53,514 bases of DNA from Candidatus Saccharimonadales bacterium. Its GTDB lineage: Bacteria; Patescibacteriota; Saccharimonadia; Saccharimonadales; DASWIF01. The notes beneath the pieces are model-generated. The model searched no databases. It was not told the DNA's origin and worked only from the letters and a program-made list of their open reading frames with translations. Location: the NCBI GenBank assembly GCA_036397795.1, contig DASWIF010000043.1, positions 1-53,514 of the forward strand. The letters run 5' to 3'. A program made the position numbers and the translations under genes. The number at the start of each line of letters is the position of its first letter. Position 1 is the stretch's first letter. This document shows, piece after piece, positions 1 through 53,514 of the stretch.

Positions 1-649
1 CCTTGTTCACAGCTCGTGCTTGGAGGTCTTTGAGCAGCCAGCCGTCGCCCTTGTCACTTCCATCCATCCCAAACCAGATAGTATCATTGGAAAATATGTT
101 GTGATCCGGCATGGCGCCAAGAGTTTTGCCATCAATTGCGAAAACGATTTTGCCATTTTCCCGTTTAAAGTTTACGATGACATCATTTTTTAAATTGACG
201 TTGTAACTTCGTATATCCATTGGTGATGACGAGTTACCATCCCAGATACGTGCTTCAATGCGACTGGCGGATACATCAATTCGTAAACTTGGTCTTTCTT
301 GGCGCCACTCATCGTAAATAACGGGCACCTGTCCATAAAGTTGCAAAGACGCACCATCTTCCATACCTTGCATTATTGCCTTTATTTCAAAGTCCCCGGA
401 AATTTCCAAGTGCGGACCGCGCACGTATACTGGTGGGTTAAGCTGAGCGGCAGACCCATCCTGGTGGATAATACTTTGGTTGAGCGGTGTTATCTGTACG
501 CCATTCGTTTTAACCGTTGCGCCAGATAAATGCGACCAGTCATAGTCAGATAACAAACTTCCAAAGCCATTACCTTTATTTGATTGACTGAAGGAAAATG
601 CCAATACGGATAGAAGAGCTATAGTAATTAAGAATCCTAGCTTCCTCAT
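1..649 (-). CDS. secreted protein of unknown function, N-terminal part (3' end runs off the window start)
   Basis: Absent from the supplied ORF track because it is edge-truncated. ATG at 649-647. I checked every codon of this frame down to position 2 and found no stop. N-terminus MRKLGFLITIALLSVLAFSFSQS looks like a signal peptide. Confidence 0.6.
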   Translation of the reverse strand, partial: MRKLGFLITIALLSVLAFSFSQSNKGNGFGSLLSDYDWSHLSGATVKTNGVQITPLNQSIIHQDGSAAQLNPPVYVRGPHLEISGDFEIKAIMQGMEDGASLQLYGQVPVIYDEWRQERPSLRIDVSASRIEARIWDGNSSSPMDIRSYNVNLKNDVIVNFKRENGKIVFAIDGKTLGAMPDHNIFSNDTIWFGMDGSDKGDGWLLKDLQARAVNK

Positions 650-741
650 ACAAGCAGTTTCTTCCAATCATGAAAAGATGGCAAATTTTGCAGAGGTGGC
701 GAATATGAAAAAGGACTCTGTTAGAGTCCAAAACTTTTGCT

Positions 742-816
742 TGGTAGCGGGGGCAGGATTCGAACCTGCGACCTTGTGGTTATGAGCCACACGAGCTGCC
801 ACTGCTCCACCCCGCG
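742..816 (-). tRNA. tRNA-Met (anticodon CAU), initiator-like
   Basis: 75 nt cloverleaf read on the minus strand: CGCGGGG-TG-GAGC-AGTGGCA-GCTC-G-TGTGG-CTCATAA-CCACA-AGGTC-GCAGG-TTCGAAT-CCTGC-CCCCGCT-A-CCA. The 5' CGCGGGG and the unpaired C1/U72 resemble bacterial initiator tRNA. Only two of the usual three G-C pairs close the anticodon stem. Confidence 0.85.
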
Positions 817-1207
817 CCGATACCCCAAAAATCCGCTTGACTGGGATTTGATGAGGGCCCTCAAGGAGCAAAGAAACTAATTGCTTTTTTCCTTAAAACA
901 TAACTGCTCTTTAGCAGAAATTAGGCATGTATCACGGTAGCAACCACTACATCTGTTGTCAACCGTAACCAATAAAGTCAATTGATTGGTTTATGTAGAG
1001 TGGCTGAGGTTTTTAAAGCGGTGGGTCTTAGGTGTTATGTTTTTCTAAGATTTCATATATATTTAGCATCATAGTGAGTGAAGCCTTACCGGTATTTGAT
1101 AACCCAACGATAGAATCGCATAGGCGATTACCCCAAGACCTGCCAATCATGGCACTTCCTGAATATGCTACCAACTCGATCGAGTCTGGCTTTGATGGCC
1201 GTTAATA

Positions 1208-1570
1208 ATGCGCCAGTTGTATGAACAAGGAAGGGCCGACAGCCAAACTGAGGTTTATTTAGTGGTGTTTCGTTCCAGACTGTTAGCTGGTGCCGATATA
1301 CATAAGTTGCTAAAAGACGACGAGGCGGCCCATTTTGAAGCCTCGCAAGCACCAGGCTACATCACTTACTTTAAAGGCGCGGCAGACACTGACGGCAATA
1401 ATCTATCCTTTTGTTTATGGCAGAGTCAGAATTCAGCCAGGGAAGCCGCTTTTGGTGAGAAACATAAGTTGGCAGCCGGAAACGTCAGCGAGGCGTATGC
1501 ATATTTCAGTTTACAAAGGTACTTTGTCAGTCAAGCCCAGGACGGAGACGTTGTCTTTATTCCCGCTTAA
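1208..1570 (+). CDS. hypothetical protein (possibly a small Dabb/ABM-like alpha+beta fold)
   Basis: 120 aa ORF with no strong motif. Fold guess rests only on the pattern EVYLVVFRSRL...SFCLWQSQNSAREA...YFSLQRY. Confidence 0.4.
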   Translation: MRQLYEQGRADSQTEVYLVVFRSRLLAGADIHKLLKDDEAAHFEASQAPGYITYFKGAADTDGNNLSFCLWQSQNSAREAAFGEKHKLAAGNVSEAYAYFSLQRYFVSQAQDGDVVFIPA

Positions 1571-1649
1571 GTTAAATAATCGGTCAAGGCTATTTTTTAG
1601 AGTTTTGCACACAAGGTATAATTAGATTGCTAAAAAGCAGGGGAGTAGT

Positions 1650-2123
1650 ATGGCTAAGAAAATCATAGGACTGCTATTGGTAATATTGATCGCTGGCGGT
1701 GCGGCCATTTGGGTCATGGGTGATGACGATAGCGATAATAACGCAGGTGATTTATTAGACAACACTAGCCAGTCCTCACAACCTGAACCCGATGAGCAAG
1801 TAACTGAGGATGAAACTCAAGATGAATCACAGCTGGCAAATAACACCACCGAATTTATAGTCAATGCCGACGACAACGGCGCAGATGTCATGAGGGTCAA
1901 GATTACCAGGGGCAAGACCATAAAAATTACCTTTAACGTTAGTCAAAACGGTACTTATCATGGCGGGCTACAGTTTAAGAGCGATGTCGTCTCGACCGGA
2001 GCGATTGCACCCGGTGATTCCGAAACCGTTACCTTTACGGCCGACCAATCTTTTGATTTTGTCCCTTATTGGTACGCGGGGCAAGTCAAAAAAGACTACG
2101 TGATATCGATTGAGGTGGAGTAG
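1650..2123 (+). CDS. N-terminally membrane-anchored extracytoplasmic protein (possible cupredoxin-like beta-sandwich)
   Basis: SD-like GGGGAG upstream. TM anchor IIGLLLVILIAGGAAIWV, then an acidic low-complexity linker and a roughly 90 aa beta-rich C-terminal domain. Confidence 0.55.
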   Translation: MAKKIIGLLLVILIAGGAAIWVMGDDDSDNNAGDLLDNTSQSSQPEPDEQVTEDETQDESQLANNTTEFIVNADDNGADVMRVKITRGKTIKITFNVSQNGTYHGGLQFKSDVVSTGAIAPGDSETVTFTADQSFDFVPYWYAGQVKKDYVISIEVE

Positions 2124-2131
2124 ATTTAAAA

Positions 2132-2290
2132 TTGAGCACCCTACCTTGCCGGGAGAAGCTGCCTTTTAAAACAAAGTCGGAGGCCGAAGGGGCGGCGGTT
2201 ACCGCCAGGCATCGCTACGGCGGTGACAAGGCCAAAGTTTATCATTGCCAGCATTGTAGTTATTGGCACTTGGCGAAGAACCACGATTAG
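2132..2290 (+). CDS. small Cys3-His zinc-ribbon-like protein (52 aa, TTG start), not in ORF track
   Basis: Hand-translated: LSTLPCREKLPFKTKSEAEGAAVTARHRYGGDKAKVYHCQHCSYWHLAKNHD*. GGTGGAG lies 11 nt upstream, inside the end of the previous gene. C-x32-CxxC-x3-H spacing. Confidence 0.35.
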   Translation: MSTLPCREKLPFKTKSEAEGAAVTARHRYGGDKAKVYHCQHCSYWHLAKNHD

Positions 2291-2341
2291 CTGGTAATTG
2301 AATTAAGTCAAAAAAGCGGGTTAAATCAGGACCGATAACTA

Positions 2342-3736
2342 TCAGGCAATTTTGGCGCAGGCCACACGGACAGCTTCCGACCAGGTCGGAAAAGCGTGGA
2401 CGGTGTCAACGATAGCTTGGGCCGTTAAACCGTGCTGAATCGCTAATGCTAGCTCATGTATCATCTCTCCGGCACGGGGCGAGACAATAGCGGCGCCGAG
2501 CAAAATCCCCTGTTTGTCTGCCAAAACCTTAACGAAGCCGATATCGTTATCGGCTGTGTTGGCTCGTCCAATGACTGATACAGCAGCGGCACCGACTTGG
2601 TAATTAATTTTCCTCGACTTGAGTTCGTCTTCGGTTGCCCCCACTCCAGCTGCTTCCGGCGCGACGAACGTAACGCGCGGTATGGCGTGGTATAGGGCCT
2701 TGATCCACTCACGTTTGGGTCGAAACATGTTATAAGCCGCAATTCGGCTTTGGTAAGAAGCTACGTGGGTAAACATCATTTTGCCGGTCACATCACCGGC
2801 GGCGTAAATATGCGGCGAGCTAGTTTGCATGAAATCATTGACCTTTATACCGTGCTTATCGTATTCGACCCCGGCATTTTCCAGGCCTAGATCGGTATGG
2901 GGTACCTTACCAGTAGCGACTAAGACTTCATCGACCTTTACTGATTGGATTTTGCCACTTGTCCGAAAATAAACAGTCTTCTTGCCGGCCTTAGCCTCAA
3001 TCTTTACGACTTCGGTCGAGATGTGAACGTTAATGCCGTTTTGGTGCTCAAATACCGCCTGAATCAACTCGCCCACTGCGGCGTCCTCCTTCGTGAGTAG
3101 ACGCGGCGCGAAATCGGCAATAGTCACTTTGGTACCGAATGTGGCAAATAGCTCGGCAAATTCACAACCAATAGCGCCTCCGCCGATAATAAAAACACTT
3201 TTTAACGGCTTGGTCAGATCAATCGCATCGCGGTAAGTTATAAAGCCCGATTCGGACAAACCTTCGATTGGCGGAATAAAATTGCTGGTGCCAGTTGCCA
3301 CTAAGAATTTTTTGGCCGTGAAGCGGCGCTGGCCAGTGCTGATCTCGTGCGGAGATATGAAATGAGCATGACCACTAATAACAGCAATTCCATCGGCGCT
3401 GTAGGCTCGTTCACCGTCGGCCGTGCCAGTTCGTTTAACGGCTAAGTCTTTCCATTTTTTTATAGCCGGATAATTAAAATTGAGAGCCGATACTTTTATG
3501 CCAAACTTTTTAGCCTCAGTGGCACTACGGTAGAGCTCGGCGGCTTGGAGCAATGCCTTGGTTGGTACACAGCCAAAATTCGGACATTCACCGCCGACGG
3601 TATCGTCCTCAACAATCGCAACTTTATGACCCGCGCGGGCAGATAAATGCGCGGCGACACCGCCGCCGGCGCCAGATCCGATGGCAATTAGATCATAGTC
3701 GTGCACCCGTTGGGCCTTGGGCATTAGCGATGCCAC
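2342..3736 (-). CDS. class I pyridine nucleotide-disulfide oxidoreductase (dihydrolipoamide dehydrogenase / glutathione reductase family)
   Basis: FAD-binding GSGAGG. Redox-active CxxxxC in GGECPNFGCVPTK. Second Rossmann motif GGGAIGCE. C-terminal interface motif HAFPTWSE. Confidence 0.85.
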   Translation of the reverse strand: MASLMPKAQRVHDYDLIAIGSGAGGGVAAHLSARAGHKVAIVEDDTVGGECPNFGCVPTKALLQAAELYRSATEAKKFGIKVSALNFNYPAIKKWKDLAVKRTGTADGERAYSADGIAVISGHAHFISPHEISTGQRRFTAKKFLVATGTSNFIPPIEGLSESGFITYRDAIDLTKPLKSVFIIGGGAIGCEFAELFATFGTKVTIADFAPRLLTKEDAAVGELIQAVFEHQNGINVHISTEVVKIEAKAGKKTVYFRTSGKIQSVKVDEVLVATGKVPHTDLGLENAGVEYDKHGIKVNDFMQTSSPHIYAAGDVTGKMMFTHVASYQSRIAAYNMFRPKREWIKALYHAIPRVTFVAPEAAGVGATEDELKSRKINYQVGAAAVSVIGRANTADNDIGFVKVLADKQGILLGAAIVSPRAGEMIHELALAIQHGLTAQAIVDTVHAFPTWSEAVRVACAKIA

Positions 3737-3996
3737 TCCCGGTGATTTAGGTACATATAGGCAGCGTTGGCGTTATACGGCCGGAAATGTTTAGCGGCGA
3801 TTCGTCGAATATCGTGGGCCGTGACCTCGTGTTTATTTTTTAGCCAGTCATCGACATGCGCCACGACTTTTTCTGCTACTAACTCAGCTTCGCCAGTCGT
3901 AGCCCTAACCGATAAACAGGCGGCATAGACACTGGCATAAAGCTTGCGAGAATCGTACTCTTCAGTGTGGCCTTGTCTTTTGACGACGTGTTTCAT
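3724..3996 (-). CDS. stand-alone ATP-cone domain protein
   Basis: 90 aa. VVKRQGHTEEYDSRKL...EVTAHDIRRI resembles the ATP-cone found in NrdR and ribonucleotide reductases. Overlaps the reductase gene by 13 nt. Confidence 0.6.
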   Translation of the reverse strand: MKHVVKRQGHTEEYDSRKLYASVYAACLSVRATTGEAELVAEKVVAHVDDWLKNKHEVTAHDIRRIAAKHFRPYNANAAYMYLNHREWHR

Positions 3997-3999
3997 AAC

Positions 4000-4704
4000 C
4001 TACCCAAAATTAATAGTGCCGTTAGCAATTAGTATTAGTATCCAGCCGAGCGAGGCCAGCAACAGGCCCATAAACAAGCGCATCGTGCCTTTGCTTTCTT
4101 CCTTCCACTTGGCTACAGAACTGATCTTTGAGCCGCCAGCCACCATGACCAGAATTACTATTAGCGGCGCGATGAATATTAAGTTGTAAAGCACCATCAG
4201 CATTAAAGCCTGGAAATCGAAATTGATTCTTAAGATAGTGATAATGGCTAAATATGGCGCTCCGGTGCACGGCAGTTCGACCGCCGCTACGAAAGCGCCC
4301 AAAAACATGACGCCCACAATTGATTGTTTGGATTTTGAATACTCATGAATCTTATTGGCGAAATAGGTGGGAATTTGCAGCGAAAATCCTTTTCCGTACC
4401 AAAAATAATCCTTTATCTCCAACACGCCGGCCAACATCACCAGCCCGCCGACGAAAATTGACAAGTATTCCGCCCAGACAATTGGAATCTCACTAAAGAA
4501 ATAAACCAACCCCAAGCCAGCCGCCAGGTAGGTGATAAAGATCGCTGTGACATAAGCTCCGCCCAACGCCAATAACCGCTTGGTTGATCCCCCGCCGCCC
4601 AGCACCACCGATATCATCAAAATCAGGACTCCAATTGCACACGGATTGATCGAGTCAATGGCGGCCGAGCCGATTACGAGACCCAGCGTTGGCAGGTCTA
4701 GCAT
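4000..4704 (-). CDS. ccdA: CcdA/DsbD-family transmembrane thiol-disulfide electron transporter
   Basis: Polytopic membrane protein with the two signature membrane cysteines (SINPCAIGVL and ELPCTGAPYL). Confidence 0.8.
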   Translation of the reverse strand: MLDLPTLGLVIGSAAIDSINPCAIGVLILMISVVLGGGGSTKRLLALGGAYVTAIFITYLAAGLGLVYFFSEIPIVWAEYLSIFVGGLVMLAGVLEIKDYFWYGKGFSLQIPTYFANKIHEYSKSKQSIVGVMFLGAFVAAVELPCTGAPYLAIITILRINFDFQALMLMVLYNLIFIAPLIVILVMVAGGSKISSVAKWKEESKGTMRLFMGLLLASLGWILILIANGTINFG

Positions 4705-5697
4705 CTAGAGTTCCTCCGAGGGTTCGACTAAGTTGGAATTCGGGTCGGTTAGCGGATAGTTTAACTGGCGGGCTTGGCAAATTGAACGTTCGTGAGGCAA
4801 AACCCCAAATTGTTCGCAGCGGTCAACATCCCTGATCCCGTATTGTTCGCAAAGTTTGTCAGTTTGATCATTGACCGGTCCGAACTCGACGATAATACAG
4901 TCGCCTGGCGGCACATTTGGCTCGCGGGCAATCGTGTAGTTCTGCGGCTCGGCCAGTTTTTGTTGAGCGTAGGTATCGGTTTCCTCGTCGTACTTATAAA
5001 CATATACCTGGACTTCAGACGGAGCATCGCCGCAGGTTTGACCGTTGATAAAACGAGCGAATCGACCGTCGTTAGTGTTAAGCATAAACCTTTCGAGTTG
5101 ACTTGCATTAAGGTCTGACGGGCCGTCTCCATCGGTTTCGTCTTCGTAAATCCCACCTTCATCATTTAGCGGAACTACCAAAGCCGAGCCGGTCACGGTG
5201 CCATCGATGACATGGAAGAATTTACCCAAGCTGGCATCGTTTGTTTCGTCAACTACCACGCCTTCAAGATGAACCCGCCGATCGTTATGCTCGTGCAGCG
5301 TCGACGTACCAACTTTGTTGGACAGAAACTTGTAAGGATTCTTAAGCTCAAGCTCGTTGCCACAGGCCCAAATTTCAAAATCAGCATGCCAGTGAACCGG
5401 CCCGCCGGAATCTGAGGATGCGTTAAGATAAATCGTGGCGGCTCCTAAAAAGCTGATTGAACCGATCATAATCGTGGCCATGGCGATGAAAATGGGCAAC
5501 TTAAACTTTTTTTGGCGGTCTTTTATAAAGGACGCTATGACAGTGAGAACTATCAATCCCACAGCGGAATACAGCACAAGGTTGATGGAGACCGAGCCAA
5601 TGCGGCCTTCCAAGTCGTCTTCTGGTACGAACAAGTTATCAATTCCCTCACGGGCAGATTGCGCGAACAAAACCAATCCACTAACTAGGTTACCCAC
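4705..5697 (-). CDS. membrane-anchored, Cys-rich extracytoplasmic protein of unknown function
   Basis: Two N-terminal TM segments. Ectodomain has the His-rich motif VHWHADFEIWACGNE...STLHEHNDRRVHLEG and six Cys. Its stop abuts the ccdA start (4705/4704). Confidence 0.6.
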   Translation of the reverse strand: MGNLVSGLVLFAQSAREGIDNLFVPEDDLEGRIGSVSINLVLYSAVGLIVLTVIASFIKDRQKKFKLPIFIAMATIMIGSISFLGAATIYLNASSDSGGPVHWHADFEIWACGNELELKNPYKFLSNKVGTSTLHEHNDRRVHLEGVVVDETNDASLGKFFHVIDGTVTGSALVVPLNDEGGIYEDETDGDGPSDLNASQLERFMLNTNDGRFARFINGQTCGDAPSEVQVYVYKYDEETDTYAQQKLAEPQNYTIAREPNVPPGDCIIVEFGPVNDQTDKLCEQYGIRDVDRCEQFGVLPHERSICQARQLNYPLTDPNSNLVEPSEEL

Positions 5698-5770
5698 GGC
5701 CGGTCATTCTTTTCTTAGCATTCACGTTCAATTTATCATATACTAAACATAAGCGTCAAAACAGAGGAAA

Positions 5771-8500
5771 ATGGTGGGAAAAGTCGAATACTATCGTCAG
5801 CCAGTGCCTGATATTGCCAATGAACTTGAGGTGGATACAACCCAAGGGCTCTCACTAGCTGAAACTCGGACTCGGCTGGCGAAATTTGGCCCCAATCGAC
5901 TAGAAGCAGCCAAAAAAATAAACCCACTTAGATTGTTTTTAAGCCAGTTTAACGATGTGTTAATCATCGTTTTAATAATCGCGGCGGCGGTCTCGTTCGG
6001 TCTGAGTTTTGTCGAAGACGAGGGCGGTGTGACCGAGTCGCTGTTGATTGTATTTATAGTTTTAGCGATCGCTGTAGTCGGCTTTCTAAATGAATATAAA
6101 GCCGAGCGAACGGTCGAAGCATTGATGAAATTAGTTGGTCATAAGGCCAAGGTTCGGCGTGGCGGCCAGGTTGAAGAAGTCGATTCGGCCGAGCTCGTAC
6201 CGGGCGATATCGTCTTGCTGGAAGAAGGCATGAAGGTCCCGGCTGACATCCGGTTGGCACAAGTTAAAAACCTGATGGTTAACGAAGCCAGTCTGACCGG
6301 CGAATCGGTACCAGTCAGTAAAAATACTTTCGCGATTGATAAGGCCGCTACGCTAGGCGATCAAAAAGGCATGGTATTTTCCGGTACGATTATCGCGTCG
6401 GGTACGGCCGAGGGCATTGTAGTAGCCACTGGACAATCAACCGAAATTGGCAAAATCGCCGGGTTAGTCAGCGAGGTTGAAGAAGAACTAACCCCGATGC
6501 AGAAAAAACTTGATGATCTTGGCCGCAAAATCGGCGCCGTCATATTAGCAATTAGCATACTGGTTTTTATTATTATCTTCTTTTTAGATAAGGACATAGT
6601 TGATGCAAACCTGCTGCAACGATTAATACTAGCCTTTACGGCGGCAGTGGCGCTGGCGGTGGCCGCTATTCCAGAGGGCTTGGCATTTGTAGTTAGAATC
6701 TCATTGGCTTTTGGCGCTCGTCGGATGGCGTCAAAAAACGCCCTCGTCAGGAAACTCAGCGCGGTTGAAGCGCTGGGCAGCACCGATGTTATTTGTTCGG
6801 ACAAGACCGGGACACTAACGCGCGGCGAAATGACAGTTCGCTCTATCTGGTTTGAAAACATGTCTTATGAAGCCGAAGGGTCGGGCTACGAGACTGAGGG
6901 CGGGTTTACGTTTAACGGCAAACCGGTCGAGCCGAAGGCGATTTTACCACTGTTAAGAATTGGTGTTCTTAATAATAATGCGCGACTTAAGGACAAAGCC
7001 ATTCTGGGTGATCCGACTGAAGGGTCGTTAATCGTATCGGCCGCCAAAGCCGGACTGGATCAAGCCGAGCAAAATGCCAAGTTTCCGCGCGTTGACGAGA
7101 TACCGTTCAATAGTTCTCGGAAAATTATGAGCACTATTCATAAAACCGCTCGGGGTTATTTAGTGACTACCAAAGGCGCCGTGGACGTCTTGCTTAATAA
7201 GTGCGATCGAATTTATCACGGTGGCAAAATCAAAAAGTTAGATAAAGCCATGAGAGCCGAGATCTTAGCCGCCAACTCAGATATGGCTAAGCAGGCTTTG
7301 AGGGTCTTGGGCTTTGCTTATAAAGAACAAACGGCTCAACCAAACGCAAAATCGGCCGAGACAAAATTGGTTTTTGTCGGTTTGCAGGGCATGATGGACC
7401 CGCCCCGGCTGGAGGTCAAAGAGGTTATGCACCGGGTGCATGCCGAAGCCGGTATGAGGGTAATCATGATTACCGGTGATTTTATTGATACTGCCCAAGC
7501 CGTGGCGGAAGAAATCGGTATCACAGGAGACGCTATTTCCGGTACCGAACTAGACGAGCTGACCCAGCCGGAATTTGAAACACGGGTGGAAAAAATAGCC
7601 GTCTACGCCCGAGTTAATCCGGAGCATAAGATTCGGATTATCCAGGCGCTAAAAAAACATGGCCACCAGGTTGCAATGACCGGCGATGGCGTTAATGATG
7701 CGCCAGCGATCAAGGCGGCCGATATCGGCATAGCCATGGGGATTACCGGTACTGATGCCTCGAAAGAGGCCGCCGATTTAATATTGCTCGACGATCAGTT
7801 CTTAACAATTATCAACGCTATTGAAGAAGGCCGCGGGATCTTTGACAACGTGCGGAAGTTTGTCAATTACCTGCTCAGCGCCAATATCGCCGAAGTACTG
7901 ACCATCTTAGGCGGCGTTGTCTTTTTAGGCCACTTAGCCTTAACAGCCGCGCAGCTGCTGTTTATTAACATTGTGACTGATGGACTGCCGGCAATCGCCC
8001 TGGGTTCGGACCCGGCCGAACGAGGCATTATGCGGTTTAAGCCCCACCGGTTCCAAGAAGCCATTATTACTAAGCGGGTCTGGGTGGAAATGCTGGTTTT
8101 CGGAGCGCTGATGACGGTGATTTTGTTAGGCCATTTTTGGTGGATTGGCGGGCATCAGCACGAACTTGTGCGCGGCACTGCGGTAGCTTTTACGGCTATG
8201 GTTATCTACGAAATGGTCAGGCTTATTGGCATCCGATCAGATTATAAGATCCGCTGGTTTTCCAATCCTTGGTTAAGTGTCGCAATCCTTGCCTCTTTTG
8301 GACTACAGCTAGTCGTGCTGTATTTCTCGCCGCTGGCCCAAGTCTTTAAGGTTCAGCCGATTCATGGCATTGACTGGTTGATTATCGGTTTGGGATCGGT
8401 TTTTCTGATTGTGGTTATGAAACTATTAACGCCGTTGCTCAATAAAACATTTACCGAAACAAAGCCCCAGTATTCAGTCGAGCATTATGAACTGGCCTAA
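5771..8500 (+). CDS. P-type cation-transporting ATPase (type II, Ca2+/cation pump-like)
   Basis: 909 aa. TGES, phosphorylation site DKTGTLT, MITGD, hinge GDGVNDAPA, about 10 TM segments. Confidence 0.9.
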   Translation: MVGKVEYYRQPVPDIANELEVDTTQGLSLAETRTRLAKFGPNRLEAAKKINPLRLFLSQFNDVLIIVLIIAAAVSFGLSFVEDEGGVTESLLIVFIVLAIAVVGFLNEYKAERTVEALMKLVGHKAKVRRGGQVEEVDSAELVPGDIVLLEEGMKVPADIRLAQVKNLMVNEASLTGESVPVSKNTFAIDKAATLGDQKGMVFSGTIIASGTAEGIVVATGQSTEIGKIAGLVSEVEEELTPMQKKLDDLGRKIGAVILAISILVFIIIFFLDKDIVDANLLQRLILAFTAAVALAVAAIPEGLAFVVRISLAFGARRMASKNALVRKLSAVEALGSTDVICSDKTGTLTRGEMTVRSIWFENMSYEAEGSGYETEGGFTFNGKPVEPKAILPLLRIGVLNNNARLKDKAILGDPTEGSLIVSAAKAGLDQAEQNAKFPRVDEIPFNSSRKIMSTIHKTARGYLVTTKGAVDVLLNKCDRIYHGGKIKKLDKAMRAEILAANSDMAKQALRVLGFAYKEQTAQPNAKSAETKLVFVGLQGMMDPPRLEVKEVMHRVHAEAGMRVIMITGDFIDTAQAVAEEIGITGDAISGTELDELTQPEFETRVEKIAVYARVNPEHKIRIIQALKKHGHQVAMTGDGVNDAPAIKAADIGIAMGITGTDASKEAADLILLDDQFLTIINAIEEGRGIFDNVRKFVNYLLSANIAEVLTILGGVVFLGHLALTAAQLLFINIVTDGLPAIALGSDPAERGIMRFKPHRFQEAIITKRVWVEMLVFGALMTVILLGHFWWIGGHQHELVRGTAVAFTAMVIYEMVRLIGIRSDYKIRWFSNPWLSVAILASFGLQLVVLYFSPLAQVFKVQPIHGIDWLIIGLGSVFLIVVMKLLTPLLNKTFTETKPQYSVEHYELA

Positions 8501-8510
8501 GATCAGTATA

Positions 8511-8539
8511 TTGACAAATATCTAATAAAATGCTAATAT
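8511..8539 (+). promoter_or_regulatory. near-consensus sigma70-type promoter
   Basis: TTGACA (8511-8516), 17 nt spacer, TGc-TAATAT (8534-8539, extended -10). Confidence 0.45.
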
Positions 8540-8582
8540 TTAATAGTCAAATAAATTAAAACAAACAGGAGCAACCCTTATT

Positions 8583-8729
8583 ATGGCCTTAGGAATAGGC
8601 AGCCTGAAGAAAAAGACTGATGCTAAAGACAAGAAGTCGTCTAAGAAAAGCTCAGCCAACGACGAAGCCGCTGATCTCTTGAAGAAAATGGATGAGAAAG
8701 CCGCTGCTGGCGATTGTCCTTTTTGCTAA
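8583..8729 (+). CDS. 48 aa lysine-rich small protein ending in GDCPFC (not in ORF track)
   Basis: AGGAG 11 nt upstream of the ATG. Translation MALGIGSLKKKTDAKDKKSSKKSSANDEAADLLKKMDEKAAAGDCPFC*. Confidence 0.45.
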   Translation: MALGIGSLKKKTDAKDKKSSKKSSANDEAADLLKKMDEKAAAGDCPFC

Positions 8730-8818
8730 ATTTGAAAACCCAGGCAACCTTCCAATCAAACAAGGACATCGAATCCGGGTTTAGTCGGTTGTAAATAGCA
8801 ATTCGGATAAAAGTCCGA

Positions 8819-9454
8819 TTAGTTTAAGAGCGGGACAAAGACGAAACCGTAGTGTTCTTCGCTCTTTATTCGCCCAAATGGATCTTTGACAATTTTAAAT
8901 AGACTGTTTTTTACTGGCACGACCATTTGGCCCGGCGATTTTAACTGCTTTATGAGTTCGTCAGGTATACTATCGGCCGACGCCGAAACCAAAATCCTGT
9001 CGTACGGCGCGGCTTTGACATAACCGAGGCGGCCGGGAGTATAGTGAATGGTAGCTTGTCTAAGTTTCATTTTTTCAAGGCGGTTTTGGCCCAATCTGAC
9101 CAAACCGGATTTAATTTCTGTACCGACAATCCGACCATCGACACCAACGACTGTCGCTAAAAGCGCCGTTGTCCAACCCGAGCCGCTGCCGACATCCAAT
9201 ATATTTTGGCCGGCTTTGGGCTGAAGCAGTTCCAGCATGATGGCCACGGTTGTCGGCTGTGAAATAGTTTGACCGTGTCCAATATCGAGCGGAAAATTGC
9301 CGTATGCTTGATCTATTAGGGCTGGCGGTACGAACTGGATTCTGTCAATTGATTTGAAGGCCTTAATCAAGTGAGGGGATTTGAGTGTCCCGGCACGGAC
9401 TAAGCCATCAACTAAGTCGGGATAAGATGAGTAGTGATTGGTCCAAAACGCCAT
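8819..9454 (-). CDS. pcm: protein-L-isoaspartate O-methyltransferase
   Basis: GHGQTISQPTTVAIMLELL and SAM-binding ILDVGSGSGW motifs. Confidence 0.85.
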   Translation of the reverse strand: MAFWTNHYSSYPDLVDGLVRAGTLKSPHLIKAFKSIDRIQFVPPALIDQAYGNFPLDIGHGQTISQPTTVAIMLELLQPKAGQNILDVGSGSGWTTALLATVVGVDGRIVGTEIKSGLVRLGQNRLEKMKLRQATIHYTPGRLGYVKAAPYDRILVSASADSIPDELIKQLKSPGQMVVPVKNSLFKIVKDPFGRIKSEEHYGFVFVPLLN

Positions 9455-9494
9455 AACTATATTTTAATACTCGCGTCCAGCCGGTTGCCGGTTT

Positions 9495-10217
9495 GTGCCG
9501 AATAACTTAAGCGTTATAATTAAAACCGACGTGGAAGAATCAAACATTCCCCCGCAACCAATTAAGCCGGAATCAATTCCGCCCGCTAAAAAGCCCCGTC
9601 CGGCAAAGCAAACGCTACTGCTGTGGCTATTAATTGTTCTGCTGGCCAGTAGCAGCGGAGTTTTTGCCTATCTTTACTTCACTAACTCTGACTCAACCGC
9701 CAATCCGGCTGATCAACCCACGGCGGAATCAGATCAACCCGGCGCGGAAATGACATCAACTGGCAGCCCTAGTCTCTACCAGGCCGAGGTCGGCAAGTTT
9801 TCACTAACTCTGCCGGTTGGGTATTACGTGATAGAGAAAATTGACGGCGGTTTTGAGGGCGGACCGGTGACCTCGATCGTTATTGGCCAGGTGGATGAAG
9901 AGGTTAATAATCTTATTCATTCCAGTGCGGCTCAAGAGTTTGAAATTATCGCTTTGCCTTTAACCTCAACCGGTGCTACTACTTTGGCTGAATATGGCGC
10001 CTCGACCAGTTTTGGCAGCAGCGAACTATCAACCCAGCTTGAGAATACGACGTTTAGCGGGGTAGACGCGTTGGTGTACCGACAGGATGGCTTATTTACT
10101 ACGACCCACTTGGCCTTTATCAATGCCGCTGTGGCCTACAGCGTGTCATTTGTCGGTTCGTCACCCGCCGACAACGATCTCTACGCCGTGGTCGAGGAGG
10201 CATTTAGCTTCGACTAA
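9495..10217 (+). CDS. membrane-anchored hypothetical protein
   Basis: GTG start, Pro-rich N-terminus, one TM (LLLWLLIVLLASSSGVFAYLYF), extracytoplasmic domain. Confidence 0.5.
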   Translation: MPNNLSVIIKTDVEESNIPPQPIKPESIPPAKKPRPAKQTLLLWLLIVLLASSSGVFAYLYFTNSDSTANPADQPTAESDQPGAEMTSTGSPSLYQAEVGKFSLTLPVGYYVIEKIDGGFEGGPVTSIVIGQVDEEVNNLIHSSAAQEFEIIALPLTSTGATTLAEYGASTSFGSSELSTQLENTTFSGVDALVYRQDGLFTTTHLAFINAAVAYSVSFVGSSPADNDLYAVVEEAFSFD

Positions 10218-10223
10218 CGGTCT

Positions 10224-10505
10224 TTATTGCAATTTCTTATAAAGCGAGCCGGTAAGAATTAGTGTTATAACGCCTGTGCCAAGCAGTATGAATGGGTTGT
10301 CGGCCAGTACGTCAGCTCGGTCGATTAGGTGTTCAAAACCATAAAATGTGGCGACCAAACCGAAAGTGCCAAGCAGGGTGAAGAGCAACGGAAAACGGGT
10401 AAACGCCGCTTGGCGTTTGGTGTCAATTTTTTGAACCAATTGTTTTTCTTTGTTAAGAAAGGCCTTTTCTTTGTCGATCAGAGGATGGTTTTTAATGGGT
10501 TCCAT
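10224..10505 (-). CDS. small two-TM membrane protein, unknown function
   Basis: 93 aa ORF with two hydrophobic segments. Confidence 0.45.
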   Translation of the reverse strand: MEPIKNHPLIDKEKAFLNKEKQLVQKIDTKRQAAFTRFPLLFTLLGTFGLVATFYGFEHLIDRADVLADNPFILLGTGVITLILTGSLYKKLQ

Positions 10506-10553
10506 GAATATAATTATAGCCTGAATACCGGCCAGCTTAAGCCAATTATGATT

Positions 10554-10630
10554 TGGTAGCAGGGGCGAGGATTGAACTCGCGACCTCAGGCTTATGAGTC
10601 CTGCGCTCTAACCAGCTGAGCTACCCTGCC
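10554..10630 (-). tRNA. tRNA with CAU anticodon (elongator Met, or tRNA-Ile2 needing lysidine)
   Basis: 77 nt cloverleaf on the minus strand: GGCAGGG-TA-GCTC-AGCTGGTTA-GAGC-G-CAGGA-CTCATAA-GCCTG-AGGTC-GCGAG-TTCAATC-CTCGC-CCCTGCT-A-CCA. Confidence 0.85.
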
Positions 10631-10731
10631 TTAGCCGCGAGGTAACTATAACAAACAATCCACCCCTTTTAAATCGGTTGGGCTGCCGGGGATTGATTAG
10701 CGGCGGTTTCTACTGCAAAATAGCTGATAGT

Positions 10732-11238
10732 ATGTCCGAGGCTAGCCCAAAACCAGACCGGCCTAATGCCCATGACAATTTCCGTGCCAGGCGGATAGAC
10801 GATGAGATGCGTCGTGTGATTGGTTTTGTCGGCCCGGAGAAACTCGAAGCGTGGTTAAACGGATCGAACGATGGGGATTCGCGTGAAATAATCCGCCAGA
10901 TTACACCCTCGATCCAGATTCTTAATGAGGATGGTTTTCTGGGCCCGCTGCTTTGGCACATTGACAGAACCAGATTCTACGTACTTGGTCATCATGACGA
11001 CGGCAGCTGGACTTATGGTTTGGAGCCGGAGCCAGGTGAGCCGCACGAGCCAATACCGCTTCATGGCAAGCAAAAGCCTGTCGATGACTGGACGGAACGT
11101 GAAATTGCGTTATTTAAGGATTTAATCAGGAGTCTGCAAGCGTACGGAAATCAGGTACCGGCCGGAGCCGTCCACCGATCAATTGGGCCAATGCCAAAAG
11201 GCCCGGCCACTAAAGACGTTAGCTCAGATTTAGTGTGA
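10732..11238 (+). CDS. hypothetical protein
   Basis: ORF is open from 10678. The ATG at 10732 (MSEASPKPDRPN...) is the more plausible start. No recognisable motif. Confidence 0.5.
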   Translation: MSEASPKPDRPNAHDNFRARRIDDEMRRVIGFVGPEKLEAWLNGSNDGDSREIIRQITPSIQILNEDGFLGPLLWHIDRTRFYVLGHHDDGSWTYGLEPEPGEPHEPIPLHGKQKPVDDWTEREIALFKDLIRSLQAYGNQVPAGAVHRSIGPMPKGPATKDVSSDLV

Positions 11239-11277
11239 TTGTTCTACTTGGCGGCCGGGCTGATACAATCTCGTAGA

Positions 11278-12195
11278 ATGAGATCGATAGACCTAAAGGC
11301 TAACATATACATCGTTGCCGTTTCCGGCGGCGTGGACTCGGTAGTACTGTTGGACCTTTTGAGCCGCCAAACCGAACTTGAATTAATAGTGGCTCATTTT
11401 GACCATGGTATCCGGGTCGATTCGGGCCGAGATCGGCAATTTGTGTCCAGCCTGGCGAAGAAATACAAACATAAATTTGAATCAGCCGAAGGTCAGCTTG
11501 GTCCCGACGCTTCCGAAGCCAAGGCCAGGGCGGTGCGCTATAAGTTTTTAAAACAAGTAAAGTCCAAACACCGCGCCGTCGGAATTGTTACCGCACATCA
11601 CCAGGATGACATCATTGAGACCGCCATTATTAACTTGATAAGAGGAACCGGGCCGAAAGGCCTGAGTGCCTTAAAGTCTTCGCCGGCTCTTATCCGCCCG
11701 TTGCTTAATTGGACTAAGGCCGACATCATCAAATATGCTCGCCGAGGGCAACTGTCGTGGCGAGAAGACCCAACCAATCAAGACACTAGTTATTTGAGAA
11801 ATTACATTAGACGGATATTGATACCCAAATTAACCCAGGCCGATGCGAATTGGCGGCCAAAATTTCTGTCGGCAATTGAGATCAACCGGGACTTAGGCCG
11901 GGAAATTGAACCGCTTATTAAAAGTATTGCGGCCGATAATATCAGGCTGGGCGCCAATCAGGCCAAGATGGCTAGATCTTGGCTAGTGGGGCTGCCAGGG
12001 CTGGTAGGACGAGAAATGATTGCTCATATGATACGCGCCGTCGATAAAAAAGTCAGAATTGATCGGCGCTCGATTACCGCCGCTTGGCAGTTTGCTAAAA
12101 CGGCGCGGAGCGGCAAAACCAAACTGCTTGGCAAAACCACCGTCATGACGATTAATAATGGCGAGGTTTTAGTCGGAACCAAGGCACCGTCTTAA
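11278..12195 (+). CDS. tilS: tRNA(Ile)-lysidine synthetase
   Basis: PP-loop SGGVDS near the N-terminus. Classic tilS-ftsH neighbourhood. ORF is open from 11239; the ATG at 11278 (MRSIDLK) is chosen. Confidence 0.8.
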   Translation: MRSIDLKANIYIVAVSGGVDSVVLLDLLSRQTELELIVAHFDHGIRVDSGRDRQFVSSLAKKYKHKFESAEGQLGPDASEAKARAVRYKFLKQVKSKHRAVGIVTAHHQDDIIETAIINLIRGTGPKGLSALKSSPALIRPLLNWTKADIIKYARRGQLSWREDPTNQDTSYLRNYIRRILIPKLTQADANWRPKFLSAIEINRDLGREIEPLIKSIAADNIRLGANQAKMARSWLVGLPGLVGREMIAHMIRAVDKKVRIDRRSITAAWQFAKTARSGKTKLLGKTTVMTINNGEVLVGTKAPS

Positions 12196-12229
12196 AAACG
12201 ATGGGCTTTTTAAGTATAATTGCCTGGTC

Positions 12230-14089
12230 ATGAATCCAATGAGCAGCGGCCGTAACGGTGGTCCGAAACGAATGAGGAATTTTGGTTTCATCGCTTTAAT
12301 AGCGGTGTTTGCCCTAATAGTGATTGCGCTGGGCAACCCCAGTACGCAACTCGAACAGATTCCCTTTACGGAAGTTATCTCCAAAGCCAACAACGGTGAA
12401 ATCGAGTTGATTACTCTTAAGGGCGATGAATTGACTATCACGCCTAAAGGTTCGGAAGAGCCAAAGTTCAAATCGATCAAGGAATCCGGTACCAGTTTGA
12501 ATGAGCAGGGTCTGGATATCACTAAAACCAACGTCAGCATTGAACAACCCTCCGATGCCGGTTCGTTTGTTTTTCAGCTGCTGATATCATTCTTGCCGGT
12601 GTTGATTATTGTCGGCGCCTTGCTGTTCATGATGCGTCAGGCCCAGGGGCAGGGCAACCAAGCATTGTCGTTTGGAAAAAGCCGGGCCAGAATATTTGGC
12701 GGTAACGAGAAGGAGAAAATTGACTTTAATGATATCGCCGGCAACCTGGAAGCCAAGGAGGATTTGCAGGAAGTCGTGCAGTTTTTGAAATTTCCAAAAA
12801 AATTCCGTGACGTCGGCGCCAAAATCCCCAAAGGTGTGTTGTTGATTGGCCCGCCGGGAACCGGAAAAACCATGTTGGCTCGGGCGGTTGCTGGCGAGGC
12901 CCAAGTGCCGTTTTTTAGTATTTCCGGTTCAGAATTTGTAGAAATGTTTGTCGGCGTCGGTGCTAGTCGGGTGCGAGACTTATTTGCCAAAGCCAAGAAA
13001 AATGCGCCGTGCATTGTATTTATCGACGAGATTGACGCTGTCGGTCGCCGCCGTGGTTCGGGCATGGGCGGCGGACACGACGAGCGGGAGCAGACTCTAA
13101 ATCAGATTCTGGTCGAGATGGATGGCTTTGAAACCGGCACGAATGTAATAGTGCTGGCCGCCACCAACCGCTCAGACGTGCTTGATCCGGCGTTGCTCCG
13201 TCCCGGACGGTTTGATCGTCGAGTAAATATCAGTTTGCCAGATAGAAAGGACCGACAGGCAATCTTGGAGGTTCATTTTAAAGACAAGCCGACTCAAAAA
13301 GACGTTAACTTAGACTCACTGGCCGGTAAAACGGCTGGCAGTAGCGGCGCGGACCTTGCTAATATCGCCAATGAAGCCGCAATCGTGGCTGCTCGGGACG
13401 ACCGTAAATCGATTACTAACAAAGACGTGACGGCCGCGTTTGAAAAGGTCGCCATCGGGCCGGAGAGAAAAAACAAAGTTATGAGCGAAAAAGAAAAAGA
13501 AATCACCGCTTACCACGAAGCCGGCCATGCGATCGTTGGTCACGTGTTGCCGGACAGTGATCTGGTGCACAAGGTGACGATCATCCCCCGCGGCGGAACC
13601 GGCGGAGTCACCTGGTTTATCCCTCCGGCAGATAAAAGTTATCATTCGGTAGTTGAATACAAGGATATCTTGGCTCGGATGCTGGGTGGCCGGGTAGCGG
13701 AAAAATTGGTCTACGGCATCGATCACGTTACGACCGGAGCCGGTAATGACCTGCAAAAAGCCACCGAACTGGCGCGAGAAATGGTGATCGAGCAGGGGAT
13801 GGGCAACCGACTGAGGGATCAGGTTTTTCACGACACCAACGATGGGATGATGTTTGATCGGATGGTGCACCAGCGGCCATATTCGGAGGATACCGCCAGG
13901 GAAATCGACAAAGAAGTCGAACAGATAATTAAAGAAGCGGCCCACCGGGCGGAAGAGACAATCAAGGCCAACATGGACCCGCTGAAGCGCCTAATGAGTG
14001 AACTGCTGGAAAAAGAAACCCTAGAGGATGATGAAGTTAAAAAAATATTAGTGGACACCAAACTGCCAGCCAGTGTCAAACTGTATTAA
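12230..14089 (+). CDS. ftsH: ATP-dependent zinc metalloprotease FtsH
   Basis: Two N-terminal TM segments, Walker [12 protein letters not shown] second region of homology, zinc site HEAGHA. Confidence 0.95.
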
Positions 14090-14110
14090 ATATCTTGTCT
14101 TGAAAATTTA

Positions 14111-14134
14111 AGCTGGCCCTTAGCCGGCTTTGTT
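14111..14134 (+). terminator. possible intrinsic terminator after ftsH
   Basis: AGCTGGC-CCTTA-GCCGGCT stem (one G-U pair) followed by TTTGTT. Confidence 0.3.
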
Positions 14135-14253
14135 AGCAGCCAAGCATTTATTGCTGATAGTTTAATTATATAATTTAGGCGATTTCTCCCCAGTACTGGG
14201 CAGTAACAAGCTATTTCAAAAGGCGTTTACTCTCGTATACTAGCTTTAGGAAT

Positions 14254-15858
14254 ATGCAAACGAAAAATCCAGTTAAAAGACTACTTAACCGGGCTAACTC
14301 ACAATTTTCGGTAGCTACGGCGGCGACAATCCTGGCGGCTTCGACCTTGGTCTCGAGCTTGCTTGGATTACTGAGAGAGCGCTTGTTGTTGACCAATTTC
14401 GGTATTAGTTCGGAAGTCGACGCCTATAAAGCGGCTTTTACCGTGCCGGACTTTATGTTCATGCTACTAGTGTCCGGCGCATTGAGCGTGACTTTTATCC
14501 CGGTTTTTGCCCGACGAGCAGCGGCGGGTAATTGGCGATCAGCCTGGCAGCTATCAAATAGTCTGCTTAACTTGATGGCGATTATTACCGGCTTTACCAG
14601 CATATTTATTATTATCTTTGCTGATGGGCTAGTCCGCTATGTCGTTGCGCCAGGACTCGATCCGTCGACCCAAGCCTTAGCGGTGGACATGATGCGCTTA
14701 ATTGCCTTAAACCCGTTGTTGTTTGCTGTCTCCAGCGTGTTGACGAGTATCCAGCAGGCCGTTGGCCGGTTCTTTTTCTACGCGCTGGCACCATCGCTAT
14801 ATAACATCGGTATTATCTTTGGAATTTTATTTATTGCTCCCAACGTTGGAATTATCGGTGTAGCTATCGGCGTTTTAATCGGCTCATTCATCCAGCTGAT
14901 CACAAGCATAGTTGGTATGGTTGGATCGGGTTATAGCTACTCACCGACAATAAACTGGAAGAACCTCGGATTTAAGAAAGTGCTGTCGCTTCTACCGGCT
15001 CGCTCGCTGGATCAAGGTGTCGACTATATCAACATCATGGTCGAGACTAACCTAGCTTCCCGTCTCAAGGAGGGAGCTATCACGGCCTACCAAACGGCCT
15101 TTACGCTCCACATGGTGCCGATAACCTTAATCGGCGTGGCAATTTCAACCGCTGCCTTTCCGCGCTTGAGTGAGCGACTGGCCCAAAACCGCACTGATTT
15201 ATTTAAAAAAGATCTCACGGCTGTGCTTCGGGCGATAGTTTGGCTGGTGTTACCGACGGCCGTGATTGCATACTTCGGGCGGGGTTATCTCGTGAGGCTG
15301 CTGGTAGCCGATGGTAACCCGACGATTTCCGCGCTGTTAGGTATTTTGGTTATCGCCATCGCATTTAGAAGCATTTTCCACCTTTTTACCCGTAGTTACT
15401 ACGCCCAGCAAGACACAAAAACTCCGCTGTATATTTCTTTAGTGGCCATCGGGCTGAATATTGCCCTAGCTATTTTCTTAGCGCGGCCTTCGGCCTACGG
15501 TATTTTTGGGTTGGCCCTAGCCCAGTCAATCGCCGCTGCTTTTGAGGCCATTCTGCTGATCGTCGTCCAGGTTCGACGGGTCAAAGGCCTGATAACCAGC
15601 GATCTGGTCGACGGTTTACTAAGGATGATATCGGCCAGTGGTCTGACGGCTTTTATTACCTACCTGACGATCGCGTACGTATTACCGCTTCGGGCCAGCG
15701 ATGTCGGTTTCTTCGCCTTGGGGCCGAAGTTCGGACTTATCGTGCTGGTATCATTTAGCTTTTATGTCCTGTTTAGTCACCTGTTCGGCATCAAAGAGTC
15801 TAGGCCGGTAATTAGTCGGATTAAAGACTTTTTATTCAAACCTGTCAGAACCATTTGA
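14254..15858 (+). CDS. murJ: lipid II flippase MurJ/MviN
   Basis: 534 aa polytopic protein. N-terminal LLGLLRERLLLTNFG...DAYKAAFTVPD matches the MurJ signature. Confidence 0.85.
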   Translation: MQTKNPVKRLLNRANSQFSVATAATILAASTLVSSLLGLLRERLLLTNFGISSEVDAYKAAFTVPDFMFMLLVSGALSVTFIPVFARRAAAGNWRSAWQLSNSLLNLMAIITGFTSIFIIIFADGLVRYVVAPGLDPSTQALAVDMMRLIALNPLLFAVSSVLTSIQQAVGRFFFYALAPSLYNIGIIFGILFIAPNVGIIGVAIGVLIGSFIQLITSIVGMVGSGYSYSPTINWKNLGFKKVLSLLPARSLDQGVDYINIMVETNLASRLKEGAITAYQTAFTLHMVPITLIGVAISTAAFPRLSERLAQNRTDLFKKDLTAVLRAIVWLVLPTAVIAYFGRGYLVRLLVADGNPTISALLGILVIAIAFRSIFHLFTRSYYAQQDTKTPLYISLVAIGLNIALAIFLARPSAYGIFGLALAQSIAAAFEAILLIVVQVRRVKGLITSDLVDGLLRMISASGLTAFITYLTIAYVLPLRASDVGFFALGPKFGLIVLVSFSFYVLFSHLFGIKESRPVISRIKDFLFKPVRTI

Positions 15859-15880
15859 GTCCTCTGATACAATTTGTCGA

Positions 15881-17662
15881 ATGGATCAAAGGCAGATTCG
15901 CAATTTTTGTATCATCGCCCACATAGATCACGGCAAAAGTACGCTGGCGGATCGGCTACTTGAATTAACCGGGACGGTCGAACGACGGCTAATGAAAGAC
16001 CAGTTGCTTGACCAGATGGACTTAGAGCGGGAAAAAGGCATCACCATCAAGCTCCAGCCGGTCCGGATGCAGCATATGGGCTACGAGCTTAATCTGATCG
16101 ATACACCCGGTCACGTTGACTTTAGTTATGAGGTTTCGCGTAGTTTAGCGGCTTGCGAGGGGGCCTTGCTGGTAGTAGACGCAACCCAGGGGATCCAAGC
16201 TCAAACCTTGGCTAACGTTTATCTGGCGCTGGCGGCCGATTTGGTCATCATCCCGGTGATCAACAAAATCGATCTGCCGGCGGCGGAAAGCGCACGGGTA
16301 ACGGCTGAACTTATGACATTACTTAATTGCCGTAAAGAAGATGTTTTAGAAGTTTCAGCTAAGACGGGAGCCGGTGTAGATCAGATTCTGGAAGCAGTCA
16401 TTAAACGAGTGCCGCCGCCAACTGGCCAGCCGTCCCAGCCGACCCGCGGCTTGATTTTTGATTCTCAGTTTAACGAATATCGCGGTGTGATCTTGTACGT
16501 TCGGCTGGTTGACGGCGCAGTATCAAAAAATGACGAATTGAAAATGCTGGCGACTGGCGCTTTGGCCCAGGCGTTGGAAGTTGGCCGGCTAACTCCGGAA
16601 TTGAGAGCGGAAGCGAAACTTTCAAGTGGTGAAATCGGCTACATCGTGACTAATTTAAGAAGCGTTGATCAAGCCAGGGTTGGCGATACCGTGACACGCA
16701 AAGCCCAACCGGCCGAGTTGGCCCTACCGGGCTATCAAGAAGTTAGGCCATTTGTCTACGCCGGACTTTTTCCTGCCAGCAGCGCTGACTACCAAGCGCT
16801 AAAAGACGCGCTGGAAAAACTGGCCCTAAACGACGCGGCCTTACAATTCTCGCTTGAAAACTCTCAAGTCTTGGGCTCTGGTTTTAGGGTCGGCTTTTTG
16901 GGTTTGTTGCACATGGAGATCGTGCAGGCGCGCCTGGAGCGAGAGTATGGTTTGGAACTGGTAATTACCAATCCATCGACCGATTATCAGTTAAAGTTGA
17001 CGACTGGTGCGGAAATAACAATAAAAAACGCCGCCGACTTGCCCGATACCAGCGCCATCGAATTTATCAAGGAACCTTGGATTGAAGGCGAGATCGTTAC
17101 GCCGAAAGACTACATAGGACAGGTTATCCAACTGGTTGTAAACGCCCGCGGGCAACAAAACCATATCGATTATATCGATGACCGATTGGCAATAATTAAA
17201 TTTGAATCACCACTAACCGGCGTGCTAACGGATTTTTTCGATAACTTGAAGAGTGCGACTAGCGGATACGGATCATTTAGTTATGAATTAAAGGATTATC
17301 GGCGAGAGGATCTAGTCAGGCTAGACGTGTTGATAGCCGGTGAGCGCGTTGATGCGCTCAGTGTCATGGCTCACCGGTCCGAGGCCGATGCTATCGGCAA
17401 AAACATGGTCAAGCGACTCAAGGATATTATTCCGCGTCAACTATTTGAGGTTAGCTTACAAATTGCCATCGGCGGCAAAATTATTGCGAGAGAGGACATT
17501 TCGCCGTTAAAGAAAAATGTCACGGGCCACCTCTACGGCGGTGACGTCTCACGCAAGAAAAAATTGTGGGCCAAACAAGCCAAGGGTAAAGCCAGGATGA
17601 AAAAATTCGGTAAAGTCGACATTCCCCCCGAAACTTTCATGGTTATGCTCAAAAAAGACTAG
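15881..17662 (+). CDS. lepA: elongation factor 4 (LepA)
   Basis: IRNFCIIAHIDHGKSTLADRLL, DTPGHVDF, NKIDL, and the LepA C-terminal domain. Confidence 0.95.
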   Translation: MDQRQIRNFCIIAHIDHGKSTLADRLLELTGTVERRLMKDQLLDQMDLEREKGITIKLQPVRMQHMGYELNLIDTPGHVDFSYEVSRSLAACEGALLVVDATQGIQAQTLANVYLALAADLVIIPVINKIDLPAAESARVTAELMTLLNCRKEDVLEVSAKTGAGVDQILEAVIKRVPPPTGQPSQPTRGLIFDSQFNEYRGVILYVRLVDGAVSKNDELKMLATGALAQALEVGRLTPELRAEAKLSSGEIGYIVTNLRSVDQARVGDTVTRKAQPAELALPGYQEVRPFVYAGLFPASSADYQALKDALEKLALNDAALQFSLENSQVLGSGFRVGFLGLLHMEIVQARLEREYGLELVITNPSTDYQLKLTTGAEITIKNAADLPDTSAIEFIKEPWIEGEIVTPKDYIGQVIQLVVNARGQQNHIDYIDDRLAIIKFESPLTGVLTDFFDNLKSATSGYGSFSYELKDYRREDLVRLDVLIAGERVDALSVMAHRSEADAIGKNMVKRLKDIIPRQLFEVSLQIAIGGKIIAREDISPLKKNVTGHLYGGDVSRKKKLWAKQAKGKARMKKFGKVDIPPETFMVMLKKD

Positions 17663-17669
17663 TATTATA

Positions 17670-18407
17670 TTGCAAGGGTATAAGGAACAGCCAATGTTAT
17701 CCGATGAGCTGATACGAAAGGCAAAAGAATATCTACCGACTGACACGGCTAGGCAGGTCACGTCCGGCACTAAATTGTTGCTGGTAGCCGGTCCGGCTGG
17801 CTCTGGCAAAGACGCGATTATCAAAGAACTGGTCAAAGATCCCAGCTATACCTACATCGTTTCTCATACTACGAGACAACCCCGGACTGGCGAGGTTAAC
17901 GGCCGTGACTACTACTTCATCGGACTTAAAGAGATGGAGAAAATGATTGATGAGCAACGTTTTGTTGAAGCTGAGGCGATTTATGGCGAGTATATATCGG
18001 CCACCAGCCTGGCTGAACTTAAGCGGATACAGGAAGAGGGCAGCATAGGCGTAACCGATATCGATGTTTACGGCGTGAAGACGTATATTGATTTAAATTC
18101 CAACACAAAAGCTGTGTTTATTTTGCCACCCAGTTATGAAGAGTGGATGCGGCGGCTGGCAGAACGTGGTTCGGGCGAAGACCAGGAAGCCTTGCACCGG
18201 CGACTAGAAGATGCCCAAACCTGGCTGGAAAAGGCGCTTAGTGCCGGCTATTTTCGATTCGTTATAAATACCGATATCAAGCAGGCCAGCGCCGACGTTA
18301 GGGATTACGCTGAATCAGATCGGATTCAGCAGGGTGGCGCCGACGACACCAGGCTGGAACACGCCTGGCATGTATTGGGCGAATTAAAACAGCAGCTGAA
18401 TTCATAA
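17670..18407 (+). CDS. gmk: guanylate kinase-like nucleotide kinase
   Basis: P-loop GPAGSGKD and SHTTRQPRTGEVNGRDYYF motif. It has N- and C-terminal extensions relative to a minimal Gmk. Confidence 0.7.
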   Translation: MQGYKEQPMLSDELIRKAKEYLPTDTARQVTSGTKLLLVAGPAGSGKDAIIKELVKDPSYTYIVSHTTRQPRTGEVNGRDYYFIGLKEMEKMIDEQRFVEAEAIYGEYISATSLAELKRIQEEGSIGVTDIDVYGVKTYIDLNSNTKAVFILPPSYEEWMRRLAERGSGEDQEALHRRLEDAQTWLEKALSAGYFRFVINTDIKQASADVRDYAESDRIQQGGADDTRLEHAWHVLGELKQQLNS

Positions 18408-18447
18408 GCGGTTGAAGGCGGACCAAAAAGTCGCCAGAGAGAATTGT

Positions 18448-18474
18448 TTAGCACTCTTGACTTGTGAGTGCCAA
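18448..18474. promoter_or_regulatory. CIRCE operator (HrcA binding site) 1
   Basis: TTAGCACTC-ttgacttgt-GAGTGCCAA, 17 of 18 matches to TTAGCACTC-N9-GAGTGCTAA. Confidence 0.8.
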
Positions 18475-18486
18475 ACCGGCTATAAT
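18457..18486 (+). promoter_or_regulatory. sigma70-type promoter of the hrcA operon
   Basis: TTGACT (18457-18462, inside the CIRCE-1 spacer), 18 nt spacer, TATAAT (18481-18486). Confidence 0.55.
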
Positions 18487-18494
18487 TACAGTTA

Positions 18495-18521
18495 TTAGCA
18501 CTTAAGCTAGGAGAGTGATAG
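18495..18521. promoter_or_regulatory. CIRCE operator 2 (degenerate)
   Basis: TTAGCACTT-aagctagga-GAGTGATAG, 15 of 18 matches. Overlaps the SD and lies just 5' of the GTG start of hrcA. Confidence 0.55.
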
Positions 18522-18525
18522 TTTA

Positions 18526-19233
18526 GTGACCGAGCGCCAAGCCGCCATCCTTGCGGCCATCGTTGAGCAGTATGCCGAAGTTATGTCTCCAGTCGGGTCC
18601 GTGACCCTGGCTAAGCTCTTTAACGCCTCTTCCGCTACAATTCGGGCCGAAATGGCCAAGCTGGAGGAAATGGGCTATGTTACCCATCCGCATACTAGCG
18701 CTGGCCGTATTCCGACCGACCAAGGCTACCGCTGGTTTGTTAACAGTTTAGGCGAACAAGACAAGGTTGGTGCCCCGACCATCAATCGCAGTGCGAGAGC
18801 GATTGATACCAGAGTTAGAAATGCTGGTGAACCGGATCAAGCTATTAGATCGGCTGTCCGTTCACTGGTTGAACTGACACAAAACGTTGGCCTGGCGACC
18901 ATTGGGCCGTCGCTTTATGTTAGAGGTTTTGCCAGCTTGTTTGACCAGCCTGAACTGATGAACTTCACTTCGGCTCGAGAGGTCGCCAGCTTGCTAGATA
19001 ACCTTGAGCCCTGGCTGAAAGAAGCCGGACTTAACCAGCCCCTAAGCGTTTATATCGGGCGGGAAAACCCGATTGGTAAAAACAGCGGCTGTACGCTAAT
19101 CATCTCTCGGTTTAGATCACCTTACTCTGATGAAAGTTATATCGGGGTTCTAGGCCCGACCAGACAGGATTACCGGACAGTTATTAACCTGGTTAGACAC
19201 ACCGGTCGGATGTTAGAAACCGTTCTCAATTAG
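18526..19233 (+). CDS. hrcA: heat-inducible transcription repressor HrcA (short form)
   Basis: N-terminal wHTH ERQAAILAAIVEQY...GSVTLAK...SSATIRAEMAKLEEMGYV..PHTSAGRIPT. Sits upstream of grpE-dnaK-dnaJ with CIRCE sites. Confidence 0.85.
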   Translation: MTERQAAILAAIVEQYAEVMSPVGSVTLAKLFNASSATIRAEMAKLEEMGYVTHPHTSAGRIPTDQGYRWFVNSLGEQDKVGAPTINRSARAIDTRVRNAGEPDQAIRSAVRSLVELTQNVGLATIGPSLYVRGFASLFDQPELMNFTSAREVASLLDNLEPWLKEAGLNQPLSVYIGRENPIGKNSGCTLIISRFRSPYSDESYIGVLGPTRQDYRTVINLVRHTGRMLETVLN

Positions 19234-19234
19234 A

Positions 19235-19714
19235 ATGAAGAAATCGACCAAACTCACCAGATCCAGTCCCGTCGCCCAGCTTGAAGCCAAGGTTGCGGAA
19301 TTGACTGACGATCTCCAGCGAGCCCGCGCTGACTTCATCAACTATAAGCAAAGGGCCGAGGTCGACAAGCATCGCTCAGTTCAGTTTGGCCGGGAGTCAG
19401 CTGTCATGTCGTTATTACCGATAATTGATAATATCGAACGCGCTCTTTCGCATCTTCCACCAGAGCTTAAAAGTAACGAGTGGGCTCAGGGTGTTAAGTC
19501 GATCGCCAAGCAGTTGCAGGATTCGCTTAAGGGTGTGGGTGTTGAAAAGATTAACTCGATTGCCCAACCGTTTGATCCCAACTTGCACGAGGCCATTGAG
19601 CTAGAAGACGGTACTGGCCATAAAGAAACAGTGGTGGAGGAGCTTCAACCCGGCTATACCATGGACGGCGAGGTCATTCGTCACGCGATAGTTAAAGTTA
19701 AGAGGGGTAAGTAA
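19235..19714 (+). CDS. grpE: nucleotide exchange factor GrpE
   Basis: RARADFINYKQRAE motif and the GrpE C-terminal beta domain. Confidence 0.9.
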   Translation: MKKSTKLTRSSPVAQLEAKVAELTDDLQRARADFINYKQRAEVDKHRSVQFGRESAVMSLLPIIDNIERALSHLPPELKSNEWAQGVKSIAKQLQDSLKGVGVEKINSIAQPFDPNLHEAIELEDGTGHKETVVEELQPGYTMDGEVIRHAIVKVKRGK

Positions 19715-19899
19715 TGGAAAGCGCCGACCCAAGGTACTATGAGGCTATCGAGGATGTTCGCCAGACACTAGATCAACCGGTGATTGACAGATTATCAGAG
19801 CGACCAACTGATCCAGCCGATGCCCTTGAAGACACTGGTGAACTAGAAAAAATTATCATTAACGCAGCTCGTAAGAAATACGAAGGCAAGGAGAATTAG
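19714..19899 (+). CDS. 61 aa acidic protein of unknown function within the chaperone operon
   Basis: TAATG stop-start overlap with grpE. Ends 3 nt before dnaK. Confidence 0.5.
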   Translation: MESADPRYYEAIEDVRQTLDQPVIDRLSERPTDPADALEDTGELEKIIINAARKKYEGKEN

Positions 19900-19902
19900 G
19901 CA

Positions 19903-21810
19903 ATGGGTAAAGTTCTAGGAATCGATTTAGGTACGACAAACTCGGCCATGGCCGTTATGGAAGGCGGCAAGCCGGAAATCATTACCAATAAAGAAGGCAA
20001 CCGCACTACCCCGAGCGTCGTCGCCATTAATAAAGGCAAGGAGCGCTTAGTGGGCGAGGTGGCCAAGCGCCAACGGGTGACCAATCCCGAAAATACTATC
20101 TTTGGGGTCAAGCGGTTGATCGGGCGCCGGTTTGAAGACAAGGAAGTTCAAAAGGATATCGATTTGATGCCGTATAAGATCGTTAAGAGCGGTAAAAGCG
20201 GCGTTAAAGTCAGACTAGGCGATAAAGACTACAGCTCGGAAGAGATCTCCGCTATGATACTTAGCAAAATCAAAGCCGACGCCGAGGCCTACCTTGGTAG
20301 CGATGTGACCGAAGCTGTCATTACGGTGCCAGCCTATTTTGACGATTCGCAGCGCCAAGCCACTAAAGACGCCGGTAAGATTGCCGGTTTGGAGGTCAAG
20401 CGCATCATAAACGAGCCTACGGCCGCCGCGCTAGCCTACGGGTTGGATAAGGCAGGCGATGAAAAAATTGCGGTTTTTGACCTCGGCGGCGGTACTTTTG
20501 ACGTTTCAATTCTGGAACTCGGCGACGGCGTTTTTGAAGTTAAAAGCACTAATGGTGATACCCATCTAGGGGGCGAAGACTTTGATATGGCCGTGGTGAA
20601 CCATCTGCTCGCCGAATTTAAGAAAAACAGTGGTATCGATCTTAAGGACGATAAATCGGCTATGCAACGCCTCAAGGAAGAGGCCGAAAAAGCTAAAAAA
20701 GAACTCTCGACTACAACTGAAGTTGACATTAACCTACCGTTTTTGACGGCTGACGAAAACGGTCCCAAACACTTTGAGCTCAAACTTAGCCGGGCGACAC
20801 TCGAGTCGTTGGTAGCCAGTCTTATCAAAAAGGTTGAAAAGCCGGTCAAGGATGCCCTCAAAGACGCCAAACTAACCGCCAAAGACATCAACAAAGTGAT
20901 TCTAGTTGGCGGTATGACCCGGATGCCGGCCGTTCAAGCCAAGGTCAAGGAACTATTTGGCCAGGACCCTGAACAAGGCGTAAATCCGGACGAAGTTGTC
21001 GCCATCGGTGCTGCCATCCAAGGTGGCGTTCTGGCGGGCGACGTTAAAGATGTGCTGCTGCTAGACGTTACTCCATTAAGTTTAGGGATTGAGACGCTAG
21101 GTGGCGTTATGACCAAGCTGATTGACCGCAATACCACTATTCCGACCAGCAAGTCCGAAGTATTTTCAACGGCAGCTGACAACCAGCCGCAAGTCGAAGT
21201 CCACGTGCTTCAAGGTGAGCGGGAAATGTCAGCTGACAACAACACGCTCGGCCGGTTTGTACTAGACGGAATCGCACCGGCCCCCAGAGGCGTGCCGCAA
21301 GTCGAAGTCAGCTTTAATATTGACGCGAATGGAATTTTAAACGTTACCGCTAAAGACAAAGCGTCAGGTAAAGAACAATCAATCACAATCAAAGACTCGG
21401 GGAACCTCGACAAAGAGGCGATTGAAAAGGCCCAAAAAGAAGCCGAAGAACACGCCGAGGAAGACAAAAGAAAACGGGCCGCGATTGACGCTAAGAACTT
21501 GCTTTCAACGGCAATCTACTCCGCTGAAAAAATGAAAGATGACTACAAAGACAAGTTAAGCGACGAAGATAAGCAAGTTATCGATGAAGCTATTGTTGAG
21601 GCCAAGAAGCACGAGTCGGCCGACGACAAGGAAGCGCTGGAGAAAGCTGCTAAGGGACTTAACGACAAAATCATGCCGATCGGCGCCAAACTGTACGAAG
21701 CAGCTGATGCCAAAAAGGACGAAGAGGCTGACAAAGCCGATGAAAAGAAGGATACTAAGTCCAAGAAAAAGGGAGACGACGCCGTCGAGGGCGAAGTAGT
21801 CGATTCGTAG
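19903..21810 (+). CDS. dnaK: molecular chaperone DnaK (Hsp70)
   Basis: [17 protein letters not shown], the full Hsp70 architecture, and a Lys/Glu-rich tail. Confidence 0.97.
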
Positions 21811-21836
21811 TTGGTATATGGTAGCTCGTAACTTGT

Positions 21837-22232
21837 ATGAAGAAAATCAGAAAATTTACTGACCTTGAGGCTTGGCAGGTTGTTCATCAGCTTCGGATTG
21901 CTGTATTAAAGGAAATACGATCCTTCCCCAAAGAATATGATTTCGGGTTGTCAACACAAATCCAGCGCTCGGCTGTGTCCGTTGGTTCAAACATCGCCGA
22001 AGGTTTCGGGAGAATTTCTGTAAAAGAGAAGCTTCGTTTCTATGACATAGCACGTGGGTCTCTCACTGAGTTGCAGGATAAGTTAATTACCGCCAGAGAC
22101 ATAGGGGTTTTGGAGAGCAGTCGGTTTAATACACTTGCTGAGATGTCAGTACGGTCGCAGAAGCTTATAAACGGGTTGATGTGGAGCTTGCGAACTACGA
22201 ACTCCGAACTACGAGATACGTTACATGTCTAA
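21837..22232 (+). CDS. four-helix-bundle protein (23S rRNA intervening-sequence protein family)
   Basis: FTDLEAWQ...FPKEY.F.L..QI.RSAVSVGSNIAEGFGR....E...F..IARGSL.EL signature. Confidence 0.75.
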   Translation: MKKIRKFTDLEAWQVVHQLRIAVLKEIRSFPKEYDFGLSTQIQRSAVSVGSNIAEGFGRISVKEKLRFYDIARGSLTELQDKLITARDIGVLESSRFNTLAEMSVRSQKLINGLMWSLRTTNSELRDTLHV

Positions 22233-23325
22233 ACGCGATTACTACGAAGTTTTGGGAGTCGCCAAAGGCGCTAGTGCTGATGAAATCAAAAAAGCTTACC
22301 GGCGTCTGGCAGTCCAGCTTCATCCTGATAAAGAAGGTGGCTCGGAGGACAAATTTAAAGAACTGAACGAAGCCTACCAGATATTGAGCAATCCGGATAA
22401 GCGCCAGCGCTACGACCAGTTCGGTCACGCCGGAGTCGGTTCTAGCGCCGCTAGCGACGGCGGGGGTTTTGGCGGTTTTGGCGGCCAGGGTCAGAGGGTT
22501 AATTTTGATTTTGGCGATTTAGGCCTTGGCGATATTTTTGAGAGTTTTTTTGGAACCGGATTTGGCAGTCGTGATCGAGCTGGCACCAGGCGCGGGCGGG
22601 ATTTGGAAGAAGAGGTAACACTCACTTTCGAAGAGGCAATTTTTGGCACAGACAAAGAGCTTTACATGTCCGTTGATGAAGCCTGCTCACATTGTCATGG
22701 CACTACAGTTGAACCGGGGCACTCGATGAAAGAATGCTCAACTTGCAGCGGCTCGGGTCAAGTCACCCAAGTCCATAACACCATATTGGGTCAAATCCGC
22801 CAAGCTCAGGTTTGCCCGACTTGCAAAGGCCGGGGCCAGATACCGGAAAAGGTTTGTACAATTTGTAAGGGTGCCGGCGTTGAACGCGAGCACAAGGATG
22901 TAAATATCAAGATTCCGCCCGGCATTGACGATGGTGCCACAATCAGGCTACGTGAGTATGGCGATGCGGTTGCCAATGGTTCTAGAGGTGATTTGTTCGT
23001 TCATATAAAGGTTAAGCCCCACAAAAAGTTTACCCGCGAGGGCGATCTTGTATTGAGCGAAGAGACAATCTCAATGGTTGACGCGACGTTAGGTACCGAA
23101 CTGAAAGTTGACACCGTAGAAGGCCCTAAAACCCTTAAAGTTCCGTCTGGTACCCAACCGGGTACGGATTTTAGACTTAAAGGACTCGGCGTCCCTCACA
23201 TCCGCGGGGGTGGCCGCGGCGACCAAATTGTCAGTATTAAAGTTGAAATACCCAAAAAACTCAGCAAGAAACAGCAAGAAGCTCTAAGAGGGTTTGAAAA
23301 TGGCGGTCACAAACTCTGGCGATAG
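22225..23325 (+). CDS. dnaJ: molecular chaperone DnaJ
   Basis: J-domain with HPD, G/F-rich region, four CxxCxG repeats, C-terminal GDQIVSIKVEIPKKLSKKQ. Confidence 0.95.
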   Translation: MSKRDYYEVLGVAKGASADEIKKAYRRLAVQLHPDKEGGSEDKFKELNEAYQILSNPDKRQRYDQFGHAGVGSSAASDGGGFGGFGGQGQRVNFDFGDLGLGDIFESFFGTGFGSRDRAGTRRGRDLEEEVTLTFEEAIFGTDKELYMSVDEACSHCHGTTVEPGHSMKECSTCSGSGQVTQVHNTILGQIRQAQVCPTCKGRGQIPEKVCTICKGAGVEREHKDVNIKIPPGIDDGATIRLREYGDAVANGSRGDLFVHIKVKPHKKFTREGDLVLSEETISMVDATLGTELKVDTVEGPKTLKVPSGTQPGTDFRLKGLGVPHIRGGGRGDQIVSIKVEIPKKLSKKQQEALRGFENGGHKLWR

Positions 23326-23336
23326 GACACATGTAC

Positions 23337-23365
23337 TTGATTAATATTCTTAACGGTGCTATAAT
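23337..23365 (+). promoter_or_regulatory. sigma70-type promoter positioned for a leaderless transcript
   Basis: TTGATT, 17 nt spacer, TGc-TATAAT (23360-23365). The ATG at 23372 is 7 nt after the -10 and has no SD. Confidence 0.45.
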
Positions 23366-23371
23366 ATACTT

Positions 23372-24862
23372 ATGTCAGAACACTTTTCTGCGAGCAAAAC
23401 AGATATATTACAAAATAGTGAAATACTAGAGCGTTTTGCTGCGCATCCTTTTTCTACCCTTGAAACCTATCAATATTTTAATCAAAAGGGTGAGGCTGCT
23501 AAGCTCGTAAAAGCCGATTTTATAGCCAAAGCTCTGCAAGGTAATTCACCTGAAGCTCCAGATTTTAGTTACGAGTCTATTGATCTCGACGATTTATTAA
23601 TCAAGCGCGATGAGCTCACGGCTATTTTAGAAGAAGTATCTTTACTCGATATGACAAATGAGGAAAATACTCTAGCACGTGAGAATATAACGAATCGCAT
23701 TCACGAAGTCGGCATACTCATCCTCACCAAATTACAGAGCCAAACTGAAGTTGGCTCAGAACAATATGCGAACATTTCATATCAACTAGGTGAAAATATG
23801 CGCGAAGTCTATGGTGTACCAGAAGTAAACCACTGGCGGGGAATACTCGGCTATAGATTATCGCTGCTCAAAGAGGTTGAACACAGGAGTGACGTGCCTG
23901 ATCAAATTATATCAGCATGGCGTCGTATTTCAGATGAGTTTCCAAAAGACCTGCCAATCGAGAAACCTTATCAACCAAGACCAGAAACACTAGCTTGGTA
24001 TAAGGATCGCTTGGATGAGCGGCTTACTCCAGCCCGAGAAGCAGTTACTCGTGCCATAGAAAATGGCGAAGTTGGTTTATCTGATGAGGGTAAACTTGAT
24101 GCTCATAATATTGTCATTGCAACCAGGATAGCTCTTATAGCAGGGGGCGCCACTGGGTGGGGTGCTAAAATTACCACAGCGAGCAATATCGACACGTCCC
24201 AAACGGATATGATGGTTAATGTTCCCGAAACTAGCGAAATGACATTAAGCCAGTTTGACAGCGTAATAAATAGTCACGAAATTGATGAGCATGTTATACG
24301 GCGCGTAAACGGCGACAGCTCTGGCGTAGCAGTTCTTGGGGGTACTGGCTGCAACGGTTATCTTGATTGGGAAGAGGGAAATGGTAGGGCCAATGAGGGT
24401 TTGATTAAGGGGGAAATTATTAATCAGAACAGTGCTTTCTTGTATTTCCTTCACGGCGGACTTGCTCTGGGGCTTGACGGTGACAGGACTGGTCGTACAT
24501 TTGGCGCAACATTTGATCTAGTGTGTTTAATGAATTTAATTGATAGTTTTTTAGAGGGCAAAATTACAGCAGACAATATAGAAACAGAACAACGCAAGGT
24601 TATGGAATCGACTTACAACAGCCTCATGCGTATATACCGAGGCACAGATGGTAAAACACCGGGGGTAATATTTACCAAAGACGTCCTGTCATATTACTTA
24701 GGCCAAGTAAAAGTGTTCAGGAAGTGGGATAATGACATGAAGTTGTCTGAAGAAAAGCGCCTGGAAGAGCATAATCTCGAAAGGCGAGCAAAAATTGACC
24801 CTACACGCCCCGATCATCGACGAGTTGCTTCAAAATATTTACATGCCACCCCGATACGTTAG
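23372..24862 (+). CDS. DUF1704 / MATCAP-like putative metallocarboxypeptidase
   Basis: 496 aa. HExxxH (SHEIDEHV) followed about 30 residues later by WEEGNGRANEGL, resembling the HExxxH...QEGLA gluzincin signature of DUF1704. Visibly more AT-rich than its neighbours. Confidence 0.5.
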   Translation: MSEHFSASKTDILQNSEILERFAAHPFSTLETYQYFNQKGEAAKLVKADFIAKALQGNSPEAPDFSYESIDLDDLLIKRDELTAILEEVSLLDMTNEENTLARENITNRIHEVGILILTKLQSQTEVGSEQYANISYQLGENMREVYGVPEVNHWRGILGYRLSLLKEVEHRSDVPDQIISAWRRISDEFPKDLPIEKPYQPRPETLAWYKDRLDERLTPAREAVTRAIENGEVGLSDEGKLDAHNIVIATRIALIAGGATGWGAKITTASNIDTSQTDMMVNVPETSEMTLSQFDSVINSHEIDEHVIRRVNGDSSGVAVLGGTGCNGYLDWEEGNGRANEGLIKGEIINQNSAFLYFLHGGLALGLDGDRTGRTFGATFDLVCLMNLIDSFLEGKITADNIETEQRKVMESTYNSLMRIYRGTDGKTPGVIFTKDVLSYYLGQVKVFRKWDNDMKLSEEKRLEEHNLERRAKIDPTRPDHRRVASKYLHATPIR

Positions 24863-24869
24863 TTCGGTG

Positions 24870-25106
24870 ATTAGATTTGAAAACAGATACAACGATGTCC
24901 ATGAATAGGGTGAGCAAATTGGGTTGGTTAGAGCGAGTCTGGTTCCCCGAGTTCGGCATCCCCGCCGAAGGGGTTGTTGCTAAAACGACACCGGTGCAGA
25001 CAGCGGCGACCAAATTGTTAGTATCAAAGTAGAAATTCTTAAACGCTTAAGTAAAAAACAAGCCAAAATCTTAAGCGAACTCGAGCGTACCAACCAAAAA
25101 TTCTGA
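24870..25106 (+). pseudogene. decayed second copy of the dnaJ 3' end
   Basis: 25005-25106 translates to GDQIVSIKVEILKRLSKKQAKILSELERTNQKF*, compared with GDQIVSIKVEIPKKLSKKQQEALRGFE in intact DnaJ. Upstream similarity (LK.DT, G.P, VPRVR) is weaker, crosses stops at 24906 and 24981, and needs a frame change. Confidence 0.65.
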
Positions 25107-25184
25107 CTGAGAACTCTAGTCGTATGATGTGATTGGCGCTTAGGAAGTTTAGTTTTTTAAATACATTAGTTTAAGCTTAGTCGC

Positions 25185-26147
25185 ATGAAGAACCGAGGCA
25201 ATCCGACATTAGGCATATTCCGCGAGCGACGCAATATTGACTATTTCGAATTTAAAGCGCCGCATTATGAACTAGCCCATTTTGAGCTCTATAAAAAACT
25301 GCTGCAAAAGGGCATTCAACTGGCAATTTTGATGGGGCAGTCGACATATGTTAGCGGGAATCAGTTTTCGCGTCATTGGCAAGTAGTTTTTGAAAAACGC
25401 CTGAGCCCAAAATTTTTACCGGCTGGGGCGGTTGAGCCGAATCTCATTCTAGTCAAGGATGAGCTTAAGTTTGATGAGCGAGCTTCTACTTTAAACAACT
25501 CAGAAATTATTGAAATCGCAGCCAATAAACAAAGAACATATGAATTATTTAGCGATCTACAACCCACCACGTTTGTAGCAAAAAACAAATCCGAGTTGGC
25601 GGTCGCGTTGGATAAACTCGCAGGCGATTCGGTGGTGGTCAAGGGTTTTTATGGTAATTCAGGCCAGACAGTAGAGATCGGTCTTAAGGAGGATGTGTTA
25701 AGTAATAAATGGGTTTGGCCTGTCCAAGCTCAGGAATTTGTCGATACATCTGGGGGTATTCCTGGTCTAGTCGAGGGTCGCCATGATTTGAGAGTTATCA
25801 TGGCCAACAACCAGCCTATTTTGGGTAAGATCCGTACCCCACCTCGCGGCGGTCTTAAGTCTAATACAGGCTATGGCGGCAATAACTGGCTGATAGCTGT
25901 AGACTCGTTGCCGAGAGACGTCTTATCACTCACTAAGTCAATAGATAATAGGTTGTCGTCCATCTCCCCCTGGCGCCTGTACTCAATCGATCTTGGGCTG
26001 ACTAATAGAGGATATCGACTTTTTGAATTAAACGATAAACCTGGTGTAGTTAGCCTCTCCCAGGGCGAGCCAGCTACGTTTTATCAAAATGCCTATGTTG
26101 ATTTTCTAGTTAATGCGACAAAATGGTATGCGGAAAGGGCTCTATGA
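25185..26147 (+). CDS. ATP-grasp amidoligase (RimK/YheCD/TTL-like), specificity unknown
   Basis: VVVKGFYGNSGQTVEIG, HDLRVIM, GLKSNTGYGG, and LFELNDKPG parallel the RimK motifs in the downstream gene. Confidence 0.6.
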   Translation: MKNRGNPTLGIFRERRNIDYFEFKAPHYELAHFELYKKLLQKGIQLAILMGQSTYVSGNQFSRHWQVVFEKRLSPKFLPAGAVEPNLILVKDELKFDERASTLNNSEIIEIAANKQRTYELFSDLQPTTFVAKNKSELAVALDKLAGDSVVVKGFYGNSGQTVEIGLKEDVLSNKWVWPVQAQEFVDTSGGIPGLVEGRHDLRVIMANNQPILGKIRTPPRGGLKSNTGYGGNNWLIAVDSLPRDVLSLTKSIDNRLSSISPWRLYSIDLGLTNRGYRLFELNDKPGVVSLSQGEPATFYQNAYVDFLVNATKWYAERAL

Positions 26148-26596
26148 AAAATCTTACTAAGCAAGTTTTGGGTCGAGCAGCACAAGTTAACCTGCCGGAA
26201 TTCGGCGTGTCGGGCCTGCCAGCCAAAGTGGATACAGGCGCCTATAGTAGTTCGATTGACTGTTCAAAAGTAGTAGAGTTGGAGAAAAACGGTCAGAAAG
26301 TGTTGGAATTCACATTGTTTCACCCAGACAACCCACTCTATAGCGGTGCAATTCTAGCTACCAGCGACTATACCACCACCGAAGTCACTAGCTCACACGG
26401 AGTTAGCCAGCGTTTTGTACTCTATACAGATATAGAATTAAATGGTAGGGTTGTGCGATCCAGAATTACGTTGACGAATCGTAAGGGTTTACGTTACCCA
26501 TTGCTGTTGGGGCGTCAGTTTTTAACCAAACAATTCTTGGTTGATGTCGATCTAGGTACCGGCTTGCCAGGTGACGAAGAGGAGCGAAATTTATGA
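26144..26596 (+). CDS. retropepsin-like aspartic peptidase (RimB / 'ATP-dependent zinc protease' family)
   Basis: KVDTGAYSSS aspartic-protease-type DTG motif. About 150 aa. ATGA overlap with both flanking genes. The RimK partnership is typical of this family. Confidence 0.6.
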   Translation: MKNLTKQVLGRAAQVNLPEFGVSGLPAKVDTGAYSSSIDCSKVVELEKNGQKVLEFTLFHPDNPLYSGAILATSDYTTTEVTSSHGVSQRFVLYTDIELNGRVVRSRITLTNRKGLRYPLLLGRQFLTKQFLVDVDLGTGLPGDEEERNL

Positions 26597-27495
26597 AAAT
26601 TGCGATTTTATCTCGCGGGCGGGATAATTACACTACCAAACGTCTGGTTGAAGAAATCAAAAAAGCTGGTCACACTGCCCAAGTTGTCAATCATGCCGAA
26701 TGCTATGTAGAAATTGAACAAGACACGCCCGACGTAAGATATCGAGGAGAGGACATCAGCGGGATTGATGTGATTATCCCGAGAATTGGGGCCAGTATTA
26801 CTACCTACGGTTCAGCTATCGTCCGCCAATTCGAGATGATGGGCGTTTACACGACGGCTAAATCAATCGCCATTCAGCGATCACGTGATAAATTACGCAG
26901 TCTGCAGCTGTTGAGCAGAACTGGCGTCGGGATTCCACGGACAATCTTTAGCCGTGAAACCAGCGAAGTAGATGACTTAGTCGAACAAATCGGCGCCCCG
27001 ATGATTGTCAAGGTTGCACGAGGTACGCACGGCCGCGGTGTAGTGCTGGCCGAGACCAAAAAAGCAGCCAAATCAGTCATCCAGGCTTTTTACGTGGAGC
27101 AGGTGTCAATTTTGCTCCAGGAGTTTATCGAAGAATCGGCCGGGAGCGACATCAGGGCTCTAGTAGTTGGCGGTCGGGTGGTGGCCAGCATGCAACGGCA
27201 GAGTTTAACGGACGACTTTCGAAGCAATCTCCACCAGGGTGGTGAGGGCAAAAAGGTAAAGTTGACCGAAGAAGAGCGGAAAACAGCCCTGAAGGCTGCG
27301 CAGGCGATGGGTTTGTCAATCTGTGGTGTCGATATGGTTAGAAGTAAACGCGGTCCGTTGGTTTTGGAGGTAAACTCTTCACCTGGGCTTCAGGGAATCG
27401 AAACCGTTACTGGTCGCAACATCGCTAAAAAAATTATCGAATACATCGAGGTTAATGCTAAACGTAAGCTCAAAAAGGACAAGGTGGGTGCGTAG
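26593..27495 (+). CDS. rimK: RimK-family alpha-L-glutamate ligase (ribosomal protein S6 modification-type ATP-grasp)
   Basis: MIVKVARGTHGRGVVLAE, DIRALVVGGRVV, FRSNLHQGG, GVDMV...LVLEVNSSPG. Confidence 0.85.
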   Translation: MKIAILSRGRDNYTTKRLVEEIKKAGHTAQVVNHAECYVEIEQDTPDVRYRGEDISGIDVIIPRIGASITTYGSAIVRQFEMMGVYTTAKSIAIQRSRDKLRSLQLLSRTGVGIPRTIFSRETSEVDDLVEQIGAPMIVKVARGTHGRGVVLAETKKAAKSVIQAFYVEQVSILLQEFIEESAGSDIRALVVGGRVVASMQRQSLTDDFRSNLHQGGEGKKVKLTEEERKTALKAAQAMGLSICGVDMVRSKRGPLVLEVNSSPGLQGIETVTGRNIAKKIIEYIEVNAKRKLKKDKVGA

Positions 27496-27940
27496 AAAAC
27501 CAAGAAGAACTTGGCATTTATTGATTGGCCTAGCGCTAGTCTTAGCGGGCGGTTATATTATCTATAATCAATTGAAACCAATCGGATCCAATCTTAGAAT
27601 TGAGGATAGTATTATCAGGCTGGATGTGGCCGATGAGCCGGAGGAAATTATCCAGGGGCTGAGTGGCCGAGAGTCTTTGCTCGGTGATGAGGGTATGTTA
27701 TTTATCTTTGAACAACCAAACATTCCTCAGTTTTGGATGAAAGATATGCTCATCCCGATTGATTTCGTTTGGATTAGCGAAGATATGAAGATTGTGGCGA
27801 TTACACCTTCTATCGGACCCGATAGCTACCCGATAGTGTTTTCACCTCCGTCAGAGGTTAAATACGTACTAGAAGTCTATGCCGGTGTTAGTGCTGCTAA
27901 CGGCTGGCTTCCTGGTTCTGATGTAGAATTTTCTTTGTAG
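27455..27940 (+). CDS. DUF192 domain protein with N-terminal TM anchor
   Basis: GLSGRESLLGDEGMLFIF....FWMKDMLIPIDFVWI pattern typical of DUF192 (COG1430). Overlaps the rimK 3' end. Confidence 0.6.
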   Translation: MLNVSSKRTRWVRRKPRRTWHLLIGLALVLAGGYIIYNQLKPIGSNLRIEDSIIRLDVADEPEEIIQGLSGRESLLGDEGMLFIFEQPNIPQFWMKDMLIPIDFVWISEDMKIVAITPSIGPDSYPIVFSPPSEVKYVLEVYAGVSAANGWLPGSDVEFSL

Positions 27941-27985
27941 CATTTCCCGTTTACGGCTAAGACGGCAACCCTTATATATTGCATT

Positions 27986-28017
27986 CCATAGGGGCATTCT
28001 ATAGAATGCCCCTATGG
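27986..28017. repeat. 32 bp perfect palindrome (copy 1), overlapping the ATG of the ArsR-like gene
   Basis: CCATAGGGGCATTCTA|TAGAATGCCCCTATGG. The ATG at 28014 lies inside the right arm. Confidence 0.9.
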
Positions 28018-28292
28018 AACAAACTAAACTAACGTCTTATGTGAGGGTATTTAAAGCACTGGCCAACCATCGTCGACTCTCCCTGTTTAACTTCATCGCT
28101 GATTATCCTAATAAATCAGTTATGCAACTGGCAGACGAGTTAGATTTTTCGTATAAAAGTACAGCTCAGCACCTAACTAAACTGGCGAGCGCTGGTTTAA
28201 TCACTAAATCCCCGGTTAATAACCAATCTATTCAATCGGTTTCACCCTTTGGTCAAAAAGTACTAACTAACTTGTCAAAGCTGATTTCGTGA
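28014..28292 (+). CDS. ArsR/SmtB-like winged-helix transcriptional regulator
   Basis: 92 aa. FKALANHRRLSLFNFI....SVMQLADEL..S..STAQHLTKLASAGLI is an ArsR-type HTH. Confidence 0.6.
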   Translation: MEQTKLTSYVRVFKALANHRRLSLFNFIADYPNKSVMQLADELDFSYKSTAQHLTKLASAGLITKSPVNNQSIQSVSPFGQKVLTNLSKLIS

Positions 28293-28296
28293 GATT

Positions 28297-28334
28297 AATT
28301 CATAGGGGCATTCTATAGAATGCCCCTATGAATT
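28297..28334. repeat. 38 bp perfect palindrome (copy 2), 5 nt after the ArsR-like stop
   Basis: AATTCATAGGGGCATTCTA|TAGAATGCCCCTATGAATT. Shares a 30 bp core with copy 1. Confidence 0.9.
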
Positions 28335-28349
28335 CAAACTAAGGACGAC

Positions 28350-28904
28350 TTGGAGTTATCGCTTTTTTTCTCCACCGGTTTGGCATATCATAGGCTGTGC
28401 ATGAGCATTGACGCGGCGATTTTAGCAATAAACGGACTGGTGGTTTTAGTCGCCCTTTACTTAAGAACTAATATCGCACTGGCTACGCTGGCCTTAGGTA
28501 TCGGATTTACACTGGCCGACCTCACAACTGACAGCATCGCGTCCCTACTAGTTAGGTCAGGCATAAGTACATCATGGCCTCTTAACTCAATTGCGGCCAT
28601 TAGCCTAACCATGCTGCCAACTGTCCTAATTCTTTATCGGTTTCGTCGATTTCAACGCGGTCGGTTCTTTGAGCATATCTTTCCGGCAATCTTTATGAGC
28701 CTGTTAGCCACCGTATTGATTATTAGAAATTTGCCTTTCGATTTACAACAGCGACTTGATGATGAGTCCTATGTATTTTCACAGATCGAGTATTTTAGGA
28801 CGTCTATTGTGGTTGGTGCCGCCGTAATTGCAATATTCGACTTGATGGTACACGAGCAAAAGTTAAGGAAAAAAGCCAAGAGGCGTAAGAATCTATCGGA
28901 TTGA
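28350..28904 (+). CDS. polytopic membrane protein, unknown function
   Basis: TTG start (an ATG 17 codons in is also possible). About 5 hydrophobic segments and a basic C-terminal tail. Confidence 0.5.
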   Translation: MELSLFFSTGLAYHRLCMSIDAAILAINGLVVLVALYLRTNIALATLALGIGFTLADLTTDSIASLLVRSGISTSWPLNSIAAISLTMLPTVLILYRFRRFQRGRFFEHIFPAIFMSLLATVLIIRNLPFDLQQRLDDESYVFSQIEYFRTSIVVGAAVIAIFDLMVHEQKLRKKAKRRKNLSD

Positions 28905-28921
28905 ACTTGAGCGACAAAACT

Positions 28922-28939
28922 TGGAGGGCCCACTGGGAC
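28922..28939. repeat. 18 bp direct repeat duplicating the 3' end of tRNA-Lys (att-like scar)
   Basis: TGGAGGGCCCACTGGGAC is identical at 28922-28939 and 29098-29115. The second copy is the acceptor/T-stem 3' end of the tRNA. Confidence 0.8.
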
Positions 28940-29064
28940 GACGCGCCTTCGCGCTATTCCGTCGCTCCAGTGCTCGAATTCAAGAATTCTGTGCCCTTCA
29001 CTCCTTGCTAACCCACTTTTGCTAACGCAAAAGGATGCGCTCGAGCCCAATAGAGTCAACCACG

Positions 29065-29095
29065 AAAAAAGCCAACCTCAAGGATTGGCCTTTTT
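29065..29095. terminator. A-tract / hairpin / T-tract, possible bidirectional terminator just 3' of tRNA-Lys
   Basis: AAAAAA-GCCAACC-tcaa-GGaTTGGC-c-TTTTT. Confidence 0.4.
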
Positions 29096-29097
29096 CG

Positions 29098-29174
29098 TGG
29101 AGGGCCCACTGGGACTCGAACCCAGGACACGCGGCTTAAAAGGCCGCTGCTCTAACCAGCTGAGCTATGGGCCC
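29098..29174 (-). tRNA. tRNA-Lys (anticodon UUU)
   Basis: Minus strand GGGCCCA-TA-GCTC-AGCTGGTTA-GAGC-A-GCGGC-CTTTTAA-GCCGC-GTGTC-CTGGG-TTCGAGT-CCCAG-TGGGCCC-T-CCA. Confidence 0.9.
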
Positions 29175-29404
29175 GCGTCGGAAGTCGCTAGTGTCACTTC
29201 CTGAATTAGTTTACAACAGTGTTCTAAACTTATTCAGTCCGTCGCAGCGCGCTTCCTCCTTTCAATCGCCCAAACGGTCGATATGCTCCTTGGGTTGGCC
29301 GATTGGTTTATTTGCGCAAACTTCAAAAGAACTCTTAAATTATGCCGATTACCCCTGTTTTGTCAACCACGATTAGCGTAGACGCTTTTGTTTATTAGAT
29401 AAGT

Positions 29405-30850
29405 TTGTATAAAAATGTCAATATGAGGCATTATTTTCGACGGACCACAGTTATTCAAATTGGTTTGATTGGGCTGCTTGTGGGTTTATGGTTGGCAAAA
29501 ACGGGATACAGCACGTCTCACAGTTTGCTGCTGTGCAGTTTTATAGCTCTTCCTTTGCTGTTAAGGCTGAAACTTTTAGCGATTATCGCGGCCTTGTTCC
29601 TGGGTCTGAATCTCGGCCTGTGGCGAGGTCAAGCAATTTACGCACGATTAATCCAATATGAGCGTTTCAGGGATCAGAGAGTTACTTTACTAGCCAGGGT
29701 AGATAATGACTCGGTATACAGCGATCGGGGCCAGTTGGAATTTCAAATCAGCCGAATTACCGAATTAAAAAGCCGCACTAAACTACCTGGAACGATCAGA
29801 GTCCGAGGATATCAGGCGCCGAGCGTACAGCGCAATGATATAGTCGAGATAAGCGGAAAATTGAGAGAGGGGTTTGGGAGCCGTCAGGGATTTATTAGCT
29901 TTGCGCAAATTAAGGTAGTGGCACGAAATTATAGTGTGCTGGAGAGCATTAGAGCCAGGTTTTTGGCTGGAGTTTTTAGCACGCTACCGGAGCCTCACGC
30001 TAGCCTGGGGCTAGGATTCTTAGTCGGTACGCGCACATTGCTACCAGAAACTTTGTTGGTGGCCTTAAGCGCTACTGGCCTGACTCATATCGTGGCTGTG
30101 TCGGGCTACAACTTGACAATTTTAGTCAGGCTGACCAGGCGGCTGTTCGCCAAGAAATCAATTTATCTATCAACCATGAGTTCATTTATGTTGATCATGG
30201 GGTTCGTATTAGTAACAGGTTTGAGCCCTTCAATCGCCAGGGCTACAGTTGTTTCCGGGCTAGCCTTGATAGGCTGGTACTATGGCCGAAACATCCAGCC
30301 GACAATTCTATTGCTGAGTGCAGCTGCTATTACTGGTATGCTTAACCCGCTTTATATTTGGTTCGACCTCGGTTGGTATTTAAGTTTTGCGGCCTTTGTC
30401 GGCGTGCTGATACTGGGGCCTTTGATCACCAAACGTTGGTTTAAAAAACGACCCAAACTACTAACTCAAATTCTAATTGAGACGACCAGCGCACAGCTAC
30501 TGACACTGCCGATAATCGCTGTTATATTTGGCGAATTTTCACTCATCAGCCTGCTGGCTAATTTAATTATTTTACCGCTGATTCCGTTGGCTATGATAAC
30601 CACTTTCATTGCCGGTGTGGCGGGGATGGTATTACCAACTTTGGCTGGCTGGGTAGCTTGGCCGGCGACGGTTTTGTTGACCTTTATTGTTGATGTCGTT
30701 CGACTGCTAGCTGGTGTACCGTGGGCGCTTAGGCAGGTTAAGCTTAGTTGGTTTTCACTATGGTTAATTTACTCGGCCATTATCGTTGTAATCATTGGGT
30801 TGAGACGAAACTTAAAACGCCCGCTTGACGCGACGCAAGTGATAGAATAG
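29405..30850 (+). CDS. comEC: ComEC/Rec2 DNA internalisation channel (no C-terminal metallo-beta-lactamase domain)
   Basis: Polytopic protein. GLTHIVAVSGYNLTIL competence-domain motif and an N-terminal OB-like region. Confidence 0.8.
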   Translation: MYKNVNMRHYFRRTTVIQIGLIGLLVGLWLAKTGYSTSHSLLLCSFIALPLLLRLKLLAIIAALFLGLNLGLWRGQAIYARLIQYERFRDQRVTLLARVDNDSVYSDRGQLEFQISRITELKSRTKLPGTIRVRGYQAPSVQRNDIVEISGKLREGFGSRQGFISFAQIKVVARNYSVLESIRARFLAGVFSTLPEPHASLGLGFLVGTRTLLPETLLVALSATGLTHIVAVSGYNLTILVRLTRRLFAKKSIYLSTMSSFMLIMGFVLVTGLSPSIARATVVSGLALIGWYYGRNIQPTILLLSAAAITGMLNPLYIWFDLGWYLSFAAFVGVLILGPLITKRWFKKRPKLLTQILIETTSAQLLTLPIIAVIFGEFSLISLLANLIILPLIPLAMITTFIAGVAGMVLPTLAGWVAWPATVLLTFIVDVVRLLAGVPWALRQVKLSWFSLWLIYSAIIVVIIGLRRNLKRPLDATQVIE

Positions 30851-30857
30851 GCCGGAT

Positions 30858-31586
30858 ATGTCAGGACACAGTAAGTGGGCGACTATTAAGCGACAAAAGG
30901 GCGTCAATGATGCCAAGCGCGGCCAGCTTTTTACGAAGTTAGCCAATAGTATTTCTGTGGCCGCCAAAAACGGTGGTGATCCGAGCATGAACTCGACACT
31001 GGCAATGGCGATAGAAAAGGCCAAGGCCGCCAATGTTCCTAATTCGAACATCGAACGGGCAATTAAACGAGGGACAGGCGAACTAGGCGGTGAGCAAATT
31101 GAAGAGTACTTGTTTGAAGGTTATGGACCCGGCGGGGTGGGCGTGATTGTAGAAGCGGCCAGTGACAACCGAAACCGGACAAGCGCGGAGGTTAGAACGG
31201 CGTTTACTAAAAACGGCGGGAGCCTGGCAGAGACTGGCGCGGTTTCGTTTCAATTTGAACGGAAGGGTGTGATCCGGGTTGCCGCAGATGACACCGAGGA
31301 GAACCTACTCAGACTGATAGAAGCCGGTGCCGATGACGTGGTTGAAGAAGATTTGCTAGCGGTTTACGTCGAAATGAAAAAGTTGGCCGAGGTTCGAAGC
31401 AAAATAGCCGGCGATGGGTTCAAAATTGTCAGCGCTGAGCTGTCGTATGAGCCTAAAAATGTCGTGGAATTAGACGATCAAGCAAAGGCGGTCAAGGTGC
31501 AAAAATTGCTCGAAGCGCTGGAGGATCTGGAAGACGTTACCAATACCTACAGTAACTTTGATTGGGCGGAAGCCGCGAACGAATAA
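30858..31586 (+). CDS. yebC: YebC/PmpR-family DNA-binding regulator
   Basis: MSGHSKWATIKRQKG...NVPNSNIERAIKRG. Confidence 0.9.
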   Translation: MSGHSKWATIKRQKGVNDAKRGQLFTKLANSISVAAKNGGDPSMNSTLAMAIEKAKAANVPNSNIERAIKRGTGELGGEQIEEYLFEGYGPGGVGVIVEAASDNRNRTSAEVRTAFTKNGGSLAETGAVSFQFERKGVIRVAADDTEENLLRLIEAGADDVVEEDLLAVYVEMKKLAEVRSKIAGDGFKIVSAELSYEPKNVVELDDQAKAVKVQKLLEALEDLEDVTNTYSNFDWAEAANE

Positions 31587-31901
31587 ATGATGATTAGACT
31601 TTGGCCTCGTGCCAGATTAATTGTTGCCGCCGCCGTTATCTTGCTAGTTATAACTTATTTAGCCAGCGGCCAATCGCGATCGATCTCATTCGTCGAAGGA
31701 TACCGGACCGACATAAAAGAATACGGCCTACCGTTGGTCGTCTTTAGTGAGGCAAAGAGTCTTGAGCCAAATGGAGATATCATTTTGAGTGACAGCTCGT
31801 TAGAGGTCGAGAACATATTGATTAATTTTATAATTTGGCTGGGAATTAGCGCCGCCGGGTTGTCGATTATTAAGCTATGGCTGGAGTTTATTAGACGGTG
31901 A
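31587..31901 (+). CDS. small two-TM membrane protein
   Basis: 104 aa. Abuts the yebC stop and overlaps the ruvC start by 4 nt. Confidence 0.5.
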   Translation: MMIRLWPRARLIVAAAVILLVITYLASGQSRSISFVEGYRTDIKEYGLPLVVFSEAKSLEPNGDIILSDSSLEVENILINFIIWLGISAAGLSIIKLWLEFIRR

Positions 31902-32365
31902 AAATAATTGGCATTGATCCGGGTACTGGGATAACAGGCTTTGGTGTTATTGAAGCAGGAAAAGACAGTTATCGTTTGATCGACGCCGGCGTGATCAGAA
32001 CGCCAGCAAACAGTCCGCTGCCAGCCCGATTAGATACCATCTTTCAGCATTTGGAGGAAATTATTGCCGAGCACGGGCCGGATGCAATGGCCGTGGAGAA
32101 AATTTTCTTTTCACAAAATGTCACGACTGCAATTTCAGTTAGCCACGCCCGCGGCGTGGTGTTACTAGTCGGTCAAAGAGCCGGGATGCCGATTTCTGAG
32201 TATACGCCTCTGCAAATCAAACAGGCCTTGACTGGCTACGGCCGAGCAGAGAAGTCACAGGTCCAGCAAATGGTAAAAACGATGCTCAAGTTGAAGGAAA
32301 CTCCCAAGCCCGATGACTGTGCTGACGCTATCGCTGCAGCCATTTGCCACGCCATGACCGTCTAG
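31898..32365 (+). CDS. ruvC: Holliday junction resolvase RuvC
   Basis: IIGIDPGTGITGFGVI...MAVEKIFF...DAADAIA-type catalytic residues. Confidence 0.9.
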   Translation: MKIIGIDPGTGITGFGVIEAGKDSYRLIDAGVIRTPANSPLPARLDTIFQHLEEIIAEHGPDAMAVEKIFFSQNVTTAISVSHARGVVLLVGQRAGMPISEYTPLQIKQALTGYGRAEKSQVQQMVKTMLKLKETPKPDDCADAIAAAICHAMTV

Positions 32366-32390
32366 TTACCCGACTGCTATACTTATCCTC

Positions 32391-32954
32391 ATGATCGCCA
32401 GAATAAAAGGTGAGGTAGCGGCCTTAACCCATAACTCAGTTGTGATTGATGTCGGGGGAATCGGCTATGAGGTCTTAGTCCCAGCTCCGCTATTAAGCGA
32501 GCTTAGTCTGGGATCAGAAGTTCAATTGATGACGCATCATCACGTTAGAGAAAACAGCATAGACTTATTCGGCTTTGAGTCAAACGAGTCAAAATACCTA
32601 TTTGAGCTGCTTTTGGGCGTATCTAGCATTGGCCCCAAAAGTGCGCTGAGCATTATGGCCTTAGGGCGCTACGATCAAATCAAACAAGCTATCGCAGCCG
32701 GTAACGCGGCGTTTATCGCCGGCGCAAGCGGAGTTGGTAAAAAATCTGCCGAGAAGGTTTGCGTTGAGCTAAAAGACAAACTAGCAACAACAGCGGAGGG
32801 AGAATTGATCGGTCTGGCCGATACTGGCGACGATGCCCTAACGGCTCTGCTCGCTCTTGGTTATAACCAGCAGCAGGCGGCCCAAGCCCTAGCCAAAGTA
32901 GACCCCAAATTGAGTAACGAGCAGCGCGTCAAACAAGCACTCAGGGGGCTTTGA
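32391..32954 (+). CDS. ruvA: Holliday junction branch migration protein RuvA
   Basis: MIARIKGEV...GIGYEV, HhH motifs IGPKSAL and GVGKKSAEK. Confidence 0.9.
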
Positions 32955-32955
32955 A

Positions 32956-33981
32956 ATGAGCATTGATCGTATTATTGCCCCCAGCCAAAACGATGAAAAC
33001 GAGGAACTGGTCGAAGAAACTCTTCGGCCACGGGATTTTAAGAGCTATATTGGCCAGGAGCGCATAAAGAAAAATCTAAAACTGGCCATTACCGCGGCTA
33101 AAAAACGAAACGAACCAGTTGATCACGTATTGTTGCACGGACCACCCGGGCTGGGAAAAACGACCATGGCCCACGTTATCGCCAATGAAATGGGCTCCAG
33201 CATAAGGGTAACGTCCGGCCCGGCAATTGAACGAGCCGGAGATCTAGCTAGTCTGCTAACCAATCTACAAGACGGTGACATTCTGTTTATCGACGAAATT
33301 CATCGTCTTAACCGAACAGTCGAAGAAGTGCTTTATCCGGCCATGGAGGATTTTCAGCTAGATATAATTTTGGGTAAAGGGCCGTCGGCCAAGAGCATGC
33401 GGCTGGACCTGCCCAAGTTTACGGTTATCGGCGCGACTACCAGAACGGGTTCATTAGCGGCTCCGCTAAGGGATAGGTTTGGTCTTATCCACCGACTGGA
33501 TTTTTACACGTCTTTGGAAATCGAAGACATTATTAAACGGGCTGCTAGAATCTTAAAAGTCAAAATAACGGATGAAGCGGCACATGAAATCGCCCTCAGG
33601 TCGAGATTAACACCCAGGATCGCCAACCGCTTGTTGCGGCGGGCCAGGGATTACGCCGATGTTAATGGGGACGGCATGATCGACAAAACCAGCGGCCTTA
33701 AGGCTTTGGAAATGATGGAAATTGATCAAATCGGATTGGACCATAACGACCGCCGGTTAATTGAAGCGATTATCGACAACTATGGCGGCGGGCCGGTGGG
33801 TATTGATACATTGGCGGCCCTGATAGCGGACGAGCGTACCACGATAGAGGATTTTTTTGAGCCGTACCTCATGCAAATCGGGTTCATCGAGCGAACACCC
33901 AGAGGCCGTAAGGTTACGGCCAAGGCTAGGCGGCACGTTAAGCGGCCGCCGGAAGAAGACAAGCAGTCAAGCTTGATATAA
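32956..33981 (+). CDS. ruvB: Holliday junction helicase RuvB
   Basis: [29 protein letters not shown]. Confidence 0.95.
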
Positions 33982-33990
33982 TATGGCGCC

Positions 33991-34560
33991 ATGAGACCAG
34001 TTCGAGAAAAAAACCTTCATTTATTTGAACACGACCCGGCCGAAAAGTTGATTACTGAAATTCATCGTCACAGTATCGGAGTTTTGCTTTTGCTGTTTAA
34101 TGCGGTTTTTTTGATTCTCTTAGTGCTAGCGCTGCTGTTTTATAGCTTGCGGTATAAAGAAACGTTTACTGATAGTTATGATATCGCCGCCGGTTTTGAT
34201 ATCGGCGTACTGGCGGTTACGATAGCCGTTTTATTGATTATATTAATCATTGCGGGCAGCGCAATCGCGATCTATGTCTATACCAATAACTATATAATTA
34301 TCACTGATCAAAAACTCATTTTAGTCAGCGCTAAAAACCTATTCGCCAGACGAGTATCCCAACTCAGTATTGGCGACGTTCAAGATATTACGGTCGACCA
34401 ATTGTCGCTCCTCTCACGGATTTTTAACTACGGCACGATTAATATTGAGACCGCCGGCGAACAAGCTCACTTTACATTTACTATGGCCGAGGGTCCTCAT
34501 GAGTGCGGCAAGTGCATCGTGGATGCCCACGAGCAAAACCTCAAGCTCTATGGCAACTAA
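33991..34560 (+). CDS. membrane protein with bacterial PH (YdbT/DUF304-like) domain
   Basis: Two TM segments followed by YIIITDQKLILVS...GDVQDITVDQ...GTINIETAG. Confidence 0.5.
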   Translation: MRPVREKNLHLFEHDPAEKLITEIHRHSIGVLLLLFNAVFLILLVLALLFYSLRYKETFTDSYDIAAGFDIGVLAVTIAVLLIILIIAGSAIAIYVYTNNYIIITDQKLILVSAKNLFARRVSQLSIGDVQDITVDQLSLLSRIFNYGTINIETAGEQAHFTFTMAEGPHECGKCIVDAHEQNLKLYGN

Positions 34561-34669
34561 GACTAAGATATAGCTTACCCCAGGCGAGGCCACTGTAAGA
34601 GTGTCCGTGACCCAGCAAAAAAATGTGTTCCGAATAATTTTGTTAAATAAATTAAGGGTTTATTAGAGT

Positions 34670-34957
34670 TTACTCGAAGGGATTAGTCCGGCCCGGCGCG
34701 AAAATCGAATTGACGTCAACCCGTAGATCTCTCAATCTGACAATGGTTTGAACAGCTTGTTGGTCGAACTTAACCTCGTCTATATCGCTCAAGGCTTGCT
34801 GGTAAGCTTGCTCGTCTCTTTCTGGACTCAGCTCGGAATTAACCAATGAAACACTGTAAATGCAGAGTCCGACAACCACCAGCCCGAGCAATGAGTATCG
34901 ATAGTTGCTGAAGAACCTTAGTACCTGTTTTAGTTGTGGTTTAATTTTGTTTAACAT
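34670..34957 (-). CDS. small single-TM protein co-transcribed with pilMNO (PilP-like position)
   Basis: Abuts the pilO-like stop. One TM segment. C-terminal GRTNPFE. Confidence 0.45.
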   Translation of the reverse strand: MLNKIKPQLKQVLRFFSNYRYSLLGLVVVGLCIYSVSLVNSELSPERDEQAYQQALSDIDEVKFDQQAVQTIVRLRDLRVDVNSIFAPGRTNPFE

Positions 34958-35560
34958 TTAAGGCCTCACGTAAACATTAACTTCTAATTGTCCCTGGTAA
35001 CCGACAATGCGAGTACTGTTATTAGTGCCGACAATTTCTTCTTTTATGGGGTTAATTGTCAAATTTGATATTTGAAGTTTACGGCGATTCTTTTCCAAAT
35101 TCGTTAAAAAGTTAAGAAACTTAGCATAAGCATTAGTCTCATACGTTATATTTGCGCTCAGAACAAAAACACCTGAGACACCATCTAAAGGAGTTGTTTG
35201 TGTCAAATTTGGATCGGTTACCTGGCGACCGCTCGGGGTGGTGAAAGTGATTGACCGAAGGACAACGTCAGCTTGATTGCCGATTTTGTAAATCTCACCA
35301 ATAAAGTTTGACTGGACCTTGGTTGGCGGCAACACGTCCTGGGCAATGGACTCGATAAAACCGAGATCCTCGTACTGCACGAGTACGGTTTGGGCTTGTT
35401 GAACTCTTATGTCGATTGCATCTACATCGGCTTTGAGCTGGCTTAAGCTTAAAGCCCGCTTTGCCAACTGGGTTTTGGCGAAATAAAATCCACTTGCCGT
35501 CAGACCTAAGACAACCAACAGAGAAGCAAGTAGAAGAATAAATGATTTTTTTGGGCTCAT
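34958..35560 (-). CDS. pilO: type IV pilus assembly protein, PilO-like
   Basis: N-terminal TM plus coiled coil. Position after pilN. 4 nt overlap with pilN. Confidence 0.55.
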   Translation of the reverse strand: MSPKKSFILLLASLLVVLGLTASGFYFAKTQLAKRALSLSQLKADVDAIDIRVQQAQTVLVQYEDLGFIESIAQDVLPPTKVQSNFIGEIYKIGNQADVVLRSITFTTPSGRQVTDPNLTQTTPLDGVSGVFVLSANITYETNAYAKFLNFLTNLEKNRRKLQISNLTINPIKEEIVGTNNSTRIVGYQGQLEVNVYVRP

Positions 35561-36126
35561 CTTTTTAACTCCTGCTTGGCTCCGGGGGTAAACTTGACAT
35601 CAATTTGGAAGGCATACCTATCCGGGCCGCTGTCGTTTTGAATCAGCGAAATACTGACAATATCAGCCTGCTCAAATAAATCGGTCGTGTTTGCCAGGTT
35701 TTCTCGAAAAACAGTTGGTCCTAACTCGCTGTTGGACTCACCCCGGATGCTTAGATTATTGGCGACTTCATTGGTTAGTTCCAGACTACTAATCGTTGTG
35801 CCCTGGGGTACCACTCCACCAATTGCTGGGAGCAGTTTGGAAAACGATGTCTCTCGCTCTAACAGGGCTGCGATAACGTCAATTCGCTCTGCCAGAGTCT
35901 TAGCTTTTGTCAGCTCTTCAGCGTACTGATCTAGCCCTGATTGTTTATCCTTGACCAAGTCTTTTAATAAACGCTCTTCGCGCGAGGCTAATAGTAAACC
36001 GAAGTAAAGAATGCCGACTAAAACAGTACCCAATATGATGGACAATAAAGTGTAGCGAACCACTCGGACGTTATAACGACCAAATTTGACGTTGGCTTTA
36101 TAGTTTCGAGGAAGCAGATTAATCAT
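35557..36126 (-). CDS. pilN: type IV pilus assembly protein PilN
   Basis: MINLLPRNY start motif, one TM segment, 4 nt overlap with pilM. Confidence 0.7.
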   Translation of the reverse strand: MINLLPRNYKANVKFGRYNVRVVRYTLLSIILGTVLVGILYFGLLLASREERLLKDLVKDKQSGLDQYAEELTKAKTLAERIDVIAALLERETSFSKLLPAIGGVVPQGTTISSLELTNEVANNLSIRGESNSELGPTVFRENLANTTDLFEQADIVSISLIQNDSGPDRYAFQIDVKFTPGAKQELKR

Positions 36127-37181
36127 ATGTCACCACTCTTTAACAGACTCAAACCGACAGCAGTGCTGTACAAAGTGCGTTCAAGTTTATGGGGTGGTTG
36201 CAGCCGGCCAAAACTAATATTTTGTAACGGATCGACTAAACGGGTTGCAATCCTTAACTTATCAGTCAAATAACCGCTCAAGCCCGGCAGATTAGCCCCG
36301 CCACCTAAGATTACGATTTGGGATATCTTGCTGTTGTCTCCTGAACGCTCTGTGTAAAATCTTGAAATTCGCCTAATTTCGTTGATGAGTTGAGTAAGTA
36401 CTGGTTGGAGGGCTTTGGCGATTTGAGTTTGTTTTTTGCTGACATCTAGCCCGTAACGATTCTTGATAGTTTGCGCCTGTCGCAAGCTGACCCTTAAGAC
36501 TTTGGCGATTTCTTTTGAAAGCGTTTCACCGCCCCAGTCAGCGGTCCCAGTCACTCTAATCGTGTGGTCAAATACGGCTAAGTCTGAACTGATTGATCCA
36601 AAATCAATTATCAAGGTCGGGACAGAGGTATTATCGGCGTGGCTAACTGTTCTAGCCACGGAATTAATTGTTGTTTCAAACAATACTACCTCCAGGCCAA
36701 GTACGGCAAACAGGTTCAGGTATGAGTCCACAATACTCTTGGGCGCGGCGACAACTAAAACCTCAACCGATCCATCTTTAGCATGGTATACCACCTCGTA
36801 ATCCACGTACAACTCAGCCAAAGGGACCGGAATTGATTGCTCCACTTCCAGAAGAATTGCGCTCTCAACATCCTTACTTTCCATTGGTGGCAGGGTTACT
36901 ATCCGGCTATATGTAAGACCGGCCGGCAAGGCAGAAGTAACGCGTTTTGTTTCAATTTTTCCAATGATGTTACTTTTGAATAATTTAACCGTTTGCTTAG
37001 CGATGGTTTCAATGTCAACCAAAACGCCCTTTTTGACGGCGATTGGATCAAAGTCAATAGTTCCATAGCCAATAACGGAAGTTTTGCGACCGTTTTTTTC
37101 AACCTGGACAACTTTAATTGAACTATGCCCTAAATCGAAACCAAAAATTGGCTTATCCTTATAAAATACTGGTGCATTCAT
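36123..37181 (-). CDS. pilM: type IV pilus assembly ATPase-fold protein PilM
   Basis: Actin-like fold motifs GFDLGHSSIKVV, IIDFGSISSD, ILGGGANLPGL. Confidence 0.85.
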   Translation of the reverse strand: MNAPVFYKDKPIFGFDLGHSSIKVVQVEKNGRKTSVIGYGTIDFDPIAVKKGVLVDIETIAKQTVKLFKSNIIGKIETKRVTSALPAGLTYSRIVTLPPMESKDVESAILLEVEQSIPVPLAELYVDYEVVYHAKDGSVEVLVVAAPKSIVDSYLNLFAVLGLEVVLFETTINSVARTVSHADNTSVPTLIIDFGSISSDLAVFDHTIRVTGTADWGGETLSKEIAKVLRVSLRQAQTIKNRYGLDVSKKQTQIAKALQPVLTQLINEIRRISRFYTERSGDNSKISQIVILGGGANLPGLSGYLTDKLRIATRLVDPLQNISFGRLQPPHKLERTLYSTAVGLSLLKSGDI

Positions 37182-37299
37182 TGATAATCATAAGCATTAT
37201 TTAGCTTAAGTATAACAATAAAGAATAACCGACACTACATATCCTAATTCAGTTCAATTCATTGCGCTAGAAGTTAGTTATAGCTACTATATAGCTATA

Positions 37300-37689
37300 G
37301 TGCTTAAGTATAAAAATGGCTTCACGATTACCGAGTTATTGGTTGCGATTGCCTTGTTTGCAATCGTAGTTCCTTTGATGGCTGTTGGAATAAATAATCT
37401 CACCGTTCTTAATAATCGGGCGAGGGATCTAGCGCTAGCCAACACGATTGCTCAGAACAAAGTCGAGTTGCTTCGTAGCACCGGATTTAACAGTCTTATA
37501 GCCGGCACGGTCGACTTCAGCGACGAGTTGCCAGCAACTTTTTCTCAACCGCGCTCGGCCAACTACACCATTACGGACGATTCGTCCTCAGTGAAAGAAG
37601 TAACGGTTATAATAACTTATAAAGATTACGGTTCAACAAAAACCATTGAATACAAAAGTGCTATTAGTGAGCTCGGGGTAGCCCAATGA
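37300..37689 (+). CDS. minor (pseudo)pilin with prepilin-type N-terminal signal
   Basis: MLKYKNG|FTITELLVAIALFAIV class III signal with Glu at +5. Confidence 0.75.
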   Translation: MLKYKNGFTITELLVAIALFAIVVPLMAVGINNLTVLNNRARDLALANTIAQNKVELLRSTGFNSLIAGTVDFSDELPATFSQPRSANYTITDDSSSVKEVTVIITYKDYGSTKTIEYKSAISELGVAQ

Positions 37690-38345
37690 CTATTAAAAAC
37701 TCCGGGTACACTATCGTTGAATTAATTATTGCTATCGTGGTTGCTACCGTGCTGGCCGGTGTTTTATTTGTAATAACGATTAATTATTATGGCGCCGCTT
37801 TCCGAGCCGAAGCTACTACCCAAATGGCCCTGGAATCACAAGCCTTTTTATTGAGGTTAGTCGAAGACACAAAACTTGCCGGTTCAATTGGCAGCACAAA
37901 TTTAATTGATGATTCAAACGGGCCAGCTGGCGGTTGGACGACCAACGATCCTAGCAACATACTAATTATCCGCGAACCAGCAACTGACGTTGATCGAAAT
38001 ATAATATATGATAGCCTGACTGGCTACCCATACTATAACGAATTCATATATTTTCTTGATGGACCTAACATGTATAAAAGAGTGTTGAAAAATGAAAACG
38101 CTAGTGGTAACACGGCTATCACGACTTGTCCGCCAGCCGTCGCTAACGCGTCTTGTCCGACCGACCGATTGTTTAGCGATAAAGTTTCGAATTTGACATT
38201 TGTGTTTTATGATCACGCCGGTACCACCACCGCCGATGCCGGCCAAGCCAAGTCGATTGATTTCTCAGTTGATATGGAAACACCAGTGTTTGGTGAAATC
38301 TTAAAACTAGCAAATTCAATTCATGTTACGTTGAGAAACCAATGA
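37686..38345 (+). CDS. minor pilin (PilW-like)
   Basis: MTIKNSG|YTIVELIIAIVVATVL. 4 nt overlaps on both sides. Confidence 0.7.
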   Translation: MTIKNSGYTIVELIIAIVVATVLAGVLFVITINYYGAAFRAEATTQMALESQAFLLRLVEDTKLAGSIGSTNLIDDSNGPAGGWTTNDPSNILIIREPATDVDRNIIYDSLTGYPYYNEFIYFLDGPNMYKRVLKNENASGNTAITTCPPAVANASCPTDRLFSDKVSNLTFVFYDHAGTTTADAGQAKSIDFSVDMETPVFGEILKLANSIHVTLRNQ

Positions 38346-39745
38346 CCAATAAGATATTTAATTGGTTTCGATCCACAGAGCGTGGCTTCATTTTGCCGAT
38401 ATTTGTAATTACGATGGTGCTCGTTAGCCTGATGATAGTTGCTATTAATAGCGGGGCAGTTTTGAATTATCGGACCGCTCGGCAGTCACAATATGATGTT
38501 AGCGCTCAGCTTGCAGCTGACTCAGGGCTGGATAGGGCGTTAGTAGAGCTTACTAACGACTCAAATTGGCCTGGTAGCGGGTCAGAAGTTGAAGTCGTTA
38601 ATACTGACGACATTCGTACTACATTTGAAACTGTAGTCAGTGATGGCGCTACAGCCAGCCAAAAAACAATTGCTGTTACAGCCCGAACTTACTCGCCATC
38701 GACCGAGTCGTCACCTGACATTGTTAGAAGATTCGAAATTGATGTCGAAGCAATAACATCCGGTACTGGTCCGGCGTCAGTCGTTAGTGGTGTCGGCGGG
38801 CTGGTACTTAACAATAACGCGAAAATATCAGGCGGCGACGTATTGGTAAACGGCAAGGTGACCATTAACAACAATGCTCAAATTGGGCTGTCGACAAATC
38901 CCGTGAACGTCAGGGTGGCACACCAGAGTTGCCCTAACCCGCCAAACGGCACTTATCCACAGGTCTGCGCCAGCGGTGAAAATGGCCAGCCGATCAGTAT
39001 TGGCAATAATGGGAAAATCTATGGGGATGTCCGCGCGACCAACCAAACTGACGGGGCGGAAATGTTTAATCCCGGGCTGATTCCAAATCAAACATTTGAT
39101 CCGGTGGATTTGCCGGACTACGACCGTGATGCCCAAAAAGCCGCAGTTGCTACGACCCAGTCACCAGCTACGGCAACTTGTAGTAATAACGAAACCAAAA
39201 CCTGGCCGGCCAATCTGAAAATAACCGGCAATGTTACCTTCGCAAACAACTGCACAATTAACGTAAGTGGCGACGTATGGATAACCGGTAATCTGAATAC
39301 TGGGAACAATTCAAGACTGGTAATTTCTAGCTCTTTAGGAACAACGACGCCGACGATTATGATCGATGGTTCGAGTGGCTTTTCATTTGGCAATAACGGT
39401 CAGATTATCCCTAATAGTTCTGGTACGGGAGCCCAGGTTATTACTTACTGGAGCGCCGATACCAGTTGTTCACCAGACTGTACGGACGTAACGGGCTCGA
39501 GTTTAGCCGCCAGCCAGTCAACCACCACCATTAATCTTAGCAATAACGGTTCAGCGCAAAACAGTATATTTTATGCCCGCTGGTCGAGAGTAGTGGTGTC
39601 AAATAACGGTGGTTTGGGAGCAGTCGCCGGGCAGACTGTCCAACTAGGCAATAACGCTGTTATTAGTTTTACCGCGGCCATACCAGGCAGCGACAACCTA
39701 ATCACCACCTGGGTTAAGCGGGGGTTTATGAGGGTCTACCAGTAA
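38342..39745 (+). CDS. large PilX-like pilus-associated protein with beta-helix-like repeats
   Basis: Hydrophobic N-terminus RGFILPIFVITMVLVSLMIVAI without Glu+5. Recurrent NN(N)A/G-x-I/V motifs (LNNNAKISGG, INNNAQIG, IGNNGKIYG, FGNNGQII, LSNNGSAQ, VSNNGGLG, LGNNAVIS). Confidence 0.55.
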   Translation: MTNKIFNWFRSTERGFILPIFVITMVLVSLMIVAINSGAVLNYRTARQSQYDVSAQLAADSGLDRALVELTNDSNWPGSGSEVEVVNTDDIRTTFETVVSDGATASQKTIAVTARTYSPSTESSPDIVRRFEIDVEAITSGTGPASVVSGVGGLVLNNNAKISGGDVLVNGKVTINNNAQIGLSTNPVNVRVAHQSCPNPPNGTYPQVCASGENGQPISIGNNGKIYGDVRATNQTDGAEMFNPGLIPNQTFDPVDLPDYDRDAQKAAVATTQSPATATCSNNETKTWPANLKITGNVTFANNCTINVSGDVWITGNLNTGNNSRLVISSSLGTTTPTIMIDGSSGFSFGNNGQIIPNSSGTGAQVITYWSADTSCSPDCTDVTGSSLAASQSTTTINLSNNGSAQNSIFYARWSRVVVSNNGGLGAVAGQTVQLGNNAVISFTAAIPGSDNLITTWVKRGFMRVYQ

Positions 39746-39810
39746 GTAGTTAGAACTACTCTATGATGCAATTCCAAGATTCTTTGCGTCCTATATAACT
39801 ACGGATTATT

Positions 39811-39843
39811 AAAAACCAGCCCTCGTCGATAGGGCTGGTTTTT
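39811..39843. terminator. bidirectional intrinsic terminator between convergent pilus genes
   Basis: AAAAA-CCAGCCCT-cgtcgat-AGGGCTGG-TTTTT. Confidence 0.65.
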
Positions 39844-39870
39844 AAAACCTAAATAGCTTAAGAAGCAGAC

Positions 39871-40344
39871 TTAATTCAGACTATTTTTGGTGTAGACAGA
39901 ACCATCCGACTCAAGGGTCGTGCTTAGTACAAACGAGCCACACTGCCCACCCGAACAAGTCGCGCCAGTCAGATCGTAGTAATACTCTCCGTCGCCCGCG
40001 TCAGCCGAGGTGTTTACGTTTGTCTGTCCCTGATTCGGGTCGACCAAGGCATCAGCGTCTAGACCCCTCGTAGGCATAACAACTGAAATGTCACAGCTGC
40101 CGGTGCCGTCACCGCAAGTTGTAGCGGTAGAGTTGTCCGGGTAGTGGCCGAAATCAGCGTAGTACGCCTCGAGTTGTGTGGCGATTGAGTTAAGGTCGGT
40201 GCGTCGTTCTGTGTCGCGCGCTCGAGCTTGAACCCCTTGGAACGTGTTTAAGACCAATGCGGCCAAGATGCCAATGACCACAATGACGATCAAGAGCTCG
40301 ACGATCGTAAAACCGGCTTGTTTTTTGCTAAATTGTTTGAGCAT
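39871..40344 (-). CDS. pilA: major type IV pilin
   Basis: MLKQFSKKQAG|FTIVELLIVIVVIGILAAL. Four Cys in the C-terminal half. Strong SD AGGAGGTG. Confidence 0.85.
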   Translation of the reverse strand: MLKQFSKKQAGFTIVELLIVIVVIGILAALVLNTFQGVQARARDTERRTDLNSIATQLEAYYADFGHYPDNSTATTCGDGTGSCDISVVMPTRGLDADALVDPNQGQTNVNTSADAGDGEYYYDLTGATCSGGQCGSFVLSTTLESDGSVYTKNSLN

Positions 40345-40405
40345 AGGGTGCCCACCTCCTAATTAATGTTAGTTCGATCACCCCACGGGGGTTATCTAAG
40401 CCAGT

Positions 40406-40433
40406 ATTATAACGATAAGCGTAAGCGTGTCAA
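40406..40433 (-). promoter_or_regulatory. consensus sigma70-type promoter for pilA
   Basis: On the minus strand: TTGACA, 16 nt spacer, TATAAT. Followed by a CCCCGTGGGG hairpin and the SD. Confidence 0.55.
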
Positions 40434-40440
40434 CAGATGC

Positions 40441-41670
40441 TTATTGAATATTTTGGCTCAGTGAACTAATTGGGCCGATGACACTAGCGGCGATTAAGCC
40501 GACCATCCCGCCCATAACCACAATCATTAAGGGTTCAATAATCGAACTTAAACTATCGACCAGGGTATCGACCTCTTCTTCATAGAAGTCCGCAACCTTA
40601 ACGAGTATTGTGTCGGTTTGTCCGGTTTCTTCTCCGACGGACAACATCTGGGATACAATCGGTGGGAAGATTGTGCTTTGGCTGAGCGGCTCCGATAATT
40701 GTTTACCGGCCATTACAGCCTTGCTTGCTGCCCTAAGCTCTTGTTCGATTACTTTATTACCAAGGGCGTTTGCGGTGACGTTTATTGAATCGAGCACTGA
40801 TACACCAGCGCCCATCAAACTGCTAAATGTTCTGGCGAATCTAGCAATTGCAACTTTGATTACCAGGGTTTTTATGACCGGTATTTTGAGCAGTAGTTTA
40901 TCTAGTGCCGCCTTTCCTGACGGGGTTTTGACAAACCGCCGGACGATAATTGTCAAACCGACTATCACGCCAAATACGATTAACCAATAACTTATCATAA
41001 AGTCACTAAACGCCAACATAACGCGCGTATACGGCGGCAGTGCCGCACGTCCGTCGCTGAGATCAGTAATGATGCGACCAATTTTAGGTATGACCACCAA
41101 CATCAAAGCAAAAAAGGCGATAATAGTGATAGTTAATAACACCGCCGGATAAGTCATTGCCCCTTTTATTTTCTTTCTTATGCTGGCATCTTTTTCTTGT
41201 TGCAAAGCTAATCGTTTTAATATTTCATCCAAGATACCGCCGGCTTCTCCTGCCCGGACCATGTTTATATAGATTGGGTTAAAGACGTCTTTATGTTTTT
41301 CCAGAGCATCGGCGAAATTAATACCGCCTTCAACGTCTTTAGTTACTATTTCCAGTACCGTGTTAAGTTTTTTACTGTTGGTTTGCGAACGCAAAGTCGC
41401 TAAGCTTCTAACCAGCGGCACTCCGGCGTTGATCATAGTCGATAGCTGGCGGGTAAAGATGACAAGATCCCGGGATTTAACCTTGCTGCTGCCGGGCAGG
41501 CGGAGCTGGATATTATTCGGGTCGAACCCGCTCTTATGAGGTTTGATTAACAGCGGTTTAAAGCCTTGTTTGGCCAGCATTTCACCGGCGATATCCTTAC
41601 TGCCGGCTTCAATCGTGCCGGCGACGGTTTTGTTCTGCTTATTGACGGCTGAATAGTCGAATTTTGCCAT
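40441..41670 (-). CDS. pilC: type IV pilus platform protein PilC (GspF family)
   Basis: Two GspF repeats. FTRQLSTMINAGVPL and FARTFSSLMGAGVSV. Confidence 0.9.
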   Translation of the reverse strand: MAKFDYSAVNKQNKTVAGTIEAGSKDIAGEMLAKQGFKPLLIKPHKSGFDPNNIQLRLPGSSKVKSRDLVIFTRQLSTMINAGVPLVRSLATLRSQTNSKKLNTVLEIVTKDVEGGINFADALEKHKDVFNPIYINMVRAGEAGGILDEILKRLALQQEKDASIRKKIKGAMTYPAVLLTITIIAFFALMLVVIPKIGRIITDLSDGRAALPPYTRVMLAFSDFMISYWLIVFGVIVGLTIIVRRFVKTPSGKAALDKLLLKIPVIKTLVIKVAIARFARTFSSLMGAGVSVLDSINVTANALGNKVIEQELRAASKAVMAGKQLSEPLSQSTIFPPIVSQMLSVGEETGQTDTILVKVADFYEEEVDTLVDSLSSIIEPLMIVVMGGMVGLIAASVIGPISSLSQNIQ

Positions 41671-41679
41671 TTTGGTTAC

Positions 41680-43470
41680 TTAGTCCCTCGTTACCCTTAC
41701 GATTTCTTCAATAGTCGTCATGCCGCACAAGGCCTTAATCAACCCGTCGAGCTGCATCGTTATCATGCCCTGCTCGATTGCTTTATTTTGGATATCTTCA
41801 CTGGTCGCGCCGGCCATGATCAGCTTTTGGATGTCACTGGTGTTAGCCAGTACCTCATAAATACCCATTCGACCCTTGTATTCGGTTTCGGTTGGCGGTT
41901 TGTCGGTCGCTGCGGTTTTTTTGGCCCGCCAAAACACCGGTTTGGCGGTTTTTTCGACTTTAAAACGTTCCTGGGCTTGGTTAACCAGTTGCATCAAATT
42001 CTTCCAATCGGTCTGGTTCTTAACGCCAAAAACCTTTTCTATTTGTTTATACTCCTCGTCGCTTGGTTCATATTTCTCGGCCATGTCGGGGTTAAGTTTT
42101 CTGACCAGCCGCTGGCCGACGACCACCCGGACGGTGCTGGCGATAAGAAACGGCTCGATGCGCATGTCTAACAGCCGAGGCAGACAAGTGGCGGCATTGT
42201 TGGTGTGCAAGGTAGAAAAGACCAAATGGCCGGTTAAGGCGGCCTGAACTCCCAGCCCGGCCGTCTCGCCGTCCCTGATCTCGCCGACCATTATGATGTT
42301 AGGGTCTTGGCGTAGCAGCGCCCGCAAGCCGTTGGCAAAAGTCATATTGGCTTTGGGGTTAACCTGGGTCTGATTGACACCCTGCAGACGGTACTCAACC
42401 GGGTCTTCGACGGTGCTGATATTGACGTCGGGTCCGTTTAAGATATTGAGAATACTATGGAGAGTGGTAGATTTACCCGAACCAGTCGGTCCAGTGACCA
42501 AGATCATGCCGTTCGGTTCTAAAATTGATTCATTGATTCTATCTAAGGCGCCGTCCCAAAAACCCAAATCCTCCAGACTAGCGGGATCACTTGATTCGTC
42601 TAGGATACGCATGACGACTTTTTCGCCGTCGACTGTCGGTAGGGTCGAAACCCTAAAAGCAAATATCCGGCCGTTAAGATTTATTTTGAAGCGGCCATCC
42701 TGGGGGGACCGCCGCTCGTCAATTTTGAGGTTGCTTAAGATCTTTATCCGGCTAACTAAGGCGGCGTGAACTTTTTTCGGCAGCTTGTTGGCTTCTTTTA
42801 AGACTCCGTCTACCCGGTACCTAACCTGAACCGACTCGTCCCTCGGCTCGATGTGGATGTCGCTGGAGTTTGATTTGATGGCATACTCGATGATCAAATT
42901 GACGGTTTGGGCGATCGGCGAGTCCTCGGCGACGTCGGATTCGCTGATATCATCTTCGTCCGGCACGTCCTCGTCGGATATGACTTCGGTGATCTCGCTC
43001 GATATGTTACCGCGGTACTGGTCCAGAGCCGCCAGAATATCCTGGCGGGTAGCAACGTTGATTTCGAGTTTCTTGCCGACTTGTTTTTGCAGAAAATCAA
43101 TAGCCTGAACATCATCCGGGTCTTCCATCGCCAGAATTTTGGTGCCGTCCGCCTTTAGACCCAATAGGGCCACGTTGTATTTGCGGGCAATTCGTTCGGG
43201 GATTTGCTTTAAAACTTCTTCATTGATGCTTTTTGGGTCGATTTGAATAAACGGGATGTCGATCTCTTTGGCGTAAAGATCGGTCAGCTCGATTTCATTG
43301 ACCAGCTCTTCCTTGATGACGATATCCTGCAGGGGTTTCTTGTGGGTCTTGACCTTTTCTAGCAGTCCTTCGACTTGGTCTTCTTTGATTTTGCCAGCGT
43401 CTAATAGCAGTTGCTGGACCATTGAATCCGGTATCCGCATATCAAGGTGTATTGTAGCGTAATCGCTCAT
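41680..43470 (-). CDS. pilB: type IV pilus assembly ATPase PilB (GspE family)
   Basis: Walker A GPTGSGKST, Asp box, Walker B IMVGEIRD, His box. Start moved to the ATG at 43470 (MSDYATI); the ORF-track start at 43623 would overlap recA. Confidence 0.9.
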   Translation of the reverse strand: MSDYATIHLDMRIPDSMVQQLLLDAGKIKEDQVEGLLEKVKTHKKPLQDIVIKEELVNEIELTDLYAKEIDIPFIQIDPKSINEEVLKQIPERIARKYNVALLGLKADGTKILAMEDPDDVQAIDFLQKQVGKKLEINVATRQDILAALDQYRGNISSEITEVISDEDVPDEDDISESDVAEDSPIAQTVNLIIEYAIKSNSSDIHIEPRDESVQVRYRVDGVLKEANKLPKKVHAALVSRIKILSNLKIDERRSPQDGRFKINLNGRIFAFRVSTLPTVDGEKVVMRILDESSDPASLEDLGFWDGALDRINESILEPNGMILVTGPTGSGKSTTLHSILNILNGPDVNISTVEDPVEYRLQGVNQTQVNPKANMTFANGLRALLRQDPNIIMVGEIRDGETAGLGVQAALTGHLVFSTLHTNNAATCLPRLLDMRIEPFLIASTVRVVVGQRLVRKLNPDMAEKYEPSDEEYKQIEKVFGVKNQTDWKNLMQLVNQAQERFKVEKTAKPVFWRAKKTAATDKPPTETEYKGRMGIYEVLANTSDIQKLIMAGATSEDIQNKAIEQGMITMQLDGLIKALCGMTTIEEIVRVTRD

Positions 43471-43472
43471 GC

Positions 43473-43500
43473 TTGGATAGCAGCCTGGCTGCGCTATACT
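43473..43500 (+). promoter_or_regulatory. possible recA promoter
   Basis: TTGGAT, 16 nt spacer, TATACT, then AAGGAG as SD. Confidence 0.35.
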
Positions 43501-43524
43501 TGAATCTACAAAAGGAGCAAAACC

Positions 43525-44556
43525 ATGGCCAAAAAGTCCGATTCGACGGCGAAGCAAACAGATGAAAAAAGTAGTGGTCGGAGTAAAGCCTTGGGGCTGG
43601 CTCTGGAACAGATTGAAAAACAATTTGGCGCCGGCGCAATTATGCGTCTGGGCGAATCCCAGAAAATCAATGTCGCCACTTTTGGTTCCGGTGCTTTAAG
43701 CCTGGACCTAGCACTCGGCGGTGGTTATCCGCACGGCCGGATTATCGAAGTCTACGGCCCGGAAAGCTCGGGCAAAACCACACTGGCCTTACACGCCGTG
43801 GCGGAAATTCAAACCGGCGGCGGTACGGCCGCTTTCGTCGACGCCGAACACGCCCTGGATCCGCAATACGCCAAACGGCTCGGTGTAAACTTAGACGAAC
43901 TTTACATCGCCCAACCAGATAGCGGCGAGCAAGCGCTGGAGATTACCGAGACGCTAGTGCGGTCAAATGCAGTCGATCTAATCGTGGTCGATTCGGTCGC
44001 GGCTTTGGTGCCTCGGGCCGAGCTGGAAGGAGAGATGGGGGATGCCCATGTTGGGCTACAGGCCAGGTTGATGAGCCAAGCGCTAAGAAAACTAGCCGGA
44101 GTAATTTCCAAGTCCAAATCAACGGTCATATTTATCAATCAAATCCGCATGAAAATCGGTGTTATGTTTGGCAATCCAGAGACCACGACCGGCGGCAACG
44201 CGCTGAAATTTTACGCCTCGATTAGGCTCGATATCCGCCGTATCGGTCAAATCAAAGACGGCGAGGATTCGGTCGGCAATCGGGTACGGGTCAAAGTCGT
44301 AAAAAATAAAATCGCCCCGCCGTTTAGAAACGCCGAATTTGACATTATGTTCAACGAGGGTATATCAAAAAGCGGCGACGTGCTCGATTTGGCGACCGAG
44401 CGCGGGATCGTCGGTAAAAGCGGCGCCTGGTACGACTACAACCAACAGAAGATCGCCCAGGGCCGGGAAGCGGCCAAACAGTATTTGACCGACAACCCCA
44501 AGGTGCTGGCTGAGATCGAGCAGAAAGTTCGCGACGCCGCCAAAAAAGCCGACTAG
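43525..44556 (+). CDS. recA: recombinase RecA
   Basis: [30 protein letters not shown]. Confidence 0.97.
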
Positions 44557-45149
44557 TGGCCAAGATATCGGCGATAAAACAACAGGTTAAACGAACCGGG
44601 CGGGTATCGGTCTATCTCGACGGCAGATACAGTTTTTCCCTGGCCCGGGATCAGTTGGTGCAGTTGGGCCTGAAAGTCGGACAGGAGTTGAAGCCGCCGG
44701 AAGTAAACCGCCTCAAGACGGACATGGCCTATGGCAAACTCCGGGATCTGGTCTATAAATGGCTCAGTCTGCGGTCGCGCTCAGAATATGAAATAAATGA
44801 GTACTTGCGCAAAAAAACTGATGATGAGGACCTAAAGAAACGAATTGTCGAAGAACTAAAATTATATAATTATGTTGACGACAACAAATTTAGCGAGATG
44901 TGGATCAGAAACCGCCGGCTGCTCAAGCCCGTATCAAAATACCGGCTGAGGCAGGAACTATTGCAAAAGCGCGTGCCGCAAGAAATTATCGCCGAGAGTC
45001 TGGATTCGGCTAAACTCGATGACTTGGCGGCGGCCAAAGCCGTAATCGCACGGCGCGGGCAGCGGTATGCAGACCAACAAAAGTTGATGGCTTATTTGGC
45101 GCGCCAGGGGTTTAGTTACGATGTAATCAAGCGAGCTTTGGCGGACTAA
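44556..45149 (+). CDS. recX: RecA regulator RecX
   Basis: GTG overlapping the recA TAG by 1 nt. Repeated three-helix RecX pattern (YLSLRSRSEYEINEYL...). Confidence 0.8.
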   Translation: MAKISAIKQQVKRTGRVSVYLDGRYSFSLARDQLVQLGLKVGQELKPPEVNRLKTDMAYGKLRDLVYKWLSLRSRSEYEINEYLRKKTDDEDLKKRIVEELKLYNYVDDNKFSEMWIRNRRLLKPVSKYRLRQELLQKRVPQEIIAESLDSAKLDDLAAAKAVIARRGQRYADQQKLMAYLARQGFSYDVIKRALAD

Positions 45150-45153
45150 TGAG

Positions 45154-45189
45154 ACTATATAATTTTCTAGACATAGTTATATAATTAAT
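45154..45189. repeat. composite AT-rich repeat unit 1 (11 bp box, 9 nt spacer, 16 bp box)
   Basis: ACTATATAATT-ttctagaca-TAGTTATATAATTAAT. Confidence 0.85.
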
Positions 45190-45242
45190 GAAACAGCCGC
45201 AGATATAACAGAGAAAAAACAAACTATATATCTGTTAATAAA

Positions 45243-45278
45243 ACTATATAATTACTATAACTTAGTTATATAATTAAT
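45243..45278. repeat. composite AT-rich repeat unit 2
   Basis: ACTATATAATT-actataact-TAGTTATATAATTAAT. Both boxes and the spacing are identical to unit 1, 89 bp away. Confidence 0.85.
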
Positions 45279-45283
45279 TTTGA

Positions 45284-45859
45284 TTATTCATCCGTTATCG
45301 ATGACGAGTCGGGATTCAGGGCCGGTTTGGCGGTGCCGAACAACAGTTTTTTAAGCGACCAGCCGCGGCTGGTTTTAACCGTCGCGCTTTTGACCACGAT
45401 TTCGGTATCGCTGACCTTGACGATTTGCTGCCGGTGGATAATCAGCTCGGTGGTAGATAGGCTTTTTGTTACTGTCTGGCGGACGTTGATCCGCATTATT
45501 TTCCAGCCCAAAGTGTCAAACGCAAAACCGTTGACTTTGCCCAGGCGCCGGCCGTCTTCGGTTAAAACCGGTTTATCGATCAGTTGAAAGTCAATATCGA
45601 CCACTTCTTTTAGCCGGACGAGCCCATCCGGTTCCATTAGCTGTTCGTTATGGTCAATGATCGCGCCTTGGCTGGAGAAATCGCGGATGTCAACGGTGTG
45701 GAGAATCAGCGGAGCGGGGTTGAGCCGGGTTTTGACGTAGAGCGCCATTACTTCCAGGCGGCGCGGGTCGATCAAATAACCGCTCACCTGCCCGACTTTA
45801 TGCGACGCCTGGACGCTGGCGACGTCGGTACCGATCAGTTTGTTATTTAGAACTAGCAT
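45284..45859 (-). CDS. PRC-barrel-like domain protein
   Basis: 191 aa. Two similar halves (GTDVASVQASHKVGQVSGYLIDP... and TEDGRRLGKVNGFAFD...) resemble PRC-barrel modules. Confidence 0.4.
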   Translation of the reverse strand: MLVLNNKLIGTDVASVQASHKVGQVSGYLIDPRRLEVMALYVKTRLNPAPLILHTVDIRDFSSQGAIIDHNEQLMEPDGLVRLKEVVDIDFQLIDKPVLTEDGRRLGKVNGFAFDTLGWKIMRINVRQTVTKSLSTTELIIHRQQIVKVSDTEIVVKSATVKTSRGWSLKKLLFGTAKPALNPDSSSITDE

Positions 45860-45920
45860 AAGTACTATTGTAGCTTAAGCACGTTATAGACAAAACATGC
45901 TTATGATTGCATAAAATTAA

Positions 45921-47276
45921 TTGATGACATACTTTAATTTCATGGGGAAGCGAATTAAAGCTGGTATCATCGCGGCTTTGCTGGTCTTAGGTCCGGTTGT
46001 GGCCCAAAACGGCGGCTCGACGACCTTGCCGCCACTGTTGCTTATTACTGAGGTTATGACCGGCTCGCTTAGTGATGCTTCGGCAGAGTTTGTGGAACTA
46101 TACAACCCGAGTCATCAGCTAATTGACAATCAACAAACGACACTAAAATTGCAATATTTGTCGGCTACTGGCACTAACTGGCTAACTAAGACGACCCTTG
46201 TTGGCGAGCTGCAACCTAGGGGCCACTACTTGATTGCCACTGATGATCTGGTCGAAAATGCCGATATTTTTACCGGTTTGGGCTTAGCGGCCAGCGGCGG
46301 TCATTTACGCTTGCTGCTGGTATCAGACAGTATTGAGTCGGTTCTGGACGAGCTGGCGTGGGGCGATGCCGCCCAGCCGCAGCAGCTGGCCGCACCGGCG
46401 CCGGACAAAGGACAGAGTCTAAAGCGCCGGCTGAATGAAGATGGCCACTTTATCGATACTAACAACGATTTTGAAGACTTTAGCATCAGCTTGGCGCCGA
46501 GCCCAGAACGGGCCGAGCCGATAGAGCTTGACGAGCCATTGCCAGACTTATCTGGTGGTAGTGGCAATCACACGAGTGGCGGAACAACTCCAAACGCCGG
46601 TTCACCGGCAGCGAAAGGCAAGTTTTTGAAGGTCGAGATTACTGAGCTGATGATTGATCCGGATAAGCCCTTAACCGACGCGGACGATGAGTTCGTGGAA
46701 ATTTATAACCCCAACAAAACGGCGGTGGATTTGGAGGATTACGTCATCGAAACCGGCGCTAAGTTCAGCTATCGGTTCGCGCTGCCGAATATTAGCCTCA
46801 AAGCCGGTCAGTATCTAGCGGTCTATTCCATCGATAGCAACTTAGTGTTGAGCAACAGCACCGGTGCCGCCAGATTGCTGGATCCGGCTGGCAACGTCGT
46901 GTTTGAGACGCCAACCTACACCGACGCCAAGCCAAATATTACATGGGCGAACATCAGCGGACAGTGGCAATGGACAGGATCACCCACTCCCGGGGCGGCA
47001 AACCAACTTTTGCCAACCGGTCCGGAGTCGGCCGGCGCGTCGACCGGCGCTAACGGGCTAAGCCAGGGCAGTGTGTTTGCCGCTGGCGCCGATGGCCGGA
47101 ACGAGTACGAAGATCCGGCCGAAACCGAGGCAGCCATGAACACAACGGTAGTTGCGGGAGTCGGCTCGATGGCGTTACTCTATGCGGGATATGAGTACCG
47201 CTACGACATTGGTAATCGATTCCACCAACTTAGACGCTACCTTGAGTCTAGGCGCCAAGCTCGGCCGAAATCTTAG
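45921..47276 (+). CDS. lamin-tail-domain (LTD) protein with signal peptide and C-terminal TM anchor
   Basis: Two LTD signatures: LLITEVMTGS..AEFVELYNPS and VEITELMIDP...DEFVEIYNPNKTAVDLEDYVI. C-terminal VVAGVGSMALLYAGY. Confidence 0.7.
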   Translation: MMTYFNFMGKRIKAGIIAALLVLGPVVAQNGGSTTLPPLLLITEVMTGSLSDASAEFVELYNPSHQLIDNQQTTLKLQYLSATGTNWLTKTTLVGELQPRGHYLIATDDLVENADIFTGLGLAASGGHLRLLLVSDSIESVLDELAWGDAAQPQQLAAPAPDKGQSLKRRLNEDGHFIDTNNDFEDFSISLAPSPERAEPIELDEPLPDLSGGSGNHTSGGTTPNAGSPAAKGKFLKVEITELMIDPDKPLTDADDEFVEIYNPNKTAVDLEDYVIETGAKFSYRFALPNISLKAGQYLAVYSIDSNLVLSNSTGAARLLDPAGNVVFETPTYTDAKPNITWANISGQWQWTGSPTPGAANQLLPTGPESAGASTGANGLSQGSVFAAGADGRNEYEDPAETEAAMNTTVVAGVGSMALLYAGYEYRYDIGNRFHQLRRYLESRRQARPKS

Positions 47277-47658
47277 AGGCGGCGAGCTAGTCGAGTTGAT
47301 TAGTGATCTCGGTGGCGGCAAGACAACCCTAGTGCGCGGCTTGGCCCGGGGGGCCGGAGCCAAAGACGGTGTAGCCAGCCCGACCTTTACCATTAGCCGG
47401 GTGTATCAAAGCCTGATAGGTAAAATTTATCATTATGATTTCTATCGGCTGAATGAAGCCGGTATCATGGCCGACGAACTGGCGGAGAGCCTGGACGATC
47501 TAGCGGCAGTAACCGTGATTGAGTGGTCGGATATCGTTAAAAATCGGTTGCCTAAAGACCGGCTGAGGGTCAGAATAAGCGTAACCGGCGAAAACGCTCG
47601 GCGGTTTGAGTTGAGCGCCGGAGTTAGACACCAACACTTGTTACGAAACCTGTCATGA
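47191..47658 (+). CDS. tsaE: tRNA t6A37 biosynthesis ATPase TsaE
   Basis: GDLGGGKTTLVRGLARG, SPTFT, HYDFYRL. First ATG that fits the family N-terminus is 47191, which lies inside the preceding gene. Confidence 0.8.
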   Translation: MSTATTLVIDSTNLDATLSLGAKLGRNLRGGELVELISDLGGGKTTLVRGLARGAGAKDGVASPTFTISRVYQSLIGKIYHYDFYRLNEAGIMADELAESLDDLAAVTVIEWSDIVKNRLPKDRLRVRISVTGENARRFELSAGVRHQHLLRNLS

Positions 47659-48047
47659 AAATTTTGACCATTAGAACCGACAAACCCGACGCCGAGATCG
47701 GCTTATTTGAGAGCCTGGAGCAAACAGACTATGAAGTCTGGCGGGCCCATCGGGAGTTGTCGTTGACGATCCTAGCTAAAATTGATGACCTGTTAAAAAG
47801 AAACGGCCTAGAATTTGCCGATATTGACGGAGTTGTAGGCTTTAAGGGACCGGGTTCGTTTACTGGTTTGAGAATTGGCTTAACGGTAGCGAATACCCTG
47901 GCATATGGCTTGAGAATTCCGGTGGTTGGCTCGGACGCTGAGGCCTGGATCCAAGACGGCATAAGACGGTTGTTAGCTGGTGAAAACGAGCAAATCGCCC
48001 TACCCCATTACGGTCGACGGCCGAACATAACAAAGCCGCGAAAATAA
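47655..48047 (+). CDS. tsaB: TsaB-like protein, N-terminal domain only
   Basis: GPGSFTGLRIGLTVANTLAYGLRIPVVG. 130 aa. 4 nt overlap with tsaE. Confidence 0.7.
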   Translation: MKILTIRTDKPDAEIGLFESLEQTDYEVWRAHRELSLTILAKIDDLLKRNGLEFADIDGVVGFKGPGSFTGLRIGLTVANTLAYGLRIPVVGSDAEAWIQDGIRRLLAGENEQIALPHYGRRPNITKPRK

Positions 48048-48242
48048 CAAATTTATTGTTTTTAGCGAGTTAAAAAAGTACAATTTTCTTAGGACAGAGT
48101 TTTTTGAAGAGGTCCGATTCAGTCATTAATTTTTGTATCGTGGCGAAAACCAAAGCTAGCCGGGTTTGATAAATTTTGGGTCAGGAGTCAACTGGCCAGC
48201 CGCGGGTAGCTTTTGCTAGTAGCCAAGAGGAAAGGACAGATA

Positions 48243-49757
48243 ATGGAGCCAATTACGCTCATTGTGGGCGCCGCTGCCCTGGGTGCCGGTTTTGTGGCGT
48301 CCCAATCCGCCACCAAGCGGCGGTTAGGCGACGTTGAGAACAAGGCCAAAAAAGAAGTAGAAAAAGCCAAGGGCGAGGCCAATCAGCTGGTAATCGAGGC
48401 CAAGGACGAGGCCGCAAACCTAAAAGACGAAGCCAGGCAAGAGGCCGACAACCAAAGAAAAGAAGTCAAAAAGATCGAAGAAAAAGTCCGGGAGCGGGAA
48501 GTCGCGCTAGATAAAAAATTGGACGAACTGGATAAACGGGCCGAGGGGCTGCGGGCCAGTGAGACGGAAATTGAAGAGCTGAAAAACGAAATCCGCACGA
48601 TCCGGGAAAAACAACAAGAGAAACTGGAAAAGATTGCCAAATTGAAGAAGAAAGACGCGGTTGATCACCTGCTAAAAATGACCGAGCGGGACGTTAAGGA
48701 AGACTTAAAAGGGTTGATTTCCAAGCTCAAAAATGCCGCCGCTGAAAGCGCCGAAGAACAAGCCCAAATGGTGATTTTAACCGCCATGGAACGACTGGCC
48801 AGCGACGTTACGGCCGAGCGGACGGTGACGGCGGTGAAGCTGGAGGACGAAGAGATGAAGGGCCGCATTATCGGCAAAGAGGGTCGTAACATCCAAGCTT
48901 TTCAGCGAGAAACCGGAGTCGACGTGCTGGTAGATGACACGCCCGGGATGATCATCCTCTCTAGCTTTGACCCGATACGGCGGCAAATTGCCCGTCTGGC
49001 GATTGAAATGCTGCTCAAGGACGGACGGGTCCACCCCGGCCGGATTGAAGAAGTCGTGGAAAAAGCCCGCAAGCAGATCGACAAGGATATTGACATCGCT
49101 GCCGAGGACGCTTGCCGCGAAGTCGGCGTGGTCGGCATCCCCAAGGAACTGATGCGTTATTTGGGCGAGTTGAAGTTCAGAACCAGCTACGGGCAAAACG
49201 TATTGAAACACTCGACGGAAATGGCTCACCTGGCGGGTATGATCGCCGAAGAAATCGGCGCCGACGTGGCCGTCGCTAAAAAAGCCACCCTGCTGCACGA
49301 TATTGGTAAAGCCCTGACCCATAAAGTCGAGGGCAAGCACCATCACATTGGTGGCGAGCTAGCTCGTAAGTACGGTTTGCCGGAAGAGGTCGCCCACGCC
49401 ATTGAGGCCCATCACGATGACATCGATGCTACTACGCCTGAAGCCTTAGTAGTTAGAGTTTGCGACGCTATTTCGGCTGCTCGTCCCGGGGCTCGCAACA
49501 TCAGCGCCGAAAACTTTGCCGAGCGAATGCGCGAGCTGGAAAATGTGGCGACTGGCTTTGCTGGCATCGATAAAGCCTACGCTATAAGTGCCGGTCGAGA
49601 AGTCCGGGTGATTGTCCGGCCGAGGGAGATTGACGACCTGGGTGCGATCAAAGTAGCGCGTGATATTGCGACAAAAATCGAATCGACCATGAACTACCCG
49701 GGCACCGTCAAAGTTAATGTCATTCGGGAGACCCGGGCCGAGGAATACGCCAAGTAA
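48243..49757 (+). CDS. rny: ribonuclease Y
   Basis: N-terminal TM, long coiled coil, KH domain (GRIIGKEGRNIQ), HD domain (LLHDIGKA...HH). The ATG at 48243 is preceded by AGGAAAGGA. Confidence 0.9.
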   Translation: MEPITLIVGAAALGAGFVASQSATKRRLGDVENKAKKEVEKAKGEANQLVIEAKDEAANLKDEARQEADNQRKEVKKIEEKVREREVALDKKLDELDKRAEGLRASETEIEELKNEIRTIREKQQEKLEKIAKLKKKDAVDHLLKMTERDVKEDLKGLISKLKNAAAESAEEQAQMVILTAMERLASDVTAERTVTAVKLEDEEMKGRIIGKEGRNIQAFQRETGVDVLVDDTPGMIILSSFDPIRRQIARLAIEMLLKDGRVHPGRIEEVVEKARKQIDKDIDIAAEDACREVGVVGIPKELMRYLGELKFRTSYGQNVLKHSTEMAHLAGMIAEEIGADVAVAKKATLLHDIGKALTHKVEGKHHHIGGELARKYGLPEEVAHAIEAHHDDIDATTPEALVVRVCDAISAARPGARNISAENFAERMRELENVATGFAGIDKAYAISAGREVRVIVRPREIDDLGAIKVARDIATKIESTMNYPGTVKVNVIRETRAEEYAK

Positions 49758-49787
49758 CGCTCCGCCAATGAAAAATCTGAGCGCCGC

Positions 49788-49814
49788 CCCATCCGCCGTC
49801 GTCCGGCGGATGGG
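49788..49814 (+). terminator. 11 bp perfect hairpin after rny
   Basis: CCCATCCGCCG-tcgtc-CGGCGGATGGG. There is no clear U-tract. Confidence 0.45.
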
Positions 49815-49961
49815 AATGTTCGGGTTCATGGTTTTCATCTTTTGGCAGTACTCGCTAGAATCTGAAATGAATTTAGGTTAGCTCATGGTATTTATCGTAT
49901 CGGAGCAAATTAAGACAAAGGGACGAGCCGAGGCAGGTGCTGTGATAAATAGATGACAGCA

Positions 49962-49970
49962 TGCTATAAT
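49962..49970 (+). promoter_or_regulatory. extended -10 element upstream of tRNA-Pro
   Basis: TGcTATAAT about 70 nt upstream of the tRNA. The -35 is weak (GTGATA). Confidence 0.3.
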
Positions 49971-50041
49971 CACCCCTGTTCGCTTGCGGATAGTACTTGT
50001 AATTTGGTTATTGGTTATTGAGTATTTTAGCGAAGCGACAG

Positions 50042-50118
50042 CGGGGCGTAGCGCAGTTGGCTAGCGCACCGGCTTTGGGAGCCGGGGGTCGGAGGTTCGA
50101 GTCCTCTCGCCCCGACCA
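50042..50118 (+). tRNA. tRNA-Pro (anticodon UGG)
   Basis: CGGGGCG-TA-GCGC-AGTTGGCTA-GCGC-A-CCGGC-TTTGGGA-GCCGG-GGGTC-GGAGG-TTCGAGT-CCTCT-CGCCCCG-A-CCA. Confidence 0.9.
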
Positions 50119-50335
50119 AAAAATGAAAAGGCCGTGCTTTTAGTTACGACCAACTTGTTTGAAACCAGAAAGACCAAAGAGTACGAAGGTGTCGTGACCG
50201 ATGAGGCCATCGCGGGTGCTGACTTAAAAAAACCTGTTTGCTAGCGCGGGCGCGATATCGTCGGCGCCGATATCGACTATAAAACCGTTGGGTATGGGCT
50301 CAATGCTGATGGTCAGCGTCGGCAGCATCACTCTA

Positions 50336-50881
50336 CTAATTGAGGCAGTTATCTTGACCGCTTAAATCACCGAAACATCCGCCGTTAGCATCGAGAATAA
50401 TTACATTTGGCGGATTGTCGCCGTTAGCCTCGATTGTCCGGTTGATTACCGCATTGACCCGGGCGTCGTCGCCGATTCCGGCTGATTCGATTTGACGGCA
50501 GAAACGAATCGTTAAATCCTCACCAACCAATCTAAGCGTAAAGTCCCCACCGCCGTCGCAGCGGGAGCCGGCAGCCAACCTAATAGGGTTAAACAAACCG
50601 GCGGCTTGCTCGTCCTCGGTGGGGCCAGCAAGCAGTTGTTCGAGGGCTGATTGATAGACATCTCCGGCTTGGACTTCACGGCTAACCGACGAGGTAAATT
50701 CAAAATCGTCATAACTCTCTGGTGATTTTGAAAAGTGAACCGTCAGCATCAGGGGGGCGGTTGGTTGGGACGTCACGGATTGGTTGTCGCGTGAGTCGTC
50801 TCGGGTTTGCAGCCAAAAAAATCCGGATATGATTCCCAAAACTACTACTGTTACAATGATAAACCACGTCAGCTTTGTCAT
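50336..50881 (-). CDS. membrane-anchored GerMN-like domain protein
   Basis: N-terminal TM. ALEQLLAGPTEDEQAAGLFNPI resembles the GerMN motif. Confidence 0.45.
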   Translation of the reverse strand: MTKLTWFIIVTVVVLGIISGFFWLQTRDDSRDNQSVTSQPTAPLMLTVHFSKSPESYDDFEFTSSVSREVQAGDVYQSALEQLLAGPTEDEQAAGLFNPIRLAAGSRCDGGGDFTLRLVGEDLTIRFCRQIESAGIGDDARVNAVINRTIEANGDNPPNVIILDANGGCFGDLSGQDNCLN

Positions 50882-50933
50882 CGGCTATTAATTATACGCT
50901 GGAACGGGTATTTGCTGATATGATACTTTTTAG

Positions 50934-51452
50934 GTGTTTCAGCGCAGAATTCAAACATATTTGGGCGAGTTCGTTTACGGCGGAATCGATGGTATTGTCA
51001 CGACTTTTGCGGTTGTGGCGGCAGCCGTCGGCGCCGGACTTGAGAGCTCGGTCATAATTATCTTAGGTCTAGCCAATTTGCTGGCCGACGGTTTTTCAAT
51101 GGGCATCAGCGCCTATCTGGCGCAAAAATCAGAACAGGCGATGGAAACGGACTTACGTTTCAAAAAAGAGCCCATAAAAGTCGGCCTGGCGACGTTCGCC
51201 GCCTTCGTGTTGGTAGGTTTCGTGCCGGTGCTGGTTTATATTTTGGATCTGATCGCTGATCTGGAGCTTGACAATCAGTTTTTATTGTCGTCGATATTAG
51301 CGGCCTTGGCGTTTGGCGGCATTGGCTGGGTTAAAAGTTATATAGCCAAGGAACCAAAATTGTTGGCTATAGCCGAAACCCTCGTTTTAGGCGCCATTGC
51401 GGCCAGCGTGGCCTATTTCGTCGGTAATCTTTTAGAGCGGGTAATCAATTAG
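50934..51452 (+). CDS. VIT1/CCC1-family Fe/Mn transporter (membrane domain only)
   Basis: GTG start. [22 protein letters not shown] and [14 protein letters not shown] motifs. Confidence 0.7.
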
Positions 51453-51548
51453 ACTGCAATGACGGAATCGAGCCGGAAAATCCTTTAAATTAATCGTTAT
51501 GTGGTGTAGTATCTAACGAGTACTTTAAGTAAATAAAACGGAGTAAGC

Positions 51549-51731
51549 ATGCTAAGCACGTTCGGCCTTTTAGGTCTCGGCCCGACAGAACTAATTGTCA
51601 TTCTCGCCATCCTGTTGCTTCTTTTTGGTGGTAAAAAACTGCCCGAACTGTCCAGAAGCCTGGGTCAGTCGATGAAAGAAATGAGAAAAGGGATGTCGGA
51701 AGAAGACAAGGACGAAAAGTCCAACCAGTAG
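51549..51731 (+). CDS. tatA: twin-arginine translocase TatA/E
   Basis: GLGPTELIVILAILLLLFGGKKLPEL plus an amphipathic helix. Confidence 0.85.
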   Translation: MLSTFGLLGLGPTELIVILAILLLLFGGKKLPELSRSLGQSMKEMRKGMSEEDKDEKSNQ

Positions 51732-51768
51732 ACGTTTTAAGCTAAAACAAAAACTTTAAAAAACAAAA

Positions 51769-52767
51769 ATGCAGGAACAAACAGGTACACTAGTCGAACA
51801 TTTAATTGAGTTGCGAAATCGGTTTTTTAAGGTCGGTTTGATTTTTATCGCGGCTGGTATCGGCGCTTATTTGATTAACGCTCAATTGACGACTTGGTTG
51901 ATCAAACCACTAAATGACACCCTGGTTTATACTTCCCCAGCTGGCGGGCTGAATTTTACTCTTAGTCTGATTTTTCTAACCGCTTTTATTATCACCCTGC
52001 CGGTTTTACTCCGGCAAATCGTGTTATTCATCCAACCGGCAATCAGCAACAAAGCCGGCTTTTCCCTGGCCAAGCTGACACTAGTATCATCCATTTTGGC
52101 TTTCTTGGGTGTTTTGTTCGCCTATTTTATCACGTTGCCGCCGGCCTTAAGCTTCTTACGGGGCTTCAGTAGCGATCAGATAGAATCGTTGATTACAACT
52201 GATAACTACTTGTCTTTTGTTAGTATTTATCTCGGCGGTTTTGCGGTGCTGTTCCAAATACCGCTGATAGTTTGGATAATAAACAAATTTACGCCGCTCA
52301 AACCGGTCAAACTAATGAAATATCAACGGCATGTCGTACTTGTTTCATTTGTGGTGGCCGCCATATTAACGCCCACCCCAGATCCGCTTAACCAGTCAGC
52401 GATGGCCGTACCGATGGTTTTGCTGTATCAGACGGGCGTCGGCCTAGTCTGGGTTAATAACCGCAACCGATTTGATAAATTCACGCCGGCCGTTAAATCG
52501 AGCCGAGCCGAGCCCACCATCGCTTTTGACGAGGTCCTGGCCGAAATCAGTGACGGTAACCGGCCCAAACCAAGCGCCCAGACACCACCAGTGAGAACCA
52601 GCGGGCCAGCGATTGATGGTTTTATGCCTCTTGAAACTGACAACCGGCCGACCCGTCAAGAATTTAGCCGGCGACAGGCCGGGCTTCGGGCGTCGATTCG
52701 GAAACCATCGCGTCAACCGACGTCAAGTACGGTGTTTCGCGACCGGATAATGGACATCGTGTGCTGA
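51769..52767 (+). CDS. tatC: twin-arginine translocase TatC with an approximately 90 aa Pro/Arg-rich C-terminal extension
   Basis: LVEHLIELRNR start motif, six TM segments, SFVVAAILTPTPDP. Confidence 0.85.
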   Translation: MQEQTGTLVEHLIELRNRFFKVGLIFIAAGIGAYLINAQLTTWLIKPLNDTLVYTSPAGGLNFTLSLIFLTAFIITLPVLLRQIVLFIQPAISNKAGFSLAKLTLVSSILAFLGVLFAYFITLPPALSFLRGFSSDQIESLITTDNYLSFVSIYLGGFAVLFQIPLIVWIINKFTPLKPVKLMKYQRHVVLVSFVVAAILTPTPDPLNQSAMAVPMVLLYQTGVGLVWVNNRNRFDKFTPAVKSSRAEPTIAFDEVLAEISDGNRPKPSAQTPPVRTSGPAIDGFMPLETDNRPTRQEFSRRQAGLRASIRKPSRQPTSSTVFRDRIMDIVC

Positions 52768-52825
52768 GCTTGACTAGCATAAGTATTTTATGCATACTAC
52801 CACTTAAGCATTAGAGAGACTAAAG

Positions 52826-53035
52826 ATGAGACAAAAAAGACAAAAAAATCTAAAGAAAAATATTTTGCAAGCCAAAATGTCCCGCAAAGAATTTTTGCAA
52901 TACTCCGGCACGGCGTTAGTCGGTATAGCCGGCGTCACTGGAGCGATTGATTCAATCGGCAAATCCTTTGGTAAAAAAGGTGGCGATGATTCTTACGGCT
53001 CATCAGCGTATGGTGGCAAGAAGCGGAACGCCTAA
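52826..53035 (+). CDS. 69 aa protein with a Tat-like (S-R-K-E-F-L) signal and a short Gly/Ser/Tyr/Lys tail
   Basis: MRQKRQKNLKKNILQAKMSRKEFLQYSGTALVGIAGVTGAIDS then IGKSFGKKGGDDSYGSSAYGGKKRNA. Confidence 0.45.
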   Translation: MRQKRQKNLKKNILQAKMSRKEFLQYSGTALVGIAGVTGAIDSIGKSFGKKGGDDSYGSSAYGGKKRNA

Positions 53036-53037
53036 AC

Positions 53038-53514
53038 ATGGCCAGACTACCAACTCCAGGTGGCGACCAAGGACAGTGGGGTGACATTCTCAATGATTTT
53101 TTAAGCCAACAACACAGCGCAGACGGTACTCACGATTTATCCCTTGATGATTTAAGCGACACCAGCGTAGCCGGAGCCAGTTCTGGGCAATTTTTGAGTT
53201 ATAACGGAACCGCTTGGGTACCTGGTACCCCGGCGGGAGCCGGCGATTGGTTAGCCGACGGTAGTGTTACCGCTACCGGTAACTTCAACCTCGGTACTAA
53301 TCGGATTACCAATGTGGCCGAGCCGATCGGCATGCAGGACGCCGCCACCCGAAACTACGTTGACACCAATCTGGTAACCGACCACGGCGCCCTCGGCGGT
53401 CTTAGTGACGACGACCACAGCCAATACCACACCGATGCTCGAGCCGACACTTGGCTAGCGACCAAAGACTCAGACGACGTGGTTGAAGGAGCTACGAACC
53501 TTTATCTCACCACC
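53038..53514 (+). CDS. tail-fibre-like protein, N-terminal part (runs off the window end)
   Basis: Not in the ORF track. ATG at 53038, open for 159 codons to the window end. MARLPTPGGDQGQWGDILNDFL... and NRITNVAEPIGMQDAATRNYVD resemble motifs common in phage tail-fibre and minor tail proteins. Confidence 0.55.
   Translation, partial: MARLPTPGGDQGQWGDILNDFLSQQHSADGTHDLSLDDLSDTSVAGASSGQFLSYNGTAWVPGTPAGAGDWLADGSVTATGNFNLGTNRITNVAEPIGMQDAATRNYVDTNLVTDHGALGGLSDDDHSQYHTDARADTWLATKDSDDVVEGATNLYLTT

What the first reader, a model, noticed from the sequence alone, without database searches (positions are those of the whole stretch)
23372..27940. Two ATP-grasp ligases, two peptidases and a DUF192 protein: candidate module that adds and removes protein C-terminal tails
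Seen in sequence:
- Genes at 25185-27940 form one translationally coupled chain, with ATGA overlaps at 26144-26147 and 26593-26596 and a 41 nt overlap at 27455-27495.
- Both ligases carry ATP-grasp motifs: xRSN/KSNxxxGG and ELN/EVNxxPG.
- The gene between them has a retropepsin-type DTGA motif.
- The neighbouring gene at 23372-24862 has HEIDEH followed by an (E/N)EG(L) motif, as in DUF1704.

Established knowledge:
- RimK adds poly-alpha-glutamate to the C-terminus of ribosomal protein S6.
- In Pseudomonas rimABK, the retropepsin-like RimB trims that tail.
- DUF1704 is the catalytic fold of eukaryotic MATCAP, which removes the C-terminal Tyr of tubulin. That residue is added by the ATP-grasp ligase TTL.

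Inference: a second, divergent ATP-grasp ligase plus a MATCAP-like carboxypeptidase next to RimK and RimB suggests a two-step or two-residue tail code, for example a Glu tail with a different capping residue, each with its own remover. The cluster sits directly after the hrcA-dnaKJ operon. I do not know of this five-gene combination being described.
Basis: partly seen in the sequence, partly recalled or inferred. Interest (0 to 1): 0.75.

Follow-up and report, generated by a model that had tools for sequence, protein, structure and literature searches.

The report
Bacterial RimK tail-ligase locus with MATCAP-like peptidase
A Saccharibacteria genome places a relative of the human tubulin-tail-trimming enzyme MATCAP next to RimK/RimB (the pair that adds and cuts glutamate tails on a ribosomal protein) and a second ligase, and this peptidase-ligase pairing recurs across distant bacteria, hinting at an ancient bacterial counterpart of the tubulin tail code.

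Summary
All five ORFs, the ATGA overlaps and every quoted motif are present.

**Family calls**
- 26593-27495 is RimK (NCBIfam equivalog, 336 bits against a 331 cutoff).
- 26144-26596 is a RimB-like retropepsin (PF05618, 1e-19).
- 27455-27940 is DUF192.
- 25185-26147 is a divergent but intact ATP-grasp of the GshB/RimK/LysX clade, not TTL-like.
- 23372-24862 is a divergent MATCAP/DUF1704-superfamily zinc peptidase. Its direct Pfam hit is below threshold. Membership rests on a true PF08014 paralog next door in relatives, on 79 of 83 distant relatives hitting PF08014, and on a family profile that reaches human MATCAP (7z5g, 2e-9). H302/E303/H307/E335 align with MATCAP H280/E281/H285/E316.

**Gene linkage**
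- 9 of 10 assessable MATCAP-family lineages have a RimK-superfamily ATP-grasp within 4.5 kb. This includes Alphaproteobacterial plasmids.

**What is not conserved**
- The exact five-gene set is not conserved. The core is dnaJ, MATCAP-like, a variable slot, RimB, RimK.
- The slot holds one of several ligase types, a second MATCAP paralog, or nothing.
- DUF192 is optional.

**Reading**
- The locus most likely extends and trims C-terminal or oligo-glutamate chains, with RimB cutting internally and the MATCAP-like enzyme trimming from the end.
- The substrate and the "two-residue code" are untested.
- Novelty: new variant of a known kind.

The parts
23372..24862 (+). Gene 1: a 496-aa divergent zinc metallopeptidase of the MATCAP/DUF1704 (QEGLA) superfamily. 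It carries HEIDEH at 302-307 and EEG at 334-336. It is probably a carboxypeptidase.
   Evidence: - Direct Pfam hit to PF08014 is below threshold: 19.3 bits against a cutoff of 27.
- 14 of 27 close relatives give weak PF08014 hits.
- A true PF08014 paralog (61 bits) sits next door in L006. It aligns with residues 302-448 of gene 1 at 1e-9.
- 79 of 83 distant relatives hit PF08014.
- Profile A3 hits human MATCAP 7z5g at 2e-9.
- E303, H307, E335 and K474 are invariant across those relatives.
- The AF2 model has mean pLDDT 91.6.
24993..25103 (+). Decayed remnant of a dnaJ 3' end inside the 322-nt spacer between gene 1 and gene 2. It is a scar of the rearrangement that placed gene 1 here.
   Evidence: - tblastn of the window's DnaJ residues 328-364 gives 57% identity over 37 aa, E = 1.3e-8.
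- A 34-nt stretch is 91% identical to the intact dnaJ 3' end.
25185..26147 (+). Gene 2: a 320-aa divergent ATP-grasp carboxylate-amine ligase of the GshB/RimK/LysX clade. It is the accessory 'second ligase'.
   Evidence: - Pfam hits to RimK and GSH-S_ATP are about 20 bits, just below cutoff.
- Family profile A2 hits Pseudomonas RimK 7qyr at 3.3e-10.
- The AF2 model has mean pLDDT 91.6.
- Foldseek top hits are 1gsa at 1.5e-14, 4iwx and 5k2m.
- K153, R203, N227, D269, E281 and N283 are invariant in the family.
- hhalign against the QEGLA-partner 'glutathione synthetase' of Mesorhizobium gives 97.6% probability.
26144..26596 (+). Gene 3: a RimB-like retropepsin-type aspartic peptidase of 150 aa (157 aa if it starts at 26123). 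The DTG catalytic Asp is D30. It has no signal peptide.
   Evidence: - PF05618 at 9.9e-20.
- The best NCBIfam hit is RimB at 68.5 bits, below the equivalog cutoff of 200.
- D30 corresponds to RimB's catalytic D31 (PMC11957791).
- ATGA overlaps at both ends.
26593..27495 (+). Gene 4: RimK, a poly-alpha-L-glutamate / ribosomal protein S6 C-terminal glutamate ligase (300 aa).
   Evidence: - NF007764 equivalog at 336.2 bits against a cutoff of 331.
- PF08443 at 4e-63 and Rimk_N at 6e-38.
27455..27940 (+). Gene 5: a DUF192 protein (161 aa) with a basic N-terminus and one predicted membrane helix at about residues 22-40. It is an optional member of the locus.
   Evidence: - PF02643 at 1.7e-25.
- Hydrophobic segment found.
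- Present after RimK in L001, L006, L014, L018 and L027.
- Absent in L007-L010 and L054.
18448..23325 (+). Upstream context: two CIRCE operators followed by the hrcA-grpE-dnaK-(IVS protein)-dnaJ heat-shock operon. The locus follows it in every Patescibacteria-type relative.
   Evidence: - CIRCE matches at 18448-18474 and 18495-18521, with 0.01 expected by chance.
- Synteny shown.

Best explanation
This is a composite locus for adding and removing C-terminal or oligo-glutamate chains. It sits in a Candidatus Saccharibacteria genome.

**Proposed steps**
- RimK (gene 4) extends an acceptor with alpha-linked glutamates. [quoted passage not shown]
- The RimB-like retropepsin (gene 3) cuts long Glu runs internally.
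- The MATCAP-family zinc peptidase (gene 1) acts from the free C-terminal end, trimming residues one at a time. That would remove the short tails RimB cannot cut, or a terminal residue that blocks or caps the tail.
- The GshB/RimK-like ligase (gene 2) is a lineage-variable accessory that adds one more residue to a C-terminal carboxylate, as initiator or as cap.
- DUF192 is an optional, probably membrane-anchored passenger.

**Shown here**
- The family identities of the five proteins.
- Intact catalytic motifs.
- Translational coupling of genes 2 to 5.
- Deep, repeated gene linkage between MATCAP-family peptidases and RimK-superfamily ligases.

**Inferred**
- The substrate.
- Exo-acting activity of gene 1.
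- The residue added by gene 2.
For: **Family identities**

**Zinc site of gene 1**
- H302/E303/H307/E335 align with H280/E281/H285/E316 of human MATCAP.
- These positions are invariant or nearly so across 83 relatives that are 20-28% identical.
- PMC10499314 reports for this family an HExxxH motif plus an EEG third ligand, loss of activity in E281A, carboxypeptidase action on acidic tubulin tails, and removal of polyglutamylation.

**RimB's limit**
- RimB needs about 5-6 contiguous Glu to cut, so short tails escape it (PMC11957791, section 7).

**Linkage**
- The order dnaJ, MATCAP-like, slot, RimB, RimK recurs in L001, L004/7, L006, L008-L010, L012, L014, L019 and L022-L027. Gene 1 identity in these falls as low as 21-28%.
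- Distant QEGLA-like genes lie typically about 4-13 nt after a RimK-family ligase (L029-L050).
- 21 of 25 loci with enough flank have a ligase within 4.5 kb, as do 9 of 10 lineages after de-duplication.
- Mesorhizobium and Shinella plasmids carry a true TIGR02421 protein next to a true NF009110 ATP-grasp.

**Gene 2 looks active**
- The ATP-grasp residues at the expected catalytic positions are invariant in gene 2's family.
Against: - No substrate was identified. The S6 gene is not in the window or in any fetched locus.
- Gene 1's direct Pfam score is below threshold.
- Foldseek of its confident model listed DUF885, M32 carboxypeptidase and ACE among the 50 matches shown, all weakly, and not MATCAP.
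- Gene 1 is separated from the coupled chain by 322 nt containing a dnaJ remnant, so co-transcription is not shown.
- Most close relatives come from one phylum with conserved gene order. Part of the linkage is therefore shared ancestry.
- One close homolog (L002, 46% identity) has no ligase within 8 kb.
- The Proteobacterial trio includes an N-formylglutamate amidohydrolase, which points to small-molecule or short-peptide substrates rather than protein tails.
Confidence: 0.6

Rival explanations
1. The locus handles free peptides rather than protein tails. The ligases (RimK, the GshB-like gene 2, and the cyanophycin-synthetase-like versions in relatives) build free poly-alpha-glutamate or short acidic peptides, for example as a store, an osmolyte or a signal. 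The two peptidases break them down, RimB internally and the MATCAP-like enzyme from the end.
For: - RimK makes free poly-alpha-Glu, and RimB stimulates that synthesis and modulates Glu/poly-Glu pools (PMC11957791; PMC12239564 introduction).
- The second ligases in L001, L009, L012 and L035 score 170-225 bits on cyanophycin synthetase models.
- Gene 2's top fold hit is glutathione synthetase 1gsa.
- The Proteobacterial QEGLA partners are a GshB-subfamily ligase and an N-formylglutamate amidohydrolase.
- No tailed protein substrate was found.
Against: - The window's RimK passes the S6-ligase equivalog cutoff.
- The only characterised members of gene 1's family act on protein C-termini (PMC10499314).
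- The two readings are not exclusive, since Pseudomonas RimK does both.
Confidence: 0.25
2. The locus writes a two-residue tail code: RimK adds Glu, gene 2 adds a different capping residue, and each has a dedicated remover, with RimB removing Glu and the MATCAP-like enzyme removing the cap. This would parallel TTL and MATCAP on tubulin.
For: - There are two ligases and two peptidases in one locus.
- Gene 2's substrate loop (RTPPRGGLKSNTGYGG) differs from RimK's, which is compatible with a different amino-acid specificity.
- The ligase type in the slot varies between lineages, as expected if the added residue varies.
- MATCAP removes a terminal Tyr that an ATP-grasp ligase adds (established knowledge).
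Against: - Many relatives keep MATCAP-like, RimB and RimK with no second ligase: L010, L014, L022/23 and L027.
- Others have a second MATCAP paralog instead: L006, L011, L018 and L019.
- L054 has gene 2, RimB and RimK without any MATCAP-like gene. So gene 1 and gene 2 are not an obligate writer-eraser pair.
- Gene 2 is not TTL-like.
- No specificity data exist.
Confidence: 0.15
3. Gene 1 is functionally unrelated to the ligases. It would be a general cytoplasmic metallopeptidase that sits after dnaJ through inherited gene order, perhaps expressed with the heat-shock operon for protein quality control.
For: - It always follows dnaK-dnaJ in Patescibacteria-type loci.
- A 322-nt gap and a dnaJ remnant separate it from the coupled chain.
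- L002 has it without ligases.
- A promoter-like site lies just upstream of it at 23337-23365.
Against: - MATCAP-family genes are next to RimK-superfamily ligases in lineages with no dnaJ nearby and in another phylum: L016, L029-L050, L035, L056 and L057.
- Chance adjacency to a ligase family with only a few genes per genome is very unlikely to recur in 9 of 10 lineages.
Confidence: 0.08

Closest known systems
Pseudomonas rimABK system (RimK glutamate ligase, RimB retropepsin-like endopeptidase, RimA EAL phosphodiesterase)
   Same: - RimK is an ortholog at equivalog level.
- A PF05618 retropepsin with the DTG Asp at the same position sits immediately upstream and overlaps rimK.
- Both proteins are cytoplasmic.
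   Different: - There is no RimA. A GGDEF gene occurs nearby in some relatives.
- The retropepsin scores far below the RimB equivalog cutoff (68.5 against 200).
- The locus adds a MATCAP-family metallopeptidase, a second ATP-grasp and DUF192. None of these appears in the rim papers read here (PMC11957791, PMC10092738, PMC12239564).
- It lies downstream of the heat-shock operon.
Eukaryotic tubulin tail cycle: TTL/TTLL ATP-grasp ligases with MATCAP/TMCP (KIAA0895L/KIAA0895) and CCP carboxypeptidases
   Same: - An ATP-grasp ligase adds residues to an acidic C-terminal tail, and a DUF1704-family HExxxH/EEG zinc carboxypeptidase removes them.
- TMCPs also deglutamylate (PMC10499314).
- The zinc ligands and the catalytic Glu are conserved in gene 1.
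   Different: - The ligases here are RimK/GshB-type, not TTL-type.
- The substrate is not tubulin.
- Gene 1 has a roughly 240-residue helical N-terminal region and is only distantly related to MATCAP. The link is by profile only (2e-9), and Foldseek did not list MATCAP among the 50 matches shown.
- In eukaryotes the genes are not clustered.
Proteobacterial trio: N-formylglutamate amidohydrolase, TIGR02421 'flavohemoglobin expression-modulating QEGLA motif protein', NF009110 'glutathione synthetase'
   Same: - A MATCAP-family protein sits directly next to a GshB-like ATP-grasp.
- Gene 2 and its homologs in L007 and L054 have NF009110 as best or near-best NCBIfam hit.
   Different: - The trio has no RimK or RimB.
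- It has an amidohydrolase instead.
- Its QEGLA protein is 617 aa.
- Gene 1 scores only 21 bits on TIGR02421, and gene 2 only 30 bits on NF009110.
- The function of the trio is itself unknown.
Pseudomonas rloABC (secreted retropepsin RloA, inactive transglutaminase RloB, ATP-grasp RloC)
   Same: - A retropepsin-like peptidase is paired with an ATP-grasp ligase.
- Gene 3 gives weaker hits to the RloA models.
   Different: - Gene 3 has no signal peptide.
- There is no transglutaminase-like membrane protein.
- The ligase is true RimK.

Membership tests
MATCAP / DUF1704 (Pfam PF08014; NCBIfam TIGR02421 QEGLA) | Score at or above the curated cutoff of the family model | tested here: not met
   - PF08014: 19.3 bits against a cutoff of 27, covering only residues 408-457.
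- TIGR02421: 21 bits against a cutoff of 338.65.
MATCAP / DUF1704 (Pfam PF08014; NCBIfam TIGR02421 QEGLA) | Homology to bona fide members shown by profile or by transitive search | tested here: met
   - The A1 profile finds 1,061 relatives.
- 79 of 83 sampled relatives hit PF08014, best 1.2e-27.
- Profile A3, which includes gene 1, hits human MATCAP 7z5g at 2e-9.
- The L006 paralog scores 61 bits on PF08014 and aligns to gene 1 at 1e-9.
MATCAP / DUF1704 (Pfam PF08014; NCBIfam TIGR02421 QEGLA) | HExxxH zinc motif with a catalytic Glu, plus a third ligand in an EEG motif | tested here: met
   - HEIDEH at 302-307 and WEEG at 333-336.
- E303, H307 and E335 are invariant and H302 is at least 90% conserved over 83 relatives.
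- They align with H280/E281/H285/E316 of MATCAP.
- The motif definition is from PMC10499314.
MATCAP / DUF1704 (Pfam PF08014; NCBIfam TIGR02421 QEGLA) | Fold similarity to the solved MATCAP structure | tested here: inconclusive
   - Foldseek of the pLDDT 91.6 model against the PDB gave only weak hits: DUF885 3iuk at 2.8e-3, M32 carboxypeptidase 3dwc, and ACE.
- MATCAP is not among the 50 matches shown, of 78 found.
MATCAP / DUF1704 (Pfam PF08014; NCBIfam TIGR02421 QEGLA) | Metal-dependent carboxypeptidase activity on acidic C-terminal tails | not testable with these tools
   This needs a biochemical assay.
RimK (S6--L-glutamate ligase, NF007764) | Equivalog-level score, with pre-ATP-grasp and ATP-grasp domains | tested here: met
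   - NF007764: 336.2 bits against a cutoff of 331.
- TIGR00768: 265.9 against 143.4.
- PF08443 at 4e-63 and PF18030 at 6e-38.
RimK (S6--L-glutamate ligase, NF007764) | The substrate, ribosomal protein S6, has an acidic (Glu) C-terminus in the same organism | not testable with these tools
   - No S6 gene is in the window or in any fetched locus.
RimB (retropepsin-like aspartic endopeptidase) | PF05618 domain with a DTG catalytic Asp near the N-terminus, no signal peptide, and a gene adjacent to rimK | tested here: met
   - PF05618 at 9.9e-20.
- VDTGA with D30, against RimB D31 (PMC11957791, section 6).
- No hydrophobic N-terminus.
- Its stop overlaps the rimK start.
RimB (retropepsin-like aspartic endopeptidase) | NCBIfam equivalog score | tested here: not met
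   NF052261 scores 68.5 bits against a cutoff of 200. It is still the best of the four retropepsin models.
ATP-grasp ligase, GshB/RimK/LysX clade (gene 2) | ATP-grasp fold with a pre-ATP-grasp domain and conserved Lys, Arg, Asn, Asp, Glu, Asn at the expected catalytic positions | tested here: met
   - Foldseek hits: 1gsa at 1.5e-14, 4iwx at 3.1e-14, 5k2m with TM 0.64-0.74.
- The A2 profile hits 7qyr at 3.3e-10.
- K153, R203, N227, D269, E281 and N283 are invariant.
ATP-grasp ligase, GshB/RimK/LysX clade (gene 2) | Membership of a named curated subfamily (RimK family TIGR00768, or glutathione synthetase NF009110) | tested here: not met
   - TIGR00768: 35.1 bits against a cutoff of 143.4.
- NF009110: 30.4 bits against 408.
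- Gene 2's own family has only 14 clusters at 90% identity.
TTL (tubulin-tyrosine ligase family, PF03133) | A significant match of either ligase to the TTL model or to TTL structures | tested here: not met
   - Gene 2 has no TTL hit at E <= 0.1.
- RimK scores 13.3 bits, E = 0.049, against a cutoff of 20.1.
- No TTL structure appears among gene 2's top 50 fold hits.
DUF192 (PF02643) | Score at or above the Pfam cutoff | tested here: met
   89.4 bits against a cutoff of 27, covering the full-length domain at residues 54-159.

The most novel reading that the evidence does not exclude
MATCAP-family carboxypeptidases and ATP-grasp C-terminal ligases are an ancient cognate writer-eraser pair that arose in bacteria. 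The eukaryotic tubulin tyrosination and glutamylation cycle would descend from, or replay, such a bacterial system. In Saccharibacteria the pair has merged with RimK and RimB into a multi-enzyme system. A lineage-variable second ligase would set a composite C-terminal tail on a ribosomal or chaperone-linked protein, with expression tied to the heat-shock operon.
Probability: 0.25. Interest if true: 0.85.

Novelty: new variant of a known kind. Interest (0 to 1): 0.62.

Why it matters
- RimK/RimB polyglutamylation of S6 is one of the few known reversible ribosome modifications in bacteria. MATCAP was identified only recently as a tubulin tail-trimming enzyme (PMC10499314, 2023).
- If bacterial MATCAP relatives are habitual partners of RimK-type ligases, a large uncharacterised family gains a concrete, testable function: trimming ligase-made C-terminal tails or oligo-glutamate from the end. 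That family has more than 1,000 representatives at 50% identity and is currently annotated as 'flavohemoglobin expression-modulating QEGLA motif protein'.
- It would fill a gap in the RimB mechanism, because RimB cannot cut short tails.
- It would offer a bacterial model, and a possible evolutionary source, for the eukaryotic tubulin tail code.
- The variable ligase slot suggests natural diversity in which residue is added.
- I found no paper in the searchable library that links MATCAP or KIAA0895 with RimK or ATP-grasp enzymes. One key comparative-genomics paper (Iyer et al. 2009) could not be read.

Tried and rejected
1. The close-family profile (A1) against PDB sequences gave no MATCAP hit. 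Only the broader profile A3 reached it.
2. Foldseek of the gene 1 model against the PDB did not list MATCAP among the 50 matches shown. The weak hits were to DUF885, M32 and ACE. I therefore do not claim fold-level confirmation.
3. The TTL or YheC/D identity for gene 2 is rejected.
4. The 159-164-aa genes after RimK in L007-L010 and L054 are not divergent DUF192. They are a conserved polytopic membrane protein.
5. There is no CIRCE heat-shock operator near genes 1 or 2. The only two are upstream of hrcA.
6. The promoter and terminator scans were no better than shuffled sequence, so operon boundaries are not established.
7. The S6 gene and Glu-tailed ORFs were sought in the window and in all 58 loci. 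None was found.
8. The 37-aa ORF between the MATCAP-like gene and the ligase in L012 looks like a small membrane peptide, not an acidic substrate.
9. The metagenome scan with the 83-sequence alignment failed for lack of a conserved stretch. It was repeated with 14 sequences.
10. The third large homolog search, with the broad alignment, only re-found the close family.
11. Iyer et al. 2009 (PMC3268129) is not held, so prior description there cannot be excluded.
12. The 587-591-aa proteins in the L006 and L011 slot have no Pfam hit, and the L006 protein has no PDB match.

Full report
**1. The observation**

All five ORFs exist at the stated coordinates on the + strand.

The junctions are as described:
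- ATGA is at 26144-26147. An in-frame ATG at 26123 is an alternative start.
- ATGA is at 26593-26596, with AGGAG 9 nt upstream.
- The DUF192 ORF starts at 27455, inside the last 41 nt of rimK. A GTG at 27488 would reduce the overlap to 8 nt.

Every quoted motif is present in the translations: KSNxxxGG and ELNxxPG in gene 2, RSNxxxGG and EVNxxPG in gene 4, DTGA in gene 3, and HEIDEH plus WEEGNGRANEGL in gene 1.

Gene 1 is separated from the coupled chain by 322 non-coding bases.

The cluster follows hrcA-grpE-dnaK-dnaJ directly. Two CIRCE operators lie upstream of hrcA only (0.01 matches expected by chance).

**2. What each gene is**

- **Gene 4** is RimK at equivalog level: NF007764 scores 336.2 bits against a cutoff of 331, PF08443 gives 4e-63, and Rimk_N gives 6e-38.
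- **Gene 3** is a PF05618 retropepsin (9.9e-20).
  - Its best NCBIfam match is RimB, although well below the equivalog cutoff (68.5 against 200).
  - Its DTG aspartate is D30, matching the catalytic D31 of Pseudomonas RimB (PMC11957791).
  - It has no signal peptide, unlike the secreted RloA enzymes (PMC12239564).
- **Gene 5** is DUF192 (1.7e-25). It has a basic N-terminus and one hydrophobic helix.
- **Gene 2** falls just under the Pfam cutoffs (about 20 bits).
  - Its 14-member family profile hits Pseudomonas RimK 7qyr at 3.3e-10.
  - Its model (pLDDT 91.6) matches glutathione synthetase 1gsa, RimK and LysX/ArgX at 1e-14 to 1e-12.
  - The ATP-grasp residues at the expected catalytic positions are invariant in the family.
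  - There is no TTL signal.

**3. Is gene 1 a MATCAP/DUF1704 protein?**

Direct evidence is weak:
- PF08014 scores 19.3 bits against a cutoff of 27, and only over residues 408-457.
- The close-family profile finds nothing relevant in the PDB.
- Foldseek of a confident model (pLDDT 91.6, pTM 0.88) returns only weak hits to other helical gluzincin carboxypeptidases (DUF885, M32, ACE). MATCAP is not among the 50 matches shown.

Transitive evidence is strong:
- In L006, L011, L018 and L019 the next gene is a 436-aa paralog. In L006 it scores 61 bits on PF08014 and aligns with gene 1 residues 302-448 at 1e-9.
- An exhaustive profile search finds 1,061 relatives.
- 79 of 83 sampled relatives hit PF08014, best 1.2e-27.
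- The 83-sequence profile that includes gene 1 hits human MATCAP (KIAA0895L, 7z5g) at 2e-9. The match lies on the HEIGTH, EEGLA and RG-TD...PG...KD blocks.

The active site is conserved:
- E303, H307, E335 and K474 are invariant across these relatives, which are 20-28% identical. H302 is nearly invariant.
- H302, E303, H307 and E335 correspond to H280, E281, H285 and E316 of MATCAP.
- PMC10499314 defines the family by an HExxxH motif plus an EEG third ligand. It shows that E281A is inactive, and it reports both tail-trimming and deglutamylase activity.

I therefore file gene 1 as a divergent member of the superfamily, not of the curated Pfam or TIGR families.

**4. Is the neighbourhood meaningful?**

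In Saccharibacteria and related contigs the order dnaJ, MATCAP-like, slot, RimB-like, RimK recurs.
- It holds even where gene 1 identity is only 21-28%: L012, L014 and L022-L027.
- That alone could be inherited gene order.

More telling are lineages with no dnaJ nearby:
- L016 has RimB-like, RimK-like ligase and a true PF08014 protein.
- A 17-locus lineage (L029-L050) mostly has a RimK-family ligase, typically about 4-13 nt upstream of a QEGLA-like gene.
- L035 pairs the peptidase with a cyanophycin-synthetase-like ligase.
- Mesorhizobium and Shinella plasmids carry N-formylglutamate amidohydrolase, a true TIGR02421 protein (374 bits) and a true NF009110 ATP-grasp (470 bits).

The counts:
- 21 of 25 loci with at least 1.2 kb on both sides have a ligase within 4.5 kb.
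- After collapsing to lineages at 40% identity or more, 9 of 10 assessable lineages do. In 6 the ligase is directly adjacent, and 6 also carry a RimB-like gene.

**5. What is not conserved**

The exact five-gene set is seen only in the window. The slot between the MATCAP-like gene and RimB holds different things in different lineages:

| Slot content | Loci |
|---|---|
| GshB-like ligase | window, L007 |
| Cyanophycin-synthetase-like ligase | L008/9, L012 (inverted and upstream in L001) |
| 452-aa ATP-grasp_3 protein | L024-26 |
| Second MATCAP paralog | L006, L011, L018, L019 |
| Nothing | L010, L014, L022/23, L027 |

- L054 has dnaJ, a gene 2 homolog, RimB and RimK with no MATCAP-like gene.
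- The window's spacer holds a decayed dnaJ 3' end at 24993-25103. It is 57% identical over 37 aa at E = 1.3e-8, and a 34-nt stretch is 91% identical to the intact dnaJ 3' end. Gene 1 therefore reached its present place by rearrangement.
- DUF192 is present in the window and five other loci and absent in five. The gene of about 160 aa that follows RimK elsewhere is an unrelated membrane protein.

**6. Mechanism**

The best-supported reading is a locus that extends and trims C-terminal or oligo-glutamate chains.
- RimK extends.
- RimB cuts long Glu runs internally but needs about 5-6 contiguous Glu (PMC11957791, section 7).
- A MATCAP-type carboxypeptidase trimming from the end would handle short tails or a terminal blocking residue.
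- The variable second ligase would add an initiating or capping residue.

The substrate could not be examined, because no S6 gene is in the window or in any locus.

The main rival is metabolism of free poly-Glu or short peptides.
- It is favoured by the GshB-like and cyanophycin-like character of the accessory ligases, and by the amidohydrolase in the Proteobacterial trio.
It is weakened by the many loci that lack a second ligase, and by L054.

**7. Novelty**

The RimK/RimB pair is known. Operons that combine an ATP-grasp ligase with a peptidase are an established idea (cited in PMC3495828 and PMC4431377).

I found no paper in the searchable library that combines MATCAP or KIAA0895 with RimK or ATP-grasp. 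None that I read mentions DUF1704 or DUF192 in this context. Iyer et al. 2009 was not available.

I rate this a new variant of a known kind, with real interest for two reasons. It assigns a testable role to a large uncharacterised bacterial family, and it mirrors the eukaryotic tubulin tail system.

Noticed in passing
window 24993-25103: A decayed copy of the dnaJ 3' end (GDQIVSIKVEILKRLSKKQAKILSELERTNQKF*) lies in the spacer between gene 1 and gene 2. A 34-nt stretch within it is 91% identical to the intact dnaJ 3' end upstream. It marks a rearrangement or partial duplication that inserted gene 1.
   Followed up: yes
window 18448-18474 and 18495-18521: Two CIRCE (HrcA operator) inverted repeats lie upstream of hrcA. 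The first overlaps the best promoter-like site of the region (TTGACT-18-TATAAT at 18457-18486). There are none elsewhere in the window.
   Followed up: partly
window 21837-22232: A four-helix-bundle '23S rRNA intervening sequence protein' gene (PF05635, 1.6e-30) is wedged between dnaK and dnaJ and overlaps the dnaJ start by 8 nt. Relatives have different unrelated genes in this gap.
   Followed up: no
window 23337-23365: A promoter-like site, TTGATT-17-TATAAT with an extended -10 TG, ends 6 nt before the gene 1 ATG. This could mean a leaderless transcript. The scan as a whole was no better than shuffled sequence.
   Followed up: no
window 34670-43623: A type IV pilus gene cluster: PilM (36126-37181, minus strand), several prepilin-type N-methylation-motif proteins (37300-39745 and 39874-40344), a PilC-like T2SSF protein (40444-41670) and a PilB-like T2SSE ATPase (41683-43623).
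   Followed up: partly
L006 11490-12800 and 13020-14783; L011 789-2099 and 2319-4094; L018 1573-2883; L019 2305-3609: Some Saccharibacteria carry two tandem MATCAP-family genes: the 499-aa type plus a 436-aa true PF08014 type. In L006 and L011 these are followed by a 587-591-aa protein with no Pfam hit (the L006 protein also has no PDB match), in place of a second ligase.
   Followed up: partly
L052 4827-9250 (also L053): A 33%-identical homolog of gene 2 sits between an ArsR-type HTH gene and groES-groEL, with clpB nearby and no RimK or RimB. This is a second case of such a ligase beside chaperone genes. The window also has an ArsR-like gene at 28014-28292, just after DUF192.
   Followed up: no
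L012 6634-6747 (also L013): A 37-aa ORF (MKKLMHNQDGLIPLLLVVLAVVVGIIVLVYMRVINAQ) lies between the MATCAP-like gene and the cyanophycin-synthetase-like ligase. It looks like a small single-pass membrane peptide.
   Followed up: no
L012, L014, L022-L027: Sortase and/or GGDEF-domain genes lie between dnaJ and the MATCAP-like gene in more distant relatives. This is of note because Pseudomonas RimK is regulated by cyclic-di-GMP and by the EAL protein RimA.
   Followed up: no
L020 (whole locus): This metagenome contig shows the dnaJ, MATCAP-like and RimB-like genes broken into many short ORFs on both strands, with an apparent inverted duplication. It is probably an assembly chimera or a heavily frameshifted sequence, and it was left out of the counts.
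   Followed up: no
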